Shown here: piece after piece, positions 1 through 64,000 of the stretch
How positions within the stretch are numbered: the stretch's first letter is position 1
Layout of the letters: the number at the start of each line of letters is the position of its first letter
Virus record (IMG/VR): IMGVR_UViG_3300045988_145635
Source of the DNA: a virus
Lineage: Duplodnaviria; Heunggongvirae; Uroviricota; Caudoviricetes
Strand: one strand, 5' to 3'
Length of the DNA: 64,000 nucleotides
Notes under the pieces: generated by a model
The model's database searches: none
The model's input: only the letters and a program-made list of their open reading frames with translations
Told to the model about the DNA's origin: nothing
Position numbers and translations under genes: made by a program

Positions 1-486
1 GGGTGTGTTGAGATTAATGATGAATTAAAAGTTCAACAGTCAAATGATAGCAACACAAATAAAAAAGCGCGTACTGCAAGAGGTCCTCGTTTTGCTCTAA
101 GTGATAAAGATGATGCGTTTTTCAATAAAGCGGGTTTAGAGAAAGATATTTTTTTAGACGCTTACGATAACGCGCCTGTCAAAGCAAAGGATAAGATATT
201 AAACCTTCTTAATTGGTTTAGCGGAGGTCCAGATATTAGTGTTTACACGGTAATTTCCATGAGACACCTTCTCACAGAAAAGAAGGCTACAAGTAATAGT
301 ATTAAGATTGCTTTAATGAGCAATCCAGAAAAACCGTATCCGCTTAACACTGCGTCAACTCAGGCTGGGCAAATGATGGCTGTATTTCCAGCGACAGGAA
401 TTGCCGTTAGAGACGGTGGAAATCTAACATTGAACGAAGAATCACCGATCGTTAAGAAGTTTGTCGCGGAGTACACTATTGGATGA
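1..486 (+). CDS. Hypothetical protein, 3' portion (gene begins upstream of window)
   Basis: Frame 1 is open from nt 1 to the stop at 484-486; no recognisable motif. Confidence 0.35.
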   Translation, partial: GCVEINDELKVQQSNDSNTNKKARTARGPRFALSDKDDAFFNKAGLEKDIFLDAYDNAPVKAKDKILNLLNWFSGGPDISVYTVISMRHLLTEKKATSNSIKIALMSNPEKPYPLNTASTQAGQMMAVFPATGIAVRDGGNLTLNEESPIVKKFVAEYTIG

Positions 487-669
487 CGTTCCCCTACTGA
501 AAATAAAGCCCATAGAGAGCTTTATAGTGCTGGGTAAGCCAATCACATACCCAGCACCACAAAAACGCGCCAGAGAGCTTCTCGTTTGCATTTCTGGCGC
601 GTTTTATTTGATTGCCAGACATAAAATCAAATGCAAAAATAGGTATTTACTTACCTATCGAGAAAGAAG

Positions 670-1263
670 ATGATTGCAGCCGAAAAAATCAAACAGCGAA
701 AGCGCGACAACTCTCTTCGTGACCTCTGGAGAACACCTGACTGGCTGTTTTCTGCCATTCAACGTTATCTTGGAGTGACATTTGATGTTGACGTTGCCTG
801 CAACAAGGACAATGCAAAGCTGCCTAATTTCATAGGCGTTGAGCGTGATGCTTTGAAATCTGAATGGGGACAGCCAGGTACAATTGCCTTCCTCAATCCA
901 CCCTACTCCAAAATCTCCCCCTGGATTGATGCGGCTATACGTGAGCAGGCTCGCGGAGTTACAACAGTGATGCTAATTCCTCAATCCCTAGATACAAAGT
1001 GGTATGAGCGTGCAACAGAGTGTGCGAATGAGACGATTATTCTGTCTGGTGGCCGCGTAGCGTTTGTCGAGCCTGACGTCAATCTGGGTCAGGTAGAAGT
1101 AAACATCAACCCAGGTGGCAGTATGCTCGTTGTTTTTCGAGGATTCTGTCAGGACGCTGGGCACTCTATAAGCAAGATCCCTTTGGACGTCATGAAAAGT
1201 CTGGGAGGGTATGATCCTGCGAATGTGATCAGGAAAAAAAGACCATCAAAGAAGGCTGCTTAG
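670..1263 (+). CDS. Phage-type DNA N6-adenine methyltransferase (Dam-like)
   Basis: 197 aa; motif IV-like FLNPPYS; layout typical of small phage Dam-family methylases. Confidence 0.7.
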   Translation: MIAAEKIKQRKRDNSLRDLWRTPDWLFSAIQRYLGVTFDVDVACNKDNAKLPNFIGVERDALKSEWGQPGTIAFLNPPYSKISPWIDAAIREQARGVTTVMLIPQSLDTKWYERATECANETIILSGGRVAFVEPDVNLGQVEVNINPGGSMLVVFRGFCQDAGHSISKIPLDVMKSLGGYDPANVIRKKRPSKKAA

Positions 1264-1285
1264 TTTGTTCTGGCGTCTGTAATTA

Positions 1286-1342
1286 GCCTGCTTCTGTATA
1301 TATAAATAACTACATATTAATTATTAATATACGGAAGCAGGC
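1286..1342. repeat. Long palindrome, copy A (17-bp arms GCCTGCTTCTGTATATA with AT-rich centre); likely factor-independent terminator
   Basis: Near-perfect inverted repeat gcctgcttctgtatata / tatatacggaagcaggc followed by TGTTTTGT; related copies at 32642-32696 and 63945-64000. Confidence 0.6.
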
Positions 1343-1448
1343 TGTTTTGTATCAGAGACTCCAGACCTGAACATCACTACAGAATCCACTAGAACCCCTT
1401 CCCAGACGCTTTAAAATCGATTTTATGAACCACTTTAAGGAAACCAAC

Positions 1449-1676
1449 ATGTCATACCCGACTAATGTCGTTGCGCTCGTAGAGAGCGATTTTCTGGCCC
1501 AGGCTCGTGAAATGATGAAAGATCGTGAGCAGGCTTTCAACTTGTACGAATGGGCAATTAAGTGCTTGCATCTTGGCGAGCATCGCGAACTTGTTGAACA
1601 GCTTTTAGGTGAGTTGATCAATGAGGTGTTTGCCTTGAATGTTCAACTACATGGTAGAGAAAATAATCAATCATAA
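1449..1676 (+). CDS. Hypothetical small protein
   Basis: ORF with AAGGAAACC spacer before ATG at 1449; no motif recognised. Confidence 0.4.
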   Translation: MSYPTNVVALVESDFLAQAREMMKDREQAFNLYEWAIKCLHLGEHRELVEQLLGELINEVFALNVQLHGRENNQS

Positions 1677-2264
1677 TGATAGATAAGTACAAACTATTCA
1701 TAAAGTGAATTGTAAGTGCTAAGATCTGATAGTTTCCAGTCGTAGACTGGAGACTCGACCTGATGGGTGGGGGTAAGCGTCACTGGCGTCAGGTTTAAAA
1801 AAAGCTCACTACCAGCGTAGAACTGGTGCCGTTTAGGTGTCGGGGAAGGGGGAACCAAAGTGAGCGGAGACAAGGGTCACTTTATGATTGTCGAGTCTGG
1901 GGTGTTTCGAGAGGTTGAATCCAGTACTCCCCTTCATAAAGTGTGGGAAGATCTCGGTTCTGGGGTGCTGTCATCCATAACTTCCCAAGTCTAAGCTGGC
2001 AGTAGACTTAGACCATAACTTTTCAGGTTATGAAACGACCAGGTTGGTGAGGGATTTTTATACTCACCTCCCTGGGAGAGTATTACCTGAAAAGACAACC
2101 TCTCACTTCGTTCGAGGTGAACTTCACTCACTTCGTTCGTTCAGTTCAGGTTTATAAAAACCTGTTCTGGGAAGTAATTTGTTTATTTTAATAATTATTA
2201 ACACGCACGCGTGTGCGCACGCGCGAGGAAAAAAATCGGCGCGGCGCTTGATTCAGGAGTTTAT

Positions 2265-2858
2265 ATGACGACGAAGACACCAGCCCGATCGCAAGAAAAA
2301 ACTCGCAAAAAAGCCAAAAACAAAAATTCTCCCCGCACCAATTCCACAACGCCTGTCGTAGAGTTCAATCCCCAGCTTAAAACCGTGAAAATCTTCAGTG
2401 ATGGCTCTTGCCTTAAAAATCCGGGTGGCCCGGGCGGTTACGGTATAGTTCTCCAGTATCGTGGTGAGGAACGCGAGTTCTCAGATGGTTTTCATAGCAC
2501 CACCAATAACCGCATGGAGATGATGGGGGCACTTATCGGGCTGGAGCGTTTGAAATATCCATGCAACGTTATTTTGCACTCTGATAGCCAGTATCTGAAA
2601 AACGGCATGACACAGTGGATGAAATGGTGGAAACGCAATGGATGGATGACTTCTGACAAAAAACCGGTAAAGAATGTTGATCTGTGGAAGCGTCTGGATG
2701 AGGCCGCAAGTCGACATAATGTTCGCTGGAAGTGGGTTAAAGGTCACGCCGGGCATCGTGAAAATGAAATATGTGATCGACTCGCGAAGATCGCAGCTTT
2801 TTCCGCAGCAGATATGCCTCACAAGAAAGATATTGGTTTTGTTTACAACAAGCAGTAA
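2265..2858 (+). CDS. rnhA: Ribonuclease HI homologue
   Basis: [59 protein letters not shown] match RNase HI active-site regions; AGGAG RBS before ATG 2265. Confidence 0.8.
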
Positions 2859-3003
2859 GTAAGTGTTTACCTATCATTTTAAATCATGTATCTTATCGGC
2901 GTCAGGATGACAATGTGTCGGTAAGACACAGTTCCAGGATGGAACGAGAAAGGCGGCTGGCAATCGCCAGCCGCAACTCTTTCTGACACTGGATGGAGTC
3001 CAC

Positions 3004-3498
3004 ATGGCACGTCAAACCTATTTCACTTCTGCAACTAAACGTCCTCGTTCACTACGTCAAATTTTGGCCGAATTATTTAGCGGTCGTGTTCTGTCACGTC
3101 TTGATGAACTAGAGACTGCCGTTCGGTTGCTGAATGAACGTTTAGATAAGCAAGCGTCAGTTGTTGCGAACGTGGGGGCGATTGTTACCTCTGGTTCTTC
3201 ACGCGAAGCGAAAAGTACACGGCCTTTAGTGAAGGAGAAAAACAACAAGGACAGTTCGAATGGAAAATTTTCAAAGAAAGAGGCTGAAACCAATGGCCTA
3301 CGTTCTCATTATAGTTTCACTGGCGACGGTAGCCGTTCCAGCCGGCCAGAGCCTTTTGATGCCGGGTTCATCCATCACCACACCTCCGTCGACGACAATT
3401 ACCACCACTCCAGTAGAGCGTCCTGTCACTCTGGATGGGATGACGGTGGATGCGATACCTCAAGTTCATCCAGTTACTCAGGATCATGCTGTGACTAA
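3004..3498 (+). CDS. Hypothetical protein (Ser-rich low-complexity C-terminus)
   Basis: ORF with GGATGGAG upstream; an overlapping alternative frame encodes a hydrophobic peptide so the true frame is uncertain. Confidence 0.3.
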   Translation: MARQTYFTSATKRPRSLRQILAELFSGRVLSRLDELETAVRLLNERLDKQASVVANVGAIVTSGSSREAKSTRPLVKEKNNKDSSNGKFSKKEAETNGLRSHYSFTGDGSRSSRPEPFDAGFIHHHTSVDDNYHHSSRASCHSGWDDGGCDTSSSSSYSGSCCD

Positions 3499-3507
3499 GG
3501 CGGTTGT

Positions 3508-3705
3508 ATGAACTGGTTTTCAAATCACTTTGGAAAAACTTGGCTGGCGATTCTGGCTTTCATAGCTCTCATGGCCGCCGGTTGGGTATCGAACATTGTA
3601 AAACTCGTTTGCTCTGGTGATCTCCAGTTTCAGGCTGGTATGACCTTGGCTCGTGTTGTTGGGATTTTTGTTTTTCCAGTCGGTTCGGTACTTGGTTATT
3701 TCTGA
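3508..3705 (+). CDS. Small membrane protein (2 predicted TM segments)
   Basis: 65 aa, hydrophobic stretches LAILAFIALMAAGWV and VVGIFVFPVGSVLGYF. Confidence 0.4.
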   Translation: MNWFSNHFGKTWLAILAFIALMAAGWVSNIVKLVCSGDLQFQAGMTLARVVGIFVFPVGSVLGYF

Positions 3706-3798
3706 CGGTTGTTAGTGCATATGCATTGACCGTCTTTTCGTAAGCAATTCATGTAACTAGAAAACAACTTGTTTTAACAAATAACAAAAGGAAAGCAC

Positions 3799-4224
3799 AT
3801 GTTAGGTTTATTCAAAAAGAAAACTCGTAAAGCTGTTATCGAGGTCAAAAAAATGGAGAACCGAGATGCGGTTGAAGCCACCGTGTGGGGCGCGTACATG
3901 ATCTCCTATGCCGATGGCACATGCGACGCAAAGGAAATTTCCATTCTTGAGAAAACAATTGCAGCTCTGCCTGCGTTTTCTCCGTTTGCTGGTGAGATTG
4001 CCCAAATGAGCGCCAATATCCGTGCTCAATACGAAGCCTCACCGCGCCGCGCTAATGCCCAGGCTTTACGTGAGCTGGCTGATGTGGCCGGGACTAATGA
4101 TGCAGTAGATGTACTGTGTCTGTGCCTTGATATTGCCGACCAAGACGGTATTGGCGAACAAGAAGAGCTGGCCCTGAAAAAGATCGCACAGGCGCTTCAG
4201 TTGTCACTGGATGCTTATCTCTAA
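3799..4224 (+). CDS. TerB-like domain protein
   Basis: Two DG-x-x-D/E-x-x-E-x-x-x-L segments (YADGTCDAKEISILEKTIAAL; DIADQDGIGEQEELALKKIAQAL) as in TerB-family proteins; operator motif A upstream. Confidence 0.55.
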   Translation: MLGLFKKKTRKAVIEVKKMENRDAVEATVWGAYMISYADGTCDAKEISILEKTIAALPAFSPFAGEIAQMSANIRAQYEASPRRANAQALRELADVAGTNDAVDVLCLCLDIADQDGIGEQEELALKKIAQALQLSLDAYL

Positions 4225-4382
4225 TGCTTGAGAGATTCCGGCTTGTGACCGTCATTGCTCTTCTGGTGATGGCGGTGTTGGTGGATTTTACGGGAAAGAT
4301 GATGTCTGTCATTTCTGATGGCGTCCTCATTGGTCTGGCGATCTACTTCGCTTATCCGCTAGTCCGTAAAGCAACGTGTTAA
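4224..4382 (+). CDS. Small hydrophobic protein (52 aa), translationally coupled to TerB-like gene
   Basis: ATG overlaps the TAA of the upstream gene (TAATG); MLERFRLVTVIALLVMAVLV... two hydrophobic segments; below the ORF-track length cutoff. Confidence 0.4.
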   Translation: MLERFRLVTVIALLVMAVLVDFTGKMMSVISDGVLIGLAIYFAYPLVRKATC

Positions 4383-4521
4383 TGACAAGGGCCAAATGGC
4401 CCTTGTGTTTCGTTGACCGAAATAGAGAGTTTGCACCTTTACGTTTAGCTTGCTCCCCTTTTATGCCACATCACAATAAAGCCAATAAGAAAACAACTTG
4501 TTTAAGCATTAGGAAAAACAC

Positions 4522-5091
4522 ATGTGCAAGAAATGCAAAGCGATAGCTGATGAACAAAACGCCTTATTCGAAGAAATGGATGCTAATGAACTGGTCAAAA
4601 TGTTAGCCATTCTTCGAGGAATAGAAGACGTTTCCATATTTGAGAGAGTGGTTACAGCACTTAATTTTGAGTCCACCTTTGAAGAGCCAACTCAGGTTGT
4701 AGCTTTAGCACATCATTTCGGTGTTCATTATCTTGCTGAAAAAGAGCGCGCTGATAAGTTGCAGGCGACTTTGGATATGGTGAGCGAGACTCAACGAACT
4801 GATGACACTAACAAGAGTGAGGCGATTATTGCCAGCAAAGATCGTGAAATTGCTGGGCTTAAATCCTCTCTAACGATGTTGATGTCTGCGTTCAATCTTA
4901 TGTCTTCTCAGGCGGGTTATAAAATGCCATCACTAAACAGCGATGATCCGATGGCCGTTCGTCAGCTTTTGGGAGCAATGGCCGACCAACTCGACGACAC
5001 AAAGAGTCGGCTTGAAGACATGATGCGTGAGTTAAGCCATCGACATAACCTCGCAACACAGCCACACAAAGCCTTTCAAAGCTCTAATTGA
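4522..5091 (+). CDS. Hypothetical protein
   Basis: 189-aa ORF preceded by operator motif A (4488-4504). Confidence 0.5.
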   Translation: MCKKCKAIADEQNALFEEMDANELVKMLAILRGIEDVSIFERVVTALNFESTFEEPTQVVALAHHFGVHYLAEKERADKLQATLDMVSETQRTDDTNKSEAIIASKDREIAGLKSSLTMLMSAFNLMSSQAGYKMPSLNSDDPMAVRQLLGAMADQLDDTKSRLEDMMRELSHRHNLATQPHKAFQSSN

Positions 5092-5146
5092 TCTGATATG
5101 GCCGCATGATCGGCCATATTGTGTTGATAAAAAACAAGGATGAAAA

Positions 5147-5428
5147 ATGGCATACGGTACAGGGATTTACAACAATAAAGGAATTAACGTTACTGGCTTC
5201 CTTACTCCTATTTTTTTTCTTGATCGATTTACTGCGTCATCAGGCTCTAAGACGTACTCCAATCCGCCACCGGGTAAATCGCTACATGCCGTGTGGTCAT
5301 TGATGCCTCTTAACAACGACAACTACATTAATTTACCTGTTCCAACAGTTACTATTAATGGAAATACGGTTAGTTGGTCAAATTTATATACGGGGCTTGG
5401 TTCTTACATATACACATACTGGGGATAA
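5147..5428 (+). CDS. Hypothetical protein (AT-rich gene)
   Basis: ORF with AAGGATG RBS; low GC relative to neighbours. Confidence 0.4.
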   Translation: MAYGTGIYNNKGINVTGFLTPIFFLDRFTASSGSKTYSNPPPGKSLHAVWSLMPLNNDNYINLPVPTVTINGNTVSWSNLYTGLGSYIYTYWG

Positions 5429-5430
5429 TT

Positions 5431-6045
5431 ATGTTCGGGATGTCAATTACTCAATCAGATGGAAGTTTGTGGATGAGTCCAGAATTTACTCCGCAAAATC
5501 TGATTAATAAAGGGACAATGTCTACATCTAAAGGTTCTGTTTTTCAAACATCAATCCCATCAAACAAATCATGCTTTTTCTTCATAAAAAGCAGTAATAA
5601 GGCGAACATGATGTTTATTCATGAGCATAGTAACGGATACAATGCTCTCAGATTGCATCAGGTAAATGGTAGCCCCGGAACAATAACAGTTTATGCTTTT
5701 TCTGATATGGTGTTACCACATTCTGGCTATGGCATTGCCATGTATAACAGCGCAGGCGCAATGGTGTATCACGGTGAGATGATGCCCCTTGATGCGAAAC
5801 TTATCACTATTTCGGACCCTCAATTTACCATAGATGTGGGGTATCCGTGTGCGGTAATGCCTGCTATGGTTGGGGTTTATAACTATAGACGAACCGATTA
5901 CGACAGACCTGTCTATGTAACTATGACCGGTGCAACTGGAAACCAAGTATATAACGGTCAATGGTATTCCGGTAATGTCACATGGGATATTAAGAAGATT
6001 TATACAAACAAAATCCTGGTTATAAATACCTCAAAGTATGATTAG
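5431..6045 (+). CDS. Hypothetical Tyr/Gly/Asn-rich protein
   Basis: ORF immediately after the previous gene; AT-rich; no motif recognised. Confidence 0.45.
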   Translation: MFGMSITQSDGSLWMSPEFTPQNLINKGTMSTSKGSVFQTSIPSNKSCFFFIKSSNKANMMFIHEHSNGYNALRLHQVNGSPGTITVYAFSDMVLPHSGYGIAMYNSAGAMVYHGEMMPLDAKLITISDPQFTIDVGYPCAVMPAMVGVYNYRRTDYDRPVYVTMTGATGNQVYNGQWYSGNVTWDIKKIYTNKILVINTSKYD

Positions 6046-6148
6046 CAAATACCTTTATTTAAAGGATTGCCTGTTAATTTCTATTTAGCACCTTTTCATT
6101 TTTGAAATAATTGCACCATTAAACAAATCTTTTCTTAATGGTGCAATT

Positions 6149-7834
6149 ATGAATACAGCTCTTTCCATCATCGACGATGCCAACTCAAACACTGCTATCG
6201 ATTATCGTCAGGAAATGAACGTCATCCACGAAATTGTGGCCGAGTGCGAGAAGGAGATCGCCTTCATGTATCAGGTTCACGACTTCGTTTATGGAGACGA
6301 ACGCCACAACATGATTAATCGCCTGCTGCAACTGAACCACCGACCAGATGAAGAACGCTCACGTTTGAATCGAGCTTGGCTGGATAAAGTCGATCTGGAA
6401 TGGGTGAAACAGAATATTTGGGCCGAGTACTGGAGGAAGGTCACGGATATGACTAACGTTCTGCTGATCATGCCAGCTTCCCGTCGCGACGAGTGGCGTG
6501 AGCAGTTTATCGAGGGTAAGCAGGAAGTCATCAAAACTGACAGAACCGGCTATCAGATGAAGGTAAAAGAGTTCGTTGGTGTACCGGAGTTCAAAGCAGA
6601 AACGGTCATACCCACGATGCTTAATTTGCTGAATGACAGGCACAAATATCTCTCTGAGCGCGTGTATGGCTTGTTTAAGGCGCTGAGTCCTGCGCACAAG
6701 ACAAATAAGACAAACGGTTTCAGCGAACGTCTGATAATCGCTGACTGCATTTCTGATTTCTGGCGGGACAGCGTTAGTGTGAACTATCGCAAAGAGGACT
6801 ATATCGACGATCTGCGTGTCTTGCTTCATTTCTTCGCGCACAAAGAATTTATTACCATCAACCGCACTGCTGAGGTGCTATCAGCTGCGTATCGGGCAAA
6901 CGACTGCCAGACCGGTGACTGGATGAACGTCGATGGAAATCTGATGCGCGTGAAGATGTTCAAGAACGGCAACGTTCACTTTGAAATACATCCTGACGTG
7001 GCCTGGAAGTTGAATGAGGTGCTGGCTTACAGTATGCCTGCTGCAATCCCCGCGCCATGTCGCACCGCGCCAAAAACACGGGCACCAAAGCAGTTCGGGT
7101 TAATCCAGAAGACGATCTCCGTGCCGGTTCGCACTGCGCTTCGTGACGGGCGATTGAGCAAAGACAAAGGCGTATGGTACTTCTCTGATTCAGCTCTCCA
7201 GAAGTCGCAGGTGGAAGAGCTTGAGCGCACACTGAGCTTCATTGGCGGCGTGCAGGAGAAAAAGCACTGGCAGTTCCCGTATGACATCGTCCATACGCTA
7301 AATACGATTGTGGCTACCGGTTTAATACCGGATACAAAATCACACCAGTTCTACCCTACCCCACGCTTGATTGCTGAGTACGTTGCCAGAGCCACTGAAT
7401 TGAAGCCTGGTGAGAAGCTGCTGGAGCCTCAAGCCGGACGTGGGGATCTTCTGGCCTATATTAACGCCGATCTGGAAGATGTTACCTGCATAGAAATCGC
7501 ACCTCTCTTCGCTGATATCCTGCGTGGAAAAGGGTATACGAACACGATTTGCTGCGACTTCATAAAGTGGTCTGAGGACAACGTAGGTTATCAGTTCGAC
7601 AAAATCGTTATGAACCCGCCGTATTCGCTTGGTCGTCATAGAGAGCACACGCTGGCTGCGCTGGGGCATCTGAAAGTCGGCGGGCGTCTTGTAGCAGTAT
7701 TGCCGGGCACTGCGCCAATACTGGACTGGATGACGATGGATAATTACGTTTATGCCAGAGGGAAGTCGTTTACCAACGAGTTTGAAGACACAGGGATCAC
7801 AGTCAGCGTATACGTTTTCAAACGCGTTAAATGA
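6149..7834 (+). CDS. DNA methyltransferase, gamma-class N6-adenine type, with ~340-aa N-terminal domain of unknown function
   Basis: C-terminal motifs in gamma order: FYPTP (motif X), LEPQAGRGDLL (motif I), IVMNPPYS (motif IV). Confidence 0.7.
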   Translation: MNTALSIIDDANSNTAIDYRQEMNVIHEIVAECEKEIAFMYQVHDFVYGDERHNMINRLLQLNHRPDEERSRLNRAWLDKVDLEWVKQNIWAEYWRKVTDMTNVLLIMPASRRDEWREQFIEGKQEVIKTDRTGYQMKVKEFVGVPEFKAETVIPTMLNLLNDRHKYLSERVYGLFKALSPAHKTNKTNGFSERLIIADCISDFWRDSVSVNYRKEDYIDDLRVLLHFFAHKEFITINRTAEVLSAAYRANDCQTGDWMNVDGNLMRVKMFKNGNVHFEIHPDVAWKLNEVLAYSMPAAIPAPCRTAPKTRAPKQFGLIQKTISVPVRTALRDGRLSKDKGVWYFSDSALQKSQVEELERTLSFIGGVQEKKHWQFPYDIVHTLNTIVATGLIPDTKSHQFYPTPRLIAEYVARATELKPGEKLLEPQAGRGDLLAYINADLEDVTCIEIAPLFADILRGKGYTNTICCDFIKWSEDNVGYQFDKIVMNPPYSLGRHREHTLAALGHLKVGGRLVAVLPGTAPILDWMTMDNYVYARGKSFTNEFEDTGITVSVYVFKRVK

Positions 7835-7895
7835 TAGGTAAATACTTACCTAATTTGTGTAAGAATGTAGTTACTAAACGATAAGAGAAAAACAC

Positions 7896-8600
7896 ATGAA
7901 CAACCTCCAGTTAGAGCATTTTAACGTCACAGGCCATTCTGATTTTCCTTTCAAGTTTACATTGAAAGGTTATGCAGAGGATGCGGTAGGCCAGATCATT
8001 ATTGATAAAGGCATCGTTAAGTTTGAGGGGGATTTTGATGAATCCGCGAAAACATTCATAGACTTCGTTGCCAAACGTTGGAGCGAGCAATGGAAAAACC
8101 TGGAAAAGCGCGCCAATGAGTTTGATCGGTTCATGGATGCAATGGATACAGCAAAAGAGGCTCTTGATGCCGGGACTCCGTTAGATCTGGAGTCACTTTT
8201 CAACGGCGAAGTGGCCTCTGCGATGTTTGCCACCATGTTCGCGGGTGAGTTCGTCCGCAGCGGTGCCAAAAACTACCTTGAGCTGGATTACAACGTCCCT
8301 GCAATTGGCGATTTCGTCGTTACCATCCAACGCAAAGAAGGTAAGACGCCAGGTGAACGCGTCGCAGAGCTTGAGGCCGTTGTGGATCAGCGTAACGGAG
8401 AGTGTGACCGTTTGATCAACGAGCTTCATGCACTTCGGGAAGAAAGAATATGCGCGGGTAGTAATACACGTAATGCAGCGGATATCTACTTCCAGTTAGT
8501 TGAGGAATGCCAGATTCCACCAGGTGGCTCTCTTGTCGATTACGTAAGACATTTAATGGCGGAAGTTAGCTCCAGCCATAAAGATGGTGAGGTGCGCTGA
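7896..8600 (+). CDS. Hypothetical protein
   Basis: 234-aa ORF; motif B site upstream (7833-7854). Confidence 0.5.
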   Translation: MNNLQLEHFNVTGHSDFPFKFTLKGYAEDAVGQIIIDKGIVKFEGDFDESAKTFIDFVAKRWSEQWKNLEKRANEFDRFMDAMDTAKEALDAGTPLDLESLFNGEVASAMFATMFAGEFVRSGAKNYLELDYNVPAIGDFVVTIQRKEGKTPGERVAELEAVVDQRNGECDRLINELHALREERICAGSNTRNAADIYFQLVEECQIPPGGSLVDYVRHLMAEVSSSHKDGEVR

Positions 8601-8980
8601 TGTTTGGCATTGACGCACAGCGTATAGCCGCTTTTGCAAAAAGCCCTCTTGATAATCCCTTGTCTCGTAGTGAGCAAATGGAGCTGGCAAGGCTTTTTCT
8701 TCACATTCAAAAACAGGCAGACATTTTCAATAACATGCCTAATCAACCTATTCTGGATGGTCACATCCAGATGGTCATTAACAGTCATGAGAAAGGCTGG
8801 GCTGCAATCGTCCCCAGCACAATTACATACAAGTTGGCGAAAGAGGTTCAAGAGTTTCGAAAAGCCAGTGTCGAATCTGAGTCTACCAAAGCCGCAATAA
8901 ACACTCTTATTCGCATGGGATTCACATGGAACGGTGGAGCCTACTGGCAAGCACCTCACCCCATTTTATCCGGCAATTAG
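8600..8980 (+). CDS. Hypothetical protein
   Basis: Start overlaps upstream stop (TGATG); 126 aa. Confidence 0.5.
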   Translation: MFGIDAQRIAAFAKSPLDNPLSRSEQMELARLFLHIQKQADIFNNMPNQPILDGHIQMVINSHEKGWAAIVPSTITYKLAKEVQEFRKASVESESTKAAINTLIRMGFTWNGGAYWQAPHPILSGN

Positions 8981-9035
8981 ACGCTACAAATCCTTCTGCG
9001 TGAATAAATAAAGGCCATAAGTTGTGGCCTTAAAT

Positions 9036-9091
9036 AAATTGTTTTCTGCCTTTTCTTATTTGTGAAAATAACCACAACTAGAAAACAACGG
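9036..9091 (+). promoter_or_regulatory. Conserved promoter/operator module (TTGTTTTCTGCC ... GAAAACAA half-sites)
   Basis: ~45-bp module shared with 17143-17210 and 21217-21262, lying directly upstream of a start codon. Confidence 0.5.
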
Positions 9092-9099
9092 AGTTAAGA

Positions 9100-9741
9100 A
9101 TGTCTAGTATTTCCGAAGCACATATGTTCGCCGCTGGCGCTCATGGTGGCGTTGGTCAGAAAAGAAAATATACCGGCGAAAACTACATCAACCACCCGGT
9201 TGCTGTCCGAGAGATTGTTGCATTGCATGACGGAACCGTGGAGATGCAAATCGCGGCGCTTCTGCATGATGTGGTCGAAGACACCCATGTAACCATAGAG
9301 ATGGTTCGTGATCACTTCGGTGAGCGCGTAGCTGAAATGGTTCAGGCTCTGACCAACATTGCAAGGCCAGAAGACGGCAATCGAATACAGCGTTTCATCA
9401 TCAATGTCCGGGAGCTGGAGCAAAATCTCGACATGCAGACGCGCATGATCAAGCTGGCTGACCTGCTCGACAATACCTCTTCTATCGTGAGTCGCGATCC
9501 TGAGTTTTCAGCTATCTACCTTGCAGAGAAAGAGCTGATGCTGGACGTACTTTTTAACGGGAAGGAGATTGGTGCCAACGCTGATGTTGTCGAGTACATG
9601 GAGAGGATAGGTATAGAACACCCGTTGTTATTAAGCGCAAAGGCGAAAGTCACTGAAGGTATTGCGCTTCTGAAACCGGTACACATCAAACGTTATGAAA
9701 AACACAAATCGCTGATCTGGAGCGCGTGGGAGGCTGCATGA
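9100..9741 (+). CDS. HD-domain small alarmone hydrolase-like protein (RelA/SpoT hydrolase fold)
   Basis: HPVAVREIV ... AALLHDVVEDT matches the (p)ppGpp-hydrolase HD signature; 213 aa single-domain size. Confidence 0.65.
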   Translation: MSSISEAHMFAAGAHGGVGQKRKYTGENYINHPVAVREIVALHDGTVEMQIAALLHDVVEDTHVTIEMVRDHFGERVAEMVQALTNIARPEDGNRIQRFIINVRELEQNLDMQTRMIKLADLLDNTSSIVSRDPEFSAIYLAEKELMLDVLFNGKEIGANADVVEYMERIGIEHPLLLSAKAKVTEGIALLKPVHIKRYEKHKSLIWSAWEAA

Positions 9742-10280
9742 AGGTCGAAAAAATAGATGTTCTTTCCTTTGTGCTGACGGATCTGGAACGCCTCGATCCG
9801 GTTCGAGTGATGATTGAAAACTACGAACCTGGTAAGGGAAGAATCACCATCACCTGCTACGGAAAAGCGTGGACTGCGGCTTGGTTTGCTATGGGCGGTG
9901 ATGATGTGCAGACGTTCATTAAGCGAGTTAGCAACGATTATCTAATCGACAATTTCGACCCTCAACTGCTAAGCACGGTCGACGATGACAACGATGCAAA
10001 TCTGCTTTTCGTAAAGTCAGAAATCATAAAGTTACGAAGAGAGAGAGAAATAGACGCCGTACTGGCTCGCGAAATGTGGGACGAGGCGGAAAACGCCGAT
10101 GACGTAAAAGAAAGCTGCTGTTGTTTCGGCGTCGGTAACAAACTGCTGAATCTCTTTGGTGATGATCCGTGGTATGCCGACTGGCCAACGGTACCAAACC
10201 CGAAATACCAGTATCTGGAACGCATTGTGAACGCGGTACGTGAAGGGCTGAAAGAGTTAGATAAGTTAGAGGCATCGTAA
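9738..10280 (+). CDS. Hypothetical protein
   Basis: ATGA overlap with upstream gene, GGAGG RBS. Confidence 0.5.
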   Translation: MKVEKIDVLSFVLTDLERLDPVRVMIENYEPGKGRITITCYGKAWTAAWFAMGGDDVQTFIKRVSNDYLIDNFDPQLLSTVDDDNDANLLFVKSEIIKLRREREIDAVLAREMWDEAENADDVKESCCCFGVGNKLLNLFGDDPWYADWPTVPNPKYQYLERIVNAVREGLKELDKLEAS

Positions 10281-10723
10281 TGAGAGAGAAAATCAAGAAC
10301 CCGGTCGTCGTATTGTATAAACGGGAAACCAGCGATTCTTATGCGGTATCCATCACTGATGGAAGCCAGAACATGCACGATGGTCTGCTAATGGCCTCCG
10401 TATCTCCTGATGATTCTGACTACCCTTTCGCCACTTTCGCTATGGTTGGTTACTACATGGCTGCCGAAATTGAGAAGTTGCGTGTTGAGCTGGAGACCGT
10501 TAAACAGCGGGAAAAGGATCTGTTTATGGAAAATGTTCGACTTAAGTCAGGTATAGCAGGTCTGATACACCTCGGTATTCGATATGCGGATGTCGAAGTC
10601 ATGAAAATAGCTGGAGATGCCCAGCTTTCTACTCCCTGTACTGACAGCATCATAAACAGTATTGCATCAGGCGTTTTCACCAAAGAGGGTCAGCATGATG
10701 AGAACAGTAGAAGTTCGCGCTGA
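10280..10723 (+). CDS. Hypothetical protein
   Basis: TAATG overlap with upstream gene. Confidence 0.5.
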   Translation: MREKIKNPVVVLYKRETSDSYAVSITDGSQNMHDGLLMASVSPDDSDYPFATFAMVGYYMAAEIEKLRVELETVKQREKDLFMENVRLKSGIAGLIHLGIRYADVEVMKIAGDAQLSTPCTDSIINSIASGVFTKEGQHDENSRSSR

Positions 10724-10883
10724 AGATGTAATCCCAGGTGATGTGGTCATAACATCTAAAGGCAAACGATGTGCGGTTAAATCTTTCTGGATGGAAGGTG
10801 ACAAAGTGACTCTGTTCGGTACAGATGGTTCCGAAACGGATTATGACTACGACGAATTGCTTGTTGTTGAGAGAGCTATCTAA
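10695..10883 (+). CDS. Hypothetical small protein
   Basis: AGAGGG RBS before ATGATG; overlaps the end of the upstream gene. Confidence 0.4.
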   Translation: MMRTVEVRAEDVIPGDVVITSKGKRCAVKSFWMEGDKVTLFGTDGSETDYDYDELLVVERAI

Positions 10884-11536
10884 TGACCACCGTTAACAAT
10901 AAGAAATGCTACCCAAGCGAGAAATATCTTAATGAGCTGATCACCAACATTGAGTTTGCTGCAAGGGCACCAGTTGAAGTCGTGAGAGCGATTGCAGCAG
11001 AGCTACAGAAGCACCGTAAGGCCTATGCCAATACAGCAGCAACTAAGGATGGTTGGATAAGCTGTAGTGAGCGAATGCCTGTAATTGGCGAGCTAAATTG
11101 GAGAACTAGTTTTCCTTTACTGGTTACGTGTGAGATCGGCGTTATACCTGCTTATTACGGCTTTGTGAGCGTTAATGGTGATAGGCATTATGGCTTTATG
11201 GAGAGTCTTAAATACGGAGACGATAACGGCAACCATCCTCAAACTAATGAATATGGTCTGATTAGCAATGTCACACACTGGATGCCACTACCAGAACGCC
11301 GCAGGAGTCGAACAGTGAATAAAGCAGAGTTATTTCAGAAAATATCGGCTCTCGCGACTGAATGCCACGCTATAGCATCTGAGCTTGATGTTGGCGATGA
11401 ACGAACCGAGATGTTCGAAATATACAGTGTGCTGCGCAATCTCTGTCGGCGTGGCTACGCCACTCAAGTAGGGCGAATGACTAACCCACTACTCTCATCC
11501 TGTGATGAGGATGACTCGGATGAGGATGACGAATGA
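10883..11536 (+). CDS. DUF551-like phage protein with acidic C-terminal tail
   Basis: WISCSERMP ... THWMPLPE resembles the DUF551 signature as I recall it; TAATG coupling. Confidence 0.45.
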   Translation: MTTVNNKKCYPSEKYLNELITNIEFAARAPVEVVRAIAAELQKHRKAYANTAATKDGWISCSERMPVIGELNWRTSFPLLVTCEIGVIPAYYGFVSVNGDRHYGFMESLKYGDDNGNHPQTNEYGLISNVTHWMPLPERRRSRTVNKAELFQKISALATECHAIASELDVGDERTEMFEIYSVLRNLCRRGYATQVGRMTNPLLSSCDEDDSDEDDE

Positions 11537-11916
11537 TGCATAAATCAGTAGCCGGTGAGTTTCAGAAGGAAGTCGATAATACCACTGATCTATTGGACGA
11601 TATTTTAAGCATTCTCGCGCTGCTTGAGGCTGGCGATTGGTCAGAACATTGCACTAAAACAGAGCTAGGCGGTCGGCTTGAAAGAGAGATTACACGACTG
11701 ATTAGCGATGCCCAAAATGATTTGTCACCTGAGCATCTCCCCTGCGATGTAGTTCTTGTGCCAGGGATGAGGATACACGAAGGCGTCAGAACGAAAACAT
11801 TATTAACCGCATTACAGAGAAGAGCCGAACTAAGCTCGCGGATAAAGTTGATGCCATCCAAAATATTTGATGTCGTCAAATTTATGCCATCGCAACATAC
11901 TGAGAGAGATAAATGA
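11533..11916 (+). CDS. Hypothetical protein
   Basis: ATGA overlap with upstream gene. Confidence 0.5.
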   Translation: MMHKSVAGEFQKEVDNTTDLLDDILSILALLEAGDWSEHCTKTELGGRLEREITRLISDAQNDLSPEHLPCDVVLVPGMRIHEGVRTKTLLTALQRRAELSSRIKLMPSKIFDVVKFMPSQHTERDK

Positions 11917-12539
11917 GCACGGTAGCGAAAGATCTCACAGAAGATATTCTCAATGAAATTATTGCTGGTGCAAATACCTCGCTTGAGCAACTTCTTGCGT
12001 TAGCACTGAGAGCCGAACGTCGAGACAGAAATCGTTTTTATGAGCGATTACCAGGGAAGCGACCAGATAGATCGGATGAAGAAGGTTGCGATATAGACTA
12101 CATGGAGCCTTCAGAGATTTATCAACTTGGTAAAGATGACGGCTGGAACGCTTATCACGATGCTGTGATGAAGTTGGATGAAAAAGTTAAACCTCTTTCT
12201 CGACCGGTAGATCACGGTTTCCGCGATAACTGCGAATGCTCTAGTTGCCAGACCACGGCCCGTATTTGTTCCGAATTGACAGATAAGTCCAGCCTAATCT
12301 ACGAAGTTAATGTAGGCGGTAATACATGGGTCGAATGCACAAGAGCTGCATACGTAAGAGCAAAAGACAAGGGTGAATTAACCAGAGTTGTTACCAATCA
12401 CCCAAATAATGAGCTTAAAGATCACCAGATTCGAGAACTGGTGAACGAGTTGAGAGATATTGCGGTTCAGTACCACGGAACGCAGCAATTGCGGGAGAAG
12501 ATTGCCAGAGCAGTGAACAACTCAGTCCGTAAAAAATAA
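11913..12539 (+). CDS. Hypothetical protein
   Basis: ATGA overlap with upstream gene; followed by a hairpin terminator. Confidence 0.5.
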   Translation: MSTVAKDLTEDILNEIIAGANTSLEQLLALALRAERRDRNRFYERLPGKRPDRSDEEGCDIDYMEPSEIYQLGKDDGWNAYHDAVMKLDEKVKPLSRPVDHGFRDNCECSSCQTTARICSELTDKSSLIYEVNVGGNTWVECTRAAYVRAKDKGELTRVVTNHPNNELKDHQIRELVNELRDIAVQYHGTQQLREKIARAVNNSVRKK

Positions 12540-12556
12540 GCAATAGTACGATAAAG

Positions 12557-12583
12557 AGGCCCCATGCTCTTGATGGGGCCTGT
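12557..12583 (+). terminator. Factor-independent terminator closing the left-arm operon
   Basis: AGGCCCCA-loop-TGGGGCCT stem followed by a T. Confidence 0.5.
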
Positions 12584-13304
12584 AGCAACTAGCGTTATGG
12601 ACGCTGGTTTACGTACTCAATGATCGCTTTGATAATCGCGAACATCGGCGGCACGATTTTGAACAGTAAGTTAACCATAACAGGCCTCACTTAGTTTTAT
12701 CGCGCCTAGCTGCAAATACCTTTGGGCTTGCCTTTGCAGTTGCAATATCTGTAGTCGCCAGATACTTACGGCACGATTTCGAGTTAAGGTAAGGTTTTAG
12801 AGTCACCAAAAACCTGGACTTAAATCTTCTTTGAGAACAACGATGTTTAGTAAATGGTCATTATTACCTGGTATGACCACTCAACGTTTCTTGATGAATC
12901 CAGTACATTCGGTTAATCTTAATTCAGTCGCCAGATACTTATGGCTCAGGAACAGAGCCGCAAACTCTGTTTCCTTTTAAAAAGCCCAGCCTAGTCAACT
13001 GGGCTTTTTAATGTCTATTTTTAACCCAATGAACCTTCAATACCGCAACATCAGTGTCTTGCGAATTAAGATAGTGTGTATAGGTTATGCATGCAAGTGC
13101 ATAACTCTGTGGATAACTCAGGAAGGAAAAAGTAGCTTCCGCGCAATTTAGGCCAGACAAGGCTTTCGCAAAAGTCAACAGAGAGAAAAAATTTGTTAAA
13201 AATAACGTTTGTTGGAATTGTATATATTTATGCCTTTCAATAGTTAGCATCTTATTAACATCTTTTTTAAGAGATAGAGTTCAAAAATATATAGCTTCAA
13301 CATA

Positions 13305-13324
13305 TACTGTATGTGTATACAGTA
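13305..13324 (+). promoter_or_regulatory. LexA (SOS) box
   Basis: TACTGTATGTGTATACAGTA fits CTGT-N8-ACAG; 17 nt upstream of the UmuD-prime-like start. Confidence 0.65.
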
Positions 13325-13340
13325 TTAAGAGGCGAGTATT

Positions 13341-13730
13341 ATGGGCTTCCCTTCTCCTGCGGCGGATTATGCTGAGAGCCGTATTTCTCTTGATCAGCAG
13401 ATAATTAGACATCCTTCAGCGACCTACTTCATGAGGGCAGCTGATAGTCATCATCGTGAGGGAATATTGCAGGGCGCATTGCTGGTGGTCGATTCCTCAC
13501 TTACCCCGGTTGATGGTTCTCTGCTTGTATGCGCTCTGGATGGGGAATATCGCGTAAAAAGATACCGGAAGTATCCACGTCAGCATCTGGAGGATTTAAG
13601 AACTGGTAAGAAGGAAGCATTGCCAAAGGATGACGATGGATGCACGGGCAGCAATGCCGTGTTTGGTGTGATCACTCACATTATCAACGACGCAAGAAGT
13701 GGCGAGTTTGATGATTGTCCTGTGATGTAG
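13341..13730 (+). CDS. UmuD-prime-like S24 peptidase-family protein (HumD-like, pre-truncated UmuD mimic)
   Basis: Begins MGFPSPAADY, i.e. at the position of the UmuD self-cleavage site; conserved Ser (ADS) and Lys (VKRYRK) positions; SOS box upstream. Confidence 0.7.
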   Translation: MGFPSPAADYAESRISLDQQIIRHPSATYFMRAADSHHREGILQGALLVVDSSLTPVDGSLLVCALDGEYRVKRYRKYPRQHLEDLRTGKKEALPKDDDGCTGSNAVFGVITHIINDARSGEFDDCPVM

Positions 13731-13767
13731 GAGAACTGTTTAGGTGGTGCAATGCACCACCTTTTTA

Positions 13768-14868
13768 TCACACTGCGCGGAATGCGATTTCGCCAGGTAT
13801 TACTTCACCTTGCCAATACATTTGGGCAGCAACGCGATCTGCGAGGTCACGATAAATAGCCGTAAATTCGCTATCTGGACGACTAATAACGGTTGGTGTT
13901 CCGTTATCCAGATCTTCACGAAGAGAGATATGAAGTGGCATTTGGCCTAACAACTGCGTGTTGTATTTCTCGGCCAGTTTCTGTGCGCCACCGGTGCCAA
14001 AAATTGGCTCGTGATGACCGCAGTTACTGCAAATATGCACACTCATGTTTTCGACGATACCCAGTACCGGCACTTCGACTTTTTCGAACATCACAATGCC
14101 TTTCTTCGCATCGATCAGCGCGATGTCTTGCGGCGTAGTTACCACAACCGCACCAGTTACAGGAATGTTCTGCGCCAGCGTCAACTGAATATCACCAGTG
14201 CCCGGCGGCATATCGAGAACGAGATAGTCCAGATCAGGCCATAGAGTTTCCTGCAACATCTGCATCAGCGCCTTGCTGGCCATCGGTCCACGCCACACCA
14301 TTGCATTGTCGTCGGTGACCAGATAACCAATAGAGTTGGTTGCCAGGCCATGAGACATGATAGGTGCCATGTGAGTACCGTCCGGTGAGGTTGGACGTTG
14401 GTTTTCCGCGCCCAGCATGGTTGGAATTGATGGACCATAGATATCGGCATCCAAAATACCAACTTTCGCACCTTCAGCAGCCAACGCCAGTGCCAGATTT
14501 ACCGCCGTGGAGGATTTACCTACGCCGCCCTTGCCTGAGCTGACGGCGATAATGTTCTTAACGCCATTAATGCCTGGTTGGTTTTTGACGCGCTTAAGCG
14601 TGGCAATGTTGTACGACAGCTTCCAGTCAATAGCCTTTGCGCCAGTGATACGGAGCAGATCACCACTACATTGCTCTTTCAGGTCTTCAAAAGGCTTATT
14701 CCACACGAAAGGCATGATTAGTTCGACATGCAGTGTGTCATCCATCAACGCAACATGGTGTAACGCTTTAAGCGTAGTCAGGTTGTGTTTCAGGGTTGGG
14801 TGCTGAAAATTAGCCAGCGTACCGGCTACCATTGCTCTCAGGGCATCCGGCGATTTGGACTCGCTCAT
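13768..14868 (-). CDS. apbC: Fe-S cluster carrier ATPase ApbC (Mrp)
   Basis: 366 aa; Walker A SSGKGGVGKSS, CxxC (CSNCGH); near-identical over its length to enterobacterial Mrp as I recall it. Confidence 0.93.
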   Translation of the reverse strand: MSESKSPDALRAMVAGTLANFQHPTLKHNLTTLKALHHVALMDDTLHVELIMPFVWNKPFEDLKEQCSGDLLRITGAKAIDWKLSYNIATLKRVKNQPGINGVKNIIAVSSGKGGVGKSSTAVNLALALAAEGAKVGILDADIYGPSIPTMLGAENQRPTSPDGTHMAPIMSHGLATNSIGYLVTDDNAMVWRGPMASKALMQMLQETLWPDLDYLVLDMPPGTGDIQLTLAQNIPVTGAVVVTTPQDIALIDAKKGIVMFEKVEVPVLGIVENMSVHICSNCGHHEPIFGTGGAQKLAEKYNTQLLGQMPLHISLREDLDNGTPTVISRPDSEFTAIYRDLADRVAAQMYWQGEVIPGEIAFRAV

Positions 14869-15025
14869 CCCGTCTCCTTTATTTTAATTTGCGCAATTGT
14901 CGCCTTGTAGTGTACTCCAGCTACGACATTTAATCATTTATGAGAAATGCTGTTATCACATGGCAGACATAAGGCCATTTTGTTACTATCAAGCCCCTTT
15001 TCACTACAAAGAAGTAATGCCTACT

Positions 15026-17059
15026 ATGACCCAAGTCGCGAAGAAAATTCTGGTGACGTGCGCGCTGCCGTACGCTAACGGCTCAATCCACCTCGGCCAT
15101 ATGCTGGAGCACATCCAGGCTGATGTCTGGGTTCGTTACCAGCGAATGCGCGGCCACGAGGTTAATTTCATCTGTGCCGACGATGCCCACGGTACGCCGA
15201 TCATGCTGAAAGCGCAGCAGCTTGGTATCACACCGGAGCAGATGATTGGCGAAATGAGTCAGGAACACCAGACTGATTTCGCAGGCTTTAACATCAGCTA
15301 TGACAACTATCACTCGACGCACAGCGAAGAGAACCGTCAGTTGTCTGAGCTTATCTATACTCGCCTGAAAGAGAACGGTTTTATTAAAAACCGCACTATC
15401 TCTCAGTTGTACGACCCGGAAAAAGGCATGTTCCTGCCGGATCGTTTTGTAAAAGGCACCTGCCCGAAATGTAAAGCGCCAGATCAATACGGCGATAACT
15501 GTGAAGTCTGCGGCGCAACATATAGCCCGACTGAATTGATCGAGCCGAAATCGGTGGTTTCTGGCGCTACCCCGGTAATGCGTGATTCCGAACACTTCTT
15601 CTTTGATCTGCCTTCTTTCAGCGAAATGTTGCAGGCATGGACCCGCAGCGGCGCGTTGCAGGAGCAGGTGGCGAACAAAATGCAGGAATGGTTTGAATCC
15701 GGCCTGCAACAGTGGGATATCTCCCGCGATGCGCCTTACTTCGGTTTTGAAATTCCGGACGCGCCGGGCAAATATTTCTACGTCTGGCTGGACGCGCCGA
15801 TTGGCTACATGGGTTCCTTCAAGAATCTGTGCGACAAGCGCGGCGATACCACCAGCTTCGATGAATACTGGAAGAAAGACTCCACCGCCGAGCTGTACCA
15901 CTTCATCGGTAAAGATATTGTTTACTTCCACAGCCTGTTCTGGCCTGCCATGCTGGAAGGCAGCAACTTCCGCAAGCCGACCAACCTGTTTGTTCACGGC
16001 TATGTGACAGTGAACGGCGCGAAGATGTCCAAGTCTCGCGGTACCTTTATTAAAGCCAGCACCTGGCTGAATCATTTTGACGCCGACAGCCTGCGTTACT
16101 ACTACACTGCGAAACTCTCTTCGCGCATTGATGATATCGATCTCAACCTGGAGGATTTCGTTCAGCGCGTGAATGCCGATATCGTGAACAAAGTGGTTAA
16201 CCTGGCCTCCCGTAATGCAGGCTTTATCAACAAGCGTTTTGACGGCGTGCTGGCAAGCGAACTGGCTGACCCGCAACTGTACAAAACCTTTACTGATGCC
16301 GCTGAAGTGATTGGCGAAGCATGGGAAAGCCGCGAATTTGGTAAAGCTATCCGTGAAATCATGGCATTGGCTGACCTGGCTAACCGCTATGTCGATGAAC
16401 AGGCTCCGTGGGTGGTGGCGAAGCAGGAAGGGCGCGATGCCGATCTGCAGGCGATTTGCTCTATGGGCATTAACCTGTTCCGCGTGCTGATGACGTACCT
16501 GAAACCGGTACTGCCGAAACTGACTGAACGTGCAGAAGCATTCCTGAATACAGAACTGACCTGGGATGGTATCCAGCAACCGCTGCTGGGCCATAAAGTG
16601 AATCCGTTCAAGGCACTGTATAACCGTATCGATATGAAACAGGTGGAAGCACTGGTGGAAGCATCCAAAGAAGAAGTGAAAGCCACAGCCGCACCGGTAA
16701 CTGGCCCACTGGCTGACGACCCGATTCAGGAAACCATCACCTTTGACGACTTCGCCAAAGTTGACCTGCGTGTGGCGCTGATTGAAAACGCGGAGTTTGT
16801 TGAAGGCTCTGACAAACTGCTGCGTCTGACACTGGATCTCGGTGGGGAAAAGCGTAATGTCTTCTCAGGCATCCGTTCTGCTTATCCCGACCCACAGGCA
16901 TTGATTGGTCGTCACACCATTATGGTGGCTAACCTGGCTCCGCGTAAAATGCGCTTCGGTATCTCCGAAGGCATGGTGATGGCTGCTGGCCCCGGCGGGA
17001 AAGATATCTTCCTGTTAAGCCCGGATGCTGGTGCTAAACCTGGCCACCAGGTTAAGTAA
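15026..17059 (+). CDS. metG: Methionine--tRNA ligase
   Basis: HIGH motif (ANGSIHLGH), KMSKS motif, zinc knuckles CPKC/CEVC, C-terminal tRNA-binding domain; start chosen at [11 protein letters not shown] (the ORF-track start at 14897 is an upstream extension). Confidence 0.96.
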
Positions 17060-17079
17060 TTAAACAACCTCTGTTCGCA

Positions 17080-17106
17080 ATGCCCGGCAACACGCTGGGC
17101 ATTTTC
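17080..17106 (+). terminator. metG terminator
   Basis: ATGCCC-loop-GGGCAT hairpin followed by TTTT. Confidence 0.5.
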
Positions 17107-17142
17107 ATATAGACACAATCCCTTCTGATTTACGCATACCCT

Positions 17143-17210
17143 AAAACAATTTGTTTTCTGCCTTTTGTTAATTGAGATAATAAGCCACATAAGAAAACAA
17201 ATTGTTTCGG
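17143..17210 (+). promoter_or_regulatory. Paired operator motif A sites (AAAACAATTTGTTTT and AAGAAAACAAATTGTTT) flanking a GATAAT -10-like hexamer
   Basis: Two palindromes 48 bp apart immediately upstream of the 17221 start. Confidence 0.55.
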
Positions 17211-17220
17211 AGTGGTTGAA

Positions 17221-17520
17221 ATGTTGAACATTACCCAAGCCTACCAGGTGGCATTGATCAGTTCATCTCATACATCAGAGGAAGATGCTCGTCGATTCAT
17301 GATCGCAAGCAATGAGCTGGATTGGGTTTCGCAAATTGACGGCGGTTGTATTGTCCACGCCGGGTTACAGGATGATGTCTGGAAAGACGACTTGCGTCGA
17401 TATGGTATATCCGAAGGCGCGATTGCTAACATTCAGAAAGTACTTGATGTAGGCTTTGACTCTGTACATTTTGATTGTGGTGCGCCGGTCGTTGAAGGGC
17501 TTGAGTGCTGGAACTGGTAA
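17221..17520 (+). CDS. Hypothetical protein
   Basis: ATG with GGAGTGG spacer; first cassette of right arm. Confidence 0.5.
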   Translation: MLNITQAYQVALISSSHTSEEDARRFMIASNELDWVSQIDGGCIVHAGLQDDVWKDDLRRYGISEGAIANIQKVLDVGFDSVHFDCGAPVVEGLECWNW

Positions 17521-17565
17521 CAGATATTAAAGCATTGGTAGTTTGTTTTTAGGATTATCAAAGAA

Positions 17566-18300
17566 ATGAAAAAGTTGAAAAGTTTAGAAATCCCTGGGAC
17601 TGGTTATAAATTCTTTATGGACAACGCGGAGTGTGCACCTAACGCGTTGGAAAAAATACAAAGTCTTATCAACAGCCTTACTGAAGAAGCGAAAGAACTG
17701 AAGAGCGAGGCGACAAAGGACAATACAGCTAAAATCCAATGCTTAAATCTCGTTTCTTATTGTTTATATCAAGTGTCCAAGACACTGATTAAAGGCAATA
17801 TCTATTACGACGATGAAGACACCTCGACACCTGAAGAAAAAGATAGCGATGAAGAACTCTATGAAGATATCTCTACTAGTGCGGGTCACGCTGCCTTCGA
17901 TGCTATGGGTAAATCGTCAGGCATCAGATCATTTGTTGAACAGAACAATTCGACAATAATGATTGAGTACTGTGAACAAACAAGCTCCAAGGCCATACAT
18001 GTTCTTCACGATGTTGCTGCAGGGGTTCGCTGTGAGGCTGAAGCGGTCAGAAAAGATGTATTTGGTGCAGACAGTAATACCGTGAAAGCGTTCATCAACA
18101 GTGCTCTGCTAAATTCTTACTCAAACCTTATCGTCAATGCGGCACTATGCGCAAATTCTGGTGAAGAACACATTGTCATAACCGAAACCAAATATGAGCA
18201 TCAACAGTCACCAACCATAGAAGAGGTAACTGCATTGGCTATCAAACAGGCGAGTGAAATTAGTGATGAAATTCTCTCTCTGCTAAACAAAACTAAGTAA
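17566..18300 (+). CDS. Hypothetical protein
   Basis: 244-aa ORF; no motif recognised. Confidence 0.5.
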   Translation: MKKLKSLEIPGTGYKFFMDNAECAPNALEKIQSLINSLTEEAKELKSEATKDNTAKIQCLNLVSYCLYQVSKTLIKGNIYYDDEDTSTPEEKDSDEELYEDISTSAGHAAFDAMGKSSGIRSFVEQNNSTIMIEYCEQTSSKAIHVLHDVAAGVRCEAEAVRKDVFGADSNTVKAFINSALLNSYSNLIVNAALCANSGEEHIVITETKYEHQQSPTIEEVTALAIKQASEISDEILSLLNKTK

Positions 18301-18379
18301 AACATTGATAATGGCGGTCACAATTTGATTCTTTTCTATAAGAATCCGTTGATCGCCACTACTCCCCTTCCATGCCTGG

Positions 18380-19200
18380 AATCACATCCTTAAATATCAA
18401 TAGGTTACAGTTGTTTATACCAATAAGAAAACAACTGAATAACAGATCAACGAAACATCAACGCTTTCACCCGATTTGGTCTAAAAAATTGACGTTTTCA
18501 CACATCACTGCTTATACCCGTAATTCTACGCAGCAGACAGCGCCACAGCGTCCAATTTTCACCACAGACGACCCAACACACTACCAACAAAAACACACGC
18601 TCAAAATCGTTCCCGTTGCGTTACATAACCATATAAACAACTTATTTTCAGGAATAACAAAACAACTAAATAACACATATGCCATTCCCAAAACAACCAA
18701 CCTCTTTATGGCAGGCTACCGAAAAGACCCACCTCTTCTTCCCAGGCTACCGGACAACCAACCTAACTTTCACAGGCAATCCGAAAACATTCATACGCGC
18801 GATACCCACGACACGCCATTACCCAAACAACGAAGAAACACCTGAACCACTGAAACCCCAACGAAGCCTGTTACCGCAAGGATTCTCTCAATCCCAAAAG
18901 ACACGAAACATAACAATCACGGGAAACGCCATTACCCAATACACGAATAACTACAAAAGCCCTTCACACACTCCAGACAAACAACTCAAACACAATAACG
19001 AAAGGAATCGCCCACCTGCCATTACTCCATACACGGAGAAGAACAATCACCAAAACGACGAGAACACCCCATAGAAGAACCACCGCAAAACGAACGAAAC
19101 CACATACACCGACAGAGAGAACAACACACCCAATTCACCAACAGAAATAGTCGCCGTATAGAACGTTCTGGAAGGAGTGAGCATTAACGCCTATAGAGAG
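18380..19200 (+). other. ORF-poor, strongly strand-asymmetric A+C-rich tract (G- and T-poor on the plus strand)
   Basis: ~0.8 kb dominated by A and C; contains short repeated CAGGCTACCG-like and CCACCTCTT motifs; six-frame ORFs here translate to low-complexity sequence. Confidence 0.55.
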
Positions 19201-19360
19201 GTTGAAACAGATAAAACACGAAGAAAACACAACATGTATAGCGAAGAAGCCAGGTATGTATAAGTGGGGAGGGAAGGAGGGGTGTCGCCTCCTTTTTCGT
19301 ATTTATTCAACTCCTGATTTTATCCCCCGTAACACCCCTACGGTCAGCCTTCGGTCCATA

Positions 19361-19497
19361 CAGGGAAAAGGTTGCATCCCGCTACAGAAACGGCTGGGTT
19401 GCCTTCGGGGAACGGCTGGGGATTTTCAGGGAAACGGTCGAGTTGCCTGTGTGGATTTCGGGAAAAGGCTCGATGCCGGTTCAGGAACGGTGGCGTA
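19361..19497 (+). repeat. Iteron-like array: six ~22-bp-spaced degenerate repeats (GGGAAA[A/C]GG core)
   Basis: Cores at about 19363, 19386, 19408, 19429, 19460, 19483. Confidence 0.6.
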
Positions 19498-19854
19498 CCG
19501 GTATAGCGTGAGGGAGAGTTGCGGCTGTCCACCTGTAATGTGCGGGAAGAAGAGAGGCGCTCACGTGCAGGCGAACTTACTTACCGTTGGACTCCCTCTG
19601 AATGCCCAGCTACAGCGTAATTGTGCCAGACAGTCAGCGGGTCACAATCGATTTCAGTAGGTTTTCGGGGAGAGGATTATTCTGCCCACCAGCCACCTTC
19701 GGCCACTAAATCAGAATAATGTAAAAAGTGTACTCGGTACTGAACCTGAAAACTCACTGCCAAAACCACATTCACCGGAATAAAATCCTTTTTCGCCTGT
19801 GCGTTATTGCGATAATAACACCAACAAGAAAACATGTTGTTTAAGGATTGCTTT

Positions 19855-20184
19855 ATGTTTGCAAATATCGACATCAACCAAATCAAGAAATTAACTCAAA
19901 AAGAGTTTGATCAGTTTTATGAGTTAGAAGGTTGGTCTTCCACTCTGATCAATTCGCGGTGGGTGCTTGAGCTGATGACTCGTGATGACGCACCTGCTTT
20001 GATGATTTGCGACATGGGTGAAGATGCTGACTTTATGGATATGAGCGAATTTTGTGTGGACACATACAACCGCAGCCAGAAGTACTACTTCACATGCGAT
20101 AGCGAAAATGACGTGATTTCTAAGGTCTATCTTCACCTCGTCCAGCATTGGGACGTTCAGGAGTTTCTTGAAGTATTCGAGTAA
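19855..20184 (+). CDS. Hypothetical protein
   Basis: AAGGA RBS; operator motif A at 19825-19846; own terminator at 20193-20213. Confidence 0.5.
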   Translation: MFANIDINQIKKLTQKEFDQFYELEGWSSTLINSRWVLELMTRDDAPALMICDMGEDADFMDMSEFCVDTYNRSQKYYFTCDSENDVISKVYLHLVQHWDVQEFLEVFE

Positions 20185-20338
20185 CCCCAACCAAAGCCAG
20201 CATTGCTGGCTTAACTTAATCTGTAGCCGCAGGGAAGAACCTGCATATCGCCCATGCACCTGATCAATATGCTTTGTAGCCGTTTTCTTACTGGTATTAT
20301 TTACGCCATTGAGAAAACAAGTTGTTTACGGAGTTGTG

Positions 20339-20650
20339 ATGAAAAAATCATTGGTTCTTGGTCTGGACAAAGACCAGAAGAGAAAAGAGAAGCCTGCGCT
20401 GGTTGCTCAATTAACTTTGCTGGACATCGTTGCCAATGGAACCTCTATTCGTCTGTTCCGTGAAACGGCGGTGTCTTTCGATAAAAACACCTTTACTCGT
20501 TATGTAATGAATGTTCGTCGCCAGCGTGGAAAAGGCTGGGTGGCATTTCAAAGAATGTGGCCGGAACATCAGCTCGAACTGGCTTTGATGGAAGTTAACC
20601 GCGTGGCCCAGCAAGAAATTCAGAGAGCATCAGTGATGGCAATAGCCTGA
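20339..20650 (+). CDS. Hypothetical protein
   Basis: ACGGAG RBS; operator motif A at 20307-20333. Confidence 0.5.
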   Translation: MKKSLVLGLDKDQKRKEKPALVAQLTLLDIVANGTSIRLFRETAVSFDKNTFTRYVMNVRRQRGKGWVAFQRMWPEHQLELALMEVNRVAQQEIQRASVMAIA

Positions 20651-20777
20651 TAATGTGCAAGTGGTAATTAGTCGACAGTACGACAGCCCCGCCATCCTTA
20701 CGGGGCTTTTTTTGTATTGTAAGTACATACTTACGATCATAGAATATAAAAATAACCAAAACACTACGGAGAGTGAA

Positions 20778-21173
20778 ATGACCGTTAAACGCGAAAAACT
20801 GACAGTTGATGTTTACTATGCCTCTGAAACCGCCGAAGGTAAGAATGTGGCAAAAATCACCGTTGTTACGTACAACACCGAAACTGGCGCCGAAGTCCAG
20901 GCCAGTACGATCGTGCGTAAAGGTGATGCCTCCGGCGGCGAGTACGAGACTCAATACCAGTCTATTTTCGATGCAACTGACCCGCTGCTGCTGAAAATCG
21001 AGAACTACTTCCGCCAGGTTGATGAAGAGGTGTTTGAAACCATGATGAATATGGTTAACACCGTATTCGCCTCCAGCCTGAATACCAGCACCACCTGGAT
21101 TGGCCAGTACGGTCTGCGCATTACCTCTGGCATTCCTGCCGACACCTTAATCCCTGAAAGCGTATTCGCTTAA
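20778..21173 (+). CDS. Hypothetical protein
   Basis: ACGGAGAGTG spacer before ATG; terminator hairpin upstream (20683-20712) and downstream. Confidence 0.5.
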   Translation: MTVKREKLTVDVYYASETAEGKNVAKITVVTYNTETGAEVQASTIVRKGDASGGEYETQYQSIFDATDPLLLKIENYFRQVDEEVFETMMNMVNTVFASSLNTSTTWIGQYGLRITSGIPADTLIPESVFA

Positions 21174-21290
21174 TCCTCTTTAAATGGCGCGTAAACCGCG
21201 CCATTTTCTTATACCCGATAACAATTTGTTTTCTGCCTTATCTGATTTGTGAAAATGATTTCACTGAAGCAACTTAATAAGGAAACCATC

Positions 21291-21665
21291 ATGGGACTTG
21301 ATATCTATATCGAGACACAGCCTAAAAACGATCTGAATAACGAGGCATCCAGAAAGCGGGTTGCTTACTTCTGTAAGTTCAATGCGCTCGTTGGGTGGAT
21401 GGAGCGCAACGTAGGTGAAGTCGAAAATTGTGAGCTTTTAGAATTAACGATGAATGACATTTGTCTTCTGAAAGCTCATTTGATGCACATAAACGAAAGT
21501 AATTGCGAAGAGTACTTGCCTACTCGGGAAGGTTTTTTCTTCGGCAGTCAGGAGTACGATGAAGGTTACTGGCATGATGTGGGGGAGTTGAAAGAGCTTG
21601 TGGAAGATCTGATTAAGAACCACGACTTTCACAATAACAGACTGACCTTCTGCGCCTGGTGGTAA
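21291..21665 (+). CDS. Hypothetical protein
   Basis: AAGGAAACC RBS; conserved promoter module upstream (21217-21262). Confidence 0.5.
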   Translation: MGLDIYIETQPKNDLNNEASRKRVAYFCKFNALVGWMERNVGEVENCELLELTMNDICLLKAHLMHINESNCEEYLPTREGFFFGSQEYDEGYWHDVGELKELVEDLIKNHDFHNNRLTFCAWW

Positions 21666-21666
21666 A

Positions 21667-21810
21667 TATGGGCGATTTCAAGAAACGCCTGAAGGAAAGA
21701 GCCGAGATGGTCAGAAAGCAAAACGCCTCTTCTGTCATCAGATACGCAAGGCAGTTTAGTCGCAACAACAAATCAGTTGAGGAAAAGATCCTTAGCGTAA
21801 TCGTGCGATA
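21667..21810 (+). CDS. Hypothetical small basic protein (47 aa)
   Basis: ATG 2 nt after the upstream stop; followed by AAGGCCACC-loop-GGTGGCCTT terminator. Confidence 0.3.
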
Positions 21811-22014
21811 ATTATTAAGGCCACCAGCATTGGTGGCCTTAAATGACCATCCTGTTTCCCGCAGGCTAAAACACCAACCTCTTACCTCCAGGCAACCGAC
21901 AAACCCACCTGTTCCCGTCCGGCTACCGCAACTTTCCACTTTGACGCCTTATTCGTACAACGATAATTAACACCAACAAGAAAACAATTTGTTATTTACG
22001 ATAAGGAATTAATC

Positions 22015-22497
22015 ATGAATTTTATCGCTACTGTAAACGCACCCGCACATGGCAATATCGCTGTAACGTTCTCTGACATTGAAAAACGAGTACTTGGTGC
22101 ATGGCGCGACAATGAGACGGTAGAACTGTCAGCACAAGAAAAATGCATTATTGCACGCGACATCATTGGCAATCGTCGTTACTCGCGGGTATTTGAGAAA
22201 GCGTATGTGGTAAATTCTGGATTCGGAACGTTCGTCTTTCCGGTGCGCTCCGGGCGATTCTGCCAGTCCAAGTTGATTGAGTTCGCTACGCAGATTTCTG
22301 TCTGGATTAAAACTCAATCGTCGTTCAAATTTTCCGACGATGAAGCAGTATCGCAGGGGATGCGGATCGCCAACAATGCAATTAAATGCAAAAACATTAC
22401 GTATACCGCTGGCGTTGATACATGGAAACTGTTTTGCGCTAACTTTATGCTGAATGTATACGCAAGCAACCGCATCCACATCCTTGATGGCGTGTAA
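22015..22497 (+). CDS. Hypothetical protein
   Basis: Operator motif A at 21977-21997; terminator hairpin at 22505-22528. Confidence 0.5.
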   Translation: MNFIATVNAPAHGNIAVTFSDIEKRVLGAWRDNETVELSAQEKCIIARDIIGNRRYSRVFEKAYVVNSGFGTFVFPVRSGRFCQSKLIEFATQISVWIKTQSSFKFSDDEAVSQGMRIANNAIKCKNITYTAGVDTWKLFCANFMLNVYASNRIHILDGV

Positions 22498-22546
22498 CTG
22501 AGAAGAGGGCCAGAAACGGCCCTTTCTCTATAGCCACCAGCTGCCG

Positions 22547-22626
22547 CAGGGAAATTTTCAGAAACGGCAAGGAACGCATTCATGAGCCGACGGGAAACGG
22601 CCAGGATTTTTTCGGGAAACGGCTGC
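22547..22626 (+). repeat. Second iteron-like cluster (GGGAAACGG / CAGAAACGG cores)
   Basis: Three to four repeats of the same core as 19361-19497; palindromes TAATCACATACGTGATTA and TGTGATTATGTGAAAAATCACG follow at 22760-22830. Confidence 0.5.
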
Positions 22627-23114
22627 ATTCGCCTTTGTGTAGAAAAAAACATCGGGAAGCTGGTGGAATCCAACCAGCGGTTGTCGGACAGGTGAGCGGG
22701 GAAAATTATGATGACTTTCGTCGCCTGAGACATCCAGATTTCTTTCGTAGCATAATCACATACGTGATTAAGTGGTGTGATTATGTGAAAAATCACGCGC
22801 ACATAATACGCGAGCGGATACGGAACAAAACAAAATGCCGATCCGCGCCGACAAATAAACGCGGATCATAAAGCAAGACTAAAAGCCAATGATTAACCAT
22901 ACACCATAACGCAATATAACGCGTTTTAAGCGCGTTAATGCGCTAAGTAATGGGTATATACTGGTAAGGATATAAAAGCTCGTCTGTGGCGTTATTTTGG
23001 CGCTTATTTTTATGTTGTTGGAGTGAGTCAAAGACAATAAAAAAAGCGCCATCATTGGCGCGTTATGGTGGAAGTATTGGAAACGAAAAAAGCGCCCATA
23101 GTGGGCGCTCGATT

Positions 23115-23351
23115 TTATTTATGTAAACTGATTTCAAATCCCATTTCTACAAACGCTTTTAACATTAAAAATATATCAGCGTCATTCACGTCTGCTTTTT
23201 TTCGCTCCTGGTCGCTCAATAAGTCAATTTTGCGCGTCGTTTCATCTATAAGCTCGACTGCGCGCCCAGCGTAACCAGCGATCCCAGCGATGCGATTAAC
23301 ATAATATTCGTTATGGACGTTAACGCCAGCGATAAGAACAAACATGATCAA
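23115..23351 (-). CDS. Hypothetical small protein
   Basis: ORF bracketed by GCGCCCATAGTGGGCGC hairpins. Confidence 0.4.
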   Translation of the reverse strand: MIMFVLIAGVNVHNEYYVNRIAGIAGYAGRAVELIDETTRKIDLLSDQERKKADVNDADIFLMLKAFVEMGFEISLHK

Positions 23352-23365
23352 GCTCCTTAAAAAAA

Positions 23366-23569
23366 TTAAATAGAATTTTGAAGTTTTCCGATTAATGCGC
23401 TTAAACGTAAGTATTCACGTTTGCGCTTGCAATCTCGCTTGCTGTTAAGCAAATCAGAAAACGTAAAATTTAATTGGTCGCGTTGCGCGATCAAATCATC
23501 GATTAATTCCAGTTTATAAGCGCGATACTTTGCGCGATATTCCGCGCGGATCTTGTCATAGCTGACCAT
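23366..23569 (-). CDS. Hypothetical small basic protein
   Basis: 67-aa ORF, AT-rich. Confidence 0.4.
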   Translation of the reverse strand: MVSYDKIRAEYRAKYRAYKLELIDDLIAQRDQLNFTFSDLLNSKRDCKRKREYLRLSALIGKLQNSI

Positions 23570-23616
23570 TTTAAAGCTCCTTTAAAGCGCCCATAGTGGG
23601 CGCTTGATTCCATTAA

Positions 23617-24267
23617 TTACGCTTTGAAAGCATCAGCTAGATAATTGTAGAAATCATTCTTGATAAAGCGATATTGCTGCGTACCAGCTTTCGCGCTCCC
23701 AGCTCCTTTGACTTTTTCAACAAGTCCAAGACGTTCGCAAAGATTGATCAACTGGTTGGCTTGAGTATAGCCAGCGTCCAATTTAATCTCGCACGCTTTT
23801 TTCGCTTCATTCATTAAATCGAAAACAGCGCCATTGGTGAACGTGTCGATCTCGTCGTTAATCATATCGATTAAAGCGAATACACGAGATCCTGACATAT
23901 CAGCGACGGAATAAACACATTTACCAGCTTTAATGGATTTAACCAGATAAACCAGTTTTTCCAGTGAATAACTATTAGTCATTGCATCACGGAAAAATAC
24001 TTCTGGCGCTTGTTTACTTGCTTTGATCGCATAGTAGAAAACAGAGCATAATTTTTCGTCTTCTACTGCGTTTACGACGTTGTTGATGAAGTAAGCAAGT
24101 TTAGTGGTAGCAGCTTGCATATTTGCTTTGTCTGCTTTGGTGTGCGTACCATTTTTATAATGTTCATTATATGTTTGAGTTGCCAGATCTGCTTTTTCGC
24201 GCAGCTCGTCGGATACAATGGATGCAGCTTCAATGATGGATTTTTTAGAAATGATAATGTTAGCCAT
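23617..24267 (-). CDS. Hypothetical protein
   Basis: 216-aa ORF with its own upstream AT-rich leader. Confidence 0.5.
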   Translation of the reverse strand: MANIIISKKSIIEAASIVSDELREKADLATQTYNEHYKNGTHTKADKANMQAATTKLAYFINNVVNAVEDEKLCSVFYYAIKASKQAPEVFFRDAMTNSYSLEKLVYLVKSIKAGKCVYSVADMSGSRVFALIDMINDEIDTFTNGAVFDLMNEAKKACEIKLDAGYTQANQLINLCERLGLVEKVKGAGSAKAGTQQYRFIKNDFYNYLADAFKA

Positions 24268-24548
24268 GATTTCAATCCTTAGTATAAAATTTAATTGTCG
24301 TTAGCGATTTCGCTTTCGATGAGTCCAATTATCGATATGAGAAAAAAGATTGCAAGCGTTTTTTAATTTTTTTTTGCAGGGCGAAAGTCCTAGAAATAAA
24401 TACGAGATCGTCGAAGGTGTTCCCTAAATAAATAATCGATTCCGGCTTTAGACCTTATATATTTATACGGGGTAGAATTGAAAGAGTATAAAATGAATGG
24501 CGTGTAAAATAATAACCGGACTTAGCCGGTTATTACCCTTATAGGAAT

Positions 24549-24848
24549 TTACATCTTTTTTGCATAGTTCCTGATTTCTTTTATTATATATTCCTGAAAA
24601 CGCTCCGAGTTTTCGCATTTGTCTTTTGAAGACTCATCAAGTCCCAACTTGCATCCCGCAACGATCAGTCCATCTTGATATGCAGCGCCTAAAGCCATGC
24701 TTAGGTCTAACATGCACAAATCGTAGTCTTCCGCCTTTGAACACAACTCTGTAGAGACACGTTGCACTCGTTCAATGCTATTTTCTTGAGAAAATGCGGA
24801 AGAGCTAAAAATGAAAGTTAAGAATGTGAATGCTGCTACAGTTTTCAT
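24549..24848 (-). CDS. Small secreted Cys-containing protein (signal peptide)
   Basis: MKTVAAFTFLTFIFSSSAFSQE signal-like N-terminus; 4 Cys; terminator hairpin downstream (24505-24528). Confidence 0.5.
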   Translation of the reverse strand: MKTVAAFTFLTFIFSSSAFSQENSIERVQRVSTELCSKAEDYDLCMLDLSMALGAAYQDGLIVAGCKLGLDESSKDKCENSERFQEYIIKEIRNYAKKM

Positions 24849-24864
24849 ATCAATATCCTAAAAC

Positions 24865-24916
24865 GGTAAAATTCGGTCAACCAAATCGAAGAAAACAAGA
24901 ATTTTTCTGCCGTCTT
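24865..24916 (-). repeat. Promoter/leader direct repeat, copy 1 (also carries a remnant 3' gene end)
   Basis: ~52 bp near-identical to 25231-25282. Confidence 0.6.
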
Positions 24917-24923
24917 CATACAT

Positions 24924-25220
24924 TTATCGGACTGACTCTACAGCCTTACGATTGGTGTCAAAAAGCGCATCAACGAACAGCAATGAAGAGTTGTTCAATT
25001 CACATGGTTCATAATTTTCCACCTGTTCACATAGTTGAGCGGTCTTACCTATGTTTATCCCTAGTTTTACTGCTGCTGAAAGTTGAAACATGCAAACTGG
25101 AATATTCTGAGACGTTGAGCATACGTCATGCATCAGCGACTTAATAATTGCAATATCATCCTTTGCATTGGCTGAAATTGAGTAAACTAAAAATAATGAT
25201 GTCAATAGTATCGATTTCAT
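24924..25220 (-). CDS. Small secreted Cys-containing protein (signal peptide), same architecture as 24549-24848
   Basis: MKSILLTSLFLVYSISANA signal-like N-terminus; 4-5 Cys. Confidence 0.5.
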   Translation of the reverse strand: MKSILLTSLFLVYSISANAKDDIAIIKSLMHDVCSTSQNIPVCMFQLSAAVKLGINIGKTAQLCEQVENYEPCELNNSSLLFVDALFDTNRKAVESVR

Positions 25221-25223
25221 AAC

Positions 25224-25748
25224 TCAAAAAGGTAAAATTCGTTCAACCCAATCGAAGAAAACAAGAATTTTTCTGCCGTCTTTCAACTTAAGTGTGACTA
25301 GGCAGGCATCAACGCCATCTGACGTTCCCTCAATTTCGCGGCCGTCTGCCATGTAGACCCTTATAGATTGGCCGTTTTGATAAGCCTTGCGACATATCTT
25401 AAAAAAATCACGACGTGATGGCTGGTTGTCTACATAGTCAGGGTGTATTGTTAGTCTCCCTTTGAAATCGTAATCAATGCCATCAATTACGCCTGATTCA
25501 ATTGTGCTAATGCGCTCAAGTGGGAGCCTTATACGATTTTCTTTGTCAAATGGAGTTGGACAAAGGTCAACTTTGTTACGAGATGACATGAGACCATAAA
25601 CGTACATGCAAAACACTTGGCCGTCTTCGAGAGTGACTCTTACAGGAAATTTAGCCCTCCGCCAGAAGAGCAAGGTGCGTTCAGCATGTTCGTAGTCTCG
25701 CGGCCATACTTCAGCCGGTATGCCGTAGGTGATATCTTTCGTCGTCAT
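25224..25748 (-). CDS. Hypothetical protein
   Basis: Start placed at the internal Met so the gene abuts the upstream lipoprotein gene. Confidence 0.5.
   Translation of the reverse strand: MTTKDITYGIPAEVWPRDYEHAERTLLFWRRAKFPVRVTLEDGQVFCMYVYGLMSSRNKVDLCPTPFDKENRIRLPLERISTIESGVIDGIDYDFKGRLTIHPDYVDNQPSRRDFFKICRKAYQNGQSIRVYMADGREIEGTSDGVDACLVTLKLKDGRKILVFFDWVERILPF
25231..25282 (-). repeat. Promoter/leader direct repeat, copy 2 (overlaps the 3' end of gene 25224-25748)
   Basis: ~52 bp near-identical to 24865-24916. Confidence 0.6.
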
Positions 25749-25752
25749 ATCA

Positions 25753-26172
25753 TTATAAAGTGGTTGGCAATATGTCCATTGTACCATCCCAGGTAGTGAA
25801 AACCCGATATGTTTTCGAATCGCCCTGCTTTAGCTTTATTTCTCGTTCCATCCTGGAGGGGTTAAATGCGCAAAGACCTGAACTTTCAATTGATGTCCCA
25901 ACGATCCACTCTCCTTCGTTAAGGTAGAAAGTTGCTTTTTCACCAGGTTCTAGCTTTGCAGCCGTTTCTCCATTGATGAAAATGGAAGCGTTACATGCAG
26001 AACCAACCAGCCCTTTGTCTCGAACTATTGTTAGACTAGACTCATGTGGTGTTTGATATTTAAATATTCTGCTTTGAGGTGCATCCTTTGCCTTTGAAAT
26101 AGATATAGACGAAGACGAACACCCAATTAGTGACGTGGTTAGCATTAGAATCATTAAGTTTTTTGCTTTCAT
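25753..26172 (-). CDS. Lipoprotein (candidate superinfection-exclusion type)
   Basis: Signal peptide with lipobox LIGC; function inferred only from being a prophage-encoded lipoprotein. Confidence 0.5.
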   Translation of the reverse strand: MKAKNLMILMLTTSLIGCSSSSISISKAKDAPQSRIFKYQTPHESSLTIVRDKGLVGSACNASIFINGETAAKLEPGEKATFYLNEGEWIVGTSIESSGLCAFNPSRMEREIKLKQGDSKTYRVFTTWDGTMDILPTTL

Positions 26173-26199
26173 ATTTGATTGACTATGATTAGTGAGTGG

Positions 26200-26748
26200 C
26201 TACATGCTATTCTGAGTTCTGTTGTAAATATCTTTTAAGAGGTCATCTCTTTTTATGTTTTTACAGACTTTGTCGAAACTTAATTCACCTGATGATATGC
26301 AGTTGTTGTATTTTTCGATAAAATTTTTTAATGCCAGATGATTTTTGAAAAGAAAAGAAAAACCATAGGGTGACGTGCTATCTCTTATCCATTTCCGAGC
26401 ACTGGGATAAGTGTATAAATTTGAATGCAACTCCAATTTTCCAGGGGCCACGCCATCACAGGAGTCCATAATAGCGAACATTTTTGATATATCAAAAGGA
26501 TAAAAGACTACTCCGCAATTTGTCCTGGTGCCTTCAATATCTTTCACGTATATATAGTGTTCATAACGATCTTTACGTGAAGTCTTTAACCTGTATTGTA
26601 TTAGTTTGTGCTCTTCTTTTTGAGAAGAAGTTAGGTGTCTAGGGTTTTCTAAGCAAGATTTCTGTTTATTTTTTTTATGATAAAAATCCACACAGTCCTT
26701 TATTTCCTTTGCACTTAAAAATCTCTTATCAAAAGGTAAGTGACCCAT
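26200..26748 (-). CDS. Hypothetical protein (AT-rich)
   Basis: 182-aa ORF; no motif recognised. Confidence 0.45.
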   Translation of the reverse strand: MGHLPFDKRFLSAKEIKDCVDFYHKKNKQKSCLENPRHLTSSQKEEHKLIQYRLKTSRKDRYEHYIYVKDIEGTRTNCGVVFYPFDISKMFAIMDSCDGVAPGKLELHSNLYTYPSARKWIRDSTSPYGFSFLFKNHLALKNFIEKYNNCISSGELSFDKVCKNIKRDDLLKDIYNRTQNSM

Positions 26749-26888
26749 TCATGCCTCCGGTTCTAAACATAGGTAAGCCTACAAATATCGTTCAGCCAAT
26801 CAAGATCTTTTTTCAGCCGGAGGTATATGTTTCAAAAAACGTGACGAATGTCACATGCAGGTGCTCTCATACACCTGCATGTAGACTA

Positions 26889-27455
26889 TTAATCATTCAA
26901 TAATCTATATTTTCTTTTGATTAAATCTTCACCTTTTTTGGTGAACACAAAACCAAATTGCGATTTTTTGTTCAGCCTAAGGACTCTGTTATCCAACGCA
27001 TCGGTTGATGGAATCAATGTTTGATCATCTATCCAATTTAGTAGCGTAAGAAAGTTCAGCAGCCTCAACGTTGTTGTGCGAAGCTCTTTCGATATATTTT
27101 CAATGCTGGCAATTCGTCTTTCTTTTTTCTCAGGTGGTACAGATAATTGTTCTTGAGGTTTCGTGGATAGATAATCAATTTCGTTTGCAGCATCGAATGA
27201 TATATGTGGCGTAATTTTGCTAAAAAAGCCTTTCGCTGACTCACTTGATAATAAACCAGACCTATTCATATCGTTTGTTATTCTGTACAGGAGTGGACTG
27301 TGTTTCATTTCAGGATAACGTTGATAAAAGTTAAGCAATTCAAAAGCAGCATTAGCGCCAACAAGAAAATCAGAAGGATCGCTGACTTTCCAGAAAGAAT
27401 GATTTTTCTTAGCGCCAGTGGTGTCAACAAATGATAATTCTTTTAACCAACTCAT
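26889..27455 (-). CDS. Hypothetical protein (AT-rich)
   Basis: Start at the Met with AAGGAG RBS. Confidence 0.45.
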   Translation of the reverse strand: MSWLKELSFVDTTGAKKNHSFWKVSDPSDFLVGANAAFELLNFYQRYPEMKHSPLLYRITNDMNRSGLLSSESAKGFFSKITPHISFDAANEIDYLSTKPQEQLSVPPEKKERRIASIENISKELRTTTLRLLNFLTLLNWIDDQTLIPSTDALDNRVLRLNKKSQFGFVFTKKGEDLIKRKYRLLND

Positions 27456-27520
27456 GATGTGCTCCTTTCTAACAAGTGAGCACATCATAGAATTAGTAGA
27501 TAGGGGGTAAATATGAAATG

Positions 27521-27799
27521 TTACGGCAACCTGCTCAGTATTTCCTCTAAATCTTTTTTTGTCATATTGGAGTTTTCATAGATGCGCATGATTTTCTCAC
27601 GCGTCTTAGCGGAAACCCCAACAGCAGATGTGACTTTGTCAAATTCAGCCATAGTCATCGTCTCCAGAATGGCATTGATAACTTCAGCCTTAGACATCTT
27701 AATTTTTTTCTCTTTGAGTTTTATTTGAAATTTTCCAAGTTTTTCATTGGCCTTATCAGACAATGCCACTTGGCAATAAGTTGTTTTTTTTTCGCTCAT
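27521..27799 (-). CDS. Small Lys-rich protein, translationally coupled to the helicase
   Basis: ATG 2 nt after the helicase stop. Confidence 0.45.
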   Translation of the reverse strand: MSEKKTTYCQVALSDKANEKLGKFQIKLKEKKIKMSKAEVINAILETMTMAEFDKVTSAVGVSAKTREKIMRIYENSNMTKKDLEEILSRLP

Positions 27800-27801
27800 A
27801 A

Positions 27802-29361
27802 CTAATCTCGTTTCAGAATTCCAAAATCGAATGCGCCATCAATAGGCAATACACCTTCCGCAAAGCCAGGTGTGGTGTCGATGATGTGTTTTCGCTCATA
27901 AGAGTGAGACAACAGGTATTTGTTGCTAGTGTCAATGAAATCAGTGATAAAACACACGTTTGCCTGATTCTTCTTGGCTCGTAAGCCACGACCGACACGC
28001 TGTCTCATTTCAACTTCTGCTTTCCCACCACCAGCAAGAATGACCGCACCAACGCTTGGCACATCAACACCAACATCCAGAATAGTCGAGCCTATTAAAA
28101 CATCTATTTCACCAGACGCTAAACTGTTCAGCTTTGCTTGCCTTGTCGACTGGTTCGATTCCCCATAAATGAAGTCAACTCTAAGGCCGGACTCTTTCAT
28201 CATTTCCATCAGGATTTGCCCGTGGCGTTTAAGACGAACCAGAGTCATACAATTGAGAGAATGTTGCTTATAGAGCAATGCTTCGCGAACAATGGCCTCA
28301 TTACGTCCCAAATTATACACGATCCCCAACTGATAAGCCTTTTGGTAGGCAGTGCTCATACCTACTCTAAAATTGAGGTGTTTGTTGGCAAGTTCTGCCT
28401 TGATTCTGGCCTCGTCCGGCTTGTAGGCAACTTTATGATAAAGGAAGTATGGTTTTGCCAGAATGCCTCGATCAATCAGGTACTTTTCTGTGACTTTAAT
28501 TTCAATTCGCCCGGCCACAGCCATCAGACGCATGTTGGCTTCTGTAGAATCCTTCATGAACGGCGTGGCCGTAAGCGCCAGACGATAGTCTGCGTTCACA
28601 CATAATCTGGCAATGTCATAGAAATTAGAGCCTGAAGACTCATGCGCTTCTTCCAGAATAAGCAGAGACACACTTGAAAGGAAGCGTTTCACTAGCTCCC
28701 GACGTTTGAGGTGGTAGCTCTTTTTATCTGGTGTTGCATCGCGTGGTGGTTCTTCAAGGAAACTTGCCAGAGTTTGAACTGTAGCGACGTTGATATGTCG
28801 TGATACCTGGAACTCACCCGAGCCAATGACTCCAACCTTTTGGCCCTTTAACCACGGTTCGCCATTTTCGGCGCGGTAGTCGATGGATCTCTGGAAGTTT
28901 TCGGCCATTTGAAACATCAGAACAGAGCGGGTTGTTAAAAATAATGTCATTCGACCGATACGTGCAGCTGCTTTGCAGGCAACATTAGATTTCCCGCCAC
29001 CAGTAGCGATCTGCGCAATCATCATTCCCTCTCGAACCAGTGTTTCCACAGTCTGATCCTGATACGCATAATCAGGATTGTATGGGAATGGGTTAACCGC
29101 CGGATTTGGTTTTCCAAGCGCCGGGGCTTTGTCTTTGCGGATATGAACACATTTGATGCCCGCCTTGTTCAAGTTCGCCGCTACAGGCTTGGCAAAGCCA
29201 GCAGGGAACGAGTTTTTACTCCAGTTGAACATCGTGCTTGTGCCCTTCCAGTCGCCAGTCTCGACTTCGTAGCTCAACATCTGTTGCACCAGTTGCTTTA
29301 CCTTGTCATCTGCGCCAGAAATAAGCGCATTAACTGCGTTAGATACAATCCGAACAGTCAT
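27802..29361 (-). CDS. Superfamily-2 helicase (DEAD/DEAH-box-like)
   Basis: Motif I ATGGGKS, motif II LILEEAH, motif III LTATP, arginine-finger-like QRVGRGLR. Confidence 0.7.
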   Translation of the reverse strand: MTVRIVSNAVNALISGADDKVKQLVQQMLSYEVETGDWKGTSTMFNWSKNSFPAGFAKPVAANLNKAGIKCVHIRKDKAPALGKPNPAVNPFPYNPDYAYQDQTVETLVREGMMIAQIATGGGKSNVACKAAARIGRMTLFLTTRSVLMFQMAENFQRSIDYRAENGEPWLKGQKVGVIGSGEFQVSRHINVATVQTLASFLEEPPRDATPDKKSYHLKRRELVKRFLSSVSLLILEEAHESSGSNFYDIARLCVNADYRLALTATPFMKDSTEANMRLMAVAGRIEIKVTEKYLIDRGILAKPYFLYHKVAYKPDEARIKAELANKHLNFRVGMSTAYQKAYQLGIVYNLGRNEAIVREALLYKQHSLNCMTLVRLKRHGQILMEMMKESGLRVDFIYGESNQSTRQAKLNSLASGEIDVLIGSTILDVGVDVPSVGAVILAGGGKAEVEMRQRVGRGLRAKKNQANVCFITDFIDTSNKYLLSHSYERKHIIDTTPGFAEGVLPIDGAFDFGILKRD

Positions 29362-29443
29362 AAACCTCTTTCCTTAGTGCCTTTTGTATGTTATTTGGCT
29401 ATTATAATAAGTAAGTGATTACTTAGTGGATTGTAGCAATAAA

Positions 29444-30124
29444 ATGGATGTAAAAATCACGATTTTGCAGGTTGATGTTGCCAACCTTCGCCCGAATACC
29501 TGGAACACCAATTCGGTTGGTGCGCAGAATTTTGAAAAACTGAAAGGTTCTATCGAAAAATTGGGCTTTTTTAAGCCAATTTTGGCTCGTGAACTTGAAG
29601 ATGGATTTTTTGAAATCCTCGGCGGCGAACATCGCTGGCGTGCCGCTATTGAGCAAGGAATTTCAACGGTTCCAGTGCTTTCTGTGGGCAAAATTAGCGA
29701 TGTCGTAGCTAAACAGATGTCACTGGTGGACAACGAGCGATACGGTGAAGACGACCAAATCGCATTGCAACGCTTCATTGAAGAAATTCAGTCAGAACTT
29801 GACTATCAACTGTCTGAAATCGCCCCGTATGACGACGAAATCTCGATGGTTTTAGCAAAAGAGGCGGCAATCGACCTTGAAGCACTGGAGGCGTTGTCTC
29901 GTGGTAGTGATGGGCCTGTCGATACCGACAAACGAGAGAAAACCGAACGTGTGGGGGCGGAACATCAGACCATGCGCTTCAAAGTAACTTTCGATGCGTC
30001 AGATCGTGTTGCAGAAACCATAAAAAACATCATCAAAGAGCAGGCTATTAACACCGGTAATGAAATGGAGAACGCTGGTGAGGCTCTGGTGTGGCTGGTC
30101 GACTACTACAAGGAGCGTATGTAA
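29444..30124 (+). CDS. ParB/Srx-fold (ParB-like nuclease domain) protein 1
   Basis: LRPNTWN and ILGGEHRWRAAIEQG match ParB N-domain boxes; motif B site upstream. Confidence 0.6.
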   Translation: MDVKITILQVDVANLRPNTWNTNSVGAQNFEKLKGSIEKLGFFKPILARELEDGFFEILGGEHRWRAAIEQGISTVPVLSVGKISDVVAKQMSLVDNERYGEDDQIALQRFIEEIQSELDYQLSEIAPYDDEISMVLAKEAAIDLEALEALSRGSDGPVDTDKREKTERVGAEHQTMRFKVTFDASDRVAETIKNIIKEQAINTGNEMENAGEALVWLVDYYKERM

Positions 30125-30792
30125 TGACCAAAAAGTTTGAAATCGTATATCGCGACCCGGCAGATCTTATTCCCTATGAGATGAATGCCAAAAAGCATGA
30201 TGAACAGCAGATCCGAGATCTGGCCGCAGCCATTAAAAAGCGCGGATTTGACCAGCCAATTACGGTCGATAAGAACGACGTAATTATTACTGGCCACGGC
30301 CGCCGTGAGGCTGCAATTTTTGCTGGACTTGAGCGCGTGCCGGTTATTGTTCGCGATGATCTGAGTGATGACGAGGTACGTGCAAAGCGCCTTGAAGATA
30401 ACCGACTTGCCAGCATTGATTACGATGCAATTAAGCTACAGAAAGAGCTTGAGTCGCTTGTTCTGGACGATATCGAGGTTTTCGGCTTCGAAGAGCGTGA
30501 GTTGAATGTTCTCGTTGGCAGTATGACAGAAGAAATGGACACCGACTCGCTAGTTATCGATCTTGGCGAAGAAACTAAACGACAGAAGGATGAACACACC
30601 GAGATCAGTCGTGAAGTTGCAGCGGAAGAAGTACGTGTTGTCGACGTATTGGGCTTTAAAACGCTCCCTGCTGGCTCTGCCATTGTTGTTGGTGATTTGC
30701 TTGCCCATATGGAAGAAATGACGGGAGAAAGCGGGGTAGACGCATTTGTGGCATATGCGGAGAAGATCTCTTCCGGGGAGATGGCTGCATGA
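30124..30792 (+). CDS. ParB/Srx-fold protein 2
   Basis: IITGHGRREAAIFAGLERVPVIV; TAATG coupling to the upstream gene. Confidence 0.6.
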   Translation: MTKKFEIVYRDPADLIPYEMNAKKHDEQQIRDLAAAIKKRGFDQPITVDKNDVIITGHGRREAAIFAGLERVPVIVRDDLSDDEVRAKRLEDNRLASIDYDAIKLQKELESLVLDDIEVFGFEERELNVLVGSMTEEMDTDSLVIDLGEETKRQKDEHTEISREVAAEEVRVVDVLGFKTLPAGSAIVVGDLLAHMEEMTGESGVDAFVAYAEKISSGEMAA

Positions 30793-31454
30793 GCAAATAC
30801 ATCATCAACGTATCGTTTCAGACACGCGTAAATAAAACCACGCGCACGTTGGAAATCGCTGAGTCGTTCGGGCTTGGCCTGGACGAAAAAGAGTGGACGC
30901 TTTACGACAATCTGGAGCTGGAAGTGAAGCAGGGCGATGTGGTGTACATCACCGGCCAATCCGGTTCCGGCAAATCCGTTGTGCTGCGCGAGTTGCAACG
31001 ACAGATGAAGGATGAAGGGCTGTCTGTAGCCTCCATCGATGATTTTACCTTCGATAATGAGGTTAACGTCATCGATCAGTTGGGCAAAACGACCAGCGAT
31101 GCGCTTGGGTTGTTATCTATGGCTGGTCTGAACGATGCATATCTGTTTGTTCGCAAGCCTTCTGAAATGTCAGACGGCCAGAAATATCGTCTCAAGATTG
31201 CCAAACTGATTGAGTCAGGCGCTAAAGTGTGGGCTGCTGACGAGTTCGGCGCTGTTCTCGACCGTGTAACCGCTCAGGTTGTGGCGTCTAACCTCCAGCG
31301 TGCCGCTCGAAAGGTTGGTGCGACGGTAATGGTGGCGACGACTCACGAAGACCTGAAGAACGCGCTGCGCCCGGATATGCAGATCACCAAGCACTACAAA
31401 GAACGCGTGAAGGTGGAATATCACAATGGTAGTCATGATGAGGTTCATTTATGA
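30789..31454 (+). CDS. Minimal ABC-type ATPase
   Basis: Walker A GQSGSGKS, signature-like MSDGQKYRLKIAKL, Walker B VWAADEFGAVLD, H-loop-like ATTHE; ATGA coupling. Confidence 0.6.
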   Translation: MSKYIINVSFQTRVNKTTRTLEIAESFGLGLDEKEWTLYDNLELEVKQGDVVYITGQSGSGKSVVLRELQRQMKDEGLSVASIDDFTFDNEVNVIDQLGKTTSDALGLLSMAGLNDAYLFVRKPSEMSDGQKYRLKIAKLIESGAKVWAADEFGAVLDRVTAQVVASNLQRAARKVGATVMVATTHEDLKNALRPDMQITKHYKERVKVEYHNGSHDEVHL

Positions 31455-32341
31455 CGGACATCATCATTAAACGCTACCGCCCTGAAGAGTTTCCGCGTCA
31501 TCTGGATTTTCTGGAGCGAATGACTGTCACAAAGGGAACTGTAGAGGACTGGCACGCTCTTAAGTCGCTTCACTACAAAACAGACGGCAAACCTTTCGCG
31601 CCAACTTACTATCGCTGCGAACTTGATGACCGTCTGGTGGGCGTCGTGGTTATGGCTTACCCGAAACTACTGTTGGCACCTCGCCACCGCATGTTTCCTA
31701 AGTTGAAACCAACCACTAATACCACCGTGGCTAACCAGTACTGGGGTCGGTACGTGAATAACAACTTTGCGGTGATCAGTCGCTCAGTTGTGGATACTCA
31801 GTATCGTGGCGTAGGCGTCTCTTATCGAATGATTAACCTGGTTAGCAGGATGCATGACCGGCCAATCATTGAGATCCAGTCCTCGATGAGCAAATACAAT
31901 CCCTTCGCCATGAAAGCAGGGTTTAAGTTCATCCGCCCTGAGCGACCGAAGAGCTATGAAAGTGCACTGCGTGTATTCCAGCGCCATTTCCGTTCCGACC
32001 CGGGTGATAACGAGGCGATCGTCAAAGAGTTGTTCGCAATGAGCGAGTCTCGTCGTCGCCGTGCACTGCGTGATCTGGTGGCGGACTACCACAAGAACAG
32101 TTCCCTGGCAAAAGCTGGGCGGAATCGTGGCACGACGATTCAGGACATTGCCGACAGTCTGGTGGACGAGGCCAGCATTGTGAAGCTGCTCAAGGACATT
32201 CACAACCTGAGCTTTACGTCTCCGTTGTATGGTGTGTACCGAAACCCTGACTTTGGTCGTCGACTGCCTGACACGCTGCCACTGCTGGCATTCGACAAAC
32301 AACCTTTGGATAAACCGTTAGAAATTGCTTTACCGGCATAA
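31451..32341 (+). CDS. GNAT-fold acetyltransferase-like protein with C-terminal extension
   Basis: VGVVVMAYP ... TQYRGVGVS ... NPFAMKAGFK resembles the GNAT acetyl-CoA-binding core; ATGA coupling. Confidence 0.45.
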   Translation: MTDIIIKRYRPEEFPRHLDFLERMTVTKGTVEDWHALKSLHYKTDGKPFAPTYYRCELDDRLVGVVVMAYPKLLLAPRHRMFPKLKPTTNTTVANQYWGRYVNNNFAVISRSVVDTQYRGVGVSYRMINLVSRMHDRPIIEIQSSMSKYNPFAMKAGFKFIRPERPKSYESALRVFQRHFRSDPGDNEAIVKELFAMSESRRRRALRDLVADYHKNSSLAKAGRNRGTTIQDIADSLVDEASIVKLLKDIHNLSFTSPLYGVYRNPDFGRRLPDTLPLLAFDKQPLDKPLEIALPA

Positions 32342-32350
32342 GGATTTGCC

Positions 32351-32617
32351 ATGACGTTAACCGATAAACAAAAGGACATCATCAAAACGCTCAATCTCGG
32401 TTATGAGCGAGGTCATTTACTTGATCTGGACGAATTGCTTGAAGTTTTGCCGTACAAGACAACCAAGCAAAGTATCCAGTTCTCAATTCGCGCTCTGATA
32501 AAAAAGGGGCTGGTGGAGAAAGGGCATACGCGCCAACGCAGTGACAATCGCTATCACCGCCGGACTCTTGGGTTAACCACTTTAGGTCGAGCCAAAGCGA
32601 AGTTACTGGTGATGTAA
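32351..32617 (+). CDS. Small winged-helix-like DNA-binding protein
   Basis: 88 aa, basic C-terminus; last gene before the large palindrome. Confidence 0.4.
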   Translation: MTLTDKQKDIIKTLNLGYERGHLLDLDELLEVLPYKTTKQSIQFSIRALIKKGLVEKGHTRQRSDNRYHRRTLGLTTLGRAKAKLLVM

Positions 32618-32621
32618 TCGG

Positions 32622-32719
32622 TCTGGGAGCTTATTTAAAGACCTGCTTCTGTATATATAAATAATAAGTAACTTATTAAATATATACGGAAGCAGGCTTA
32701 GTAAGACATGCCCAGACCT
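32622..32719. repeat. Long palindrome, copy B (core 32642-32696) with outer inverted repeat GGTCTGGG / CCCAGACC
   Basis: cctgcttctgtatatataaataataagtaacttattaaatatatacggaagcagg; lies just upstream of the terminase genes. Confidence 0.65.
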
Positions 32720-32813
32720 AATTAAACACCCCAGAAAACAAGTTGGTTAGCATATGCAGTAAACAAGTTGTTTTAGAGCGCATGGACGCGCTCTGTGTGT
32801 TTTAGAGGGATCT

Positions 32814-33446
32814 ATGACGGTCGAAAAAGACGAGGTAAAAACTCGCCTGACACCAGCGGAGTGGGCCGAAGCTGAAGCCAAATGGACGTCAGGCGAATAT
32901 ACACTCTCAAAGCTGGAGGAAGAGTACGGCATTCGTCGTGAAACACTCTCCAGACATTTCAAAAAGCGAGGATTAGAGAAAGGCGCGGACTCTGTTGGGA
33001 AGATGGTTCGTGAGTCTCTTAAATCTGACGCAGAGCTTCGCGCTAAAGCCCGTGCGGAAAAGATAGAAGAACGTCGTACACGTTATGACGGCTGGGCGTA
33101 TGCGTTGGGGCAGATGGTGATGGTCGAAGTCACTACGGCCAAACGTGAGGGTAAGCCTTTAGGGGCGATTGAGGATTCTCTCAAGAGCTTACAGAGAGCC
33201 AGTAATACCCTTGCAAAATGCTTTGAAGTTTCGTCCAAAGCATTGGGCATGGATCATGCGGAAAATGACGAGGAAGAAATTCCGAACCTGGTATTTGGTG
33301 AGCTTACGCCTTCCCAGGTGGCGAAATTACGTCAGGAAGACGACGAGCCTGAAATCATCGATGACGAATTGCTTGAGACGTTGGAAGAAGAAGCTCTAAG
33401 CGAATTTGATGCGACAGATGATGGAAGTGAAGGGGAGGACGAATAA
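32814..33446 (+). CDS. Terminase small subunit (putative)
   Basis: HTH-like N-terminus (LSKLEEEYGIRRETLSRHFKKRG), acidic tail, directly upstream of and TAATG-coupled to the large subunit. Confidence 0.6.
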   Translation: MTVEKDEVKTRLTPAEWAEAEAKWTSGEYTLSKLEEEYGIRRETLSRHFKKRGLEKGADSVGKMVRESLKSDAELRAKARAEKIEERRTRYDGWAYALGQMVMVEVTTAKREGKPLGAIEDSLKSLQRASNTLAKCFEVSSKALGMDHAENDEEEIPNLVFGELTPSQVAKLRQEDDEPEIIDDELLETLEEEALSEFDATDDGSEGEDE

Positions 33447-34702
33447 TGGCAATCCCGTCCTCGCTCAGTCTTGTGCAACTGCATTCTGGACAGATGAAAG
33501 TCTTCCAGTCTCCGCATCGATTTAAAGTTGTTTGTGCTGGTCGACGCTGGGGAAAATCCCGGTTGTCGATCTCCACTATTATTCGTGCGGCGGCAAAGGA
33601 AAAAAAGCAAAGGGTCTGGTATGTCGCTCCTACTTACCAGATGGCTCGTCAGATTTTGTGGGACGATCTACAGGAAGTTCTGCCCCGTAAGTGGGTTAGG
33701 AAAAAGAACGACACCACGATGACAATCGTGTTGAAGAACGGTTCGGAGATCGCCCTCAAAGGTGCTGATAAACCTGACACTCTGCGCGGCGTAGCGTTGC
33801 ATTTTGTAGTGCTTGATGAATTTCAGGATATGAAGGCTGACACCTGGTACAAGGTGTTACGACCTACTCTTTCATCGACACGCGGCGGTGCACTGATCAT
33901 TGGTACGCCAAAAGGCTTCTCGGAATTTCACAAACTGTGGACTATAGGCCAGAACGTAGAGCTGCAAAGAAAGGGACAGTGGAAGAGCTGGCAGTTTGTA
34001 ACTGCTGATTCGCCGTTTGTGCCTACGGCGGAAATTGAAGCTGCTAAGAACGATATGGACCCTAAATCGTTCGCTCAGGAGTACCTGGCCAGCTTTGAAA
34101 ATATGTCCGGGCGCGTTTACTACCCGTTCGATCGAAACGTGCATGTTAAACCGCTTCAGTTCAACCCTCGGTTGCCTATATGGGTAGGACAGGACTTCAA
34201 CATTGACCCGATGTCTTCCGTAATTTTGCAACCTCAGCCAAATGGTGAGCTATGGGCAATTGATGAATTGGTGCTCTTTTCCTCTAACACGGCAGAGGTT
34301 TGTGATGAGCTTGAGAGACGCTTCTGGCGCTGGAAATCACAGATAACGGTATTTCCAGATCCGGCAGGTGCTTATCGCCAACATGCTCGCGGGGAGTCTG
34401 ACGTCGACATATTCAAAGAGAAGGGATTCTTACGTGTCGATTATTCGAAAAAGCACCCGCCAATTGCGGATCGTGTTAATGCTGTTAACCGAATGCTGAT
34501 GACCGCATCTGGAGATATCCGGCTGTATATCGATCCGAAGTGCAAGCATTTGATTGATTCATTGGAAAAAGTCATCTACAAGCCTGGAACACGAGATATG
34601 GATAAGACAGGTGGCATTGAGCATAGTGCAGACGCATTGGGCTATCCAGTACATCGTAGGTATCCAGTCAAAAACCGTGTTATTCTTGGTGGCTCTCGAT
34701 AG
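33446..34702 (+). CDS. Terminase large subunit
   Basis: Walker A VVCAGRRWGKS, Walker B HFVVLDEF, C-terminal nuclease-like region; position before the portal. Confidence 0.75.
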   Translation: MAIPSSLSLVQLHSGQMKVFQSPHRFKVVCAGRRWGKSRLSISTIIRAAAKEKKQRVWYVAPTYQMARQILWDDLQEVLPRKWVRKKNDTTMTIVLKNGSEIALKGADKPDTLRGVALHFVVLDEFQDMKADTWYKVLRPTLSSTRGGALIIGTPKGFSEFHKLWTIGQNVELQRKGQWKSWQFVTADSPFVPTAEIEAAKNDMDPKSFAQEYLASFENMSGRVYYPFDRNVHVKPLQFNPRLPIWVGQDFNIDPMSSVILQPQPNGELWAIDELVLFSSNTAEVCDELERRFWRWKSQITVFPDPAGAYRQHARGESDVDIFKEKGFLRVDYSKKHPPIADRVNAVNRMLMTASGDIRLYIDPKCKHLIDSLEKVIYKPGTRDMDKTGGIEHSADALGYPVHRRYPVKNRVILGGSR

Positions 34703-34728
34703 GTAAGTAATTATCTAAGGTTATTCAA

Positions 34729-36303
34729 ATGGAATTGAACGACAAACAAATTAAGGATCTGGTGGTGCGACGCCACCCGGAATACGAAAAGAAAAAAGAA
34801 CATTGGGACTTCCTCGCCAGCACTTACGCTGGCGGGCGTGGTTGGTTTACAGACAATATCTTTCGTTACTTTAAAGAGGGAGATCAGGAGTTTAAGGAGC
34901 GAGTTGAGCGTGCTTATCGCTTCAACCACACTCGTGAGGTGGTAAACCTCATCAACAAATATCTCTTTAAAGAAGACATTCATAGAAATATCGAAGAGGC
35001 ACCAGAGCAGATCCGCAATTTCTGGAAACGTGCGACTCGCCAGAATGCCTCTATTGACTCATTTATGGCCGCTATTGATTTGCAGTCGTCTATTTACGGT
35101 CGCATATGGGTTGTTGTCGATAGCACGATGAGTGGTGATGTTGAGTCAGTAGCTGACGAGAAAAAGAAAGATGCTCGCGCCTACGCCTACTGGATTTCAC
35201 CTCAGCAAATGCTGGATGTGGCATGGGACGACGACGGGAATATGTTATGGGCGTTAATTGTGGAAGTCGCTCGCGATGACGCAGATCCTTTTACTTCTAC
35301 AGGTCAGGAATACCAACGTTATCGTCTGTGGACACAAAACGAGTGGTATCTGTTCCGTGAGGAAGTGAAGAAGGGGGCTGGTGGAGCAGGTCGTCGTCAG
35401 GCAAAAGTTATTTTAGAGGACAGCGGCGCGCATAATCTCGGCGTAGTTCCTGTGTTTCCTGTTGATTGTATTGGAGAAAGTGAATCACCGTATTTCAGCC
35501 CATCGTTGATCGATGATATCGCTTATCTTGATCGTGCGGTTGCAAACTATCTGTCAAACCTTGATGCCATTATTCAGGATCAGACATTTAGCCAGTTGGC
35601 TATACCGGTACAGTCGCTTTTACCTGGTGATGAAAACCACACTAAAGTGCTTGAAATGGGCACAAAGCGAGTCTTCACCTACGATTCTGAAGGTGGAAAC
35701 CAGCCGTTTTATCTGTCACCAGACCCGAAACAAGCTCAGATGATCATCACTACGATTAAGACGGTGATTAACGAAATCTACCATTCAGTTGGTGTAGCTG
35801 GTGAGCGAACGAAGCAGGACAACGCACAGGGAATCGATAATTCATCTGGTGCCGCAAAAATGTATGACTTCCAGCGTGTAAATAGCTTGCTTGTCACAAA
35901 AGCAGAGCGTCTGGAAAGGGCTGAACGCCAAATCATGCTACTGGTTGCGAAATGGATGGGGGTAGATCTGGACGAAGACCACTCTTTAATTGCGTATCCA
36001 GAAAGTTTCGATATTCGTGGCCTTACTGATGAATTTTCTGTTGCCGAGAAACTGTCATTACTTCAGGCACCGGACTCTGTACGTCGTCACCAGATGGAAA
36101 TGCTTATTGAGAAGATTTTCCCGAACATTACTGAGGCGATGAAAAAGGAATTTGATAAAGATCTCTTGAATTTTCCTCCAAAAAATGATCTAAATACCCT
36201 TGAAAATAAGTCAGTACTTACTTATGATCGTGGTGCAGCCCAAGAAAGCGGGCAAGATCAACCCCGAGGGAATGGGGACTCATCTACTCAAGAGAACGAG
36301 TGA
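34729..36303 (+). CDS. Portal protein
   Basis: 524 aa, position between terminase and scaffold; motif B site upstream. Confidence 0.7.
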   Translation: MELNDKQIKDLVVRRHPEYEKKKEHWDFLASTYAGGRGWFTDNIFRYFKEGDQEFKERVERAYRFNHTREVVNLINKYLFKEDIHRNIEEAPEQIRNFWKRATRQNASIDSFMAAIDLQSSIYGRIWVVVDSTMSGDVESVADEKKKDARAYAYWISPQQMLDVAWDDDGNMLWALIVEVARDDADPFTSTGQEYQRYRLWTQNEWYLFREEVKKGAGGAGRRQAKVILEDSGAHNLGVVPVFPVDCIGESESPYFSPSLIDDIAYLDRAVANYLSNLDAIIQDQTFSQLAIPVQSLLPGDENHTKVLEMGTKRVFTYDSEGGNQPFYLSPDPKQAQMIITTIKTVINEIYHSVGVAGERTKQDNAQGIDNSSGAAKMYDFQRVNSLLVTKAERLERAERQIMLLVAKWMGVDLDEDHSLIAYPESFDIRGLTDEFSVAEKLSLLQAPDSVRRHQMEMLIEKIFPNITEAMKKEFDKDLLNFPPKNDLNTLENKSVLTYDRGAAQESGQDQPRGNGDSSTQENE

Positions 36304-36324
36304 TAAGTAACAAAAGGAATTTTT

Positions 36325-37212
36325 ATGAATCTGTGGCAAATGCTTTTGGCCCGTCGTGGTCTGATGGATGTCGCTGAAGCGCATGAGCGTGGAGGCGCTG
36401 GCGGTGTAGCTGCTGATAATGAGCAGAGTACACAAGATCCTGACAAACAGGGTGAACAAAAAGAGCAGCCGAAGGGCGATGACGAATACGCTGGCATGAC
36501 TCAGGAAGAGTTACTGGCCGAGCTTCGTAAAACCAAGAAAGCTGGTGCTGAACTGCTGAAGGAGAACATGAAGCGCAAAGAGAAAGAGCGCACATTGGCC
36601 GATCAGCTTGCTCAGTACGGTGATATCGATCCGGCTCGTGCTCGCCAGCTTTTAGAAGCTGAACAGGCCGCAGAAAACGCACGTCGTGAGGCGGAGCAAG
36701 CTGAACTGGAGCGTCGTGGTGAGTTCGATGCTGTTAAAAAACAGATGATCGAAGCACACCAGGCAGAGCTAGCACAGCGTGACGAACGTTATGCAGCACT
36801 GGAAAGTGAAAACGCATCACTGAAATCTCAATTAGTCGAGATGACCGTGGGCGCTTCCTTCAGTAACTCTCTCTTCCTACGTGACAAAGTTCTGATGACC
36901 CCGGCAAAAGCCCGCGTGATCTACGGTTCTCATTTTGAAGTGGGTGAAGACGGTAGCGTAGTGGGTTATGACAAACCGGCAGGTCACAAAGAACGAGCTG
37001 TTCTGGTTGACGGTGAAGGTAAGCCGTTGCCGTTTGAATCCGCGATTGAACGCATTGTGCGGGCAGATCCGGAAGCTGACGCATTGATGCGTAGCGAAGC
37101 CAAGCAGGGTGTAGGCTCACATTCCAAATCGACCTACACAATATCCCAACCGAAGAACAAGTCGACTATGGATAAGTTGGCCTCCGGTCTGGGGAAAATT
37201 GGACTTAAGTAA
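36325..37212 (+). CDS. Scaffolding protein (coiled-coil)
   Basis: Ala/Glu/Arg-rich coiled-coil composition; between portal and capsid genes. Confidence 0.55.
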   Translation: MNLWQMLLARRGLMDVAEAHERGGAGGVAADNEQSTQDPDKQGEQKEQPKGDDEYAGMTQEELLAELRKTKKAGAELLKENMKRKEKERTLADQLAQYGDIDPARARQLLEAEQAAENARREAEQAELERRGEFDAVKKQMIEAHQAELAQRDERYAALESENASLKSQLVEMTVGASFSNSLFLRDKVLMTPAKARVIYGSHFEVGEDGSVVGYDKPAGHKERAVLVDGEGKPLPFESAIERIVRADPEADALMRSEAKQGVGSHSKSTYTISQPKNKSTMDKLASGLGKIGLK

Positions 37213-37237
37213 CATCTAAATCAAAGGGAATTGATAG

Positions 37238-38113
37238 ATGCCATTACTGCGTGAAGAAGCTGAAAAGCTGTCTAACAACGAACTTGAACAGGGTGTGATC
37301 GAAACTATCATCGATCGCGATGACCTGTTTGCCATCCTGCCTTTTATGAAAATTAATTCAAAGGCATATCTGTACAACCGTGAAAAAACGCTGAGTGAAG
37401 CTACCTTCATCGACGTTAACGACACCATCCCTGAAGGTGCAGCAACCTTCGAAGAATGCGTTGCGAAACTGCGTATTCTGGCTGGTGACGTAGACGTTGA
37501 TAAATTCCTGGCGACCACTATGGCCGACACCAACAACCAGTTGGCTATTCAGGTTCGTCAGAAAGTTAAAGGTCTGGCTCGTGCGTTCCGTCGCAACCTG
37601 ATTTTGGGTGACTCCAGCTCCAACAACAAGGCGTTTGACGGCATTCCACGCCTGATGCACGCAGATCAGAAGATCGATATCGCCGGTGCATCTATGACTT
37701 TCTCTATGTTCGACGAACTGGTCGATGCGGTGAAAGATCTTGGTGCTGACTGCATCATGATGCGTTCAGAGCACCTGCGTGCTTACCGTGCGCTGCTGCG
37801 TACAGTAAACGTAGGTCCGTCTGAAATCATGATGGAGAACTTCGGTCGTCCGATGCTGTGTCATAACGGCGTTCCGTTCATCATCAACGACTTCATCCCG
37901 ACCGATGCTGGCAAAGCAAGCATCTACTGCCTGCATCTGTCAGAAGAGAACGGCGTTACTGGTCTGTATGGCGGCGATAACGCAGGTATCGTTGTTGAAA
38001 ACATTGGTACTGTACAGAACAAAGACGCAGTACGTACCCGTGTGAAGTGGTACTGCTCTCTGGCGAATAAGCACGATAAGGCTATCGCTGCACTGACCAA
38101 TGTAAAAATTTAA
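37238..38113 (+). CDS. Major capsid protein
   Basis: Position and size (291 aa); followed by a strong terminator. Confidence 0.6.
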   Translation: MPLLREEAEKLSNNELEQGVIETIIDRDDLFAILPFMKINSKAYLYNREKTLSEATFIDVNDTIPEGAATFEECVAKLRILAGDVDVDKFLATTMADTNNQLAIQVRQKVKGLARAFRRNLILGDSSSNNKAFDGIPRLMHADQKIDIAGASMTFSMFDELVDAVKDLGADCIMMRSEHLRAYRALLRTVNVGPSEIMMENFGRPMLCHNGVPFIINDFIPTDAGKASIYCLHLSEENGVTGLYGGDNAGIVVENIGTVQNKDAVRTRVKWYCSLANKHDKAIAALTNVKI

Positions 38114-38147
38114 TCAGTGTGGTAGATAAGCAATTATCTATGTTTAA

Positions 38148-38173
38148 GGGTGGGCTATACGCCCACCCTTTTT
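38148..38173 (+). terminator. Terminator after the capsid gene
   Basis: GGGTGGGC-TATA-GCCCACCC followed by TTTTT. Confidence 0.6.
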
Positions 38174-38186
38174 GTAGGAGCGAGAA

Positions 38187-39107
38187 ATGCCAGAACAAAA
38201 GATGAAGATTACGGAAGAGGCATTTTCGGATTTTACGGGGCATATGTGCCGCGCCGGATTTACCAATTCTATCTCCGATGAACCTTTAACCGAGCGGCAA
38301 CAAAGTCAGCTATCTGCTTGTTTGCAGGCGGTTCCCCTCTCCCAATCCGTAAACATAACCCCGGCTTCACCGTCAGTTTTGGTTGGGAAAACTGTTCAAC
38401 TTAGTGCAGGTATTAGTATGGGTAAGAGTGCCAGTTCATTCACCTGGAAGTCAGCGAATGATCAAATTGCAACCGTTAACGGCACTGGATTAGTAACTGG
38501 TGTAGCACCAGGCAAAGTAAAAATTACTGCAACTGATCAGGAAACCCAGCTTTCCGCTTCAGTGGAAGTCACCGTAAATCCGGTAGCCGTTCAATCCGTA
38601 ACGGTAACGCCAGACTCAACCTCTGTTGAGAAAGGGAAATCAGTCAGTCTGAAAGCGAATGTTCAGCCGTCAAATGCGACGAATAAGGCTGTTACCTGGT
38701 CTTCCAAAAATGAAGATAAGGCAACGGTAGACCAGAGCGGGAACGTTACTGGTGTAGAAGTTGGCACTGCGACGATTGAGATCGTTTCCCAAGATGGCAG
38801 CAAAAAGGCAACTGCAACGGTGGAAGTAACTGCGCCTGTTGTAGCTGTTACCGGCGTCGAAATCGACCCAAATAGCACAACCGTTGAGGCAAACAAAACT
38901 GTTCAGCTGACCGCAAATGTCGAGCCGGCAGGAGCAACAAATAAAACCGTTACTTGGGAATCCAAAAATACCGAGTTTGCAACGGTGGATAGCGAAACCG
39001 GTGTTGTAACTGGCGTTGCGGCTGGTACTGCCACAATCGAGGTTACTACCCAAGATGGTAGCCACAAAGCGACAGCGACCGTAGAAGTCACTGCTGCACA
39101 GGAATAA
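38187..39107 (+). CDS. Ig-like (Big_2) repeat protein, probable capsid decoration protein
   Basis: Three tandem ~85-aa Ig-like repeats (VTVTP/VTGVE ... ATVD ... GTATIE). Confidence 0.6.
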   Translation: MPEQKMKITEEAFSDFTGHMCRAGFTNSISDEPLTERQQSQLSACLQAVPLSQSVNITPASPSVLVGKTVQLSAGISMGKSASSFTWKSANDQIATVNGTGLVTGVAPGKVKITATDQETQLSASVEVTVNPVAVQSVTVTPDSTSVEKGKSVSLKANVQPSNATNKAVTWSSKNEDKATVDQSGNVTGVEVGTATIEIVSQDGSKKATATVEVTAPVVAVTGVEIDPNSTTVEANKTVQLTANVEPAGATNKTVTWESKNTEFATVDSETGVVTGVAAGTATIEVTTQDGSHKATATVEVTAAQE

Positions 39108-39151
39108 TCAATATTGGGCGGCGAAAGCCGCCCAAGTGGAGAGAAAGCGTT

Positions 39152-39586
39152 ATGAAACCAGCAAAAATTGTTTTATTAGAACCGCAATTTTCCGGTTATT
39201 CGGGAATGCTGTGTGGCGTTCAGTTCGAGAACGGGGTGTCCGTAGCGGAGTTGCCTTTTATCGATCAGCAAAGGATTTGTGCCTCAATGCGAGCATCAAC
39301 AGTCGAGGGCAAAAATGTTTCTCCGTCTGCCGCATACAGTGATCGTGGCGAGTTGACCGCAGACCTGATTACCGAGCCAGCAGCACCTGACATTGTGCCA
39401 ATGAAACGTGGGACACCAGATGAACCGGCCAAACAGATCCAAACTTTCACACGAGAAGAGTTGGAGTCAATTGCAGACAATGAAGGCATTGCCGGTCTAC
39501 GTGTGATTGGTAATCAGGTTGGTGTCAAAGCGAAAGGAATTGTCGAGATGATTGAAGGCATCCTGAAAGCACAAGGCGGTGAGTAA
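39152..39586 (+). CDS. Virion morphogenesis protein, function unknown
   Basis: Position in the head-tail joining block. Confidence 0.45.
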   Translation: MKPAKIVLLEPQFSGYSGMLCGVQFENGVSVAELPFIDQQRICASMRASTVEGKNVSPSAAYSDRGELTADLITEPAAPDIVPMKRGTPDEPAKQIQTFTREELESIADNEGIAGLRVIGNQVGVKAKGIVEMIEGILKAQGGE

Positions 39587-40419
39587 TGGCGCAGATCGAC
39601 TCGTATCGTAGCGGTGAAGCTGTTTCCCTTTCATTTGCCTTCAACGTGCTGGATATCGAATCTGCTACCTACACAGTAAAGGACAGCACCGGGGCTATTC
39701 TCGTTGATGGCGAGCCGCTAGAAATTACCAGCGGTCAAATGTCGATTCCGGTTGTCGTGTCGGCTGAATATAACCAGCTCTCTGAGAAAGAACGCGATCT
39801 GCGGTACGTCATTGTGAAGGCTGTTGCATCGGGTCTGACGCATGAAGAGCGGCAAATGTATGTTCTGCTGAATAGTTTTGAACTGTCGATACCAGAACAG
39901 TCGTTTGCAACTGTCGCTGATGCTCAAATGCAGGCGATCGATATGCTGAATGGGGACACTTTGCTGTCGGATGGTGAAGGCTTAATGCGCAAGCGTCTCA
40001 TTGAGGCTACCAGACGAATTAAAACTTTACCGTTCTCAATCCGCAAAATTCTACGTATCGACTTTGACCGATACGATCGCCCTCAAAATATGCTGAATGT
40101 GTATGACATTCCGTGGGGAGCAGATGGAGCGTACCGGCATGATTTAGTCGATTGGGAAAAGATGACGCAGGAGAAGTTTGAAGAGTTCCCTGACTACTTC
40201 AAAGAAGCGTTGATGCTTGCCGTTGTCAACGAAGCGTGTGAGATCGCAAATGGCAATGATGTTGCCGCAGCACGAGAGGATGGCATTTTGTCAGAGTCCA
40301 TCGGTGAAACAACCAACATGTACCGTACCGGTAAAGCCGCAAGCGTGCATGTGGCTCGCAGTACCTGGCGCTTGCTGGTCAGTTACATCAACAACCGTAT
40401 GATTGTTCGCCGTGCGTAA
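39586..40419 (+). CDS. Virion morphogenesis protein (head-tail connector region)
   Basis: Position; start overlaps the upstream stop. Confidence 0.45.
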   Translation: MAQIDSYRSGEAVSLSFAFNVLDIESATYTVKDSTGAILVDGEPLEITSGQMSIPVVVSAEYNQLSEKERDLRYVIVKAVASGLTHEERQMYVLLNSFELSIPEQSFATVADAQMQAIDMLNGDTLLSDGEGLMRKRLIEATRRIKTLPFSIRKILRIDFDRYDRPQNMLNVYDIPWGADGAYRHDLVDWEKMTQEKFEEFPDYFKEALMLAVVNEACEIANGNDVAAAREDGILSESIGETTNMYRTGKAASVHVARSTWRLLVSYINNRMIVRRA

Positions 40420-40498
40420 CGCCAGTCGCATTATTTACTTTTGGTCTAAAGGGTTTTTGGCCAGTAATGAGAGCGACCGACAACAACAGGGAGAGAGC

Positions 40499-40843
40499 AT
40501 GAATATTTCATGGCAAACAGAAATTGCGATCTACCGCTTTGGCGCAAAGAACGTTTACGGTGAGGCGCAATTACAATTCGTCAGGAAGACGAATGTCGGC
40601 GTGGTTAAGTTCGAACAGAGTAATGAGAAATCGTCAGTTCGTGCTGATAGCTCTGGTAGTCGTGGTAAGGCGAGTCTGGAGCTGTTTGATGCTGTGTTAG
40701 TTGTCCCTTTAGAAGCGGCTGTACAACTTGATGATGTACTGATCCTTGAAGGTCAAAAATTAAAGGTGTCCAGTGTTCATCGCCGCTGGGGGCTACGAGG
40801 AAGACCTGGGCATCTTGAAGTAGGGGCGAATATATGGGTCTGA
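40499..40843 (+). CDS. Head-tail joining protein (putative)
   Basis: AGGGAGAGAG RBS; position. Confidence 0.4.
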   Translation: MNISWQTEIAIYRFGAKNVYGEAQLQFVRKTNVGVVKFEQSNEKSSVRADSSGSRGKASLELFDAVLVVPLEAAVQLDDVLILEGQKLKVSSVHRRWGLRGRPGHLEVGANIWV

Positions 40844-41307
40844 AATACGATGCGCATCAGTTCAAACGTGCGGGGAATCGACTCAACAACAGCCAGAAAG
40901 CATTTAAGCGATATCTTATTCGGGACATGGAAAAGCTGGCGCGTTTGGTTGAGCGTCTCAGCCGTGCAATGGCCCCGCTGGAAACCGGATCTCTGGAGAC
41001 AGCCATCTTTGCCAGGGTGATTAAAGAAGGTTATTCAGGGCTGCGTATTGAGCTTTCTGTGTCTGGAGCAAAACCACGTCAGGGGCATCCGGGCGTAGAA
41101 GTCGGTGACTATGCTAAGTACATGGAGCTGGGTAAATACCGACTCGGTTATCTTTCTCGAATGAAGAGCGTGACAAACCCACCAATTGCCGGTGTTAAAC
41201 CTCGTGTTGGGCCACACTTTCTGGAAAGAGCGGTGGAAATTAGCGAGAAGCAGTTCTCAGAAGCGATTCTTGAGGCTGCCAGAAAAGCCGGTTTTACGAG
41301 AGGTTAA
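40834..41307 (+). CDS. Tail completion / head-tail joining protein (putative)
   Basis: Position. Confidence 0.4.
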   Translation: MGLKYDAHQFKRAGNRLNNSQKAFKRYLIRDMEKLARLVERLSRAMAPLETGSLETAIFARVIKEGYSGLRIELSVSGAKPRQGHPGVEVGDYAKYMELGKYRLGYLSRMKSVTNPPIAGVKPRVGPHFLERAVEISEKQFSEAILEAARKAGFTRG

Positions 41308-41308
41308 T

Positions 41309-41692
41309 GTGTTTATTGAAGCGTTTGCAAGTTTGATGCAGAAGGCAAAGATTGGCACGGTCGGGACTGACATTTTCTGTCACTACTTGCCTGCCAATGT
41401 GAAATCTGGCGTCCTGCTTATTAACCCAAATACCGGTATCAGCATCGATCATGAGCTACAGGGCTTTTATCACGAATCATTCACAATCATTGTGCGTGGT
41501 TCGTCAATTACTACGACGGTTGAGAAAGCCAATAAAATCATTGAGATGTTTCCAGTAGAGGAAACGGAATCTGGTGGTGTTTATTTTCGACTGGTACGAC
41601 CGATGGCGATGCCAATCATTTATCCCAAAAATGATGGGGCATTAATAGAAGCAGGCATTCCTGTTGAATTTGCTGGCTATTTATTGAATTAA
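41309..41692 (+). CDS. Tail terminator-like protein (putative, GTG start)
   Basis: GAGAGG RBS then GTG; position immediately before the tube gene. Confidence 0.4.
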   Translation: MFIEAFASLMQKAKIGTVGTDIFCHYLPANVKSGVLLINPNTGISIDHELQGFYHESFTIIVRGSSITTTVEKANKIIEMFPVEETESGGVYFRLVRPMAMPIIYPKNDGALIEAGIPVEFAGYLLN

Positions 41693-41766
41693 GTTAATCG
41701 GTAAGTATATACTTACTATTAGCGCAATGAATGCGTAGAATTAACGGAAAAAGGAGTTTTCCATCA

Positions 41767-42513
41767 ATGTCTAATACCCATGTAAAAAACATCAAACTTG
41801 GTGCCTGTAAGGTGTCGTTTGGTGGTGTGGATTTGGGTTACACCAAAGGTGGTGTTCAGGTTGAAGTAGCCACTGAAACGCTGAAAGTCACCGTCGATCA
41901 GTTGGGGCAGACCGTAATTTCCGAATTAGTTCAGGGGCGCAACATTACCATCACCGCGCCTCTGGCTGAGTCTGTACTCCAAAACATGGTTGACCTGATG
42001 CCTGGTTCTACTCTGAGCGAAGATGACAACTCTGTCACGATCACATCTGCACAGGGCGTTAACCTGATTGATGTGGCGAAGGAGCTGGTTCTGACTCCGC
42101 AGGACACCACCGACTATGTGTTGACCATCCCGAAAGCGGCAACCGCGGGCAACTTCACTATGACCTACCAGTCTGATGATGTTCGTGTGTTCTCTGTTCA
42201 GTTCAGCGCATACCCGGATGATGAAGGCGTTCTGGGCAAAATGAGCGGCCCTAAACCGGTAAAAACTGTGTCGATCTCACCGGAATCTCCAACCGTAAAA
42301 GCTGGAGAAACTGTGCAACTGACAGCCGAAATCACTCCAGCTGATGCCGCAGACAAAACCGGTGTTTGGGAATCCGAAGACCAGGAAAAGGCCACGGTAG
42401 ATCAAACGGGTCTGGTACGTGGTGTGGCGCAGGGTTCTACAAATATTTCCTTCACCAGCAATAGCGGTGGTAAGAAGGCAACTAAGTCAGTAACGATTAA
42501 CCCCGCAGATTAA
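41767..42513 (+). CDS. Major tail tube protein with C-terminal Ig-like (Big_2) domain
   Basis: AAGGAG RBS; C-terminal VSISPESPTVKAGETVQLTAEI ... ATVDQTG Ig-like repeat (lambda gpV-like layout); terminator after. Confidence 0.65.
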   Translation: MSNTHVKNIKLGACKVSFGGVDLGYTKGGVQVEVATETLKVTVDQLGQTVISELVQGRNITITAPLAESVLQNMVDLMPGSTLSEDDNSVTITSAQGVNLIDVAKELVLTPQDTTDYVLTIPKAATAGNFTMTYQSDDVRVFSVQFSAYPDDEGVLGKMSGPKPVKTVSISPESPTVKAGETVQLTAEITPADAADKTGVWESEDQEKATVDQTGLVRGVAQGSTNISFTSNSGGKKATKSVTINPAD

Positions 42514-42568
42514 TCAGTAATTAAGCAGAGGCTCAGGATGGGCCTCTCTTTTAAAAGGATTTTAACCA

Positions 42569-42886
42569 ATGACCAAATTACTCGATCTCGATTCCATTCT
42601 GCCTCCGAAGAAAAGCATCAAATTTGGCGGTCAGGAATATCCCATCGTTGAAATGACGGTAGGTCTGTTCGTTTCCATCAAGCAGATGGAAGGCAAAGAT
42701 CTCATGAACATGTCTCCTGTTGAGCAAGTGACAGCTTATGCAGATCTGGTTCGTAAGGTTATCCCTTCAGTACCTGACGAAGTTCTTGAAAAACTGACTG
42801 TTCCGCAACTCCAGCAGATCTTCACCTTCGCTATGGAAGTGATTGATGAAGAAAACGAAAAAGCGGCTGGCGAAGGGGCAAAGTAA
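42569..42886 (+). CDS. Tail assembly chaperone (gpG-like)
   Basis: Position before the tape measure; a downstream -1 frame stays open to 43236. Confidence 0.6.
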   Translation: MTKLLDLDSILPPKKSIKFGGQEYPIVEMTVGLFVSIKQMEGKDLMNMSPVEQVTAYADLVRKVIPSVPDEVLEKLTVPQLQQIFTFAMEVIDEENEKAAGEGAK

Positions 42887-43236
42887 TTTCCCGCGATGAA
42901 TCCGGGACAAGGACCGTCTCAATAGATCTCGGATTCTATTTCAGTCGTGTAGTTGCTCACTACGCCGTGTCGCCATTAGAGCTACTGAACGTTCCTCTCA
43001 CGATGTTCTGGATGCTCAGTCGCAATATAGACCGTCTGCGTGCGGAAGAGGATGTCCGCAACTTACAAGTCGCTCGTGCGTCCCAGGCGGATGGCGAGGC
43101 TGTGAAGGCGTTCATGGAGGGTTTGCAACTCAGGATTGGAAGACCAGTCGTAACAGATAAAGTCTACGATCCAAGCCAGGATAAGGCAGACCCTGACGCC
43201 AAAGAGCAACTGATGCAAATATTTGGCAGAGGATGA
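42862..43236 (+). CDS. gpT-like extension (putative -1 frameshift product GT)
   Basis: Frame -1 relative to G is open from 42850; A-run GAAAAAG at 42857-42863 is a candidate slip site. Confidence 0.4.
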   Translation, partial: SGWRRGKVISRDESGTRTVSIDLGFYFSRVVAHYAVSPLELLNVPLTMFWMLSRNIDRLRAEEDVRNLQVARASQADGEAVKAFMEGLQLRIGRPVVTDKVYDPSQDKADPDAKEQLMQIFGRG

Positions 43237-43243
43237 CAAGGGA

Positions 43244-46200
43244 ATGTCACAAAACGTAGAGTTTATCCTGTCGCTGGAAGACAAACAGTTTACAGCGTCA
43301 ATCGATCGTGCGGGGAAACTGCTTACTCGATTTGGTGAGCAGGTAACAAAGCCTGCTCAAAAAATCCAAACCTTTGAACGCTCTTTGGGTTCGGTCGCCC
43401 GTATCATTGGCGTTCTGGAAAGCAAGCTCGATTCTACGGCAGATAAACTACAGGATGTAGCTGCCGGTTTTGAGCTTGCTTCAGATGCTACGCGTAAAAT
43501 GCGTGGCAACATCACCAGCCTCAATTCTGGTCTTAAAGCCCTGATTGAGCGCGTCGATACGACAACTTCTTCAGTAGATAAACTCACCGCGTCATTACGT
43601 AAAGTGCAATCAGAGCTAAATGATTTCTCTGATTGGGCGACCTATGCAAGCAAAAGCGCAAGCCGCTTTGGTACGGAGGTCAAAGAAGCCTCTGTGTCCG
43701 TGAGTGGCATGAATACGCGCCTTAATACCACGACGAAGCGACTCAGTAATTGGGGTGTCACAACGAGTCAGGCTGCCGAGGGACTGAAAAAGGTTCGTGA
43801 GCAGATGGACGAAGTTATCGGACGTCAGCAACTGATTAGCAAGCCGGTACGCGTTCGTACATCTGGAAGTGGCGATGGTGGTAGCGGGCGGCGTAGCGGC
43901 GCTTCTGGCCATAGCGGTAAAAGTAACGAAGGAGGTATGTTCTCTGGCCTTCGTGGCAACATTTTCCTGCTTGGCGAGATCGGAGATGCAGCCAGAACGG
44001 TTACTGACATCATGTTTGGGTGGCAGAAGCCTATTGTTGAAGCTGCGGCCGAAATGGAACGTATGCGGGTGATGCTTCGAGGGTTGAATAAGGAGAAGTC
44101 CAACCCGGGCCAGGCTGCCGCTGATGATATGAAGTACATCGTAGACATGGCTCAAAATGCGCCGTTCGCGATGCAGGCGTTAACAGACTCCTTCGTGAAG
44201 TTTCGTTCTGCTGGCTTAGATCCAACCGATGGTTCTCTGAAGGCGCTGGTGGACTCCGTTGCTCGTTTTGGTGGTGATAGTGAGCTGTTGAAACGTGCGG
44301 CTGTGGCCGTTCAGCAGATGTCCGGTAAGGGCGTTGTGTCAATGGAAGAGCTACGTCAGCAATTAGGTGAAGCCGTTCCTAACGCGATGCAGGCAATGGC
44401 AGACGCCGCAGGCATCACTATGGGGGAACTGACTAAAGCCGTTGCCAGCGGTACGGTTGAGGCAAAACAGGCGTTGTCTCTGATGTTTGTTGGTCTGCGT
44501 GCGGAGAATGAGAACGCAGCGAAAGACATGATGCAAACCTACACAGGTGCGCTGGCGCAACTTCAGACGTCATTCACGTTATTTGCTGATCGGGTTGGTC
44601 AGGCCGGATATCTGGATTCTCTATCGAAGGGGATGAAAGAACTGGCTTCAATCATGAATAGCGCCGAAGGGATTTCGTTTGCCAATTCTTTAGGTTCGGG
44701 GTTAACAACGGCAATCGATGGGTTGCGTCAGCTTGCTCAATGGTTAGCAAAGAACCAAGAGCTGGTAATTAATCTCGGTAAGGTCGTGGCCGCGATGGTT
44801 GCGTTCAAACTGATGCGAGCAGGGATCATGGGGGTAGTTGGCGCTGGGAGCCAGATGGTTAGCACCTTTGCCACTATGGCGACCGCCATACAGACTCCAT
44901 TTAACCTCGGCGCTACAGCAGTAACTCGATTCAATCGTGCGGCACGTATGGGGCTGGCTCCGATCCCCTCTCTTATTTTCGCCATCCGTGGGGCGATTAC
45001 GGGGCTTAAAGGCGCTTTTGCTGGCTTGACTGCGTTTATTGCGGCGAATCCGATAGGTTTTGTTTTCACTGCTGCAATGACCGCTGTTGCTGGCTTAATC
45101 ACGTATATGACCATGCTTCGTAGCGAAACTTCAAAGGTCGTTGACGAGATTAGGAAAATACCAGAAGCGATGACGGCGGCCAAACGTGCACAGATGGCGG
45201 AGTATAAAGCGCGTCTCGAGCAACAAATCACGCAAAAGGAACAACAGTTAAAATCTGGCGAAAAGGTGGTTTATGGGCCGGGTATGGCCGGAACCACAGT
45301 AAAGATTGATCAGGATGAACGGAAGCGAATAGAAACTGGGCTAAATGATCTTCGTAAGGAACTCGATAAAACTACTGGGGCTATTGAACGTGGAGACACA
45401 GCTGTTGCAAAACGTCTTGCAAAAGATGCGGCAGAATCACAGATAGAGAAAATACTCGAAGAGAATAAAGACTTTGCGGCAACATTCGTTAAATCTCGTC
45501 AGGAGGCTCTGGAGAAGATTCAGAAAATCAAGGATGACGGTTCACTTTCAGATGACGAAAAGAACAAGCTATTGGCACCGTTACGTGAAACGGTAAACAA
45601 AAGCTATCTGAAACCAGCGCAAGAATTGGTTGATTCACTTTCTTCTCGTAAGAATGCTGTCGAGGGGCAAATAGCCACTCTTAATGATCAGCTTGAAAAA
45701 GCGAAAAAGGAAGGAAACACCGAGCAGATCAAGAAACTGCAAGGCAGTATTCGTGGTTATCAGGAGAATTTGGAAGTCGTCGCTCAGGAACTGACTCAGG
45801 CAGAGTTTAAGAGGGATAACGCGGCCAAAAGTGGTAATGGCTTAATGTCAGTCAATGGAGATGTTCTTGGGTTAGGTACAACTGATAAAGCTGCTCAGAA
45901 GGCGCTGGCGCAATATATGCGAAACCAGATGGATTCTGCGACTTATCAACGTACTTTGCCTGACGGCACTCCGATGATGGACTTCGAAGGTAAGCCGATT
46001 ATTGGGCCTAAACAACTCAAGACGCAGCTTAATTTGCAGAAAGCATCCAGTGCCAGCTCTCTGGAGAAAATGAGCGATGAAGAGCGTGCCGCAGCCATTG
46101 CCGCACTGACTAAAGCTCGTGAACAGGATGCAGCAGCAGCCGAGAAAGCAGCCCAACGATCAGCTAACGCCTCGCAGCGTGCGGCCAAGAAGGAACAGGC

Positions 46201-47821
46201 AGCGCAACAGAAACTGGCAGCCGGATACCAGAAGGCTCTGGACAAAGCCGATCAGCTTATGGGGCAAATGGGTGAAAGCTCTAAGGCTACGGTATCGTTT
46301 GATCAGTCTCTTCGCGATACAACGAAATCGCTGACAGATTTGGCTAATGCGGTTCCTAACGAGTTCATCACTCAAGAGATGATCGACAAGGCGAAAAAAC
46401 GTCTTGAAGACCTCAAAAATGCGACACCTGAATATCGCGAGATGTTTAATCGCCGCAATGTTGAGCAGATGATCTCCACTTGGGCACCGGAGGCGGATTC
46501 CATTATTAGTGCTGGCTATACGCCGTCTCGCGAAGAGAAAGTTGCTGATTTCGAAGACACCTACAACCGCAATCTCAAAGCGTTGATAGAACTTCGTGAT
46601 AAGGCGTCTGATCCTAAAGTCGTGGCGCTTTATACAAAGAAAATCAATCAACTTATTGCTGCTGGCAATACCGCGCTCATTAAAGAGACAGGGACTGCGA
46701 CGCAGAAGTTGGCACTGGAATACGAAAACCTGGCAGAGCAGATCGAAAGCACCTGGACTGATTTGTTTAGTGGCTTAACGGATGTCCTGACTGATTTCGT
46801 TATTAACGGGAAGATGAGCTTCTCCAGCCTGTCTCAGTCCATTTTGAAAGATATCACCAATATGGTCGTGAAGTCGCAGATCACGCTGCCTCTAATGAAC
46901 ATGTTGGGGATGGGAACCACCGCAGCTGGTAGTTCACAGAGTGGTAATTTGCTCACCGGGGTTGCTTCCGCCGTTGCCAATCAAGGGGTACGAATGGGCA
47001 ACACTGTTAACGGCGACAAGTCGGTAGGAGAAGCCACGAAGGAGACGTCCAGTTCGGTAACTGGATTGGGGCAAACGACACAGCAGACCACCAGCGCAAT
47101 TGGCACAGCAACAAATGCGATTGGTAGCTGGGTATCAGGGCTATTTGATAGCACCGAAGCCAAAGATGCTGAGACAAAAGCAGTGAAGGATTCCATCTTC
47201 TCGATGCAGAACCTCAGCTCTGTTACCGGCGCTCTGTCTGCCGCGTTTGCAATGCTTGGAGCTAATGCTTCCGGCTCTGGTAATAAGTGGTTGAATTTCG
47301 GCGCGACAGTTGCATCTGGTTTGGTTTCAGTATGGGCTGGTGGTGGATTCGATGGATTGATGTCCGGTTCTTCTGGCTCAACTTCCGGGTTCAACAATCT
47401 GACCAGTTCTGCTGCCGATGGCACGAATGGTATTCCTGCAATTCCGAAGTTTGCAAATGGTGGCATATTCGGAAAAGACGGCGTGATCCCGCTCCGGGCA
47501 TACCAGAAAGGCGGTATCGCCAACTCACCTCAATTGGCGTTGTTTGGGGAAGGCGATATGAATGAGGCGTATGTTCCATTGCCTGATGGTCGAACAATCC
47601 CTGTAACGCTCAGTACCGATGGTATGAGTGGAGGAGGAAATGTTCTTTCTCCTGTATCAATTGAGATCAACGTCCATAGTGACGGTAGCACAACTGAATC
47701 CGGCGATACAGAAAGCATATGGAACAATGCCGCTCAACGGATGAAAGCAATCGCGCTTGAGACTATCGCTCAAGAGAAACGCCCTGGCGGATCACTCAAC
47801 CCAAACACTCAACGTAACTAA
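43244..47821 (+). CDS. Tail tape measure protein
   Basis: ~1525 aa, coiled-coil-rich, Gly-rich C-terminal region; terminator after. Confidence 0.8.
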   Translation: MSQNVEFILSLEDKQFTASIDRAGKLLTRFGEQVTKPAQKIQTFERSLGSVARIIGVLESKLDSTADKLQDVAAGFELASDATRKMRGNITSLNSGLKALIERVDTTTSSVDKLTASLRKVQSELNDFSDWATYASKSASRFGTEVKEASVSVSGMNTRLNTTTKRLSNWGVTTSQAAEGLKKVREQMDEVIGRQQLISKPVRVRTSGSGDGGSGRRSGASGHSGKSNEGGMFSGLRGNIFLLGEIGDAARTVTDIMFGWQKPIVEAAAEMERMRVMLRGLNKEKSNPGQAAADDMKYIVDMAQNAPFAMQALTDSFVKFRSAGLDPTDGSLKALVDSVARFGGDSELLKRAAVAVQQMSGKGVVSMEELRQQLGEAVPNAMQAMADAAGITMGELTKAVASGTVEAKQALSLMFVGLRAENENAAKDMMQTYTGALAQLQTSFTLFADRVGQAGYLDSLSKGMKELASIMNSAEGISFANSLGSGLTTAIDGLRQLAQWLAKNQELVINLGKVVAAMVAFKLMRAGIMGVVGAGSQMVSTFATMATAIQTPFNLGATAVTRFNRAARMGLAPIPSLIFAIRGAITGLKGAFAGLTAFIAANPIGFVFTAAMTAVAGLITYMTMLRSETSKVVDEIRKIPEAMTAAKRAQMAEYKARLEQQITQKEQQLKSGEKVVYGPGMAGTTVKIDQDERKRIETGLNDLRKELDKTTGAIERGDTAVAKRLAKDAAESQIEKILEENKDFAATFVKSRQEALEKIQKIKDDGSLSDDEKNKLLAPLRETVNKSYLKPAQELVDSLSSRKNAVEGQIATLNDQLEKAKKEGNTEQIKKLQGSIRGYQENLEVVAQELTQAEFKRDNAAKSGNGLMSVNGDVLGLGTTDKAAQKALAQYMRNQMDSATYQRTLPDGTPMMDFEGKPIIGPKQLKTQLNLQKASSASSLEKMSDEERAAAIAALTKAREQDAAAAEKAAQRSANASQRAAKKEQAAQQKLAAGYQKALDKADQLMGQMGESSKATVSFDQSLRDTTKSLTDLANAVPNEFITQEMIDKAKKRLEDLKNATPEYREMFNRRNVEQMISTWAPEADSIISAGYTPSREEKVADFEDTYNRNLKALIELRDKASDPKVVALYTKKINQLIAAGNTALIKETGTATQKLALEYENLAEQIESTWTDLFSGLTDVLTDFVINGKMSFSSLSQSILKDITNMVVKSQITLPLMNMLGMGTTAAGSSQSGNLLTGVASAVANQGVRMGNTVNGDKSVGEATKETSSSVTGLGQTTQQTTSAIGTATNAIGSWVSGLFDSTEAKDAETKAVKDSIFSMQNLSSVTGALSAAFAMLGANASGSGNKWLNFGATVASGLVSVWAGGGFDGLMSGSSGSTSGFNNLTSSAADGTNGIPAIPKFANGGIFGKDGVIPLRAYQKGGIANSPQLALFGEGDMNEAYVPLPDGRTIPVTLSTDGMSGGGNVLSPVSIEINVHSDGSTTESGDTESIWNNAAQRMKAIALETIAQEKRPGGSLNPNTQRN

Positions 47822-47863
47822 CTATCGACTGCCCCCGACGGGGCAGTCTTACAAGGATGTGAG

Positions 47864-48199
47864 ATGGAAAGACAGACGTTTAATTGGTATCCAGATTACG
47901 AATCTGAGAAAAGCGTAAAACCGAATGTAACGGTACTTAATTTTGGTGATGACTACGAGCAACGACAGGCTCAAGGTCTTAATCGTATTAAAGAAGAATG
48001 GTCGCTAACCTTTACCAGACCATACAACGAAATTAATGCAATCGATGACTTCCTGACTGAGCGAGCAGGCGTTGAGTCGTTCTATTGGGTTAATCCAAGA
48101 GGAAAACGGATTGTAGTTGTATGTGACAGTCATACGGTCAAGCGATATCAGGGGTACTGTGTCTTAACTGCTACATTCAGACAAGTATTTGAGGCTTAA
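47864..48199 (+). CDS. Minor tail protein, lambda gpM-like
   Basis: 111 aa; FGDDYEQR and WVNPRG motifs reminiscent of lambda M; position. Confidence 0.65.
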   Translation: MERQTFNWYPDYESEKSVKPNVTVLNFGDDYEQRQAQGLNRIKEEWSLTFTRPYNEINAIDDFLTERAGVESFYWVNPRGKRIVVVCDSHTVKRYQGYCVLTATFRQVFEA

Positions 48200-48281
48200 G
48201 TATCTGGATAAGTAAGTACTAATTTACTATCATTGTGGCGCTGACAGGATGTTAGCGCCTACTTATTTCAAGGATGAAACA

Positions 48282-48980
48282 ATGGGAATTAAAGCTGATA
48301 TTCAGAGCTTATCTCCCTCTGCACTCATTGAGTTGTTCGTACTGGATATGTCGAACACAACTTCAGGGGGGAAGCTATTCTTCCACGCCGGAACAAACGA
48401 ACTGATGCAACCGGTCGTCTGGCAAGGAGTGACATACGAGCCGTGGCCAATCAAAGCATCAGGCTTTGACAAAACTGGCCAGGGAACGTTGCCACGTCCA
48501 AAAATTCAGGTATCGAACTTTGCCGGAACTGTCTCTGCGGAAGTTCAGGCAAACGACGATCTTGTTGGCTGCCGCATTATTCGCAAGATGACACTGGCTC
48601 GCTTCCTCGATGCCGTTAATTTTAAAGACGGCAACCCAACAGCAGATCCAAACCAACATTTCCCGGATGAAATGTGGTTTATCGAACAGAAAACTCTCGA
48701 AACTCATCAGGTTGTCGAGTTTGAATTGTCCAGTGTGTTCGATTTGATGGGGGTGCAACTGCCGTATCGTCAGATCATTAAAAACACCTGCCCGTGGAAA
48801 TACCGAGGGCCAGAATGCGGCTATACCGGTCCATATATCGACAAAAATAACCAGCAGACGTCTATGTCTGGTGCGGATTACTGCACAAAACGTTATGACG
48901 CCTGTAATGCGCGTCGGAATTATTTTGTCGACGGTGTGATCCATTTTGGCGGATTTATTGGAGCTACGCGGTATGGGTAA
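48282..48980 (+). CDS. Minor tail protein, lambda gpL-like
   Basis: ARFLDAVNF and Cys cluster CPWKYRGPECGY ... C..C as in lambda L. Confidence 0.75.
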   Translation: MGIKADIQSLSPSALIELFVLDMSNTTSGGKLFFHAGTNELMQPVVWQGVTYEPWPIKASGFDKTGQGTLPRPKIQVSNFAGTVSAEVQANDDLVGCRIIRKMTLARFLDAVNFKDGNPTADPNQHFPDEMWFIEQKTLETHQVVEFELSSVFDLMGVQLPYRQIIKNTCPWKYRGPECGYTGPYIDKNNQQTSMSGADYCTKRYDACNARRNYFVDGVIHFGGFIGATRYG

Positions 48981-49770
48981 TAAAGCAATCCCTGAGCTTG
49001 GCTCTGACGTTATGCAGCAAATCTATCTCTGCGCCATAAATCGCTACCCTAATGAAGCGTGTGGCTTTCTGGTTAGAACTAATGGCGACAAATATCGCTT
49101 TATGGAAGCGCGGAATGTTTCAGAGAACCCGCAGAACACTTTTGTAATGCACGTTGACGACATTATGGCGGCAGAGGATGCAGGTGACGTAATCGCAATC
49201 TGGCATTCACATACTGATGAATCAGCAGAAGCATCTGATGCCGATCGTGCAGGCTGTGAAGCGACGGAAGTTCCGTGGATGATTCTGGCTATTCGCAAGA
49301 ATGTTGAGGGAGATGCCCCTTTCCATTTTAGCGAGATGAATGTGATCACACCTGATGGTTTCGAAATGCCATACCTGGGCAGACCGTATGTATTTGGCGT
49401 ATTCGATTGCTGGATGTTGTGTCGGGACTATTTGAAGCGTGAGTTTAACGTCGAACTAAACCCGAACGCACACCTGCATATTCCATCGTGGTACACCGGC
49501 GATAACGACATTCTCGACCAGAACTACCGAAACGAAGGATTGGTACGGCTTGCGCCCGGAACAGAACCTCAACGTGGGGACGTCTTCTTTATCCAATACG
49601 GAAAAATGCCTGACCACTGTGCGGTTTATATCGGCGATGGAATGATTCTTCATCACCAGATCGACCGTCTTAGTTGTCGTGCTTATTACGGCGGGATGTA
49701 TCAGAAACATACGACGCATCACTTGCGTCACAGAGACTTGCTCAAGGGAGATGAGACGTGTCTGAGTTAG
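48973..49770 (+). CDS. Tail assembly protein, lambda gpK-like (JAB/MPN + NlpC/P60)
   Basis: JAMM-like HSHTDESAEASDADR; second domain with conserved Cys/His (FDCWMLCRDY ... HCAVYIG). Confidence 0.7.
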   Translation: MGNKAIPELGSDVMQQIYLCAINRYPNEACGFLVRTNGDKYRFMEARNVSENPQNTFVMHVDDIMAAEDAGDVIAIWHSHTDESAEASDADRAGCEATEVPWMILAIRKNVEGDAPFHFSEMNVITPDGFEMPYLGRPYVFGVFDCWMLCRDYLKREFNVELNPNAHLHIPSWYTGDNDILDQNYRNEGLVRLAPGTEPQRGDVFFIQYGKMPDHCAVYIGDGMILHHQIDRLSCRAYYGGMYQKHTTHHLRHRDLLKGDETCLS

Positions 49771-50351
49771 TTCATGTGCAGCTTGGCGGCCCTATGGCCA
49801 AACATTTTGGCCGCCACTGGCATCTAAAGGTGCGCAATACAAAACAGGCTCTGGATTTAATTGAGGCCAACAAGCCTGGGTTTAAAGCATGGATGAAGCG
49901 CAATATCAAAACCTATGACCGTTACCACATCCAGATCACCAATAAACAGGGCCACAAGTGGTCTGTGGACGAGAGTGAATATCAGATGATGGGGCAGTCT
50001 GACAACATTGCAAAAATCCGCATTACCCCTGTTCCGCGAGGGAGCGGCGGATCTGCTTTTGGGTGGTTTCAGACGGTAGTAGGCGCCGCTTTGTTGGTTG
50101 TATCGGCGGTAATGATGCCTGCTTTAGCACCTCTCGGTTTGTCACTGATGATGGGTGGTATATCACAAATCATATCGCCGCAAGCCACTAACGAAAGTGT
50201 GAGGCAAGCGGATAATTCGAACTCATATTATTTCGACGGCCCTCAAAATACAGAAAACCAGGGAAACCCAGTACAACTTATCTACGGCGAGGAAATTCTG
50301 GTTGGCTCACAGGTTGTGAGTTCTTCAATCACGATTGACCAGCTAATGTAA
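49758..50351 (+). CDS. Tail assembly protein, lambda gpI-like
   Basis: Position; hydrophobic C-terminal segment; GTG start overlapping K. Confidence 0.6.
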   Translation: MSELVHVQLGGPMAKHFGRHWHLKVRNTKQALDLIEANKPGFKAWMKRNIKTYDRYHIQITNKQGHKWSVDESEYQMMGQSDNIAKIRITPVPRGSGGSAFGWFQTVVGAALLVVSAVMMPALAPLGLSLMMGGISQIISPQATNESVRQADNSNSYYFDGPQNTENQGNPVQLIYGEEILVGSQVVSSSITIDQLM

Positions 50352-50369
50352 ACAAGGATTTTTTTGAAC

Positions 50370-53300
50370 ATGGAACAGTTCAAGAAGAAAAAGTTACCGC
50401 TGTTTATTGCAGGTGCGGGTGGTAAAAAAAGCAGCAAAAGCTCCAGCCGTACACCGGTTGAAGCCGACGATACCGTAAATTCTCGTGCAATGGCCGCTAT
50501 CCTCGATCTTCTTGGGGAAGGGGTAATTGGCGGCTTAGTAAATGGCGCAAGATCTATTTTTATCGACGATCTGCCGATTGTAAATGAAGACGGTTCCTCC
50601 AACTTCAGCGGAATCACATGGGATTTTCGCGACGGTTCACAAGACCAGACTCCAATGTCTGGCTTTGATTTCGTTGAAACGCCTAAATCCGTCAATATCC
50701 AGTTAAAAAAAACACATTATGTAACGGTTTCAATCGATAACGATGAAGCTGATCGGGTTCGTGTCATCATGAAGTTTCCTTCTTTGCGAAGCATAGATAA
50801 AAAAACTGGTGACACGAACGGTACGACTGTTGAGTACAAGTTCCAGATAGCAAATGGCGACTCAACATTTGTAGATGTGGTCGCTGAAGGTGAAAAAAGC
50901 GTTGGCATTAAGCTAACAGCAAAGAAGACCGGCGTTTATTACCGTAGCTATGAGCTGAAGCTGCCTAAGCCTGGACGAGCATACAAGGTTCGTGTGGTCC
51001 GTATTACCGATGATAACAGTAGCCAGTATCTCTATAACGATACATGGGTGGATTCAATCGGGGAAATTGTCGATACACCGATGAACTATCCAAACTCTGT
51101 TTTGGTTGGATTGAAGGTAAACTCTGAGCAATTCGGCAGCACCATGCCATCTCGCTCTTATCTGGTGCGTGGCCTAAAAATTCGAGTACCTTCAAACTAT
51201 AACGAGTCCAGTAACACTTACGCTGGGGTATGGGATGGCACTTTTAAGCTGTTGTCTTCTTCGAACCCCGCGTGGATTCTCTTTGATTTGCTGACCAATG
51301 CTCGATATGGCCTTGGTCAGTATGTGTCGGAATCTATGATTGACCTTGGCCAGTTGTACCAGATTGGTCGATATTGTGACGAAGAGGTCGATGATGGCTT
51401 TGGTGGCAAAGAGAAACGCTTTGCAATCAATACGCAGATCACCAGTCGACAGGACGCATACCGGCTAATTCAGGATATTGCTGGAGCATTCCGCGGCATG
51501 GTGTTTTGGGCTGGTGGGATGGTTAACATCATGCAGGATAGCCCATCAGATCCGGTAATGATGTTTACCAACTCTAACGTCAAAGATGGATTGTTTACCT
51601 ATAAAGGTTCTGCGCGTAAAGATCGCCCATCCGTTGCGCTCGTAACCTACAACAACAAGGAGGACGGTTATAAGCAAAACATCGAGTACGTCGAAGATCA
51701 GGACGCAATGCGCCGTTATGGTGAGCGTAAAACAGAAGTCGTAGCATTTGGCTGTACAAGCCGAGGGCAGGCTCACCGAGTTGGTTTGTGGCTTTTATAT
51801 ACCGCCAGAATGGAGTCGGATGTAATTACATTTACTGCCGGCTTAGACGCGTCATTTCTGATGCCTGGTGAAACCGTTCTGATTCAGAACAAATATCGCG
51901 CAGGCAAACGTAACTCAGGTCGAATTGTGGCGTTTACCAAAAACAGCGTCACACTCGATGCGCCTGTGTCGTTAGCCAAAGGCGGCTGCTTTATTCGAAT
52001 ACTGAATCAGGAAGGCAAAATCGTTGAACGCGATGTTCTTGAAACTGGCGAAAATATAACAAAAGTTACGTTTTCAAAAGCCCTGTCTTCGGCTGAAACG
52101 CCTGTTTTGAACGGCGTCTGGACTATTACAGAACCAGACCTCGAACCTATGCGCGTTCGCATCGTTAACATCGCGCAGGGGGAAACGCCGGGTAGCTTTG
52201 ACATCACCGCTGTTGAGAACAATCCGTCTAAATATGAGGCAATCGACAATGGTGCAACGCTGATCCCGCAGAATACGACGGTATTGGACCCAACTTACTC
52301 CAAGCCATCTAATCTGCAAATCACTGAAGGGACTTATCTCTCAAGCCCGGGCAACCTGTCAGTAAAACTGACTGCAACATGGGAAGGGAAATCTCCAGAG
52401 TATTGGATCAGTTGGCGACGTTCTGATGAAAACAATGTATCGAACTGGCAATCGGCGCGTGTAACCGAAGAGCAATACGAAATCGTTAATGTCGCGGAGA
52501 ATGGACGCTACGACTTCCAGCTGTATGCGGTTTCATTCAACGGTAAAAAAACAGAGATTATCAGTGCCGTTTATCAGGTGTTGGGCACAATGACACCGCC
52601 GGATTCCCCAACGTCATTAACGGCCGTTGGAGACTATCGTAATGTGATACTGAATTGGGTTAATCCAGATTCGGTAGACCTTGATCACATTAATGTTTAC
52701 GCATCCCAGACCAACAATCTGGATACGGCGAAACTGATCGCAGAGTCTGCAAGCACCACCTTTACACATGCTGGTCTTGGGGATAGCGAAACGTGGTATT
52801 ACTGGGTTCGAGCATCGAACAAGCGAGGTATGTTAAGTCCTCCGAACTCAAACTTGGGTACAGAGGCGACAACTCGCGATGTACTGTCGTTCCTGACTGG
52901 CAAAATTACATCTTCCGAGCTTGGTCAGGCTCTGCTTGAGGACATCAACAGCAAAGCCTCTCAAGAAGCAGTTGACGAGTTAAATGAGCATATCAACCAG
53001 AGCGTCGAATCTTTGGAGGGGGCGGTAAACGACGTTAAGGAAGATATAGCTGAATTAGATAAGCAGTTCAGCGATAACCTCGCGGATTTTGAAATAAAAT
53101 TCAACGAGCGTAGCGATGCTTTGGAGAACGCACAAACCGAGCTTAAAGGTGAGGTTTCGGCAACGATCGACAAGGTCAATGAAGCGTTTGAAAAAATTGA
53201 TGCTACTGATGCTGCAATTGTTGAAATCGAAAACACCGTATCTGAACACGATAAAGCTCTCGCTAATACAGTCGAGGCAATAAAGGCTGCAAGAGATGAA

Positions 53301-55097
53301 GCGGCGGCTCTTATTGCTAAGGAAAGCGAGGCTCGTGTTGAAGGCGATGCTGCAAACGCTAAACAACTGGAAGTGTTGCAGTCAACGGTAGAGGAAAGCT
53401 CCGCTGCCGTTGAAGAAATGAAAAAGACGGTTGCAGAGGTCGATCGTGCCAGTGCAGAACTGACTACGAACATTGAGGCGTTAGCCAAAACAAATATTGA
53501 CCTGGCTCTTCGTCAAGATGAAGACCAGCACAAGCAGATGGTCAATAACGCGAAGATCGCAACAACACAGAAAACCTTTGCTGATGATATGTCTGCAATG
53601 GCCACGAAGGTTGAGGAAATTCGCGTAGAAATTGGCGAAGACATTAAGGCCAGTATTCTGGAAGAGTCCACCGCTCGTGCCGATGGCGATGAAGCGTTGG
53701 CAAAGCGTGTCACTCAGCTGCAATCTAAGTTTGAAGGAGATATCAGCGCGGCGATTAGTACAGAGCAGGAGGCTCGTACATCTGCCGATGAAGCTCTGAC
53801 GACACAGATCACTCAGCTTGAGTCGAAAGTAAGCAACGATATCGTCGCAGCTATTAAGGAAGAGCAAGAAGCCCGAGCAACGGAAGATTCGGCTCTGGCA
53901 AGCCAGATCACCCAACTTCAGGCAAAGGTTGATGATGATATTTCTGCTGCAATACGTAGTGAGCAGGAGGCCCGAGCAAGCGGGGACTCTGCGTTAGCCA
54001 AACAAATAAACCAGCTTCAGTCAAAGGTTGACGGTGATATATCCGCGGCCATCACTCAGGAGCAGGAGGCCAGAGCAAGTGCTGACCAGGCGCTCTCACG
54101 AGAAATTAACAGCCTGCGAGCACAAACCGGAACTGATATTGCCGCAGCGGTTGCTGTAGAGACAAAAGCAAGGACTGATGCCGATAGTGCATTGTCTACC
54201 CAGATTACGTCTCTTACAGCAAAAGCTAATGATCTCGAGGCGTCTCTTGCCAGAGAAACAACGGCTCGTGCAGATGGTGATACCGCTTTAACAAAAGAGG
54301 TTTCAAGTTTAAAAGCACAGACAGCGAAAGATATTAGTGCGGCCGTTGCAGTTGAAACGCAGGCTCGAACTGATGCTGACTCGGCGTTGTCGTCTCAGAT
54401 CACCAAGCTGACCTCTCAATACAAAGAGGATATTAAAGCGGCTGTAGCAACCGAAACGAAAACGCGTACAGAGCAAGATGCTGCATTGGCGACTCAAATC
54501 ACAAACTTAGAGTCTCAAACAGCAGCCAACATTTCTGCGGCGGTCACAACTGAAACGACAGCGAGAACGCAGGCAGATAATGCTCTGAGTGGGCGAATCG
54601 ATACTCTGAAAGCAGAGGTGGATGGAAATACCGCGACAATTCAACAGCAGGCAACAGCTATTGCTGATACCAACAAAAAAGTATCAACCGCGTGGACGTT
54701 GAAAATGGAGACTTCAACGAGCGGAGGGCAGAAGTATGTTGCCGGTATTGCGCTTGGTATTGACACCACTGGGCTATCTCAGTTTTTGGTTCAGGCGGAC
54801 AGGTTTGGTTTGGTCAACTCTGTTAACGGGAAGATCACAACGCCATTTGTTATCGAAAACAGTATCGCCTATATGAATGGAGCGTATATCAAGGATGGCA
54901 CAATCACCAATGCAAAAGTAGGCGATCTGCAATCTACCAATTTTGTTAGCGGTAGATCTGGATGGCGGTTCGGCAAAAATGGAACGCTTGAGATCAACGG
55001 TAATAGCGGCGGCAATGGGAGATTGGTTATAAATGGTCAGCGGATTGACGTTTATGACGATAACAACGTCCTACGAGTAAGAATTGGCCGTCTGTGA
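50370..55097 (+). CDS. Central tail fibre / host specificity protein (lambda gpJ-like) with internal tandem repeats
   Basis: ~1575 aa following M-L-K-I; fibronectin-like middle; ~11 tandem 28-aa repeats. Confidence 0.8.
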   Translation: MEQFKKKKLPLFIAGAGGKKSSKSSSRTPVEADDTVNSRAMAAILDLLGEGVIGGLVNGARSIFIDDLPIVNEDGSSNFSGITWDFRDGSQDQTPMSGFDFVETPKSVNIQLKKTHYVTVSIDNDEADRVRVIMKFPSLRSIDKKTGDTNGTTVEYKFQIANGDSTFVDVVAEGEKSVGIKLTAKKTGVYYRSYELKLPKPGRAYKVRVVRITDDNSSQYLYNDTWVDSIGEIVDTPMNYPNSVLVGLKVNSEQFGSTMPSRSYLVRGLKIRVPSNYNESSNTYAGVWDGTFKLLSSSNPAWILFDLLTNARYGLGQYVSESMIDLGQLYQIGRYCDEEVDDGFGGKEKRFAINTQITSRQDAYRLIQDIAGAFRGMVFWAGGMVNIMQDSPSDPVMMFTNSNVKDGLFTYKGSARKDRPSVALVTYNNKEDGYKQNIEYVEDQDAMRRYGERKTEVVAFGCTSRGQAHRVGLWLLYTARMESDVITFTAGLDASFLMPGETVLIQNKYRAGKRNSGRIVAFTKNSVTLDAPVSLAKGGCFIRILNQEGKIVERDVLETGENITKVTFSKALSSAETPVLNGVWTITEPDLEPMRVRIVNIAQGETPGSFDITAVENNPSKYEAIDNGATLIPQNTTVLDPTYSKPSNLQITEGTYLSSPGNLSVKLTATWEGKSPEYWISWRRSDENNVSNWQSARVTEEQYEIVNVAENGRYDFQLYAVSFNGKKTEIISAVYQVLGTMTPPDSPTSLTAVGDYRNVILNWVNPDSVDLDHINVYASQTNNLDTAKLIAESASTTFTHAGLGDSETWYYWVRASNKRGMLSPPNSNLGTEATTRDVLSFLTGKITSSELGQALLEDINSKASQEAVDELNEHINQSVESLEGAVNDVKEDIAELDKQFSDNLADFEIKFNERSDALENAQTELKGEVSATIDKVNEAFEKIDATDAAIVEIENTVSEHDKALANTVEAIKAARDEAAALIAKESEARVEGDAANAKQLEVLQSTVEESSAAVEEMKKTVAEVDRASAELTTNIEALAKTNIDLALRQDEDQHKQMVNNAKIATTQKTFADDMSAMATKVEEIRVEIGEDIKASILEESTARADGDEALAKRVTQLQSKFEGDISAAISTEQEARTSADEALTTQITQLESKVSNDIVAAIKEEQEARATEDSALASQITQLQAKVDDDISAAIRSEQEARASGDSALAKQINQLQSKVDGDISAAITQEQEARASADQALSREINSLRAQTGTDIAAAVAVETKARTDADSALSTQITSLTAKANDLEASLARETTARADGDTALTKEVSSLKAQTAKDISAAVAVETQARTDADSALSSQITKLTSQYKEDIKAAVATETKTRTEQDAALATQITNLESQTAANISAAVTTETTARTQADNALSGRIDTLKAEVDGNTATIQQQATAIADTNKKVSTAWTLKMETSTSGGQKYVAGIALGIDTTGLSQFLVQADRFGLVNSVNGKITTPFVIENSIAYMNGAYIKDGTITNAKVGDLQSTNFVSGRSGWRFGKNGTLEINGNSGGNGRLVINGQRIDVYDDNNVLRVRIGRL

Positions 55098-55190
55098 TGG
55101 TGGAAAAAAAATTTTATATCGGTAAAAATAGGTAAGTATTTACTTAATGGCGGGCAAGGATAACCCGCCAAATCAAGGAGCATATTCAAC

Positions 55191-58100
55191 ATGTGGTACA
55201 GGGAAGGTACTATCACATTTACACAGGGTAGCAATACTCTGGTTGGGGCAGGGACAGCCTGGAACGTAACAGCTAATGGTGTGTTGCCGGGGATGATCGT
55301 CATTGGCCCCGACAATAAGCTGTATGAGATCAAGCGCGTAATAAGCGATACGAATATTGTTCTCTCAGAACCTTATACCGGCGAAACTCAGTCTGAGGTT
55401 CCGTGCCGAATCATTACGACCTATGAAGGCGACTTAACACAGTTTAGCGCGCGCTTTACAGCACTAATGTCGCGTATGTCGGCTGATTCCAAGTCTATGC
55501 GCAGTTGGTTGACTGCTCTGGATGAGGTGACAATCGAGCGTGAAGACGGTACAGAAGTAACCGTTAAGCCGCTAATGCAGATCGTCAACGAGCACAACGA
55601 AAACGTTGAGTGGTATAAAAATAACACTGACGCGATTGATGCTGCTGGCGACAAAGCTCGTGAGGCAGCGGCCAGTGCTGCCGCAGCAGCAGAAAGCGCC
55701 AATACCGCTGGAGAAAAAGCCTCTCAAGCGTCTCAAAGTGCATCCGCTGCGGCATCCTCACAAAGTGCCGCAAGTGCGAGTGCAACTGCTGCGAAAAAAT
55801 CTGAAACGAATGCCGCAGCGTCACAACAATCAGCAGCCACTTCTGCATCCACCGCGACCACGAAAGCGTCAGAAGCTGCCACCTCAGCCCGGGATGCGGC
55901 GGCCTCAAAAGAGGCAGCGAAATCATCAGAAACGAGCGCAGCCTCGAGCGCCAGTAATGCCGCTTCCTCGGCAACGGCGGCAGGAAATTCCGCGAAGGCG
56001 GCAAAAACGTCCGAGACGAACGCCAGGTCTTCTGAAACGGCAGCGGGACAGAGCGCCTCGGCTGCGGCAGGCTCAAAAACAGCGGCTGCGTCGTCTGCCA
56101 GTGCCGCGTCAACAAGTGCCGGGCAGGCCTCAGCCAGTGCCACCGCCGCCGGAAAATCGGCAGAAAGTGCCGCATCGTCTGCTTCAACAGCCACAACGAA
56201 GGCTGGCGAAGCCACTGAACAGGCCAGCGCAGCAGCGAGGTCTGCTTCCGCAGCGAAGACATCCGAAACGAACGCGAAAGCGTCGGAAACCCGTGCAGAA
56301 TCCTCAAAAACGGCAGCCGCATCGTCCGCCAGTTCGGCAGCGTCATCGGCATCATCTGCGTCTGCTTCAAAAGATGAGGCGACCAGACAGGCGTCAGCAG
56401 CGAAGGGCAGCGCCACGACGGCATACACGAAAGCAACAGAGGCGGCAGGCAGTGCGACGGCAGCATCTCAGAGCAAAACTGCTGCTGAATCCGCTGCGAC
56501 CCGTGCGGAAGCTGCTGCTGATCGTGCTGAAGAGATTGCCGGTGCAGTTGCGATGGAAGACGCAAGCCTTACAACTAAAGGTGTTGTGAAACTTAGCAGT
56601 GCTGTCGACAGCACCAGTGAATCGCTGGCCGCAACGCCAAAAGCAGTTAAAGTAGTCAATGACAATGCGAACAGCAGGGTGCCATCTAACCGAAAAATTA
56701 ACGGGAAAGCACTGACTGCGGATATCACATTAACGCCGAAAGATATTGGTACTTTAAATTCAATAACGATGTCTTTCTCTGGCGGGGCCGGGTGGTTCAA
56801 ACTGGCTACTGTTACAATGCCACAAGCGAGTTCCATCGTTTACATCGCATTGATTGGTGGCGCTGGTTACAACGTCGGCTCCCCACATCAGGCAGGCATT
56901 TCAGAACTGGTTCTACGAGCAGGCAATGGAAACCCCAAAGGGATTACAGGTGCTTTGTGGAAGCGTACAGCTGTCGGATTAACGAATTTCGCCTGGATCA
57001 ACACATCCGGCGATACATATGATATTTACGTTGAGATTGGCAATTATGCGACTCGTGTAAATATCCATTGGGATTGTACTGCAAATGCGACAGTTTCTAT
57101 TTATACATCGCCAACATATTCAGCTAGTAAGCCTTCCAGCGTTACCGATGGTGTTGTTTATACGATGTATAGCACACATCAGAAACCGACGCCGTTAGAT
57201 ATTGGAGCACTGCCAACAACCGGAGGAACAGTTTCAGGTCCGTTGTCTGTTACTGGTGGGATCACCGGAACATTAAATGGTAATGCAAGTACAGCAACGA
57301 AATTGCAGACGGCAAGATCTATCGGTGGAGTTGGTTTCGACGGTTCTGCAAATATCAACCTTCCAGGTGTAAATACTACGGGTAATCAGAACACCACTGG
57401 TAATGCTGCAACTGCTACAAAACTTCAGACGGCAAGAACTATCGGCGGCGTGAGCTTTGATGGTACTGCGAATATTAATTTGCCAGGTGTTAATACGACT
57501 GGTAATCAGAATACAACGGGCAACGCGGCTACTGCTACGAAGTTGCAGACTGCGCGTACTATCAATGGGGTGTCGTTTGACGGCTCGGCAAATATTTCCT
57601 TGTCGCCAACAAATATAGGTTGCCCGGCATCTCCTACTGGTTGGTTAACTACAGGAAGTAATGGCGGAGCAATAACAACAGCACAGTTAGTGACGTTATT
57701 GCAAAATAATGGTGCTTTTAATGCAAAGGCATGGATAGCGCGTTGTGCTTGGGCGTATGCAAATAGTGCATCCATACCAGACAGCGAAACAGGATGCGGC
57801 ATTATTCCACTGGCTGGCGCAGTTATTGAGGTATTTAATAACGGTAGTAGCTCAAACAATTATACGATCCGCATAACAACGGCCACAACGACAAGTGTTT
57901 CCGGTGCTCTCACTAATGCGGAGTTTATCTATGTATTTAACGGGACGAGCTATTCACCAGGATGGCGCAGAGCGTATAACACTAAAAACAAGCCTACTGC
58001 GGCTGATGTCGGAGCTTTACCACTATCTGGAGGAGCGTTAACTGGCGGATTAACGTCTTCTGGTGAGATCGTTTCAAAATATGCAAATGGTTTCCGCATT

Positions 58101-59216
58101 GCTTACGGTAGCTTTGGGTTCTTTATCCGTAATGATGGATCGAACACATATTTCATGCTAACAGCATCAGGAAACACATTAGGTTCATGGAACGGTTTGC
58201 GACCTATTACAATTAATAATACCAGCGGTGCTGTGTCCATTGGTAATGGACTAAATGTTACTGGTGGCGTAAATGGTAGTTTGAACGGTAATGCTTCAAC
58301 AGCTACGAAGTTGCAAACTGCTAGAAAAATAAGCGGCGTGTCTTTTGATGGTTCTGCTGATATAACACTAACAGCTGCAAATGTATCTGCTTTTGCTCGA
58401 CGCGCTACTGGAACTTATGCCGATACTAGTGGTGCGGTCCCGTGGAATGCCGAATCAGGTGCGTATAATGTTACACGCTCCAGGGATTCTTATATCGTTG
58501 CAAATTTTTATATAGGCGTAGGTAGTTGTCGGACTCTCCAAATCCGAGCGCATTATAAAAATGGTGGATTGTATTACCGTTCATCACGTGATGGCTATGG
58601 GTTCGAAGAGGACTGGACTCAGATATATACTAAAAAAGACAGCATCCCAGGTGTGAATGCAGATGGGAACCAGAACACTACTGGTAATGCTGCCACCGCC
58701 ACAAAATTGCAGACAGCAAGGAAAATTGCTGGTGTGGCGTTTGATGGCTCTGCCGATATTACTTTGACTGCGGCTAACCTTAATGCTTATACGAAAACAG
58801 AGGTAACGAATCTTCTAAGTTCCTATGTGAAGAGCAGTGCTCTTCCAAGCATGACTGTGCGAACTTCCTCTATTTCAGGTGGGGATATGGGCATGAGTTT
58901 GTCCACATTCATTAGCCACCTTAAATCAAATGGGGCGTTTAGCAAAAGATATTGGATTGGCTTTGGCGATGCTATGGGATTCAATGCTGGCAGTATCAAC
59001 AATATAACGGGATTTGGTGCTGTAGAATTAGCAGAATCTATAATCGAAGTTTTTAATCTACCTAACGGTGATTATACAATTCGTTTAACAACGTCACATA
59101 AAGCTGATTACGGTGGAGTGACAAACGCAATCCTCGTTTATCACTACCGCAGTAATAGAAGTCCGTCAGGTCAATGGCTGAAATTTGCCGGTACTGTTGG
59201 GGCAACAAGTAACTGA
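55191..59216 (+). CDS. Side tail fibre protein
   Basis: Ala/Ser-rich low-complexity region followed by repeated GNASTATKLQTAR.IGGV.FDGSANI phage-fibre repeats. Confidence 0.75.
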   Translation: MWYREGTITFTQGSNTLVGAGTAWNVTANGVLPGMIVIGPDNKLYEIKRVISDTNIVLSEPYTGETQSEVPCRIITTYEGDLTQFSARFTALMSRMSADSKSMRSWLTALDEVTIEREDGTEVTVKPLMQIVNEHNENVEWYKNNTDAIDAAGDKAREAAASAAAAAESANTAGEKASQASQSASAAASSQSAASASATAAKKSETNAAASQQSAATSASTATTKASEAATSARDAAASKEAAKSSETSAASSASNAASSATAAGNSAKAAKTSETNARSSETAAGQSASAAAGSKTAAASSASAASTSAGQASASATAAGKSAESAASSASTATTKAGEATEQASAAARSASAAKTSETNAKASETRAESSKTAAASSASSAASSASSASASKDEATRQASAAKGSATTAYTKATEAAGSATAASQSKTAAESAATRAEAAADRAEEIAGAVAMEDASLTTKGVVKLSSAVDSTSESLAATPKAVKVVNDNANSRVPSNRKINGKALTADITLTPKDIGTLNSITMSFSGGAGWFKLATVTMPQASSIVYIALIGGAGYNVGSPHQAGISELVLRAGNGNPKGITGALWKRTAVGLTNFAWINTSGDTYDIYVEIGNYATRVNIHWDCTANATVSIYTSPTYSASKPSSVTDGVVYTMYSTHQKPTPLDIGALPTTGGTVSGPLSVTGGITGTLNGNASTATKLQTARSIGGVGFDGSANINLPGVNTTGNQNTTGNAATATKLQTARTIGGVSFDGTANINLPGVNTTGNQNTTGNAATATKLQTARTINGVSFDGSANISLSPTNIGCPASPTGWLTTGSNGGAITTAQLVTLLQNNGAFNAKAWIARCAWAYANSASIPDSETGCGIIPLAGAVIEVFNNGSSSNNYTIRITTATTTSVSGALTNAEFIYVFNGTSYSPGWRRAYNTKNKPTAADVGALPLSGGALTGGLTSSGEIVSKYANGFRIAYGSFGFFIRNDGSNTYFMLTASGNTLGSWNGLRPITINNTSGAVSIGNGLNVTGGVNGSLNGNASTATKLQTARKISGVSFDGSADITLTAANVSAFARRATGTYADTSGAVPWNAESGAYNVTRSRDSYIVANFYIGVGSCRTLQIRAHYKNGGLYYRSSRDGYGFEEDWTQIYTKKDSIPGVNADGNQNTTGNAATATKLQTARKIAGVAFDGSADITLTAANLNAYTKTEVTNLLSSYVKSSALPSMTVRTSSISGGDMGMSLSTFISHLKSNGAFSKRYWIGFGDAMGFNAGSINNITGFGAVELAESIIEVFNLPNGDYTIRLTTSHKADYGGVTNAILVYHYRSNRSPSGQWLKFAGTVGATSN

Positions 59217-59418
59217 TTTAGACATTATTTATATGGCTGTGAGGTTTAAAATGCGATCTCACAGCCGCAATCATAGGGATATATTAGTGAGTTACTAGAT
59301 ACGAATTTGAACAGCCGTTAAACGGTATATACATAGATAGGTAAGTACACACCTACAACAAAAGGGTGAAATGTGATATAAATCCGCCATCCCGATTTGA
59401 CTTTTCATGGAGGAAAAC

Positions 59419-59742
59419 ATGTCGAACGAGATGGCGGGCGTTACAACAGAGCAAGTTGAGCGTATTGCCGCGATCGTTGCTCGGGAGGTTGTTGGTAAAT
59501 TAGGTAAAGAGCTACGTGAAGAAATTGGCCAGGAGGTCAATGATCAGCTGAAAACCTACTTTGGTGATATGACCCCGGCGCAACATAGTATTCAACACTC
59601 CAATCTGGACAAACTCCTTAACCGGTTAGATTCCATCTCCAGTGGGTTCTTTGGCGGCATTGTTTCTAAAATAACGTCGTTCATTATTACTGCACTGCTT
59701 TTGGGGTTAGCCGCGTATGGCGTAAAAAATGGACTGCAATAA
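59419..59742 (+). CDS. Holin-like protein (single C-terminal TM segment)
   Basis: GGAGG RBS; C-terminal ITSFIITALLLGLAAYGV; first gene of the lysis block. Confidence 0.45.
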   Translation: MSNEMAGVTTEQVERIAAIVAREVVGKLGKELREEIGQEVNDQLKTYFGDMTPAQHSIQHSNLDKLLNRLDSISSGFFGGIVSKITSFIITALLLGLAAYGVKNGLQ

Positions 59743-59755
59743 CAGGAGATCAAGG

Positions 59756-60448
59756 ATGAAGACTCCGAGAGGCATTCGTAATAATAACCCCGGTAATCTT
59801 GATAAAGGATCACCGTGGCAAGGTCTGGTTGCGAATCCAGACGAACCGCGCTTTTGCACGTTTAAAGACCCTGTTTGGGGGATTCGTGCGCTGGCGGTGA
59901 CTCTAATTACCTACCACGACAAACGTCGCGCAAAAGACGGCTCAAGTATCGATACCATTCGTGAAGTTATTGAACGCTGGGCACCGCCGAATGAAAATAA
60001 TACTGACGCCTACATTAATGAGGTGTCTAAAGCCGTTGGTGTAACCGCAGACATGATCATCGATCTGCATGATTACGACATCCTTCGACCTTTGGTTGAG
60101 GCAATCATTCGCCACGAGAATGGCCGAGGCCCGCTAAAAACGCTGAACACCTGGTATGCGGCAGAAGTTATTGAGGAAGGTCTGCGTCGAGCTGGCGTTG
60201 TTAAGCCGGTGAAAACCGTGAAGGCTGTTCCTGTAACTAAAGAAACCGCAGGCGCAACTGTTACAGCAGGTATTGGTCTGGCGCAGCTGGCCGATGTTAT
60301 GCCGCAGGTTTCCGCTGCTATGGATAAAGCACAAGGTCATATCTCTAGCGGGGATACAGTACGCATCATCTTCGGCATTGCCACTATTTTTGTGGCCGGA
60401 TTCATTGCCTGGTCGCAGGTAAGAAGACACCAGAAAGGGATGGTCTAA
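59756..60448 (+). CDS. Putative endolysin / cell-wall hydrolase-like protein with C-terminal TM anchor
   Basis: Position between holin-like and spanin genes; AGGAG RBS; catalytic family not recognised (RNNNPGNL motif). Confidence 0.4.
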   Translation: MKTPRGIRNNNPGNLDKGSPWQGLVANPDEPRFCTFKDPVWGIRALAVTLITYHDKRRAKDGSSIDTIREVIERWAPPNENNTDAYINEVSKAVGVTADMIIDLHDYDILRPLVEAIIRHENGRGPLKTLNTWYAAEVIEEGLRRAGVVKPVKTVKAVPVTKETAGATVTAGIGLAQLADVMPQVSAAMDKAQGHISSGDTVRIIFGIATIFVAGFIAWSQVRRHQKGMV

Positions 60449-60449
60449 T

Positions 60450-60701
60450 ATGCTAGGCAGCCTGATGACAAAGCTAAAAGTTGCTTTGATTACGCTGGCT
60501 GCCGTTCTTTTCGTTCTGGTCGGCGCTTACACGATGGGCGGAAATGCGGCGCGACGAGCAATGGAAGAGAAGGCAAAACAGGAAGACAGAAAACGACTTC
60601 AAAACACAGTGAAAGTGGTGAATGAGACGAGCAGTAAAATACGTCAGAAAGATGCTTCTGCCGTTCATCGTGAGTTGTATGATAAGTGGGTGCGTCATTA
60701 A
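60450..60701 (+). CDS. i-spanin (Rz-like)
   Basis: N-terminal TM (VALITLAAVLFVLVGAY) plus charged periplasmic region; typical size. Confidence 0.65.
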   Translation: MLGSLMTKLKVALITLAAVLFVLVGAYTMGGNAARRAMEEKAKQEDRKRLQNTVKVVNETSSKIRQKDASAVHRELYDKWVRH

Positions 60702-60837
60702 ACCACAAACAGCCAGCGTGTTGTTCTGCGATGGGGCTGAGCCTATCTATATCAGCAATAATGATGTAATGACTGAAGAAACCGAACGCCAAATCCTTTT
60801 TCACAATACGATGGGAGAGAGGGTTTGTGGTTGGTGA
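60652..60837 (+). CDS. o-spanin (Rz1-like lipoprotein), overlapping the i-spanin gene in the +1 frame
   Basis: MLLPFIVSCMISGC lipobox; starts inside the Rz-like gene. Confidence 0.55.
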   Translation: MLLPFIVSCMISGCVIKPQTASVLFCDGAEPIYISNNDVMTEETERQILFHNTMGERVCGW

Positions 60838-60869
60838 TGTCGAAGTTCCCCTCAAATGAGGGGAACACA

Positions 60870-61391
60870 TTATTCTTCGAACAATTTTTCGATAGATTTT
60901 GTAGGATAGAACAAAGAACGCTCGTTGTTACCAACCAGCTGGATAAAGCCTAAACTTTTATAAAACGCCTTGGCTTTGTCATTTAACGCCTCAACGAAAA
61001 GTCCATGAATGCCTACAGCAAGAGATGCATTGTACACAACGCGCATTGCATGTGTTACAAGCATTGAGCCAAATCCTTGACCTTGAAGGGACTTGTCCAA
61101 AGCCAGCCTACCCAAAGTAACACTTGGAACATTCCGATAAGGAACCTTCTTTTGTTTGCTTCTTGAAGGTAAGGACTCCTTTTCAAAACAACTACCTGAC
61201 AAAGTGTAATATCCTAACACTTTTGGCCTTTCTTCTTGAGTGCAAAGCACATAAGCACGAAGAATTTTTCCCTCATGCTGCCTTTTTAAGTGGTTGGCTA
61301 AAAAGGCGTTTAGTGACTCTTCGCCGCAATCAAAACCGTTTAGATCATAATCTTTCTCTCCAGAGAAAATCTCTATCGTTGTATTGCTCAC
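60870..61391 (-). CDS. GNAT-family acetyltransferase toxin (TacT/AtaT/ItaT-like)
   Basis: 173 aa; GNAT core (QGQGFGSMLV); paired with an upstream DUF1778-type gene. Confidence 0.7.
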   Translation of the reverse strand: MSNTTIEIFSGEKDYDLNGFDCGEESLNAFLANHLKRQHEGKILRAYVLCTQEERPKVLGYYTLSGSCFEKESLPSRSKQKKVPYRNVPSVTLGRLALDKSLQGQGFGSMLVTHAMRVVYNASLAVGIHGLFVEALNDKAKAFYKSLGFIQLVGNNERSLFYPTKSIEKLFEE

Positions 61392-61398
61392 GAGTAAA

Positions 61399-61668
61399 CT
61401 ACTCCATGCTTTTCAGACGATCAGCAGCTCGTTTCAGCTTGTCGTTCGGTGCCGGAGGATTGCTTATAGCGTCCATAACCAGATTCCAGGACTCTTCACT
61501 CAGAACCAGTCTTCGATGTTGCTCTATAACTTTCACGGCACGTTCAGATGCACTGCTAACCATAAACTGAGTAATGCTCTGGTTAGACATTGCGGCAGCT
61601 TCCTCGATGATGCTTTTATCGTCATCGGTTAATCTCAAATCGATGCGCTGCTTTTTTAGTGCTGACAT
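61399..61668 (-). CDS. DUF1778-type RHH antitoxin (TacA-like)
   Basis: ~89 aa from the AGGAGG-preceded ATG; immediately upstream of the GNAT gene on the same strand. Confidence 0.65.
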   Translation of the reverse strand: MSALKKQRIDLRLTDDDKSIIEEAAAMSNQSITQFMVSSASERAVKVIEQHRRLVLSEESWNLVMDAISNPPAPNDKLKRAADRLKSME

Positions 61669-61934
61669 GTATTCCTCCTGATGGCCGTGATGTAGGAAGG
61701 CCATCAATCTCCTCTGTTCAAACTGAGTTTTCGACTCAAAAATTACTTTAAAAGGCTATAGCCCATTACGTGTGCATTATCAAATTGTGTACGGCATATC
61801 ACCGTACTTGTAATATAGAGGTCATTGTTACTTTTTTCAACAGACAAATACAAGCTATGATTGCCAATTGTTAATCACAACCTACCATTTAACCTTTACA
61901 CCGCAGCCGTAGGCATTTAGGCTATATCACATAT

Positions 61935-61954
61935 AAGAAAACAAGTTGTTTCAG
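61935..61954 (+). promoter_or_regulatory. Operator motif A site upstream of the ParA-like gene
   Basis: AAGAAAACAAGTTGTTTCAG palindrome 33 nt before the start. Confidence 0.5.
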
Positions 61955-61986
61955 ACGATAATTATATACGCAAAGGGAACTCTCCA

Positions 61987-62655
61987 ATGACCAAGATCTT
62001 TGTGGTTGGCGGCACAAAGGGCGGGCCTGGCAAATCCACCGTTGCCCAGCAAATTGCCGTTTGCCTTAAAGTCAAAAAGAAGAAGAAGGTTTATATCACT
62101 GATATAGATATTCAGCGCACGACAACAAGCTGGTGTGAAGACCGTCGACAGAACGAAGACCTTGAGCTGATTCCTTTTGCATACGTTCAGGATGACATCA
62201 TTAAGCACCTAAAATCGCTTCAGGGTAGAGCTGAGTATGTAGTGGTAGATGCTGGTGGCTTTGACTCCGAAATTCAGCGACAAGCGATGCTGATGGCCGA
62301 CGTTATCATTATCCCGCTTCGTCCTAAGCGTCGTGATTTGAAATCTCTGCGTGACATTGATCCTATTATCGACAATGTTCGTAATGTAAACGATAAAGTG
62401 AAGGTCCGCGCGGTCATGAACCAGTGCCCGGCTTTGCCATCACAAGTGTCTCGCATTCTGGCGGCTAAAGAGATTGTTGAGACGTTTGGCATCGAGTCTG
62501 CGCCAGTCAATCTATATAACCGCAACGTCTATGATGATGCGGAAGAGTCTGGTCGTTCTATCTTTGAAATGACCGGTAGCGAGCGCGACAAAAAGGCGGA
62601 AGCCGAGTTTGAAGAATTTGTAGATTATCTGTTGAGTCTGGAGGAAAAAGAATAA
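61987..62655 (+). CDS. ParA/ParF-type partition ATPase
   Basis: Deviant Walker A GGTKGGPGKST; 222 aa. Confidence 0.8.
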   Translation: MTKIFVVGGTKGGPGKSTVAQQIAVCLKVKKKKKVYITDIDIQRTTTSWCEDRRQNEDLELIPFAYVQDDIIKHLKSLQGRAEYVVVDAGGFDSEIQRQAMLMADVIIIPLRPKRRDLKSLRDIDPIIDNVRNVNDKVKVRAVMNQCPALPSQVSRILAAKEIVETFGIESAPVNLYNRNVYDDAEESGRSIFEMTGSERDKKAEAEFEEFVDYLLSLEEKE

Positions 62656-63014
62656 TGTCCATGAAAATGGGTGACCTAGCAAAGCGCAAAGAGCCTGATG
62701 CACCGGCTAAGAACACAACTCCTTTGCGCCAACCAGTCAGACCACAGGGACGCCCGACTCGTGGCAAAGAGAAAATTAAAAGCCGCACAATGTCACTGGA
62801 GGACGAATACTTCGAACTGCTGGAGATGATGAAGTTCATCCCTCGCTTCGAGAAGTTCACTCGTTCTGACGTGATTCGTGCTGCTATTTTCCATCTTGCG
62901 GAGAAGACACCGCAGGAAATCGAGGACATCGTGAAACTTAACGAGGCGATCACCGCTGCCGATGTCACGATGCGTACCGATGAAATCAAACGAGAGTTGA
63001 TGAAGAAAGGTTAA
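62655..63014 (+). CDS. Small RHH-type centromere-binding protein (ParG-like)
   Basis: TAATG-coupled to the ParA-like gene; basic N-terminal tail plus C-terminal beta-alpha-alpha pattern. Confidence 0.55.
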   Translation: MSMKMGDLAKRKEPDAPAKNTTPLRQPVRPQGRPTRGKEKIKSRTMSLEDEYFELLEMMKFIPRFEKFTRSDVIRAAIFHLAEKTPQEIEDIVKLNEAITAADVTMRTDEIKRELMKKG

Positions 63015-63018
63015 AAAT

Positions 63019-63051
63019 CATGCATTGGCGCGTACATTGCGCCAATGCATG
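63019..63051. terminator. Bidirectional hairpin terminator between convergent genes
   Basis: 13-bp perfect stem CATGCATTGGCGC / GCGCCAATGCATG. Confidence 0.55.
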
Positions 63052-63066
63052 AGTACAATGTCAGTT

Positions 63067-63834
63067 TTATGCCGCGCTAACACTATGTTCAGTCCTAACC
63101 ACCCCAACCTTCACAAAAGGGCTACCGTAGCTTGGTGGCTTCTTGATTAATTTGCCTACATACAGTTTTCTAATATGCTCATCGGCTATTCTGCCAACAA
63201 ATTCATAACGTTTTGTGTCGGGGCCAAGAGCTATATCCCTTGTAAAGTACTGCTGAGAACCGGCTTTGACCCAGCATTCAATCTGATAAACTTCCATTAT
63301 CAGCCCACCATATGTAGCGTAGGCATATTTGAGATTCTCGTCTCTTGGAACCTTTGCCCATACGCCACGCGTAGCTTCATATAATGCCAGAGCGGACATT
63401 CCTGACTTGTAGGTGCTGTTTAGCAGGAAGGCAAGACCGGCGTGCTCAGGAGCAATTTCAGTTTCCTCTTGCAGCACTAAGTGATGGTAGGCGTCCAGTG
63501 ATATTCTGCCCATCATGGAACCACTTCCTCGTACCTTATTCGTAAGCTCTCCGACCCCCATAAGGTCGATGCATGTCGCCTCAACAAGTTTGGCTGTGGT
63601 TTCATCCATACCATGACGAAGTATATCTATGCCTAATTTTTTATTAGCCAAAAGTTCTTTGATCCGCATGGATTTGGGAGAGTCATCGGGATACTTGATG
63701 TGATCGAGACAACGAGTCGATTTGCCTTTTCCTATGTAAAACGGTCTTTTCATCTTGTCTTCTGTATCATAGAGACAGTAAACATAGTATTTAGCCTTAT
63801 CCAATGATCTCGCGTATACCGATAAATCGTCCAT
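63067..63834 (-). CDS. GIY-YIG nuclease-domain protein with uncharacterised C-terminal domain
   Basis: N-terminal YYVYCLYD ... PFYIGKGKSTRCLDH fits the GIY / YIG / R / H pattern. Confidence 0.55.
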   Translation of the reverse strand: MDDLSVYARSLDKAKYYVYCLYDTEDKMKRPFYIGKGKSTRCLDHIKYPDDSPKSMRIKELLANKKLGIDILRHGMDETTAKLVEATCIDLMGVGELTNKVRGSGSMMGRISLDAYHHLVLQEETEIAPEHAGLAFLLNSTYKSGMSALALYEATRGVWAKVPRDENLKYAYATYGGLIMEVYQIECWVKAGSQQYFTRDIALGPDTKRYEFVGRIADEHIRKLYVGKLIKKPPSYGSPFVKVGVVRTEHSVSAA

Positions 63835-63944
63835 TATTGCATCTCTTTGCTACTGACTAATGCGTTCTATTTTACACATAAGTTTTTAATCAATTTAACA
63901 GGCTCAAAGTGTAGAGCTTCTGGGCGTCTAAGACGACAAGTTAT

Positions 63945-64000
63945 GCCTGCTTCTGTATATATAAATAATAAGTAACTTATTAAATATATACGGAAGCAGG
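63945..64000. repeat. Long palindrome, copy C (truncated by window end)
   Basis: Identical to copy B over the visible length; left flank TTCTGGGCGTCT resembles copy A flank TTCTGGCGTCT. Confidence 0.6.

Follow-up and report, generated by a model that had tools for sequence, protein, structure and literature searches.

A UvsW-family helicase and its coupled small protein, a probable recombination pair of an SSU5-like phage-plasmid

Two adjacent minus-strand genes of the window, by which we mean the whole 64-kb stretch of DNA that was analysed, are best explained together as a DNA remodelling helicase of the UvsW type and a coupled, ribbon-helix-helix (RHH)-like small protein involved in recombination of a phage-plasmid. 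We assign to this explanation as a whole a probability of about 80%. The first gene encodes a 519-aa protein that would be a monomeric SF2 DNA translocase of the T4 UvsW family and that, by homology, would remodel D-loops, R-loops, stalled forks and Holliday junctions. Such remodelling would support recombination-dependent replication, help forks to restart and clear branches from concatemers, with the helicase working alongside the gp32-like SSB, RecA, UvsY, SbcCD and RuvC proteins of the element, and the replicative job falls to a separate DnaB-like helicase and a primase encoded outside the window. The second gene, encoding 92 aa, is predicted to be co-transcribed with the helicase gene and translationally coupled to it. 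Its product is most likely a dimeric RHH DNA-binding protein that carries a helical extension at its C-terminus and that may assist the helicase by binding DNA or may regulate the divergent promoter. In the lysogen of a relative, the pair is transcribed with the plasmid-maintenance genes, and it probably also works in plasmid-state replication.

The element and its recombination genes

By sequence comparison, the window is an SSU5-like phage-plasmid. Searching with positions 26800-29500 returned 98% identity to Escherichia phage Cyrano, which is the phage-plasmid pLF82 of the host E. coli LF82, and 79% identity to Salmonella phage SSU5. The orthologues of the pair are CYRAN_118 and CYRAN_117 in Cyrano and SSU5_124 and SSU5_123 in SSU5. 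The helicase and the 92-aa protein were also recovered together in 396 records of a plasmid collection, mostly non-mobilizable, the best matches among those listed being plasmids of about 106-116 kb. In one plasmid, pPK8276-110kb, the helicase pair is 99.2% identical to that of the window.

Within the Cyrano genome, the genes encoding a gp32-like SSB (1.7e-66), an intein-containing RecA, a 5'-3' exonuclease, a DnaB_C helicase and a Toprim primase were checked with Pfam, and the annotation by the authors of that genome further lists UvsY, SbcCD, RuvC and Pol III alpha. The UvsX/RecA, UvsY and gp32 set lies outside the 64-kb window but is present in the 98%-identical Cyrano replicon. SSU5-like elements carry a T4-like recombination set, and an enzyme of the UvsW type fits this set and completes the toolkit.

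The 64-kb window encodes no primase, no polymerase and no other helicase, which could make the 519-aa protein the replicative helicase of the element. We consider this extremely improbable. In pPK8276-110kb, dnaE (Pol III alpha), a ligase, a DnaG-type primase and a DnaB-like helicase are encoded in a stretch that begins about 2 kb past the ParA gene found near the window end, and in the near-identical replicons the DnaB_C helicase gene, only a short way outside the window, adjoins that of the DnaG-type primase. The 519-aa protein has no DnaB_C match in Pfam and is an SF2 enzyme of the UvsW type, not a hexameric SF4 one. A replicative function is thus contradicted by the DnaB-like gene and the primase of near-identical replicons. 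The original prediction had pointed out that primase and polymerase are missing, which holds for the window, and had drawn from this that the role of the helicase was open. That significance is lost, because near-identical replicons encode both proteins just beyond the window and the gap is an effect of the window edge.

Family placement of the helicase

The helicase gene (27802..29361, minus strand) opens the minus-strand block 23617-29361 and its ATG is preceded by a strong Shine-Dalgarno sequence (AAGGAAAGAGG). The 519-aa protein is organised into an N-terminal domain (about residues 1-75), a linker (residues 76-95) and two RecA-like lobes. The complete SF2 motifs I, II (EEAH) and III announced by the original prediction were found in its sequence, together with motif VI. 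On the minus strand, they correspond to GGGKS for motif I (residues 121-125; 28987-29001), EEAH for motif II (residues 237-240; 28642-28653), TATP for motif III (residues 264-267; 28561-28572) and QRVGRGLR for motif VI (residues 454-461; 27979-28002), and all four are invariant in an alignment of relatives (40 out of 40). Pfam detected DEAD (1.5e-14) and ResIII (3.9e-14) at residues 99-270 and Helicase_C (3.6e-13) at residues 364-462. The protein also matches PHROG 16 (2.4e-93) and its AF2 model has a pLDDT of 90.7.

When the PDB was searched with the sequence of the helicase, an archaeal XPB-II came first (5e-13) and UvsW followed at 2.7e-8, both matches corresponding to the motor lobes. Profile comparison, suggested with the original prediction as the way to place the helicase, led to the T4 UvsW family. 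Using hhalign, the profile built from 40 helicase sequences was aligned to T4 UvsW over 422 columns with a probability of 99.6 and an E-value of 1.7e-23. This alignment begins at residue 15 in both proteins and takes in the N-terminal domain, so that the N-terminal region is matched to residues 15-90 of T4 UvsW, including the W-D/K-G...FP-x-G signature.

The N-terminal part that precedes the Pfam core, about 95-100 aa, had been described as an extension of some 110 aa with unknown function. On the evidence of hhalign, of Pfam matches in relatives and of the secondary structure of the AF2 model, this extension is a UvsW_N domain followed by a linker. The UvsW_N-like domain (residues 1-75; 29137..29361, minus strand) displays in the AF2 model the order strand-strand-helix-strand-strand-strand-helix-strand. 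Its signature is W38-x-G40 with F52-P-A-G-F, and W38, G40, F52 and G55 are invariant in the alignment of 40 relatives. Pfam UvsW_N (PF21241) scored 34.2, 29.1 and 27.9 bits in relatives of about 48% identity, for a cutoff of 25.3, and was matched by 29 of the 40 members of the helicase family. The window helicase itself stays below the Pfam UvsW_N threshold, with about 9 family-consensus residues absent in that domain. In T4 UvsW, the UvsW_N domain recognises branched DNA.

The helicase is thereby assigned, from its sequence, to the UvsW family, a sister of XPB. Its homology by profile to T4 UvsW (PDB 1RIF, 2OCA; UvsW_N and SF2 core) covers the whole protein, although the identity is only about 23%. 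Three further differences were noted: motif II reads EEAH in the window helicase and DECH in T4 UvsW, the window helicase contains an additional helical insertion around residues 203-232, and its gene resides on a temperate phage-plasmid and, judging from the Cyrano data, is transcribed in lysogeny. The likeness to archaeal and eukaryotic XPB/Rad25 (PDB 5TNU, 6P4F, 2FWR, 5OQJ) is confined to the motor lobes, with matches at residues 231-470 and a weak one at 99-174. Where XPB has a damage-recognition domain the window helicase has UvsW_N, no Bax1-like nuclease partner accompanies it, and the NCBIfam model repair_heli_XPB gave 49.8 bits for a cutoff of 610.

The ORF, the motifs, the family membership and the fold of the helicase come directly from the data. 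Its enzymatic activities we infer from what is known of T4 UvsW and of T5 D10 (PMC5180179), and they would be branch migration, fork regression and the unwinding of R-loops or D-loops. T5 D10 is a phage UvsW homologue that migrates three- and four-way junctions (Wong et al. 2016, PMC5180179), with an activity that depends on the substrate sequence (PMC5180179). Junction migration is the activity that common UvsW homology would predict for the window helicase.

The UvsW identity is already public in one record, that of Cyrano, in which CYRAN_118 is labelled 'UvsW helicase', and our analysis agrees with this label. Where replication, recombination and defence had all been left as possible roles, the protein can now be described as a branched-DNA helicase of the UvsW family. 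Among these roles, defence deserved separate consideration. The helicase matches PADLOC PbeA (1e-22), NCBIfam dnd_restrict_1 (3.5e-16) and Pfam ResIII, at the E-value given above, and the genes downstream of the pair are AT-rich and variable, as expected if a defence- or restriction-type helicase (PbeA/Dnd-associated, or the R subunit of a type I/III system) belonged to the cargo of a variable island. However, the PbeA match is restricted to the helicase core (profile positions 253-635 of 672), and TIGR04095 reached 59 bits for a cutoff of 600. Moreover, Pfam detected no nuclease domain in the protein, its N-terminus is UvsW_N, and its gene belongs to the conserved backbone (396 plasmid records and distant phages), not to the variable cargo. 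A defence helicase is therefore highly improbable, and we rejected it because the matches concern the core domain only.

The 92-aa partner and the limits of the two-gene unit

The gene of the partner (27521..27799, minus strand) follows as originally described: the TAG stop of the helicase (27804-27802) and two nucleotides, TT, precede its ATG at 27799, which leaves a gap of 2 nt. No Shine-Dalgarno sequence of its own was seen, and this absence combined with the 2-nt gap argues for translational coupling to the helicase. The Lys-rich product (16 Lys, pI 9.5) has a basic, RHH-like N-terminal half and a helical C-terminal half, and it matches PHROG 1466 (1.2e-45), a family of unknown function. 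We regard both genes as real because of their PHROG matches, their presence in the 396 plasmid records and their transcription in a 98%-identical relative.

An exhaustive profile search among 1.8 billion representative proteins recovered 26 representatives of the small-protein family. An ORF of 87-116 aa comes after the helicase in SSU5, Moellerella, a Vreelandella prophage, Xenorhabdus, a Klebsiella-type contig and four metagenomic contigs. In every context inspected, the small-protein gene is located directly downstream of the helicase, and in one of the four metagenomic contigs the two genes overlap by 4 nt. In Pseudomonas phage hairong, the helicase is kept (40% identity) and no small gene is annotated after it.

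The 92-aa protein is rather probably an RHH protein, on the strength of several leads that are not significant individually. Sequence searches in Pfam, NCBIfam, PADLOC and the PDB returned nothing significant and no RHH family, and a Foldseek search against the PDB gave nothing with an E-value below 1. In the AF2 model (pLDDT 81), residues 1-14 are extended and are followed by helices 15-30 and 37-47 and then by two longer helices, and S36, which is nearly invariant in the family, is positioned between the first two helices. This model is a monomer, while the RHH strand forms only in a dimer. For the Vreelandella positional orthologue, the best PDB match was ParG, over the RHH region (E-value 0.014), and for the family profile it was TTHA0139, over residues 1-51 (E-value 0.23). 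With hhalign, the family was aligned to ParG with a probability of 20.6, and the 92-aa protein to an approximate CopG sequence with a probability of 1.5. Compared with RHH proteins that have extra helical domains, namely ParG (1P94), F-like TraM (3ON0), PcfF (6QEQ) and AcaB (6N8B), the 92-aa protein gave no statistically secure match. Unlike theirs, its gene has no associated partition, relaxosome or conjugation genes. Its link to the helicase is purely positional, and any contact between the two proteins is putative.

A small gene next to a UvsW gene is also found in T4. T4 UvsW.1 is an acidic, helical protein of 76 aa proposed to be a DNA-binding partner of UvsW (Kerr et al. 2007 as cited in PMC5180179; Iyer et al. 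2021, PMC7824862). Like UvsW.1, the 92-aa ORF is small, co-oriented and located immediately 3' of a UvsW-type helicase gene, whereas its product is basic with an RHH-like N-terminal segment and UvsW.1 is acidic and all-helical. No homology was detected, with a probability of 0.1 in hhalign and no UvsW.1 among the PDB matches up to an E-value of 10. The 92-aa protein is at most a positional analogue of T4 UvsW.1.

The 82 bp (29362..29443) that separate the helicase ATG from that of the ParB-like gene on the other strand form a divergent control region. By eye, a TATAAT could be read on the minus strand at 29401-29406, and a sigma-70 promoter scan made no call in these 82 bp. An inverted-repeat search and an alignment with the SSU5, Moellerella and Vreelandella relatives identified the palindrome TAAGTAA-N4-TTACTTA at 29408-29425. 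The palindrome belongs to a genome-wide, intergenic family, with 15 sites in the window for 1.0 expected and 23 sites in Cyrano, and the corresponding intergenic regions of SSU5 and of two metagenomic relatives carrying the small gene lack it. We considered it as the operator of the 92-aa protein itself and abandoned the idea, the motif being genome-wide and missing in relatives that bear the small gene.

At the other end of the pair, a strong RNA hairpin (27446..27497, minus strand) was predicted directly after the 92-aa gene, with a folding energy of -28.5 kcal/mol and a z-score of -5.4, and none of 200 shuffled sequences folded as well. Within it lie the Shine-Dalgarno sequence and the probable ATG (27455) of the next ORF, which encodes 199 aa and whose PHROG match begins at residue 12. 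This hairpin is likely the 3' boundary of the two-gene transcript and its position fits the drop in RNA observed in Cyrano (see below). The helicase does head the minus-strand block, as had been claimed, but the block does not hold as one unit: joint conservation is limited to the helicase and the 92-aa gene, and the AT-rich genes located downstream differ between Cyrano, SSU5 and the window.

Expression in the plasmid state and the gene neighbourhood

Transcription of the orthologous genes in the Cyrano lysogen was taken from the LF82 transcriptomes of Misson et al. 2023 (PMC9928086, Table 1 and S1 Table). Expressed in normalised reads, CYRAN_117, the orthologue of the 92-aa gene, reached 114 (12 times the prophage background), the CYRAN_118 helicase 46 and RepA 133, so that RNA of the small gene exceeds that of the helicase about 2.5-fold. 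The corresponding values were 21 for the DnaB-like helicase, about 9-11 for the primase, Pol III alpha, UvsY, gp32 and RecA, and 5-9 for the divergent ParB-like genes (PMC9928086). The helicase falls just below the 5-fold cutoff used by Misson et al., and its log2 values of 7.2-8.4 over four growth or macrophage conditions compare with 7.4-8.3 for RepA (PMC9928086). Over five conditions, the RNA levels of the helicase and of the small gene vary in parallel. Past the small gene, the RNA is about 12-fold lower, going from 114 reads for CYRAN_117 to 9 for the downstream gene CYRAN_116 (PMC9928086). On these Cyrano transcripts, the pair is a discrete transcription unit, active in the plasmid state and uncoupled from its presumed lytic partners. 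Since the recombination partners are not co-expressed in the lysogen, a purely lytic role in recombination does not explain the regulation of the helicase.

These data bear on two other explanations of the pair. The first stems from the block that diverges from the helicase, in which ParB_N, ParB_N, ABC ATPase, 296-aa, 88-aa, TerS and TerL genes succeed one another. The head-to-head order of the helicase and the ParB_N-ParB_N-ABC ATPase-terminase genes is kept at helicase identities of 40-60% in Moellerella, in the Vreelandella prophage, in metagenomic contigs of about 100 kb, in Xenorhabdus and in Pseudomonas phage hairong. The helicase might then belong functionally with this block, in packaging, genome-end processing, DNA modification or anti-defence. 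We find this unlikely. All these elements share one collinear backbone, so that the synteny, which is observed, may reflect common descent. In addition, the two sides are oppositely regulated in the lysogen (46 reads for the helicase, 5-9 for the ParB-like genes) and no protein of the divergent block is a known partner of UvsW-type helicases.

The second explanation gives more weight to the plasmid state. T4 UvsW unwinds R-loops and suppresses R-loop-primed firing at oriF/oriG. The pair could be mainly a plasmid-state maintenance module, in which the helicase would clear R-loops and D-loops on the plasmid in lysogeny and the RHH protein would adjust its expression level or guide it to specific sites. 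Variants of this proposal would have the helicase suppress R-loop-primed firing of the lytic origin, or rescue the forks of RepA-driven replication. The R-loop unwinding by T4 UvsW fits such a module, and so does the expression in Cyrano of the helicase (46) and of the small gene (114) near RepA (133), while the phage DnaB-like helicase, primase, Pol III alpha, UvsY, gp32 and RecA genes remain at background (about 7-21). Nevertheless, the transcript levels come from one relative, in which the helicase does not quite reach the 5-fold cutoff, and Pseudomonas phage hairong has conserved this helicase too. We hold a mainly plasmid-state function as a tentative alternative, which is compatible with, and not exclusive of, a UvsW-type remodelling helicase that takes part in phage-plasmid recombination.

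A more specific arrangement, to which we give little credence, would make the helicase and its RHH-like partner a dedicated two-protein module that stays on in lysogeny. The partner would bind specific sites and load or restrain the helicase there, which would for example clear R-loops or D-loops from the lytic origin, leaving only RepA-driven replication until induction. If true, this would place a sequence-directed branch-migration helicase in the switch between plasmid and lytic replication of SSU5-like phage-plasmids.

Searching the literature, we found no functional discussion of the helicase or of CYRAN_117. With the UvsW-type, remodelling helicase as the preferred reading, sequence comparison settles that the protein is a recombination and fork-remodelling enzyme of the UvsW type, neither a replicative nor a defence helicase, and its N-terminal domain is accounted for. 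The small protein represents a tiny uncharacterised family, probably DNA-binding and strictly tethered to a UvsW-type helicase, which makes it mildly interesting. UvsW-type helicases were recently shown to trigger retron defence (PMC12746101), and one may speculate that constitutive expression of such a helicase from a resident plasmid could affect its compatibility with host defence. Elements of the SSU5 type are frequent in E. coli, Klebsiella, Salmonella, Enterobacter and Yersinia. That the pair is expressed in the Cyrano lysogen, where the genes of the phage replisome and recombinase are silent, hints that it may help to maintain DNA in the plasmid state.

Palindromic elements of the phage-plasmid

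A near-perfect palindrome of 55 bp, CCTGCTTCTGTATATATAAATAATAAGTAACTTATTAAATATATACGGAAGCAGG, was found in two identical copies at window positions 32642-32696 and 63946-64000, with a spacing of 31.3 kb. When folded as DNA, its energy was calculated at -17.4 kcal/mol (z -7.7). The first copy is located between the gene of an 88-aa protein and TerS, and it is there that the linear record of Escherichia phage Cyrano, a phage-plasmid 98% identical to the window, is cut. The second copy lies 3' of a ParA operon, at the end of the window. Possible roles of the palindrome are those of a centromere, of a terminator or of a site connected with the ends of the genome.

A shorter palindrome, TArGTAA-N4-TTACyTA, is dispersed over the window, with 15 sites detected when up to 2 mismatches were tolerated against about 1.0 expected, including the 18-bp sites at positions 640, 2856, 7835, 29408, 34700, 36207, 38123, 41698, 48209, 55129 and 59338. 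Nearly all of the sites in the window coincide with gene boundaries, often overlapping a stop codon or being placed 2-13 nt upstream of the following start. Cyrano exhibits 23 such sites, and a Vreelandella prophage encoding relatives of the UvsW-type helicase and of its small Lys-rich partner (the helicase pair) contains 3 perfect copies within 13.6 kb, two of which occupy the corresponding intergenic regions, between TerL and portal and between helicase and ParB. The sites may be dispersed operators, promoter elements or hairpins formed in RNA.

ParA, ParB_N and RecA genes

Just 5' of the second copy of the 55-bp palindrome, the gene of a small ParA-type ATPase (222 aa) precedes an ORF of 119 aa (61987-63014, plus strand for both). 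The product of the latter is annotated in Cyrano as a RelE/ParE toxin; an alternative suggested by its position is a type Ib partition system, in which this protein could be the partner that binds the centromere.

Immediately 5' of TerS and TerL, a conserved block (29426-32617, plus strand) comprises two ParB_N-domain proteins, an ABC-type ATPase, a 296-aa protein and the 88-aa protein. No Pfam match was obtained for the 296-aa protein; the Cyrano annotation describes it as corresponding to the acetyltransferase-like part of COG2401/MK0520. Synteny of the block extends from E. coli to a Pseudomonas phage, and the block is silent in the published transcriptomes of the Cyrano lysogen.

Outside the window, the RecA of Cyrano (positions 5065-7404 of its record) is a 779-aa protein containing an intein, which bears a homing-endonuclease domain of the LAGLIDADG type (Pfam matches Intein_splicing, LAGLIDADG_3 and RecA).

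Downstream of the helicase pair

A strong hairpin (27446-27497, minus strand) is located 3' of the small gene. The next ORF, of 199 aa and belonging to PHROG 13473 (function unknown), has both its Shine-Dalgarno sequence and its probable start codon (ATG at 27455) sequestered in this hairpin, which may act at once as a transcript 3' end and as a translational block.

The AT-rich variable stretch 3' of the helicase pair (GC 0.37-0.40) also contains a gene (25224-25787, minus strand) whose product is homologous over its full length to the phase-1 flagellin repressor FljA (Pfam Flag1_repress, 4.2e-80). Several relatives likewise possess an FljA homologue adjoining the helicase pair. This gene may be a moron acting on host flagellin expression.

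Follow-up and report, generated by a model that had tools for sequence, protein, structure and literature searches.

A conserved terminase-adjacent operon of SSU5-type phage-plasmids pairs ParB/Srx-fold proteins with a split ABC ATPase–GNAT

The Operon and Its Surroundings

The window analyzed here is a 64,000-nucleotide stretch of DNA (IMG/VR record IMGVR_UViG_3300045988_145635) from an SSU5-type phage-plasmid; its identity is 99.2% to phage Cyrano and 85% to both SSU5 and Yersinia pestis pMT1. It contains an operon of five ORFs on the plus strand, designated G1–G5. G1 (29444..30124, 226 aa, pI 4.6) encodes a ParB/Srx-fold protein and G2 (30124..30792, 222 aa, pI 4.5) its paralogue; these are followed by a soluble ABC ATPase with a complete set of catalytic motifs (G3, 30789..31454, 221 aa), a GNAT-fold acyltransferase-like protein (G4, 31451..32341, 296 aa, pI 9.8), and a small basic protein that is probably a winged-helix DNA-binding protein (G5, 32351..32617, 88 aa, pI 10.2). 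An earlier note on this DNA had proposed the gene boundaries, their translational coupling, the five folds, and the placement of the operon between a helicase gene and a palindrome that precedes terminase. Re-examination upheld each of these: the ORFs and their TAATG/ATGA junctions are as described, and the folds are recovered by profile and structure matches, which for G5 are sub-threshold but convergent. A sigma-70 promoter scan upstream of G1 returned two sites, where four were expected.

Divergent from G1 lies a gene for a UvsW-like SF2 helicase (27802..29361, minus strand; Pfam DEAD, ResIII, and Helicase_C), the Cyrano counterpart of which is annotated as UvsW helicase. Its position and orientation are the same in five distant relatives of the locus (L004, L005, L088, L089, and L090; G4 identity 42–48%), where it is a conserved neighbor and, at most, a putative functional part of the module. 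On the other side, an imperfect palindrome of 99 nt (32620..32718) has an AT-rich center at ∼32669/32670 and a hairpin z of -7.2. Two copies of a 17-nt repeat (32732-32748 and 32757-32773, plus strand) and a GC hairpin with a T-run (32774-32795, plus strand) then stand immediately ahead of the gene for a TerS-like protein (32814-33446, plus strand; phrog_867, 2e-100), and this repeat/hairpin region (32732..32795) is kept in SSU5. TerL follows (33446-34702, plus strand; Terminase_6N, 3e-9; phrog_2, 4e-60). The TerS-like protein and TerL are the partners conserved downstream of the module.

Large palindromes of differing sequence occupy the same position in L004, L005, L088, and L090, and the linear SSU5 and Cyrano records both start and stop 10 nt to the right of the palindrome center. 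The palindrome is thus probably a cos site, that is, a candidate for terminase cleavage, in which case the operon would occupy the right end of the virion DNA. It is also a candidate parS site.

The gene-neighborhood search revealed that SSU5 phage-plasmids carry just this set of genes as their standard module beside terminase. The operon is present in 772 PLSDB plasmids, Y. pestis pMT1 among them, in 12 phage records, and in 359 IMG/VR relatives, the scan of IMG/VR with the G4 alignment having retrieved close relatives only. All five of the distant relatives share the order helicase (minus strand), ParB, ParB, ABC, GNAT, wHTH, palindrome, TerS, and TerL, and an integrated prophage on a 3.27-Mb contig carries the complete module. 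Unlike defense hotspots, the locus is fixed in content and position across 42–99% identity. Judged by this synteny, the operon belongs to the conserved core of SSU5-type phages and not to their variable cargo, which speaks against a prophage defense island. The phage-plasmids that carry it number in the hundreds and are of clinical relevance; pMT1 and elements of Klebsiella, E. coli, and Salmonella are among them. The earlier description of the module as undescribed therefore holds for its function, since we found no functional description of the module or of its fused relatives in the literature searched, but does not hold for the gene set. The statement that it fits no named system agrees with this literature and with PADLOC and NCBIfam, which gave generic matches only.

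The ParB/Srx Pair and the Enzyme Core

Both G1 (49.9 bits, 3.3e-13) and G2 (35.2 bits, 1.3e-8) score above the ParB_N (PF02195) cut-off of 26.3. G1 also matches phrog_723 (1e-78) and Spo0J (1vz0, E 2.7e-9), and G2 matches phrog_930 (1e-112), phrog_498 ("DNA methyltransferase", 1.7e-31), and PADLOC MTase_II (2.9e-17). The two proteins are paralogues over their full length; G1 is built from an N-terminal nucleotide-binding domain, an acidic linker, and a ∼55-aa C-terminal domain that it has in common with G2. The GxxR motif is present in box II of both, as LGGEHRWRAA in G1 and as the variant TGHGRREAA in G2, along with the (D/E)N motif. Conservation across both families is complete at G61 and N97 and nearly complete at R64, and nucleotide binding is predicted from the ParB/Srx fold. 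The ParB domains nearest to G2 outside its own family are the N-terminal domains of phage ParB-methyltransferase fusions. Both C-terminal halves are acidic, with a net charge of -13 in G1 and -20 in G2. Profile searches found no recognizable HTH in either protein and, when run against PDB and Pfam, no support for an RHH fold in the C-terminal domain, which by eye appears beta-alpha-alpha.

Phage ParB homologues that consist of an NBD and a CTD and lack a DNA-binding domain have been reported to activate post-replicative thymine dioxygenases on dsDNA, and ParB (27%) and terminase (19%) are among the top co-occurring domains in the dioxygenase clusters (PMC13229309). The architecture of G1 and G2 matches that of these recently described activators of DNA-modifying enzymes. 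As in the 5mYOX systems, a phage ParB homologue without an obvious DNA-binding domain is encoded beside an enzyme, often near terminase, helicase, and polymerase genes (PMC13229309). The systems differ in that the partner here is a GNAT with an ABC ATPase rather than an Fe/2OG dioxygenase, that there are two ParB paralogues rather than one, and that modification by the present system is putative. Fusions of a ParB fold to an acetyltransferase are also known, and these bind GTP (bioRxiv 10.1101/2025.10.10.680097).

G3 contains GQSGSGKS, MSDGQ, AADEF, and TTHE as Walker A, signature, Walker B with the catalytic Glu, and H-loop, and it scores 50.1 bits against PF00005 (cut-off 25). Its ABC domain is akin to transporter-type NBDs and not to the DNA-clamping Rad50, SMC, or MutS types, with PhnK/L, MCR component A2, and ABCE1 among its matches; no OLD or SMC features were found in it. 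The database annotation of ABC transporter was rejected because neither the operon nor its conserved neighborhood contains a membrane protein or permease and because relatives have the ATPase and a GNAT in one protein.

G4 has a GNAT fold with a ∼90-residue helical insert between alpha4 and beta6 and the CoA motif R119-G-V-G122-V-S, in which R119 and G122 are invariant. Its score against Pfam Acetyltransf_10 is 14.4 bits, under the cut-off of 23.6; acyltransferase activity is predicted from the fold and the intact CoA motif. The GNAT core carries a net charge of +13, whereas G1 and G2 are acidic. The TmcA/NAT10 entries 2zpa (E 1e-4) and 9j3c are among the top Foldseek matches, and the best structural matches include TmcA, NAT10, and phage Mu Mom as well as Naa10, RimI, and HP0935. 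These matches are generic, in that ordinary protein and small-molecule acetyltransferases score as high as Mom. Mom is a GNAT-fold enzyme that acyl-modifies DNA adenine, but it has no sequence homology to G4, works without ATPase or ParB partners, and is structurally no more like G4 than generic GNATs are. The ATP-dependent RNA cytidine N4-acetyltransferases TmcA and NAT10 follow the logic of an NTPase joined to a GNAT, with a base in nucleic acid as the substrate; their ATPase, however, is of the helicase type and not an ABC NBD, and their TM-scores to G4 are low (0.31-0.36, with 0.31 for TmcA).

G5 matches phrog_900 (1.9e-45). Its sub-threshold matches converge on LexA_DNA_bind (best 2.9e-4, in 4 of 12 homologues), PadR, MarR_2, HxlR, and HTH_27, and MarR-type PDB chains (E 0.16) align over the recognition helix and wing, with Sta1/Lrs14 also matched.

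The Fused ABC ATPase–GNAT Family

G3 corresponds to the N-terminal half and G4 to the C-terminal half of a fused ABC ATPase–GNAT family, which we take to be COG2401. G3 matches the fused-family protein P0328 with an E of 2e-63 and is 45% identical to its N-terminal half, the G4 family aligns with the C-terminal half of the fused family at 99.9% in hhalign, and phrog_11143 matches both G3 and G4. The motifs are colinear in both halves, and the fused genes are likewise viral or proviral and lie beside terminase or replication genes. The difference is that in our window the two halves are separate, translationally coupled ORFs with an ATGA overlap instead of a single polypeptide; in relatives of G3/G4, small ORFs occasionally lie between them. 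On these alignments, G3 and G4 are a fission variant of the fused family. The coupling of an ABC ATPase to a GNAT, which the earlier note had called unusual, therefore represents a split version of a very large family that numbers over 2099 fused proteins at E<=1e-10.

The catalytic motifs are invariant among 40 fused and 32 split sequences. The CoA motif of the fused family is RGIGLG, and part of the fused relatives pass PF00583. An AF2 model of a fused protein (pLDDT 91, pTM 0.85) indicates that the ABC and GNAT domains are predicted to hold a fixed arrangement. JGI labels the family "ABC-type ATPase with predicted acetyltransferase domain", and in the Cyrano record it goes by the name "MK0520 protein".

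Thousands of viral sequences, archaeal and bacterial, have the enzyme core beside terminase genes. In 79 of 152 IMG/VR loci, which are probably archaeal proviruses, the fused gene directly follows TerL; its other settings are a short way upstream of TerL, next to DNA polymerase III alpha, and in fusion with PolB. Of the 56 loci scored by the TerL model, 36 have a junction of -96 to +10 nt between TerL and the fused gene. In Firmicute prophages the fused gene is found 1-3 kb upstream of TerL, with Amidoligase_2, GGACT, and Panacea toxin-antitoxin genes as neighbors; an 84-kb phage contig carries it between DnaB/DHH and Pol III alpha, and thaumarchaeal proviruses carry it at the tail-gene end. 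About 20 contigs terminate exactly at its stop codon, which we read as provirus trimming at gene boundaries and not as proof of a physical genome end. The ParB pair was not found in fused-family loci with narrow models, and coupling of a ParB/Srx pair and a wHTH to the ABC-GNAT core was seen only in the SSU5-type lineage. ParB assistance would thus be specific to that lineage.

Proposed Function and Alternatives

The evidence points to a DNA-directed enzyme linked to packaging or replication. Linkage to DNA transactions is seen in at least four arrangements (SSU5-like, IMG/VR, Firmicute prophages, and the 84-kb contig), plus the PolB fusions. Adjacency of genes inside a single ancient head-module lineage counts only in part as independent evidence. 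Together with the folds, the intact ATPase and CoA motifs, the fission–fusion relationship, and the conserved synteny, the association with TerL and DNA polymerase genes in distant viruses suggested to us that the operon may be a ParB-assisted, ATP-gated acyltransferase module that acts on phage DNA or a DNA-bound protein around packaging. We favor this explanation tentatively, at somewhat short of even confidence. It draws further support from the contrast between the basic GNAT core and the acidic G1 and G2, from the nucleic-acid acyltransferases among the best matches to G4, from the kinship of the G2 ParB domain with those of phage DNA methyltransferase fusions, and from the published ParB activators; the generic nature of the GNAT matches, the transporter-type NBD, and the missing ParB pair in fused-family loci weigh against it. 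G3 and G4 would form a two-subunit, ATP-gated acyltransferase at the catalytic center, in which ATP-driven dimerization of G3 would position or open the basic GNAT domains of G4. The acyl group of acyl-CoA would then be moved by G4 onto its putative target, either phage DNA or a protein bound there, once replication is complete and ahead of packaging or while it is under way. G1 and G2 would heterodimerize through their shared C-terminal domain and, as nucleotide-binding activators, would give the enzyme access to double-stranded DNA, and G5 may recognize sites or regulate its own operon, possibly by way of the neighboring cos palindrome. The payoff would be an incoming genome shielded from host nucleases.

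There are no reports of DNA modification in SSU5-type elements, despite the hundreds of them sequenced in plasmid form; expression of the module may be restricted to lytic growth. A bolder form of the proposal, which we regard as unlikely, is that G3/G4 with their G1/G2 activators would be the first ATP-dependent GNAT to acylate bases within double-stranded phage DNA (e.g., N4-acetyl-dC or N6-acyl-dA) just prior to packaging, with the TerL-side fused genes of archaeal and bacterial viruses marking a widespread and hitherto unrecognized class of DNA acyl-modification. If DNA modification is true, acyl-CoA-dependent, ATP-gated chemistry would be added to the phage DNA modification catalogue, and ParB-fold proteins would have a wider reach as activators of DNA-modifying enzymes, while packaging regulation would bring a new terminase accessory. 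Either way, a testable function would be gained for a COG2401-type "known unknown" and for the orphan phage ParB near terminase genes.

The earlier note had suggested defense, anti-defense, or a packaging accessory; a prophage defense island is disfavored, and the other two are still candidates. A packaging accessory that leaves the DNA unmodified, which we consider possible yet doubtful, would bind the cos palindrome through G5 and G1/G2, and ATP-dependent acetylation of terminase or of host architectural proteins such as IHF or HU, at lysine or the N-terminus, would steer cos cleavage or packaging initiation. Such a role is consistent with the position of the module beside the candidate cos, TerS, and TerL in SSU5-like phages, with the conserved palindrome directly 3′ of G5, and with the tight, often overlapping, TerL junction of the IMG/VR loci noted above. 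The N-terminal and protein acetyltransferases Naa10, RimI, and HP0935 among the best matches to G4 are in line with it as well, and soluble transporter-type NBDs, of which G3 matches PhnK/L, MCR component A2, and ABCE1, usually remodel partner complexes. It accounts less well for the separate TerS-like protein that is already present and for the occurrence of the family among replication genes, in PolB fusions, and in thaumarchaeal proviruses, at the end where the tail genes lie. Anti-defense or host takeover, by acylation of a host protein or small molecule and with the ParB/Srx proteins as NTPases or nucleases, is in our estimate also improbable. There is a precedent in AcrVA5, a GNAT that acetylates Cas12a, and both the GNAT fold and an intact CoA motif are present in G4; should the palindrome be cos, the operon would sit at a virion DNA end and could be among the first DNA to enter the cell. 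ParB/Srx proteins are common in phage conflict systems in the literature, and the Firmicute prophage gene adjoins Amidoligase_2, GGACT, and Panacea toxin-antitoxin genes. Counter-defense genes turn over fast, however, whereas this is a syntenic core set across Enterobacteria, Ectothiorhodospira, Firmicutes, and archaea; moreover, there are no PADLOC or anti-defense annotations, and the linkage to TerL and DNA polymerase would be left unexplained.

Prophage-encoded defense or superinfection exclusion, with the ABC ATPase as sensor and ParB nuclease and GNAT effectors, appears very unlikely. ABC ATPases head many defense systems, and G3 has weak PADLOC matches to mad3, mad8, and PtuA, but these are generic P-loop matches, as those of the ParB domains to MTase_II are generic, and G4 has none; PADLOC 2.0 returned no defense system for the component set. 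The fixed locus and the transporter-type NBD of G3, which lacks OLD and SMC features, also argue against it. We give least credence to plasmid-prophage partition or maintenance by two ParB proteins and an unconventional ABC-type motor, and we rejected it. G1 and G2 share with ParABS the ParB N-terminal fold along with its GxxR and (D/E)N motifs; in addition, the phage-plasmid is of low copy number, and a palindromic site adjoins the operon. However, G1 and G2 lack a recognizable HTH and score 43.2 and 43.1 bits against TIGR00180, below its cut-off of 58.45; the module occurs in an integrated prophage and the ABC-GNAT core in integrated proviruses without ParB. The ATPase adjacent to the ParB genes is of the ABC type, and the window has its ParA-like gene elsewhere, at a distance of ∼30 kb (61987-62655, 91% identical to SSU5_033). 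A base-replacement (5-hmdU) pathway in SSU5 was also considered but gained no support, as the enlarged ThyA-family gene adjoins DHFR and fits an ordinary thymidylate synthase.

A five-gene operon beside the terminase genes

An ORF check of the window recovered five plus-strand genes where an earlier note had placed them: G1 (29444-30124) and G2 (30124-30792), encoding ParB/Srx proteins, G3 (30789-31454), encoding an ABC ATPase, G4 (31451-32341), encoding a GNAT-like protein, and G5 (32351-32617), encoding a small winged-helix-like protein. The claimed coupling by overlaps is confirmed, with TAATG at the G1/G2 junction and ATGA at G2/G3 and G3/G4; G5 starts 9 nt past the G4 stop and is preceded by AAGGA. 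Two minus-strand ORFs, 30420-30998 (192 aa) inside G2/G3 and 31784-32302 (172 aa) inside G4, are most likely spurious because the conserved genes are those of the plus strand.

Escherichia phage Cyrano matches the region at 99.2% identity and Salmonella phage SSU5 at 85%. The region is found in 772 PLSDB plasmids, nearly full length in 719, carried mostly by Klebsiella, Escherichia, Enterobacter, Yersinia (including pMT1 of Y. pestis CO92) and Salmonella. Each of the five proteins matches a PHROG family over its full length, and public labels read "ParB-like", "ABC transporter", "hypothetical" and [quoted passage not shown]. Synteny was assessed around five distant G4 homologues (42-48% identity), among them a prophage integrated into a 3.27-Mb contig and an Ectothiorhodospira genome. 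One gene order is common to all five loci: a minus-strand SF2 helicase, then ParB, ParB, ABC, GNAT-like and small wHTH-like genes, a gap of 200-480 nt, and TerS-like, TerL and portal genes. Only small extra ORFs interrupt the module, which is therefore a core, vertically conserved gene set and not variable cargo.

The inserted ORFs, absent from the window, lie at 7977-8231 in the SSU5 locus L002 (SSU5_128) and, among the distant loci, at 9705-9995 (L004), 8961-9999 (L005), 7676-8011 (L090), 7091-7333 (L089) and 6527-6706 (L088). They are variable (59-126 aa), some being Phage_gp49_66 proteins and one carrying a RyR domain, and they resemble mobile or moron sequences inserted where two genes meet. 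The helicase, UvsW-like and divergent from G1 (27802-29361, minus strand), is placed and oriented alike in each of the five distant relatives, and may have a functional link with the module.

A ParB pair and a predicted two-gene ABC-GNAT enzyme

G1 and G2 score 49.9 and 35.2 bits against Pfam ParB_N (threshold 26.3) and can be aligned end to end, each consisting of a ParB/Srx N-domain, an acidic linker and a common C-terminal domain of ~55 residues. Their N-domains contain box II, as GGEHR or TGHGR, and a conserved DN motif, and both proteins are acidic (pI 4.5-4.6). Family members aside, the ParB domain of G2 is closest to the N-domains of phage ParB-methyltransferase fusions. G3 reaches 50.1 bits against ABC_tran (Pfam; threshold 25) and has Walker A, signature, Walker B with its Glu, and H-loop motifs. 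The acyl-CoA-binding motif R-x-x-G-x-S/A is invariant in G4, a basic protein (pI 9.8; GNAT core +13) with a helical insert of ~90 residues ahead of the last two strands. G5 is also basic (pI 10.2), and its matches are weak, yet all to winged-helix families. The folds proposed in the earlier note hold for G1 to G4, and the winged helix proposed for G5 is probable.

A G4-homologue profile run against 1.84 billion representatives returned 916 relatives, many of them 450-500 aa long, with the G4-like part as the C-terminal half and ABC_tran as the N-terminal half. G3 is 45% identical to the N-terminal half of one such fused protein over 212 residues (E 2e-63), and hhalign matches the G4 family to the C-terminal half with a probability of 99.9%. 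Judged from these alignments, G3 and G4 are one enzyme divided over two genes. The fused family exceeds 2099 proteins (E ≤ 1e-10), and its named carriers are Nitrososphaerota, Bathyarchaeia or Thermoproteota MAGs, or Firmicutes. The suggestion that a coupled ABC ATPase and GNAT is unusual consequently fails: the ABC-GNAT core belongs to a large, catalogued family, and the module is the standard terminase-adjacent gene set of the SSU5 group, its sequence already present many times in databases.

The structure that AF2 predicts for one fused protein has high overall confidence (pLDDT 91, pTM 0.85). For its ABC domain the nearest matches are transporter-type NBDs and soluble proteins related to them (PhnK/L, MCR component A2, ABCE1, ABC-F); Rad50, SMC and MutS are not among the closest. 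Some fused relatives (P0165, P0178, P0204, P0154) have extras, namely an intein (LAGLIDADG/Hint) within the ABC domain, N-terminal family-B DNA polymerase (PolB) fusions and a C-terminal TFIIB repeat.

Genomic settings and a probable packaging site

In two Firmicute prophages (Desulfofarcimen and Heliorestis; L091 10001-13328 and L244 9001-12338), the fused gene lies 1-3 kb upstream of TerL, with Amidoligase_2 and GGACT genes after it, immediately ahead of TerL. Before the fused gene come an HTH_Tnp_1_2 protein and a tyrosine recombinase. Thaumarchaeal proviruses carry the fused gene at their edge, after the tail genes and beside an SNase, and in an 84-kb phage contig it sits between DnaB/DHH and DNA polymerase III alpha. 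An IMG/VR scan with two alignments, ORF calling and our own HMM scoring gave 152 loci with 128 unique genes. In 79 of the 152, the immediate upstream same-strand neighbor is a ~480-aa protein, which is TerL (Terminase_6N 1.5e-14, phrog_2 6e-38); among 56 loci scored with our own TerL model, 36 have a junction of -96 to +10 nt. In 37 loci TerL is itself preceded by an HTH protein that is probably TerS. Taken together, these settings tie the enzyme to terminase genes or to replication genes, in four or more different arrangements.

The fused gene falls within 1.5 kb of a contig end downstream for 67 of the 128 unique genes, versus 2 upstream, and in loci L094-L242 it closes the contig as its final gene far more often than chance would give. 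Its stop codon is the precise end of approximately 20 contigs, a pattern suggestive of provirus trimming. Two unannotated families of small proteins recur just upstream of the fused gene (~135 aa in 88 loci, ~85 aa in 68).

Directly 3' of G5 lies an imperfect 99-nt palindrome (32620-32718) with an AT-rich center and a predicted hairpin of -24.7 kcal/mol (z = -7.2 versus shuffled sequence). Large AT-centered palindromes of unrelated sequence occupy the equivalent site in four of the five distant loci (L004 11181-11322, L005 11175-11289, L088 9134-9268, L090 9193-9317). In GenBank, the linear SSU5 and Cyrano records stop 62 nt past G5, 10 nt right of the palindrome center. The palindrome is probably the terminase cleavage (cos) site, and the operon would therefore lie at the right end of the virion chromosome. 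Between it and the TerS-like gene, in the stretch 32732-32795, two 17-nt repeat copies (CAGAAAACAAGTTGGTT and CAGTAAACAAGTTGTTT) are able to pair as an inverted repeat and are followed by a GC hairpin and T-run (32774-32795) 19 nt upstream of the TerS-like start. This arrangement, kept in SSU5, may be a TerS-binding or terminator element.

Possible roles of the module

The literature searched yielded no function for the module, which we tentatively liken to Mom-type GNATs and to phage clusters that modify nucleic acids with the help of ParB. Among post-replicative thymine dioxygenases, one subclass needs phage ParB homologues to act on dsDNA; these helpers keep nucleotide-binding and C-terminal domains and are devoid of the DNA-binding domain (PMC13229309). 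ParB (27%) and terminases (19%) rank with the commonest neighbors of such DNA-modification genes, and helicases and polymerases occur there too (PMC13229309). A survey of the ParB-CTPase fold describes frequent methyltransferase fusions in phages and one bacterial ParB-acetyltransferase fusion that binds GTP (bioRxiv 10.1101/2025.10.10.680097).

The reading best backed by the evidence, held at somewhat under even odds, is that the module encodes an acyltransferase gated by ATP and helped by ParB proteins, which would modify phage DNA, or a protein bound to it, at about the time of replication and packaging. In this scheme G3 and G4 would form the enzyme, G1 and G2 would activate it, and G5 would target DNA or regulate. 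The analysis establishes the folds, the motifs, the split-versus-fused relationship, the synteny and the linkage to TerL or polymerase genes; complex formation, substrate, timing and a protective role are what we infer. The main weakness of this reading is its putative acyl acceptor; the resemblance to GNATs is unspecific, and the ABC domain shows none of the features of a DNA clamp. That the module marks a new ATP-dependent DNA acyl-modification is a possibility we consider unlikely. We give a similarly low probability to a packaging accessory devoid of modification activity, for which the place beside terminase and the palindrome speaks as well, and to an anti-defence protein or small-molecule acetyltransferase. 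A prophage defence system is very improbable for a gene set that is core in its group. Plasmid partition, suggested by ParB domains on a phage-plasmid, is the least probable: G1 and G2 score under the partition-ParB model cutoff, and no HTH was seen in either. A ParA-like ATPase gene (61987-62655; 91% identical to SSU5_033), 30 kb from the ParB pair, probably marks the real partition locus; in SSU5, a 96-aa ORF comes after SSU5_033.

Follow-up and report, generated by a model that had tools for sequence, protein, structure and literature searches.

The window analysed here, a stretch of viral DNA of 64,000 nucleotides, contains three copies of an AT-cored palindrome that is a conserved boundary feature of the SSU5/pHCM2 phage-plasmid family, standing in front of the replication and packaging operons. 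The window is, judging by its sequence, an SSU5/pHCM2-type phage-plasmid; it displays 99% identity to the Escherichia phages CMS-2020a and Cyrano (pLF82) and about 80% to Salmonella phage SSU5 and Klebsiella relatives, and represents 64 kb out of a circle of ~108 kb. Phage-plasmids of the SSU5/pHCM2/pMT1 type are common in clinical Enterobacterales, with resistance genes aboard; PLSDB contains roughly 450 relatives.

Anatomy and genomic setting of the palindromes

The inner palindromes are located on the + strand at 1287-1341 (copy A), 32642-32696 (copy B) and 63946-64000 (copy C, cut by the end of the window). Copy C does not differ from copy B at any of the 55 nt, and copy A, which has the same arms and a different centre, is 82% identical to copy B. 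The arms of copy A, CCTGCTTCTGTATATAT and ATATACGGAAGCAGG, enclose an AT-rich core, and this copy corresponds to positions 78084-78138 of Cyrano and to 78304 of SSU5. In copy B the 17-bp arms, which include one G·T pair, are followed by a 2 × 2 A/A internal loop and an 8-bp inner stem. Common to all copies are two inverted half-units of 15-17 bp (CCTGCTTCYGTATAT) round an AT or (TA)n core, set inside a weaker outer inverted repeat; the length of (TA)n differs between close relatives, so that the element spans 51-57 bp. The outer repeat consists of the flanks that the preliminary description had singled out. Its left part was found at copy A (TTCTGGCGTCTG, 1268-1279, type A alignment) and copy C (TTCTGGGCGTCT, 63918-63929), with a related sequence, GGTCTGGGAG (32620-32629), at copy B that begins 2 nt past the stop codon of an 88-aa ORF. 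The right-hand CCAGACC occurs at 1361-1367 and 32712-32718, within CAGAGACTCCAGACC (1353-1367) and CCCAGACC (32711-32718), respectively, the latter displaying compensatory changes with 32620-32629. Together with the flanks each element forms an imperfect dyad of ~100 bp.

The palindromes are real and non-random, and lie at module boundaries as first proposed. A 24-nt arm probe with up to 3 mismatches found matches at these three sites only in the 64-kb window, while 0 of 100 dinucleotide-preserving shuffles gave any match to the probe. Both strands are predicted to fold far more stably than shuffled sequences, as RNA (-31.8 kcal/mol, z = -5.8 for copy A; -38.8 kcal/mol, z = -8.7 for copy B) and as DNA (z = -5.2 and -8.1, respectively). 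When the window was scanned with Rfam 15 there was no match at gathering score, the only matches being chance-level ones to long-hairpin miRNA models at copy B.

All three copies occupy intergenic gaps that separate co-directional transcription units. The left arm of copy A is 23 nt past the stop codon of an adenine-methylase ORF (670-1263), consistent with the initial placement of this copy after a Dam-like gene, and is followed by a small ORF and an RNase H block. Copy B lies between the 88-aa ORF (32351-32617), which ends a ParB-like/ATPase block, and terS/terL (32814-34702) with the late operon, 118 nt upstream of terS. Copy C separates the ParA (par)/cargo region from an operon, just beyond the window end, that encodes a 246-aa ORF, a DnaB-like helicase and a primase. 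The initial placement of copy C after a GIY-YIG gene did not hold, as the ORF in question (63067-63834) is on the minus strand and copy C is therefore 5' of it. Nor was there support for the palindrome as a target of the GIY-YIG protein, the gene being variable cargo that is absent from Cyrano and SSU5, both of which retain copy C.

The regions next to copies B and C have features of their own. The block directly upstream of terS (29426-32617) is conserved in every lineage examined and encodes two ParB_N-domain proteins, an ABC-type ATPase, an ATPase-acetyltransferase fusion and the 88-aa ORF, which weakly resembles winged-helix proteins; the block may serve in DNA modification or as an accessory to packaging. 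Between the ParA operon and copy C (63015-63945) the cargo varies among close relatives, with other ORFs in Cyrano and SSU5. Here it comprises the minus-strand GIY-YIG ORF, which is LEM-3-like, and homology is regained precisely at the left palindrome arm, whereas the flanks of copies A and B are conserved on both sides. The ORF that follows copy C past the window end (Cyrano OV696614, 31328-32068) is conserved upstream of the helicase gene; its 246-aa product had no match in Pfam or NCBIfam, and its AlphaFold2 model is all-alpha (pLDDT 78) with weak fold matches that include the T4 gp59 helicase loader and DnaD/DnaB primosome domains.

The window also has other repeats. The 1341-aa tail-fibre ORF (55191-59216) contains, at 57236-58799, repeats with a 120-nt period that are 62-71% identical, three in tandem at 120-nt spacing and the rest dispersed. 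Two direct-repeat pairs occur in the minus-strand gene region (23089-23122 with 23584-23617, and 24853-24916 with 25219-25282), one an ordinary terminator hairpin (AAAGCGCCCATAGTGGGCGCT followed by T-rich sequence) and the other a 64-nt repeat of 91% identity.

Conservation of copy number, position and pairing

Three copies, no more and no fewer, are present in each of the whole genomes of CMS-2020a, Cyrano and SSU5. They occupy the same gaps throughout, one behind the adenine methylase gene, one ahead of terS and one ahead of the helicase-primase operon. There is no fourth copy in the remainder of the CMS-2020a genome. A pattern scan of IMG/VR yielded 118 matches, all of them in gap A, B or C with consistent flanks, and none with flanks from two different copies or in opposite orientations; the invariance of arm positions among these 118 is partly imposed by the search pattern. 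All nine matches from a looser scan of species-representative genomes (GTDB, one per species), which came from Kluyvera, Buttiauxella, Yersinia pestis and one probably mis-binned MAG, were in the same three gaps. No copy outside SSU5-like elements was seen among the 118 IMG/VR and 9 GTDB matches. As every match lies in one of three syntenic gaps, a mobile palindromic repeat (REP/BIME, MITE), for which many copies at non-syntenic sites would be expected, is not supported. The palindromes do resemble REP/BIME in being lineage-specific units in transcribed intergenic DNA that occur singly or in head-to-head or tail-to-tail pairs, but differ in their fixed syntenic positions, their low number (3-6 copies), their restriction to SSU5-like elements and a half-unit that by itself forms no hairpin. 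Site-specific recombination or inversion sites are likewise not supported, as the 118 sites include no recombinant products between copies.

Within the gaps of Cyrano and SSU5, 23-28 nt separate the upstream stop codon from the left arm, and 109-118 nt the end of the right arm from the next ATG. By contrast, the intervals between copies follow no rule. The near-equal spacing of ~31.3 kb, which the preliminary description had itself suspected to be coincidental, is indeed a coincidence: the two intervals here are 31,355 and 31,304 bp, and the third, in circular CMS-2020a, is about 45 kb. Those of SSU5 are 33.5, 44.8 and 25.0 kb, and those of the K. oxytoca and Moellerella elements differ as well. 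Equal spacing was therefore dropped as a feature; the distances reflect synteny.

Base pairing within the element was assessed in B gaps gathered through synteny with TerS, which are free of selection for arm sequence and comprise 18 distinct sequences. In this set 96.7% of cells are paired, compared with 19-50% when the partners are slid. Changes on both sides occur at four pairs, two of them in the outer helix, and the covariation score is greater than that of all 500 shuffles, although relatedness inflates the measure. Twelve of the 18 inner pairs never vary, while the flanking intergenic DNA cannot be aligned between genera; the terminal CCTGC/GCAGG, which forms the CCUGC/GCAGG base of the RNA stem, is invariant in this set. 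On the + strand there are G·U intermediates in 21 cells at 6 pairs as against C·A in 4 cells at 3 pairs, a mild hint of constraint at the RNA level. Arm positions 6, 8 and 9 have changed without compensation, and the results include C·A and G·A mismatches at site A of Salmonella and site B of K. pneumoniae. Site A of Salmonella displays C·A and U·C mismatches; at site B of K. pneumoniae the GC portion of the stem contains two mismatches together with a wobble. The alignment thus points to pairing that is maintained, loosely.

Putative transcription signals and lineage-specific arms

The sequences that follow the palindromes differ between the copies. Directly after its right arm copy A has a T-rich tract (CTGTTTTG, 1342-1349) that is terminator-like on the + strand, and in CMS-2020a copy C continues into a T-tract, TCTTTTAAAAGAC. 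In nearly all variants of copies A and C, 5-6 of the 8 nt that follow the right arm are T (29 of 31 distinct flanks for copy A), compared with 2-4 at copy B. None of the copies is preceded by an A-tract. With T-tracts only on the 3' side, copies A and C resemble one-directional intrinsic terminators of the + strand, and copy B does not. The earlier suggestion of strong bidirectional terminators is thus plausible as to a terminator role at A and C on the + strand, but not as to bidirectionality, nor for copy B. A scan for a simple terminator consensus called none of the three copies because their loop exceeds the limit of the scan. In the window, where copy C is located behind a minus-strand ORF, a terminator would end antisense or read-through RNA only. 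Two genes just upstream of copy C in Cyrano, CYRAN_29 and CYRAN_30, are expressed in LF82 lysogens (PMC9928086), and a stop signal at this place makes sense in that light.

Two types of promoter-like sequence lie downstream of the palindromes. After copy A a block at 1385-1417 (+ strand), TCCACT-N21-TAAAAT containing CCAGACGCT, ends 32 nt before the probable ATG (1449) of the small ORF (1425-1676). After copy C, in CMS-2020a, the T-tract is followed by a TCCACT...CCAGTCGCTATCAT block and then by the ORF that precedes the helicase and primase genes. The combination TCCACT-N21/22-TA..AT with CCAG(A/T)CGCT occurs at only two intergenic + strand sites of the Cyrano genome, after A and after C. Copy B is followed instead by a probable terS promoter and leader (32719-32773, + strand) that consists of a -10-like hexamer, TAATTA (32719-32724), and two AAACAAGTTG(G/T)TT boxes (32736-32748 and 32761-32773). 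Placed by this hexamer, the right arm of copy B would probably lie at about -38 to -55 of the terS promoter. The same promoter type, a -10-like hexamer with a AAGAAAACAAnTTGTTT box, is common in the genome, with at least 12 other gene starts. Scans for sigma-54 and sigma-70 promoters gave no convincing match within the palindromes.

Further dispersed signals were recorded. The dyad box AAGAAAACAAnTTGTTT is found 17-78 bp before many start codons and ~8 nt after a -10-like hexamer, including at terS and parA (3762, 4491, 9032, 17144, 17195, 19830, 20315, 21219, 21982, 32736, 32761 and 61939 in the window), and has the look of an operator or leader box belonging to the principal type of promoter in the element. 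A second dyad, TAGGTAAGTAnTTACCTA, is exclusively intergenic, 18-69 bp before ATGs, also inside the late operon (640, 2856, 7835, 29408, 34700, 38123, 55129 and 59338 in the window, and again just before the ORF after copy C); related forms exist in Moellerella. Between the promoter boxes and the ribosome-binding site of terS a GC-rich hairpin with a T-tract (32774-32795), conserved across lineages, may be an attenuator of the late operon.

In more distant relatives the arms take other sequences. The elements of K. oxytoca and Moellerella were read whole, and those of Xenorhabdus, Pectobacterium and others at site B only. The arm is CCTGCTTCCGTATAT in E. coli and Salmonella, CCTAGCTCCCATAGTAT in Moellerella, CCTTGCTCTGGTAG and CCTGGCTCCAGATAG in K. 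oxytoca, CCTTGCTCCCATAATAT in Xenorhabdus (site B) and CCGTGCTCCCATAGTAT in Pectobacterium (site B). In Moellerella and K. oxytoca all three sites within one genome use the arm of that lineage, which indicates that the sites evolve in concert. The AT-rich spacer reaches 95-125 bp in some lineages, the distance between arms ranging overall from 21 to about 125 bp. Copy B of K. oxytoca has T8 after the palindrome, and at copy C of both K. oxytoca and Moellerella the arms enclose an ordinary terminator, the K. oxytoca half-units at this site facing outward. The T8 and the enclosed terminators suggest that termination is needed at the boundaries in every lineage examined. Moellerella pNX2019-MW3 contains three additional single half-units (GCCTAGCTCCCATAGTAT, then AT-rich DNA), all on the + strand (L142:11082, L142:45952 and L143:42708). 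Each is preceded by an ordinary terminator and followed by a gene that has sequences resembling promoters or operators; one lies midway through the tail gene cluster. Lineage-specific arms are thus kept in 3-6 copies even where separate terminators are present, and the half-unit persists where a terminating hairpin is impossible, which argues that its sequence is read by something.

Candidate functions of the palindromes

The reading that we tentatively favour, at slightly less than even confidence, is that of a composite boundary element, a terminator or insulator hairpin whose arms double as recognition half-sites for a putative factor. The anatomy, the copy number, the synteny, the asymmetry of the T-tracts and the concerted change of the arms are observed; from them we infer that transcription terminates, where the promoters lie and that a binding factor exists. 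The + strand transcript of the element would fold into a hairpin of at least 25 bp. At A and C the U-tract after the hairpin would stop upstream read-through ahead of the replication operons, some of the genes upstream of these boundaries being expressed in the plasmid state. At B the hairpin, directly upstream of the terS promoter, would terminate inefficiently without a U-tract, and the missing tract in this lineage is a point against the proposal. The half-unit sequence would also be read by a putative trans-acting factor encoded by the element, and such reading would keep the copies within one genome alike. Against a reading factor, the arm spacing (21 to ~125 bp) is too variable for a rigid dimer, and gene conversion alone could also explain the concerted arms with no binding factor involved.

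A parallel in form to such half-units is provided by the C1 operators of P1, which in the P1 annotation are monovalent sites and bivalent inverted pairs dispersed over the phage-plasmid. They share with the palindromes an asymmetric AT-rich half-unit of ~17 bp, single or in inverted pairs, before lytic operons; like the P1 operator ATTGCTCTAATAAATTT, the half-units carry a (T)TGCT(C/T) core followed by AT-rich DNA. In contrast to the P1 operators, the arms do not overlap the likely -10 hexamers but stand 35-100 bp upstream, and the AT-rich spacer is long. Searches with tblastn detected no homologue of P1 C1, Coi or Lpa in the window, Cyrano, SSU5 or the K. oxytoca and Moellerella elements, and a P1-type C1 operator network, which requires a repressor of the C1 family, was therefore rejected. 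Three other candidate motifs were also set aside: a LexA box (the arm sequence CTGTATAT resembles half an SOS box, but its CTG is CCG in Salmonella and the half-sites are ~40 bp apart); a T4 late-promoter box, TATAAATA, with a MotA box, TGCTT, in the arm (neither how they are oriented nor whether they occur at all agrees between lineages, and they were taken as chance occurrences in AT-rich DNA); and EcoP1I (AGACC) and BspMI (ACCTGC) sites, which are not conserved between copies.

An explanation confined to RNA, which we consider unlikely, treats the palindromes as intrinsic terminators, stabilisers of mRNA 3' ends or RNase III sites, with no sequence-specific factor at work; gene conversion and the slow pace at which stems evolve would alone keep the copies alike. 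This accounts for the T-tracts and for the covariation with its excess of G·U intermediates, and the location right behind stop codons fits as well. RNase III prefers long double-stranded stems, and the AU-rich stems of at least 25 bp would suit this enzyme. Gene conversion could be driven by the RecA/UvsX-like recombinase, UvsY and UvsW of the element. As in intrinsic terminators, there is a hairpin with a GC-containing base just after a stop codon and, at A and C, a T-tract on the transcribed strand only; the 55-nt hairpin with its AU-rich upper stem is, however, far longer than usual, three loci share one stem sequence that is conserved across genera, no U-tract is present at copy B, and in other lineages half-units occur singly or round a separate ordinary terminator. 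Hairpins confined to RNA do not explain the single half-units of Moellerella, which are unable to form them, nor the enclosed terminators, where the right arm would rarely be co-transcribed with the left, nor the concerted, lineage-specific arms that accompany separate terminators in 3-6 copies. The absence of recombinant flank combinations among the 118 sites is also at variance with this explanation.

It is somewhat less likely again that the palindromes are DNA sites from which the lytic programme starts, either as three dyad origins or as cruciforms cut by RuvC- or SbcCD-like nucleases, copy B perhaps also giving the end at which packaging starts. In the first form, which taken alone seems to us improbable, inverted initiator-binding half-units would flank an AT-rich unwinding region, and the three would serve a T4-like replisome after induction. 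The element is annotated with the genes of such a machinery (DnaB-like helicase, primase, Pol III alpha, gp32-like protein, UvsW and UvsY), copy C is directly upstream of the helicase-primase operon, and in every lineage a GC-containing box stands beside AT/(TA)n DNA, with AT spacers of up to about 125 bp. No iterons occur within or close to the ORF that precedes the helicase gene. Dyad origins with an AT-rich centre include HSV oriS/oriL and SPP1 oriL/oriR, in which inverted boxes similarly flank AT-rich DNA in several copies per genome. No initiator was identified, the fold match of the ORF after copy C being marginal, and origins leave unexplained two features that point to transcription, the confinement of T-tracts to the 3' side and the constant spacing from stop codons. 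Cumulative GC skew rises monotonically round Cyrano and SSU5 and is uninformative.

In the second form, which we judge very unlikely, the (TA)n core would extrude as a cruciform under supercoiling, and RuvC-like and SbcCD-like nucleases or general recombination would act on it, priming recombination-dependent replication or shuffling neighbouring modules as proposed for the T4 PeSL cassettes. The recombination genes annotated in the element (RecA/UvsX-like recombinase, UvsY mediator, UvsW helicase, SbcC, SbcD, RuvC-like) include such nucleases, and the DNA hairpin energy far beyond shuffles, the variable (TA)n length and the break in homology exactly at the left arm of copy C fit cruciforms; single half-units could be scars of earlier exchanges. 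Deletion or inversion products between copies are nevertheless missing, as 0 of the 118 sites have flanks from two sites, the flanks of A and B are conserved on both sides, and the arm sequence is conserved past the needs of pairing. The PeSL (promoter-early stem-loop) cassettes of T4-type phages, which Arbiol et al. reportedly described in 2010, are said to be repeated conserved stem-loops with a promoter at module boundaries. The palindromes are comparable in their stem-loop and promoter-like block at module boundaries, in the T4-like recombination genes and in the variable cargo beside copy C. They are unlike PeSL in having only three copies at fixed syntenic places, two different promoter types downstream and, among the 118 sites, no sign of mediating exchange.

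The preliminary description had pointed to copy B as a cos or pac site because of its place upstream of terS. That copy B is a packaging site recognised by the terminase, with A and C as related uncut sites, is highly improbable, since there are three copies at fixed places per genome instead of one. Its position 118 nt upstream of terS speaks for this reading, but the near-identity of the copies (B = C here), their evolution in concert and the fact that only B adjoins terS all tell against it, as do the full-length IMG/VR contigs and PhiR41_1, which are permuted relative to copy B, and a T4-like TerL of the Terminase_6 type, closest to that of P74-26, with no cos signature. The records of SSU5 (JQ965645) and Cyrano (OV696614) both begin inside copy B, at the equivalent of 32679-32680 in the window. 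The SSU5 start, 8-10 nt to the right of the dyad centre and odd for an arbitrary one, is the sole hint of packaging; it could reflect either a genuine terminus or a palindrome-induced break in the assembly. The Cyrano start was copied from SSU5 by re-orientation of the plasmid, with the ends not determined (PMC9928086), and was rejected as cos evidence. A hairpin telomere resolution site comparable with telRL of N15, a linear plasmid prophage with a single such site and a protelomerase, differs from the three sites per genome found here in related records that are circular.

Dispersed centromeres bound by the ParB_N proteins or the ParA partner of the element, for which N15 with its four scattered sop sites and RK2 with its KorB sites are precedents, are scarcely credible: the sites are dispersed and palindromic, with two ParB_N proteins 2-3 kb upstream of B and the ParA operon ~1 kb upstream of C, but the arms do not form a contiguous palindrome of 14-16 bp, their spacing ranges over 21-125 bp, the ParB_N proteins score far below partition-family cut-offs and the 3'-only T-tracts are unexplained.

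Our search of the literature, which was of partial coverage, found no earlier description of palindromes in SSU5-like elements and no printed arm sequence. The parts of the proposed boundary element (hairpins resembling terminators, dispersed repeats resembling operators, and cassettes of promoter and stem-loop) are of known kinds; their combination and the strict conservation at three sites across the family appear to be undescribed. In practical terms the palindrome anchors three backbone junctions and can serve as a marker for the alignment or typing of SSU5-like elements, and its repetition probably accounts for contig breaks and for the unusual point at which the SSU5 reference record begins. 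Should the sites prove to be origins or cleavage sites they would be of high interest; either role would take the plasmid, once induced, from theta replication driven by RepA to a T4-like mode that depends on origins or on recombination. A family-wide, three-copy element in front of the replication and packaging operons provides a handle, open to mutation, on how SSU5/pHCM2/pMT1-type elements silence their lytic operons in the plasmid state and switch to lytic replication and packaging, and a bait for the putative binding factor.

Follow-up and report, generated by a model that had tools for sequence, protein, structure and literature searches.

A conserved family of intergenic palindromes in SSU5-like phage-plasmids, candidate dispersed operators of an element-encoded regulator

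The closest described counterparts of the sites considered here belong to phage P1, mycobacteriophages and IncP plasmids. P1 is a plasmid prophage of about 100 kb in which one repressor, C1, has many dispersed operators over the sigma-70 promoters of lytic operons and regulatory genes; Oref, Omat, Ossb, Oc4, OrepL and Olpa are among the operators listed in the P1 annotation. The L5 gp71 stoperators, in work attributed to Brown and colleagues from 1997, reportedly number two to three dozen and lie in short intergenic regions, including operon-internal, promoter-distant ones. On IncP plasmids, KorA and KorB have palindromic operators in many intergenic regions, forming two operator families through which most operons are coordinately repressed, and KorB binds 12 dispersed palindromes. 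For the SSU5 group, no repressor or operator is named in a 2024 review, which treats the lysis-lysogeny control of other phage-plasmids.

SSU5-like phage-plasmids include the pKpn, pHCM2, pMT1 and pSLy3 groups as well as Acinetobacter baumannii pABTJ2. In clinical Enterobacterales and Acinetobacter they rank among the commonest phage-plasmids, and some of them carry resistance genes. The stretch of 64,000 nucleotides analyzed here (the window) comes from such an element and is 99% identical to E. coli phage Cyrano/pLF82. The motif family that we describe from it, family B, was compared across Cyrano, SSU5 and Klebsiella pJN2-26 (pJN); A. baumannii p107 was scanned in full, and P1 and the lytic relative nickie over 50 kb each. 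Literature searches returned no published description of the family-B motif.

Family B is a real, strongly enriched and conserved motif family that is largely confined to intergenic DNA. All ten AT-rich, partly palindromic sites named in a preliminary description of this sequence were recovered by a motif search of the window and belong to one family, with the consensus aTAGGTAAGTACTTACCTAt; their coordinates stood except that the perfect GTAAGTATATACTTAC lies at 41701-41716, not at 41709-41727. The common core is an 18-bp near-palindrome, TAGGTAAGTACTTACCTA, with a weak extension to about 24-26 bp (atRA-core-TYat). With at most one mismatch, TAGGTAAGTA has 12 matches in the window where 1.9 are expected, a number that none of 100 shuffles reached. 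A scoring matrix trained on SSU5 and pJN2-26 sites only, with the window excluded, gave 15 window positions at 14 bits or more, compared to about 0.03 in shuffles. These resolve into 14 separate sites (about 0.03 expected), each of at least 15.6 bits. Those in the preliminary list score 18.3-30.0 bits; 36207-36224, 20716-20733, 1680-1697 and 1303-1320 were absent from it. The 14 sites, none with an assigned strand, are as follows.

34700..34717, no strand: focal site TAGGTAAGTAATTATCTA, 19.9 bits, beginning at the terL stop codon (TAG), ending 11 nt short of the portal ATG (34729) and overlapping the portal Shine-Dalgarno sequence.
640..657, no strand: B site TAGGTATTTACTTACCTA, 26.8 bits, with the adenine-methyltransferase (dam-like) gene starting 12 nt further on, at 670.
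1303..1320, no strand: B-like core, 16.9 bits, at the center of a 55-nt hairpin element (1287-1341); membership of family B uncertain.
1680..1697, no strand: weaker B site TAGATAAGTACAAACTAT, 17.4 bits, left half good, right half degenerate.
2856..2873, no strand: B site TAAGTAAGTGTTTACCTA, 26.4 bits, directly after the RNase H-like ORF stop (2858), with orthologous sites at Cyrano 79652, SSU5 79905 and pJN 16843.
7835..7852, no strand: B site TAGGTAAATACTTACCTA with one mismatch, 30.0 bits, the window's best, located where the DUF4942 methylase-like ORF stops, with the next gene (7896) following 44 nt later.
20716..20733, no strand: B-like site ATTGTAAGTACATACTTA, 15.6 bits, before CYRAN_107, with orthologs in SSU5 (93166) and pJN (28032) downstream of a terminator-like hairpin.
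29408..29425, no strand: B site TAAGTAAGTGATTACTTA, 19.7 bits, where the uvsW-like helicase operon (minus strand) and parB (plus strand) diverge.
36207..36224, no strand: B site TAAGTCAGTACTTACTTA, 27.8 bits, inside the portal ORF within 100 nt of its 3' end, preceding the next head gene (36325), and identical in sequence in Cyrano, SSU5 and pJN.
38123..38140, no strand: B site TAGATAAGCAATTATCTA, 18.3 bits, after the major capsid gene stop (38113), with a terminator-like hairpin (38148-38164) and T run just downstream.
41698..41715, no strand: B site TCGGTAAGTATATACTTA, 23.8 bits, with the perfect 16-mer given above (41701-41716), ahead of the tail-tube gene (41767).
48209..48229, no strand: B site TAAGTAAGTACTAATTTACTA with a 3-bp insertion, 21.8 bits, between tail genes M and L, followed by a hairpin (48237-48259) and T run.
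55129..55146, no strand: B site TAGGTAAGTATTTACTTA, 27.5 bits, flanked by the J-like tail gene and the tail-fibre gene (55191), with a GC hairpin (GGCGGG..CCCGCC) downstream.
59338..59355, no strand: B site TAGGTAAGTACACACCTA, 22.8 bits, before the holin and lysis genes.

By our own ORF calls, 12 of the 14 window sites are intergenic, and 13 once the Cyrano annotation places 20716 between genes. The family is conserved in related elements, with 18-23 sites in each of Cyrano, SSU5 and pJN2-26 compared to 0.1-0.3 in shuffles (at up to four mismatches, 18, 22 and 23 sites, respectively, vs. 0.07-0.27), and 17 of 18, 17 of 22 and 19 of 23 of them lie between predicted ORFs. When up to five mismatches are allowed in Cyrano, 27 of 28 matches fall in intergenic DNA, which makes up 13% of the genome. 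Family-B sites occupy 23 of the 80 Cyrano intergenic regions, among them the 26-bp terL/portal gap, and are found inside operons too; the load is about 25 per 105-kb genome. Exact 18-mers in IMG/VR were on SSU5-like contigs in 31 of 31 cases, and the enterobacterial matrix found no site in 50 kb of P1 or in 50 kb of nickie. Individual junctions are also kept: the terL/portal site is present in Cyrano, SSU5 and pJN2-26, and the order of capsid gene, site and hairpin recurs in SSU5, pJN and A. baumannii. A repressor would have no evident role at this junction, where a terminator lies downstream of the site.

The preliminary description had read this distribution as a second regulon, separate from a family A and placed before late and structural genes. 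With the palindromic family GAAAACAAnTTGTTTTC taken as family A, the separation is borne out, as 23 Cyrano regions have a B site, 13 have an A site and none has both. The restriction to late genes is not: only 7 of the roughly 23 Cyrano sites are in the head-tail-lysis module, which itself covers 26% of the genome, and the remaining 16 of 23 precede replication, recombination, nucleotide-metabolism or partition genes (dam, SSB, sbcD, nrdA, thyX, parB/uvsW and others). Because B sites stand before replication and nucleotide-metabolism genes as often as before structural genes, they do not constitute a late regulon.

The symmetry of the motif gives clues to the level at which it is read. Its consensus consists of two inverted half-sites at fixed spacing, TAGGTAAGT and ACTTACCTA, which together make an 18-bp palindrome; there are almost no lone half-sites, and the better half shows no consistent orientation (plus:minus counts of 11:3, 7:7 and 14:10). 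At every variable mirror pair, Watson-Crick counts match the shuffled expectation (31 vs. 32.0 for pair 2/15, 54 vs. 53.0 for pair 3/14), so the halves do not covary. Mismatch types are counted as balanced, with 61 G·U and 47 A·C. The flanks have no fixed -35, nor a -10 at a set distance on one side only, and 41 of 93 sites have TAnnnT at position 16 on the right side, while 34 of 93 have it, mirrored, on the left. Independent half-sites, balanced mismatches and symmetric flanks fit a dimeric DNA-binding protein, not an RNA hairpin or a one-way promoter. The motif was likewise rejected as a sigma-70 promoter in its own right, given the lack of a fixed -35/-10 in its flanks and the symmetry of its -10-like ends.

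Several sites do lie on promoter-like sequences. Five of the 36 plus-strand promoter-like matches in the window overlap B sites, where about 0.4 would be expected by our estimate from the share of sequence under B sites, and a sixth overlap is on the minus strand, toward the minus-strand helicase operon. Altogether there is an overlapping co-directional sigma-70-like match for 6 of the 14 sites in the window, with the motif recurrently either in the -35/-10 spacer or at +1. The clearest spacer case is 36207..36224, which fills the spacer of the region's best match (TTGAAA-17-TATGAT at 36200-36228); 29408..29425 is inside the spacer of the minus-strand TCCACT-18-TATAAT (29430 to 29401). Overlaps are also seen at 20716..20733 (TTGTAA-17-TAGAAT), 41698..41715 (TTGAAT-18-TATACT at 41684-41713) and 48209..48229 (TGGATA-17-TATCAT at 48205-48233), while at 640..657 a -10-like AAAAAT ends where the motif begins, so that the site would cover the transcription start. 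The other eight sites have no such match; at the focal site, no overlapping sigma-70-like promoter was found at 9 of 12 matches. B sites lie anywhere from 3 to 131 nt ahead of the start codon.

The motif exists in four versions. Besides TAGGTAAGTACTTACCTA in Enterobacteriaceae, these are, in more distant relatives, TAGGTATTTnAATACCTA in Providencia (11 sites vs. 0.1 expected), TCAGTCAGTACTGACTGA in A. baumannii p107 (31 sites, none of enterobacterial type) and TTAGTAAGCGCTTACTAA in A. baumannii pABTJ2. Despite the different sequence, the sites in p107 are at the same gene junctions as in Enterobacteriaceae: the terL/portal junction has the variant TCAGTCACTACTGACTGA, the uvsW-like/parB junction a cognate variant at 69364, and the holin gene cognate variants upstream at 105082 and 105159. 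Two versions occur within one host species, A. baumannii, which indicates that the reader protein is encoded by the element. A host-factor site was rejected for the same reason, together with the confinement of exact IMG/VR copies to SSU5-like contigs.

A candidate for this reader is encoded beyond the window. CYRAN_45 (Cyrano 42188-42574), adjoining the integrase, is an XRE-type helix-turn-helix protein that matches PHROG 8 ("transcriptional regulator", E = 1e-11); it scores 19.7 bits against Pfam HTH_19, under the 30.2 cut-off, and its profile has a weak match (E = 0.005) to 8bny, a chain whose deposited name is "Immunity repressor protein". Its sigma-70-like promoter, TTTACA-16-TAATAT, has a conserved site, GGTAAGTGCTTACC, just downstream at +1 in Cyrano, pJN and the Kluyvera/pMT1 clade, and two to three cognate sites are upstream of the regulator gene in both Acinetobacter lineages and in Klebsiella CP125183. 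The CP125183 regulator has only 38% overall identity, yet its helix, NANN(L/I)SLIKSG, and the motif are unchanged. Helix and motif both differ in A. baumannii p107 (41% identity overall, RPNVLSMIKSG) and in Providencia (39% identity over 99 aligned residues, SHNNISMLKSG). The recognition helix tracks the motif version; co-occurrence, position and this correlation, across only four specificity classes, tie the regulator to the sites.

The regulator and the motif are both missing in nickie, the motif within the 50 kb examined. SSU5 has neither integrase nor regulator gene and retains 22 good sites; we read this as a recent loss of the regulator, and a different binder would also fit. Searches of genome contigs gave six regulator loci (four enterobacterial, one in Lichenibacterium and one on a short metagenome fragment), and searches of viral contigs gave close relatives only. 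No B-type match was found in the distant Lichenibacterium relative. Further window-encoded proteins that were scanned as possible binders and set aside, with nothing to link them to the motif, were a FljA-family regulator (25224-25787, minus strand), a UmuD-like S24 peptidase (13341-13730), the 88-aa protein before terS, ParB and several hypothetical proteins.

We propose that family-B sites are dyad-symmetric operators of an element-encoded dimeric regulator, most likely the CYRAN_45-type XRE repressor, a reading to which we give about an even chance. The regulator probably acts by repression; this, like the identity of the binder, we infer. In the plasmid-prophage state, the repressor would occupy B sites before early and late lytic genes alike, and where a site lies across the -35/-10 spacer or over the start point, host RNA polymerase would be blocked. 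At promoterless junctions such as terL/portal, bound repressor might hinder read-through, and through the site at its own promoter the repressor would also limit its own expression.

Such a scheme resembles that of the P1 C1 operators. The element is again a plasmid prophage of about 100 kb, and we propose the same use of one repressor at many dispersed operators over the promoters of lytic operons and regulatory genes. The operators themselves differ, those of P1 being 17-bp, asymmetric, ATTGCTCTAATAAATTT-type sequences read by C1, in contrast to palindromes of 18-20 bp with a small XRE-type candidate; B sites, unlike C1 operators, also lie inside late operons, and the B matrix has no site in the 50 kb of P1. 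With the cluster A stoperators, family B shares many genome-wide sites in short intergenic regions, including those inside operons. Stoperators are 13-bp, asymmetric and in one orientation, whereas B sites are symmetric without consistent orientation and a roadblock function is only proposed. The two operator families of KorA/KorB are comparable to families A and B here, although the proteins come from separate families, KorB being a ParB homolog, and no link of B sites to the ParB-like genes emerged. The B core, AAGTACTT, also resembles the P1 late-promoter -22 box AAGTnACTT, which keeps an activator reading alive.

In that reading, which we consider unlikely, B sites would belong to activator-dependent promoters as in P1: a phage-encoded activator would bind the palindrome between -35 and -10 and thereby turn on transcription units in lytic growth. 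The likeness is real: the P1 Lpa box (AAGTGACTT or AAGTTACTT, 4 nt upstream of the -10) is likewise a short inverted repeat with the core AAGT..ACTT, located between -35 and -10 ahead of lysis and structural genes. A recurring arrangement (-35 at -4, -10 at +19) puts the B center some 22 bp ahead of the start. In nickie the corresponding gene junctions have -10-like TATACT boxes and may therefore be promoters, and the SSU5 sites persist without the XRE regulator. However, the P1 box is 9 bp long, keeps a fixed 4-nt distance from a one-sided -10 and serves late genes only, whereas B sites measure 18-20 bp, have symmetric flanks and precede early genes too. The B element and its -10-like ends, including TATCAT, are mirror-symmetric (41 vs. 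34 of 93) though nearly all genes run in one direction, and this argues against a one-way reading of the late promoter or activator site named in the preliminary description. Several sites are at +1 downstream of a -10, or 3-12 nt before start codons in operons, positions that are unworkable for an activator box, and one is directly upstream of a terminator. A tblastn search of the window, Cyrano, SSU5, pJN, A. baumannii p107 and nickie found no Lpa homolog (best E = 1.4), a result that would still allow for a structural homolog. A P1 Lpa-type late promoter was rejected on these grounds: the core likeness comes with no Lpa homolog, no one-sided -10 and no late-gene restriction.

It is rather improbable that another structural or global DNA-binding protein of the element reads the sites, either one of its two ParB-like proteins in a KorB-like network for partition and silencing or the small protein whose gene diverges from that of the regulator. 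In favor of this, the sites show symmetry and spread over the whole replicon, and parB has a B site directly upstream in every lineage examined. Nickie keeps its ParB-like gene in place, yet has no B-type palindrome in the 50 kb examined, and the intergenic confinement and promoter overlap of the sites point to control of gene expression. The small divergent protein could share operators with the regulator, as Cro does in lambda.

An RNA-level element, that is, a hairpin in polycistronic mRNA acting in processing, stability or as a translational operator, is so improbable that we reject it, and with it the RNA processing site of the preliminary description: nearly all genes are on one strand, so that transcription reads the sites in a single sense, several are followed by a start codon within 3-14 nt and several by GC-rich hairpins, but the lack of covariation and of a G·U over A·C bias, the weak stems (-1.2 kcal/mol, z = -1.2 for the focal site), the conservation of the central GTAC as part of a palindrome, the variable start-codon distance, the absence of any Rfam match and the position of spacer-located sites, which would be missing from the RNA made by that same promoter, all speak against it.

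Returning to the repressor reading, a broader version of it can be put forward only tentatively, and we think it possible but on balance doubtful as a whole. Across the SSU5 supergroup in Enterobacterales and Acinetobacter, one small XRE repressor would silence an entire 100-kb lytic genome through about 25-30 operators at conserved junctions, some occluding promoters and others acting as intra-operon roadblocks. Operator and helix would have diversified together, yielding at least four immunity specificities, of which two coexist in A. baumannii, and the mutually exclusive family A would form a separate layer of control. If this is true, the motif version would predict mutual exclusion or tolerance among these clinically common, resistance-carrying elements. 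The operator family, its candidate repressor and the lineage versions offer a testable regulon, a sequence-based immunity grouping and handles for inducing or curing the elements, and they would extend the short list of known genome-wide repressor networks, P1 C1 and the mycobacteriophage stoperators, by one with palindromic sites.

Published RNA-seq data for the LF82 lysogen bear on expression. CYRAN_45 is expressed there at about 10 times background (PMC9928086). In LB, genes that follow B sites are at background, as are other lytic genes (p = 0.12; PMC9928086, S1 Table), and upon induction B-linked genes do not differ from controls (p = 0.42). Comparisons of B, family A and no-motif junctions in the lysogen gave no significant difference (Mann-Whitney p 0.12-0.85), B-linked genes being neither more silent nor more inducible than the others, which counts against the repressor reading. 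CYRAN_46, 56 and 60, each with a B site upstream, are among the most induced plus-strand genes in the macrophage RNA-seq, which is suggestive support for repression.

The window comes from an SSU5-like phage-plasmid. At positions 33400-38200, identity is 99.3% with Escherichia phage Cyrano (pLF82 of E. coli LF82), 84% with Salmonella phage SSU5 and 81% with Klebsiella phage-plasmids such as pJN2-26; gene names were taken from the Cyrano, SSU5 and pJN2-26 records. Window 32680-63012 (terminase through lysis, plus a toxin-antitoxin pair and parA) corresponds to Cyrano 1-30332, and window 1-32679 to Cyrano ~76.8 to 108.4 kb. Two stretches, 25739-26775 and 63013-64000, lack a Cyrano counterpart by blastn and are variable cargo, the first beside a FljA-like gene and the second past the parA operon. 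The FljA-like gene (25224-25787, minus strand) is the last of the minus-strand helicase gene cluster; its full-length product belongs to the FljA family (Pfam PF03614, "repressor of phase-1 flagellin", E = 4e-80) and might target host flagellin or the phage-plasmid itself. The stretch carrying it is ~85% identical to Cyrano, vs. ~98% for the remaining window. The tail-fibre ORF (55191-59216) contains diverged 120-nt (40-aa) tandem repeats at 57236-57635 and 58287-58799, with more copies ~0.8-1.2 kb downstream.

A preliminary description listed ten AT-rich sites as family B. All ten are present, built around a common 18-bp near-palindromic core, TAGGTAAGTACTTACCTA, but one position was wrong, as GTAAGTATATACTTAC lies at 41701-41716. 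The window holds 12 matches to TAGGTAAGTA with at most one mismatch (1.9 expected). A weight matrix built from SSU5 and pJN2-26 sites alone, and therefore independent of the window, gave 15 positions at or above 14 bits, compared to 0.03 in shuffles. These collapse into 14 separate sites, which include all ten and the following four:

B sites added by the matrix scan
1303-1320, possible B site
1680-1697, B site
20716-20733, B-like site
36207-36224, B site

Twelve of the 14 lie between ORF calls, or 13 if the Cyrano annotation is used; the focal site (34700-34717) covers the stop codon of terL and the ribosome-binding site of the portal gene.

With up to four mismatches, whole genomes contain 18 (Cyrano), 22 (SSU5) and 23 (pJN2-26) sites, against 0.07-0.27 in shuffles, and 17, 17 and 19 of them, respectively, fall between predicted ORFs. 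Up to five mismatches, 27 of 28 Cyrano matches are intergenic by its annotation, in a genome that is 13% intergenic. Among these three genomes the site is retained at orthologous junctions while its exact letters drift, and pJN2-26 has two perfect copies. The exact 18-mer occurs 31 times in 2.9 million IMG/VR contigs, always on SSU5-like DNA.

Family B was first thought to mark late and structural genes, yet the ten sites originally listed already mix both gene classes. In Cyrano, 23 of the 80 intergenic regions of at least 20 bp carry a B site, and only seven of these are in the head-tail-lysis module (26% of the genome), upstream of the portal gene, the next gene, and the decoration, tube, L, fibre and holin genes. 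The other 16 are upstream of genes for replication, recombination, nucleotide metabolism, methylases and partition (e.g., SSB, sbcD, nrdA, thyX, dam, parB/uvsW). Family B is not a late regulon.

The related proposal of a late promoter or activator site also conflicts with the symmetry of the motif. Since nearly all genes are on one strand, a promoter or a -10-tied activator box should be one-sided, and B is two-sided: its flanks show mirror-image conservation (atRA...TYat), and a -10-like TATCAT is found at the right edge of 41 and the mirrored left edge of 34 of 93 sites. Plausible sigma-70 promoters do often coincide with B sites, including three of nine promoter-like matches in window 32-52 kb and, over the whole window, five of 36 plus-strand matches (~0.4 expected by our own estimate); a sixth overlap involves a minus-strand match that points towards the helicase operon on that strand. 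Two layouts are found repeatedly across four genomes: B either fills the -35/-10 spacer (e.g., TTGAAA-a-TAAGTCAGTACTTACT-TATGAT) or begins directly after the -10, thereby covering the start point, and each layout is typical of repressors. No recognisable sigma-70 promoter accompanies about half of the B sites, the focal one included. GC-rich hairpins lie downstream of several B sites (38148, 48237, 55152).

The -22 box of P1 late promoters (AAGTGACTT or AAGTTACTT), which depend on the activator Lpa, resembles the B core AAGTACTT. We nevertheless consider an Lpa-type late promoter unlikely, as tblastn against the window, Cyrano, SSU5, pJN2-26 and more distant relatives found no Lpa homolog and B, unlike P1 late promoters, has neither a one-sided -10 nor a restriction to late genes. 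In behaviour, B is closest to the dispersed C1 operators of P1 and the stoperators of cluster A mycobacteriophages; those sites are asymmetric and B is palindromic, so it belongs to neither family. Our literature search found no paper describing the motif or the SSU5 regulatory circuit.

An RNA processing site, the other function initially suggested, fares no better, nor does an RNA hairpin or translational operator. Mirror positions vary independently, with Watson-Crick counts matching shuffled expectation (31 vs. 32.0 for pair 2/15, 54 vs. 53.0 for 3/14, 41 vs. 46.4 for 7/10), and mismatch types are balanced (G·U 61, A·C 47). Folding of the focal site yields only -1.2 kcal/mol (z = -1.2), no Rfam family matches, and sites lie anywhere from 3 to 131 nt ahead of the next start codon, all of which speaks against an RNA element. 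A half-site is almost never found by itself, and either side can hold the better one. These data fit a dimeric protein reading two half-sites sequence-specifically, and we consider B probably an element-specific protein-binding DNA site.

More distant SSU5-supergroup plasmids keep the system with a changed motif. Acinetobacter baumannii p107 (NZ_CP035046) has 31 copies of TCAGTCAGTACTGACTGA and no enterobacterial-type sites, with copies at the same junctions (terL/portal, helicase/parB, downstream of the capsid gene, and upstream of the holin gene and of thyX). The version in A. baumannii pABTJ2 is TTAGTAAGCGCTTACTAA, and that in a Providencia plasmid is TAGGTATTTnAATACCTA (11 sites vs. 0.1 expected). 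Two versions within A. baumannii rule out a host factor as the reader of the motif. The lytic relative nickie, a Pseudomonas phage, is closely syntenic, and no palindrome recurs in its first 50 kb; its corresponding junctions carry -10-like TATACT or TACAAT boxes inside variable GC-rich inverted repeats:

Examples of -10-like boxes within dyads in nickie
21574-21622, intergenic
41939-42005, intergenic
47547-47617, intergenic

Separately, the pABTJ2 annotation places a sigma-70-family sigma factor at 15110-15775, between a MoxR-type ATPase gene and dnaE; neither Cyrano nor SSU5 is annotated with one there.

A small XRE-type helix-turn-helix gene adjoins the integrase in each temperate lineage (CYRAN_45 in Cyrano, outside the window). 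Its promoter, TTTACA-16-TAATAT, is followed directly by a B-type site, GGTAAGTGCTTACC, a layout common to Cyrano, pJN2-26 and the Kluyvera/pMT1 clade; two or three cognate sites precede the regulator in both Acinetobacter lineages and Klebsiella CP125183. The CP125183 regulator is 38% identical to that of Cyrano and has the same motif and recognition helix, NANN(L/I)SLIKSG, whereas those of p107 (41% overall) and Providencia (39% over 99 aligning residues) have other helices and other motifs. The regulator is absent from nickie and all other non-SSU5-like phage records, except for one weak match (28%) on a 7.5-kb faecal contig. In an LF82 lysogen CYRAN_45 is expressed ~10x above background, and the authors labelled it a putative repressor (PMC9928086). 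SSU5 lacks the regulator though it keeps 22 B sites, which is the main weakness of assigning CYRAN_45 as the binder; we read the absence as a recent deletion. The best explanation is that B sites would form a genome-wide palindromic operator set for the phage-plasmid's own XRE-type repressor, and we give the CYRAN_45 family an even chance of being that repressor. Family B is thus confirmed and extended, while its interpretation as a late promoter or RNA site is largely unsupported.

We transcribed the Cyrano per-gene RNA-seq table from PMC9928086. In LB, genes after B sites are at background, as are other lytic genes, and junctions with B, with family A or with no motif did not differ significantly in basal level, macrophage induction or junction step (p = 0.12-0.85). 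The most induced plus-strand genes include CYRAN_46 (divergent from the regulator gene), 56 and 60, all three with a B site upstream, which is only suggestive. Window 13341-13730 (plus strand) corresponds to CYRAN_98, a 129-aa UmuD/HumD-like protein with an S24 peptidase only and no DNA-binding domain; it reaches ~148 normalised reads in the LF82 lysogen (background ~10) and rises further in macrophages.

A second palindrome, GAAAACAAnTTGTTTTC, probably the family A of the preliminary description, occupies 13 other Cyrano intergenic regions and never one with B, so the idea of two distinct families holds. In the window its 17-bp sites start at 3760, 4489, 9030, 17142, 17193, 18633, 19828, 20313, 21217, 21980, 32734, 32759 and 61937. 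Enterobacterial genomes have ~16-21 each, mostly 10-35 nt ahead of start codons and preceded by a -10-like TAATTAAACACC; p107 has two weak matches only, and nickie has similar sequences, ACAAGTTGT, ahead of its terS gene.

Another repeat, (G)ATGTATGGAATCAT, is not among the window's most frequent repeated words. In Kluyvera and Y. pestis pMT1-type plasmids, a 20-kb stretch around the integrase and regulator holds 4-6 copies (about 5282, 10878, 11595-11605, 16347 and 17371), one pair forming a large inverted repeat. Finally, a 55-nt hairpin-forming element, CCTGCTTCTGTATATAT...ATATATACGGAAGCAGG, has three copies in the window:

Copies of the 55-nt element
1287-1341, hairpin-forming element
32642-32696, hairpin-forming element
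63946-64000, hairpin-forming element

Two or three copies are also present in Cyrano, SSU5 and pJN2-26. As single-stranded DNA the element folds at -15.2 kcal/mol (z = -9), and its AT-rich centre, AATAAGTAACTTATT, is like both the P1 -22 box and the core of family B; the element may serve as a bidirectional terminator or as a special binding site.
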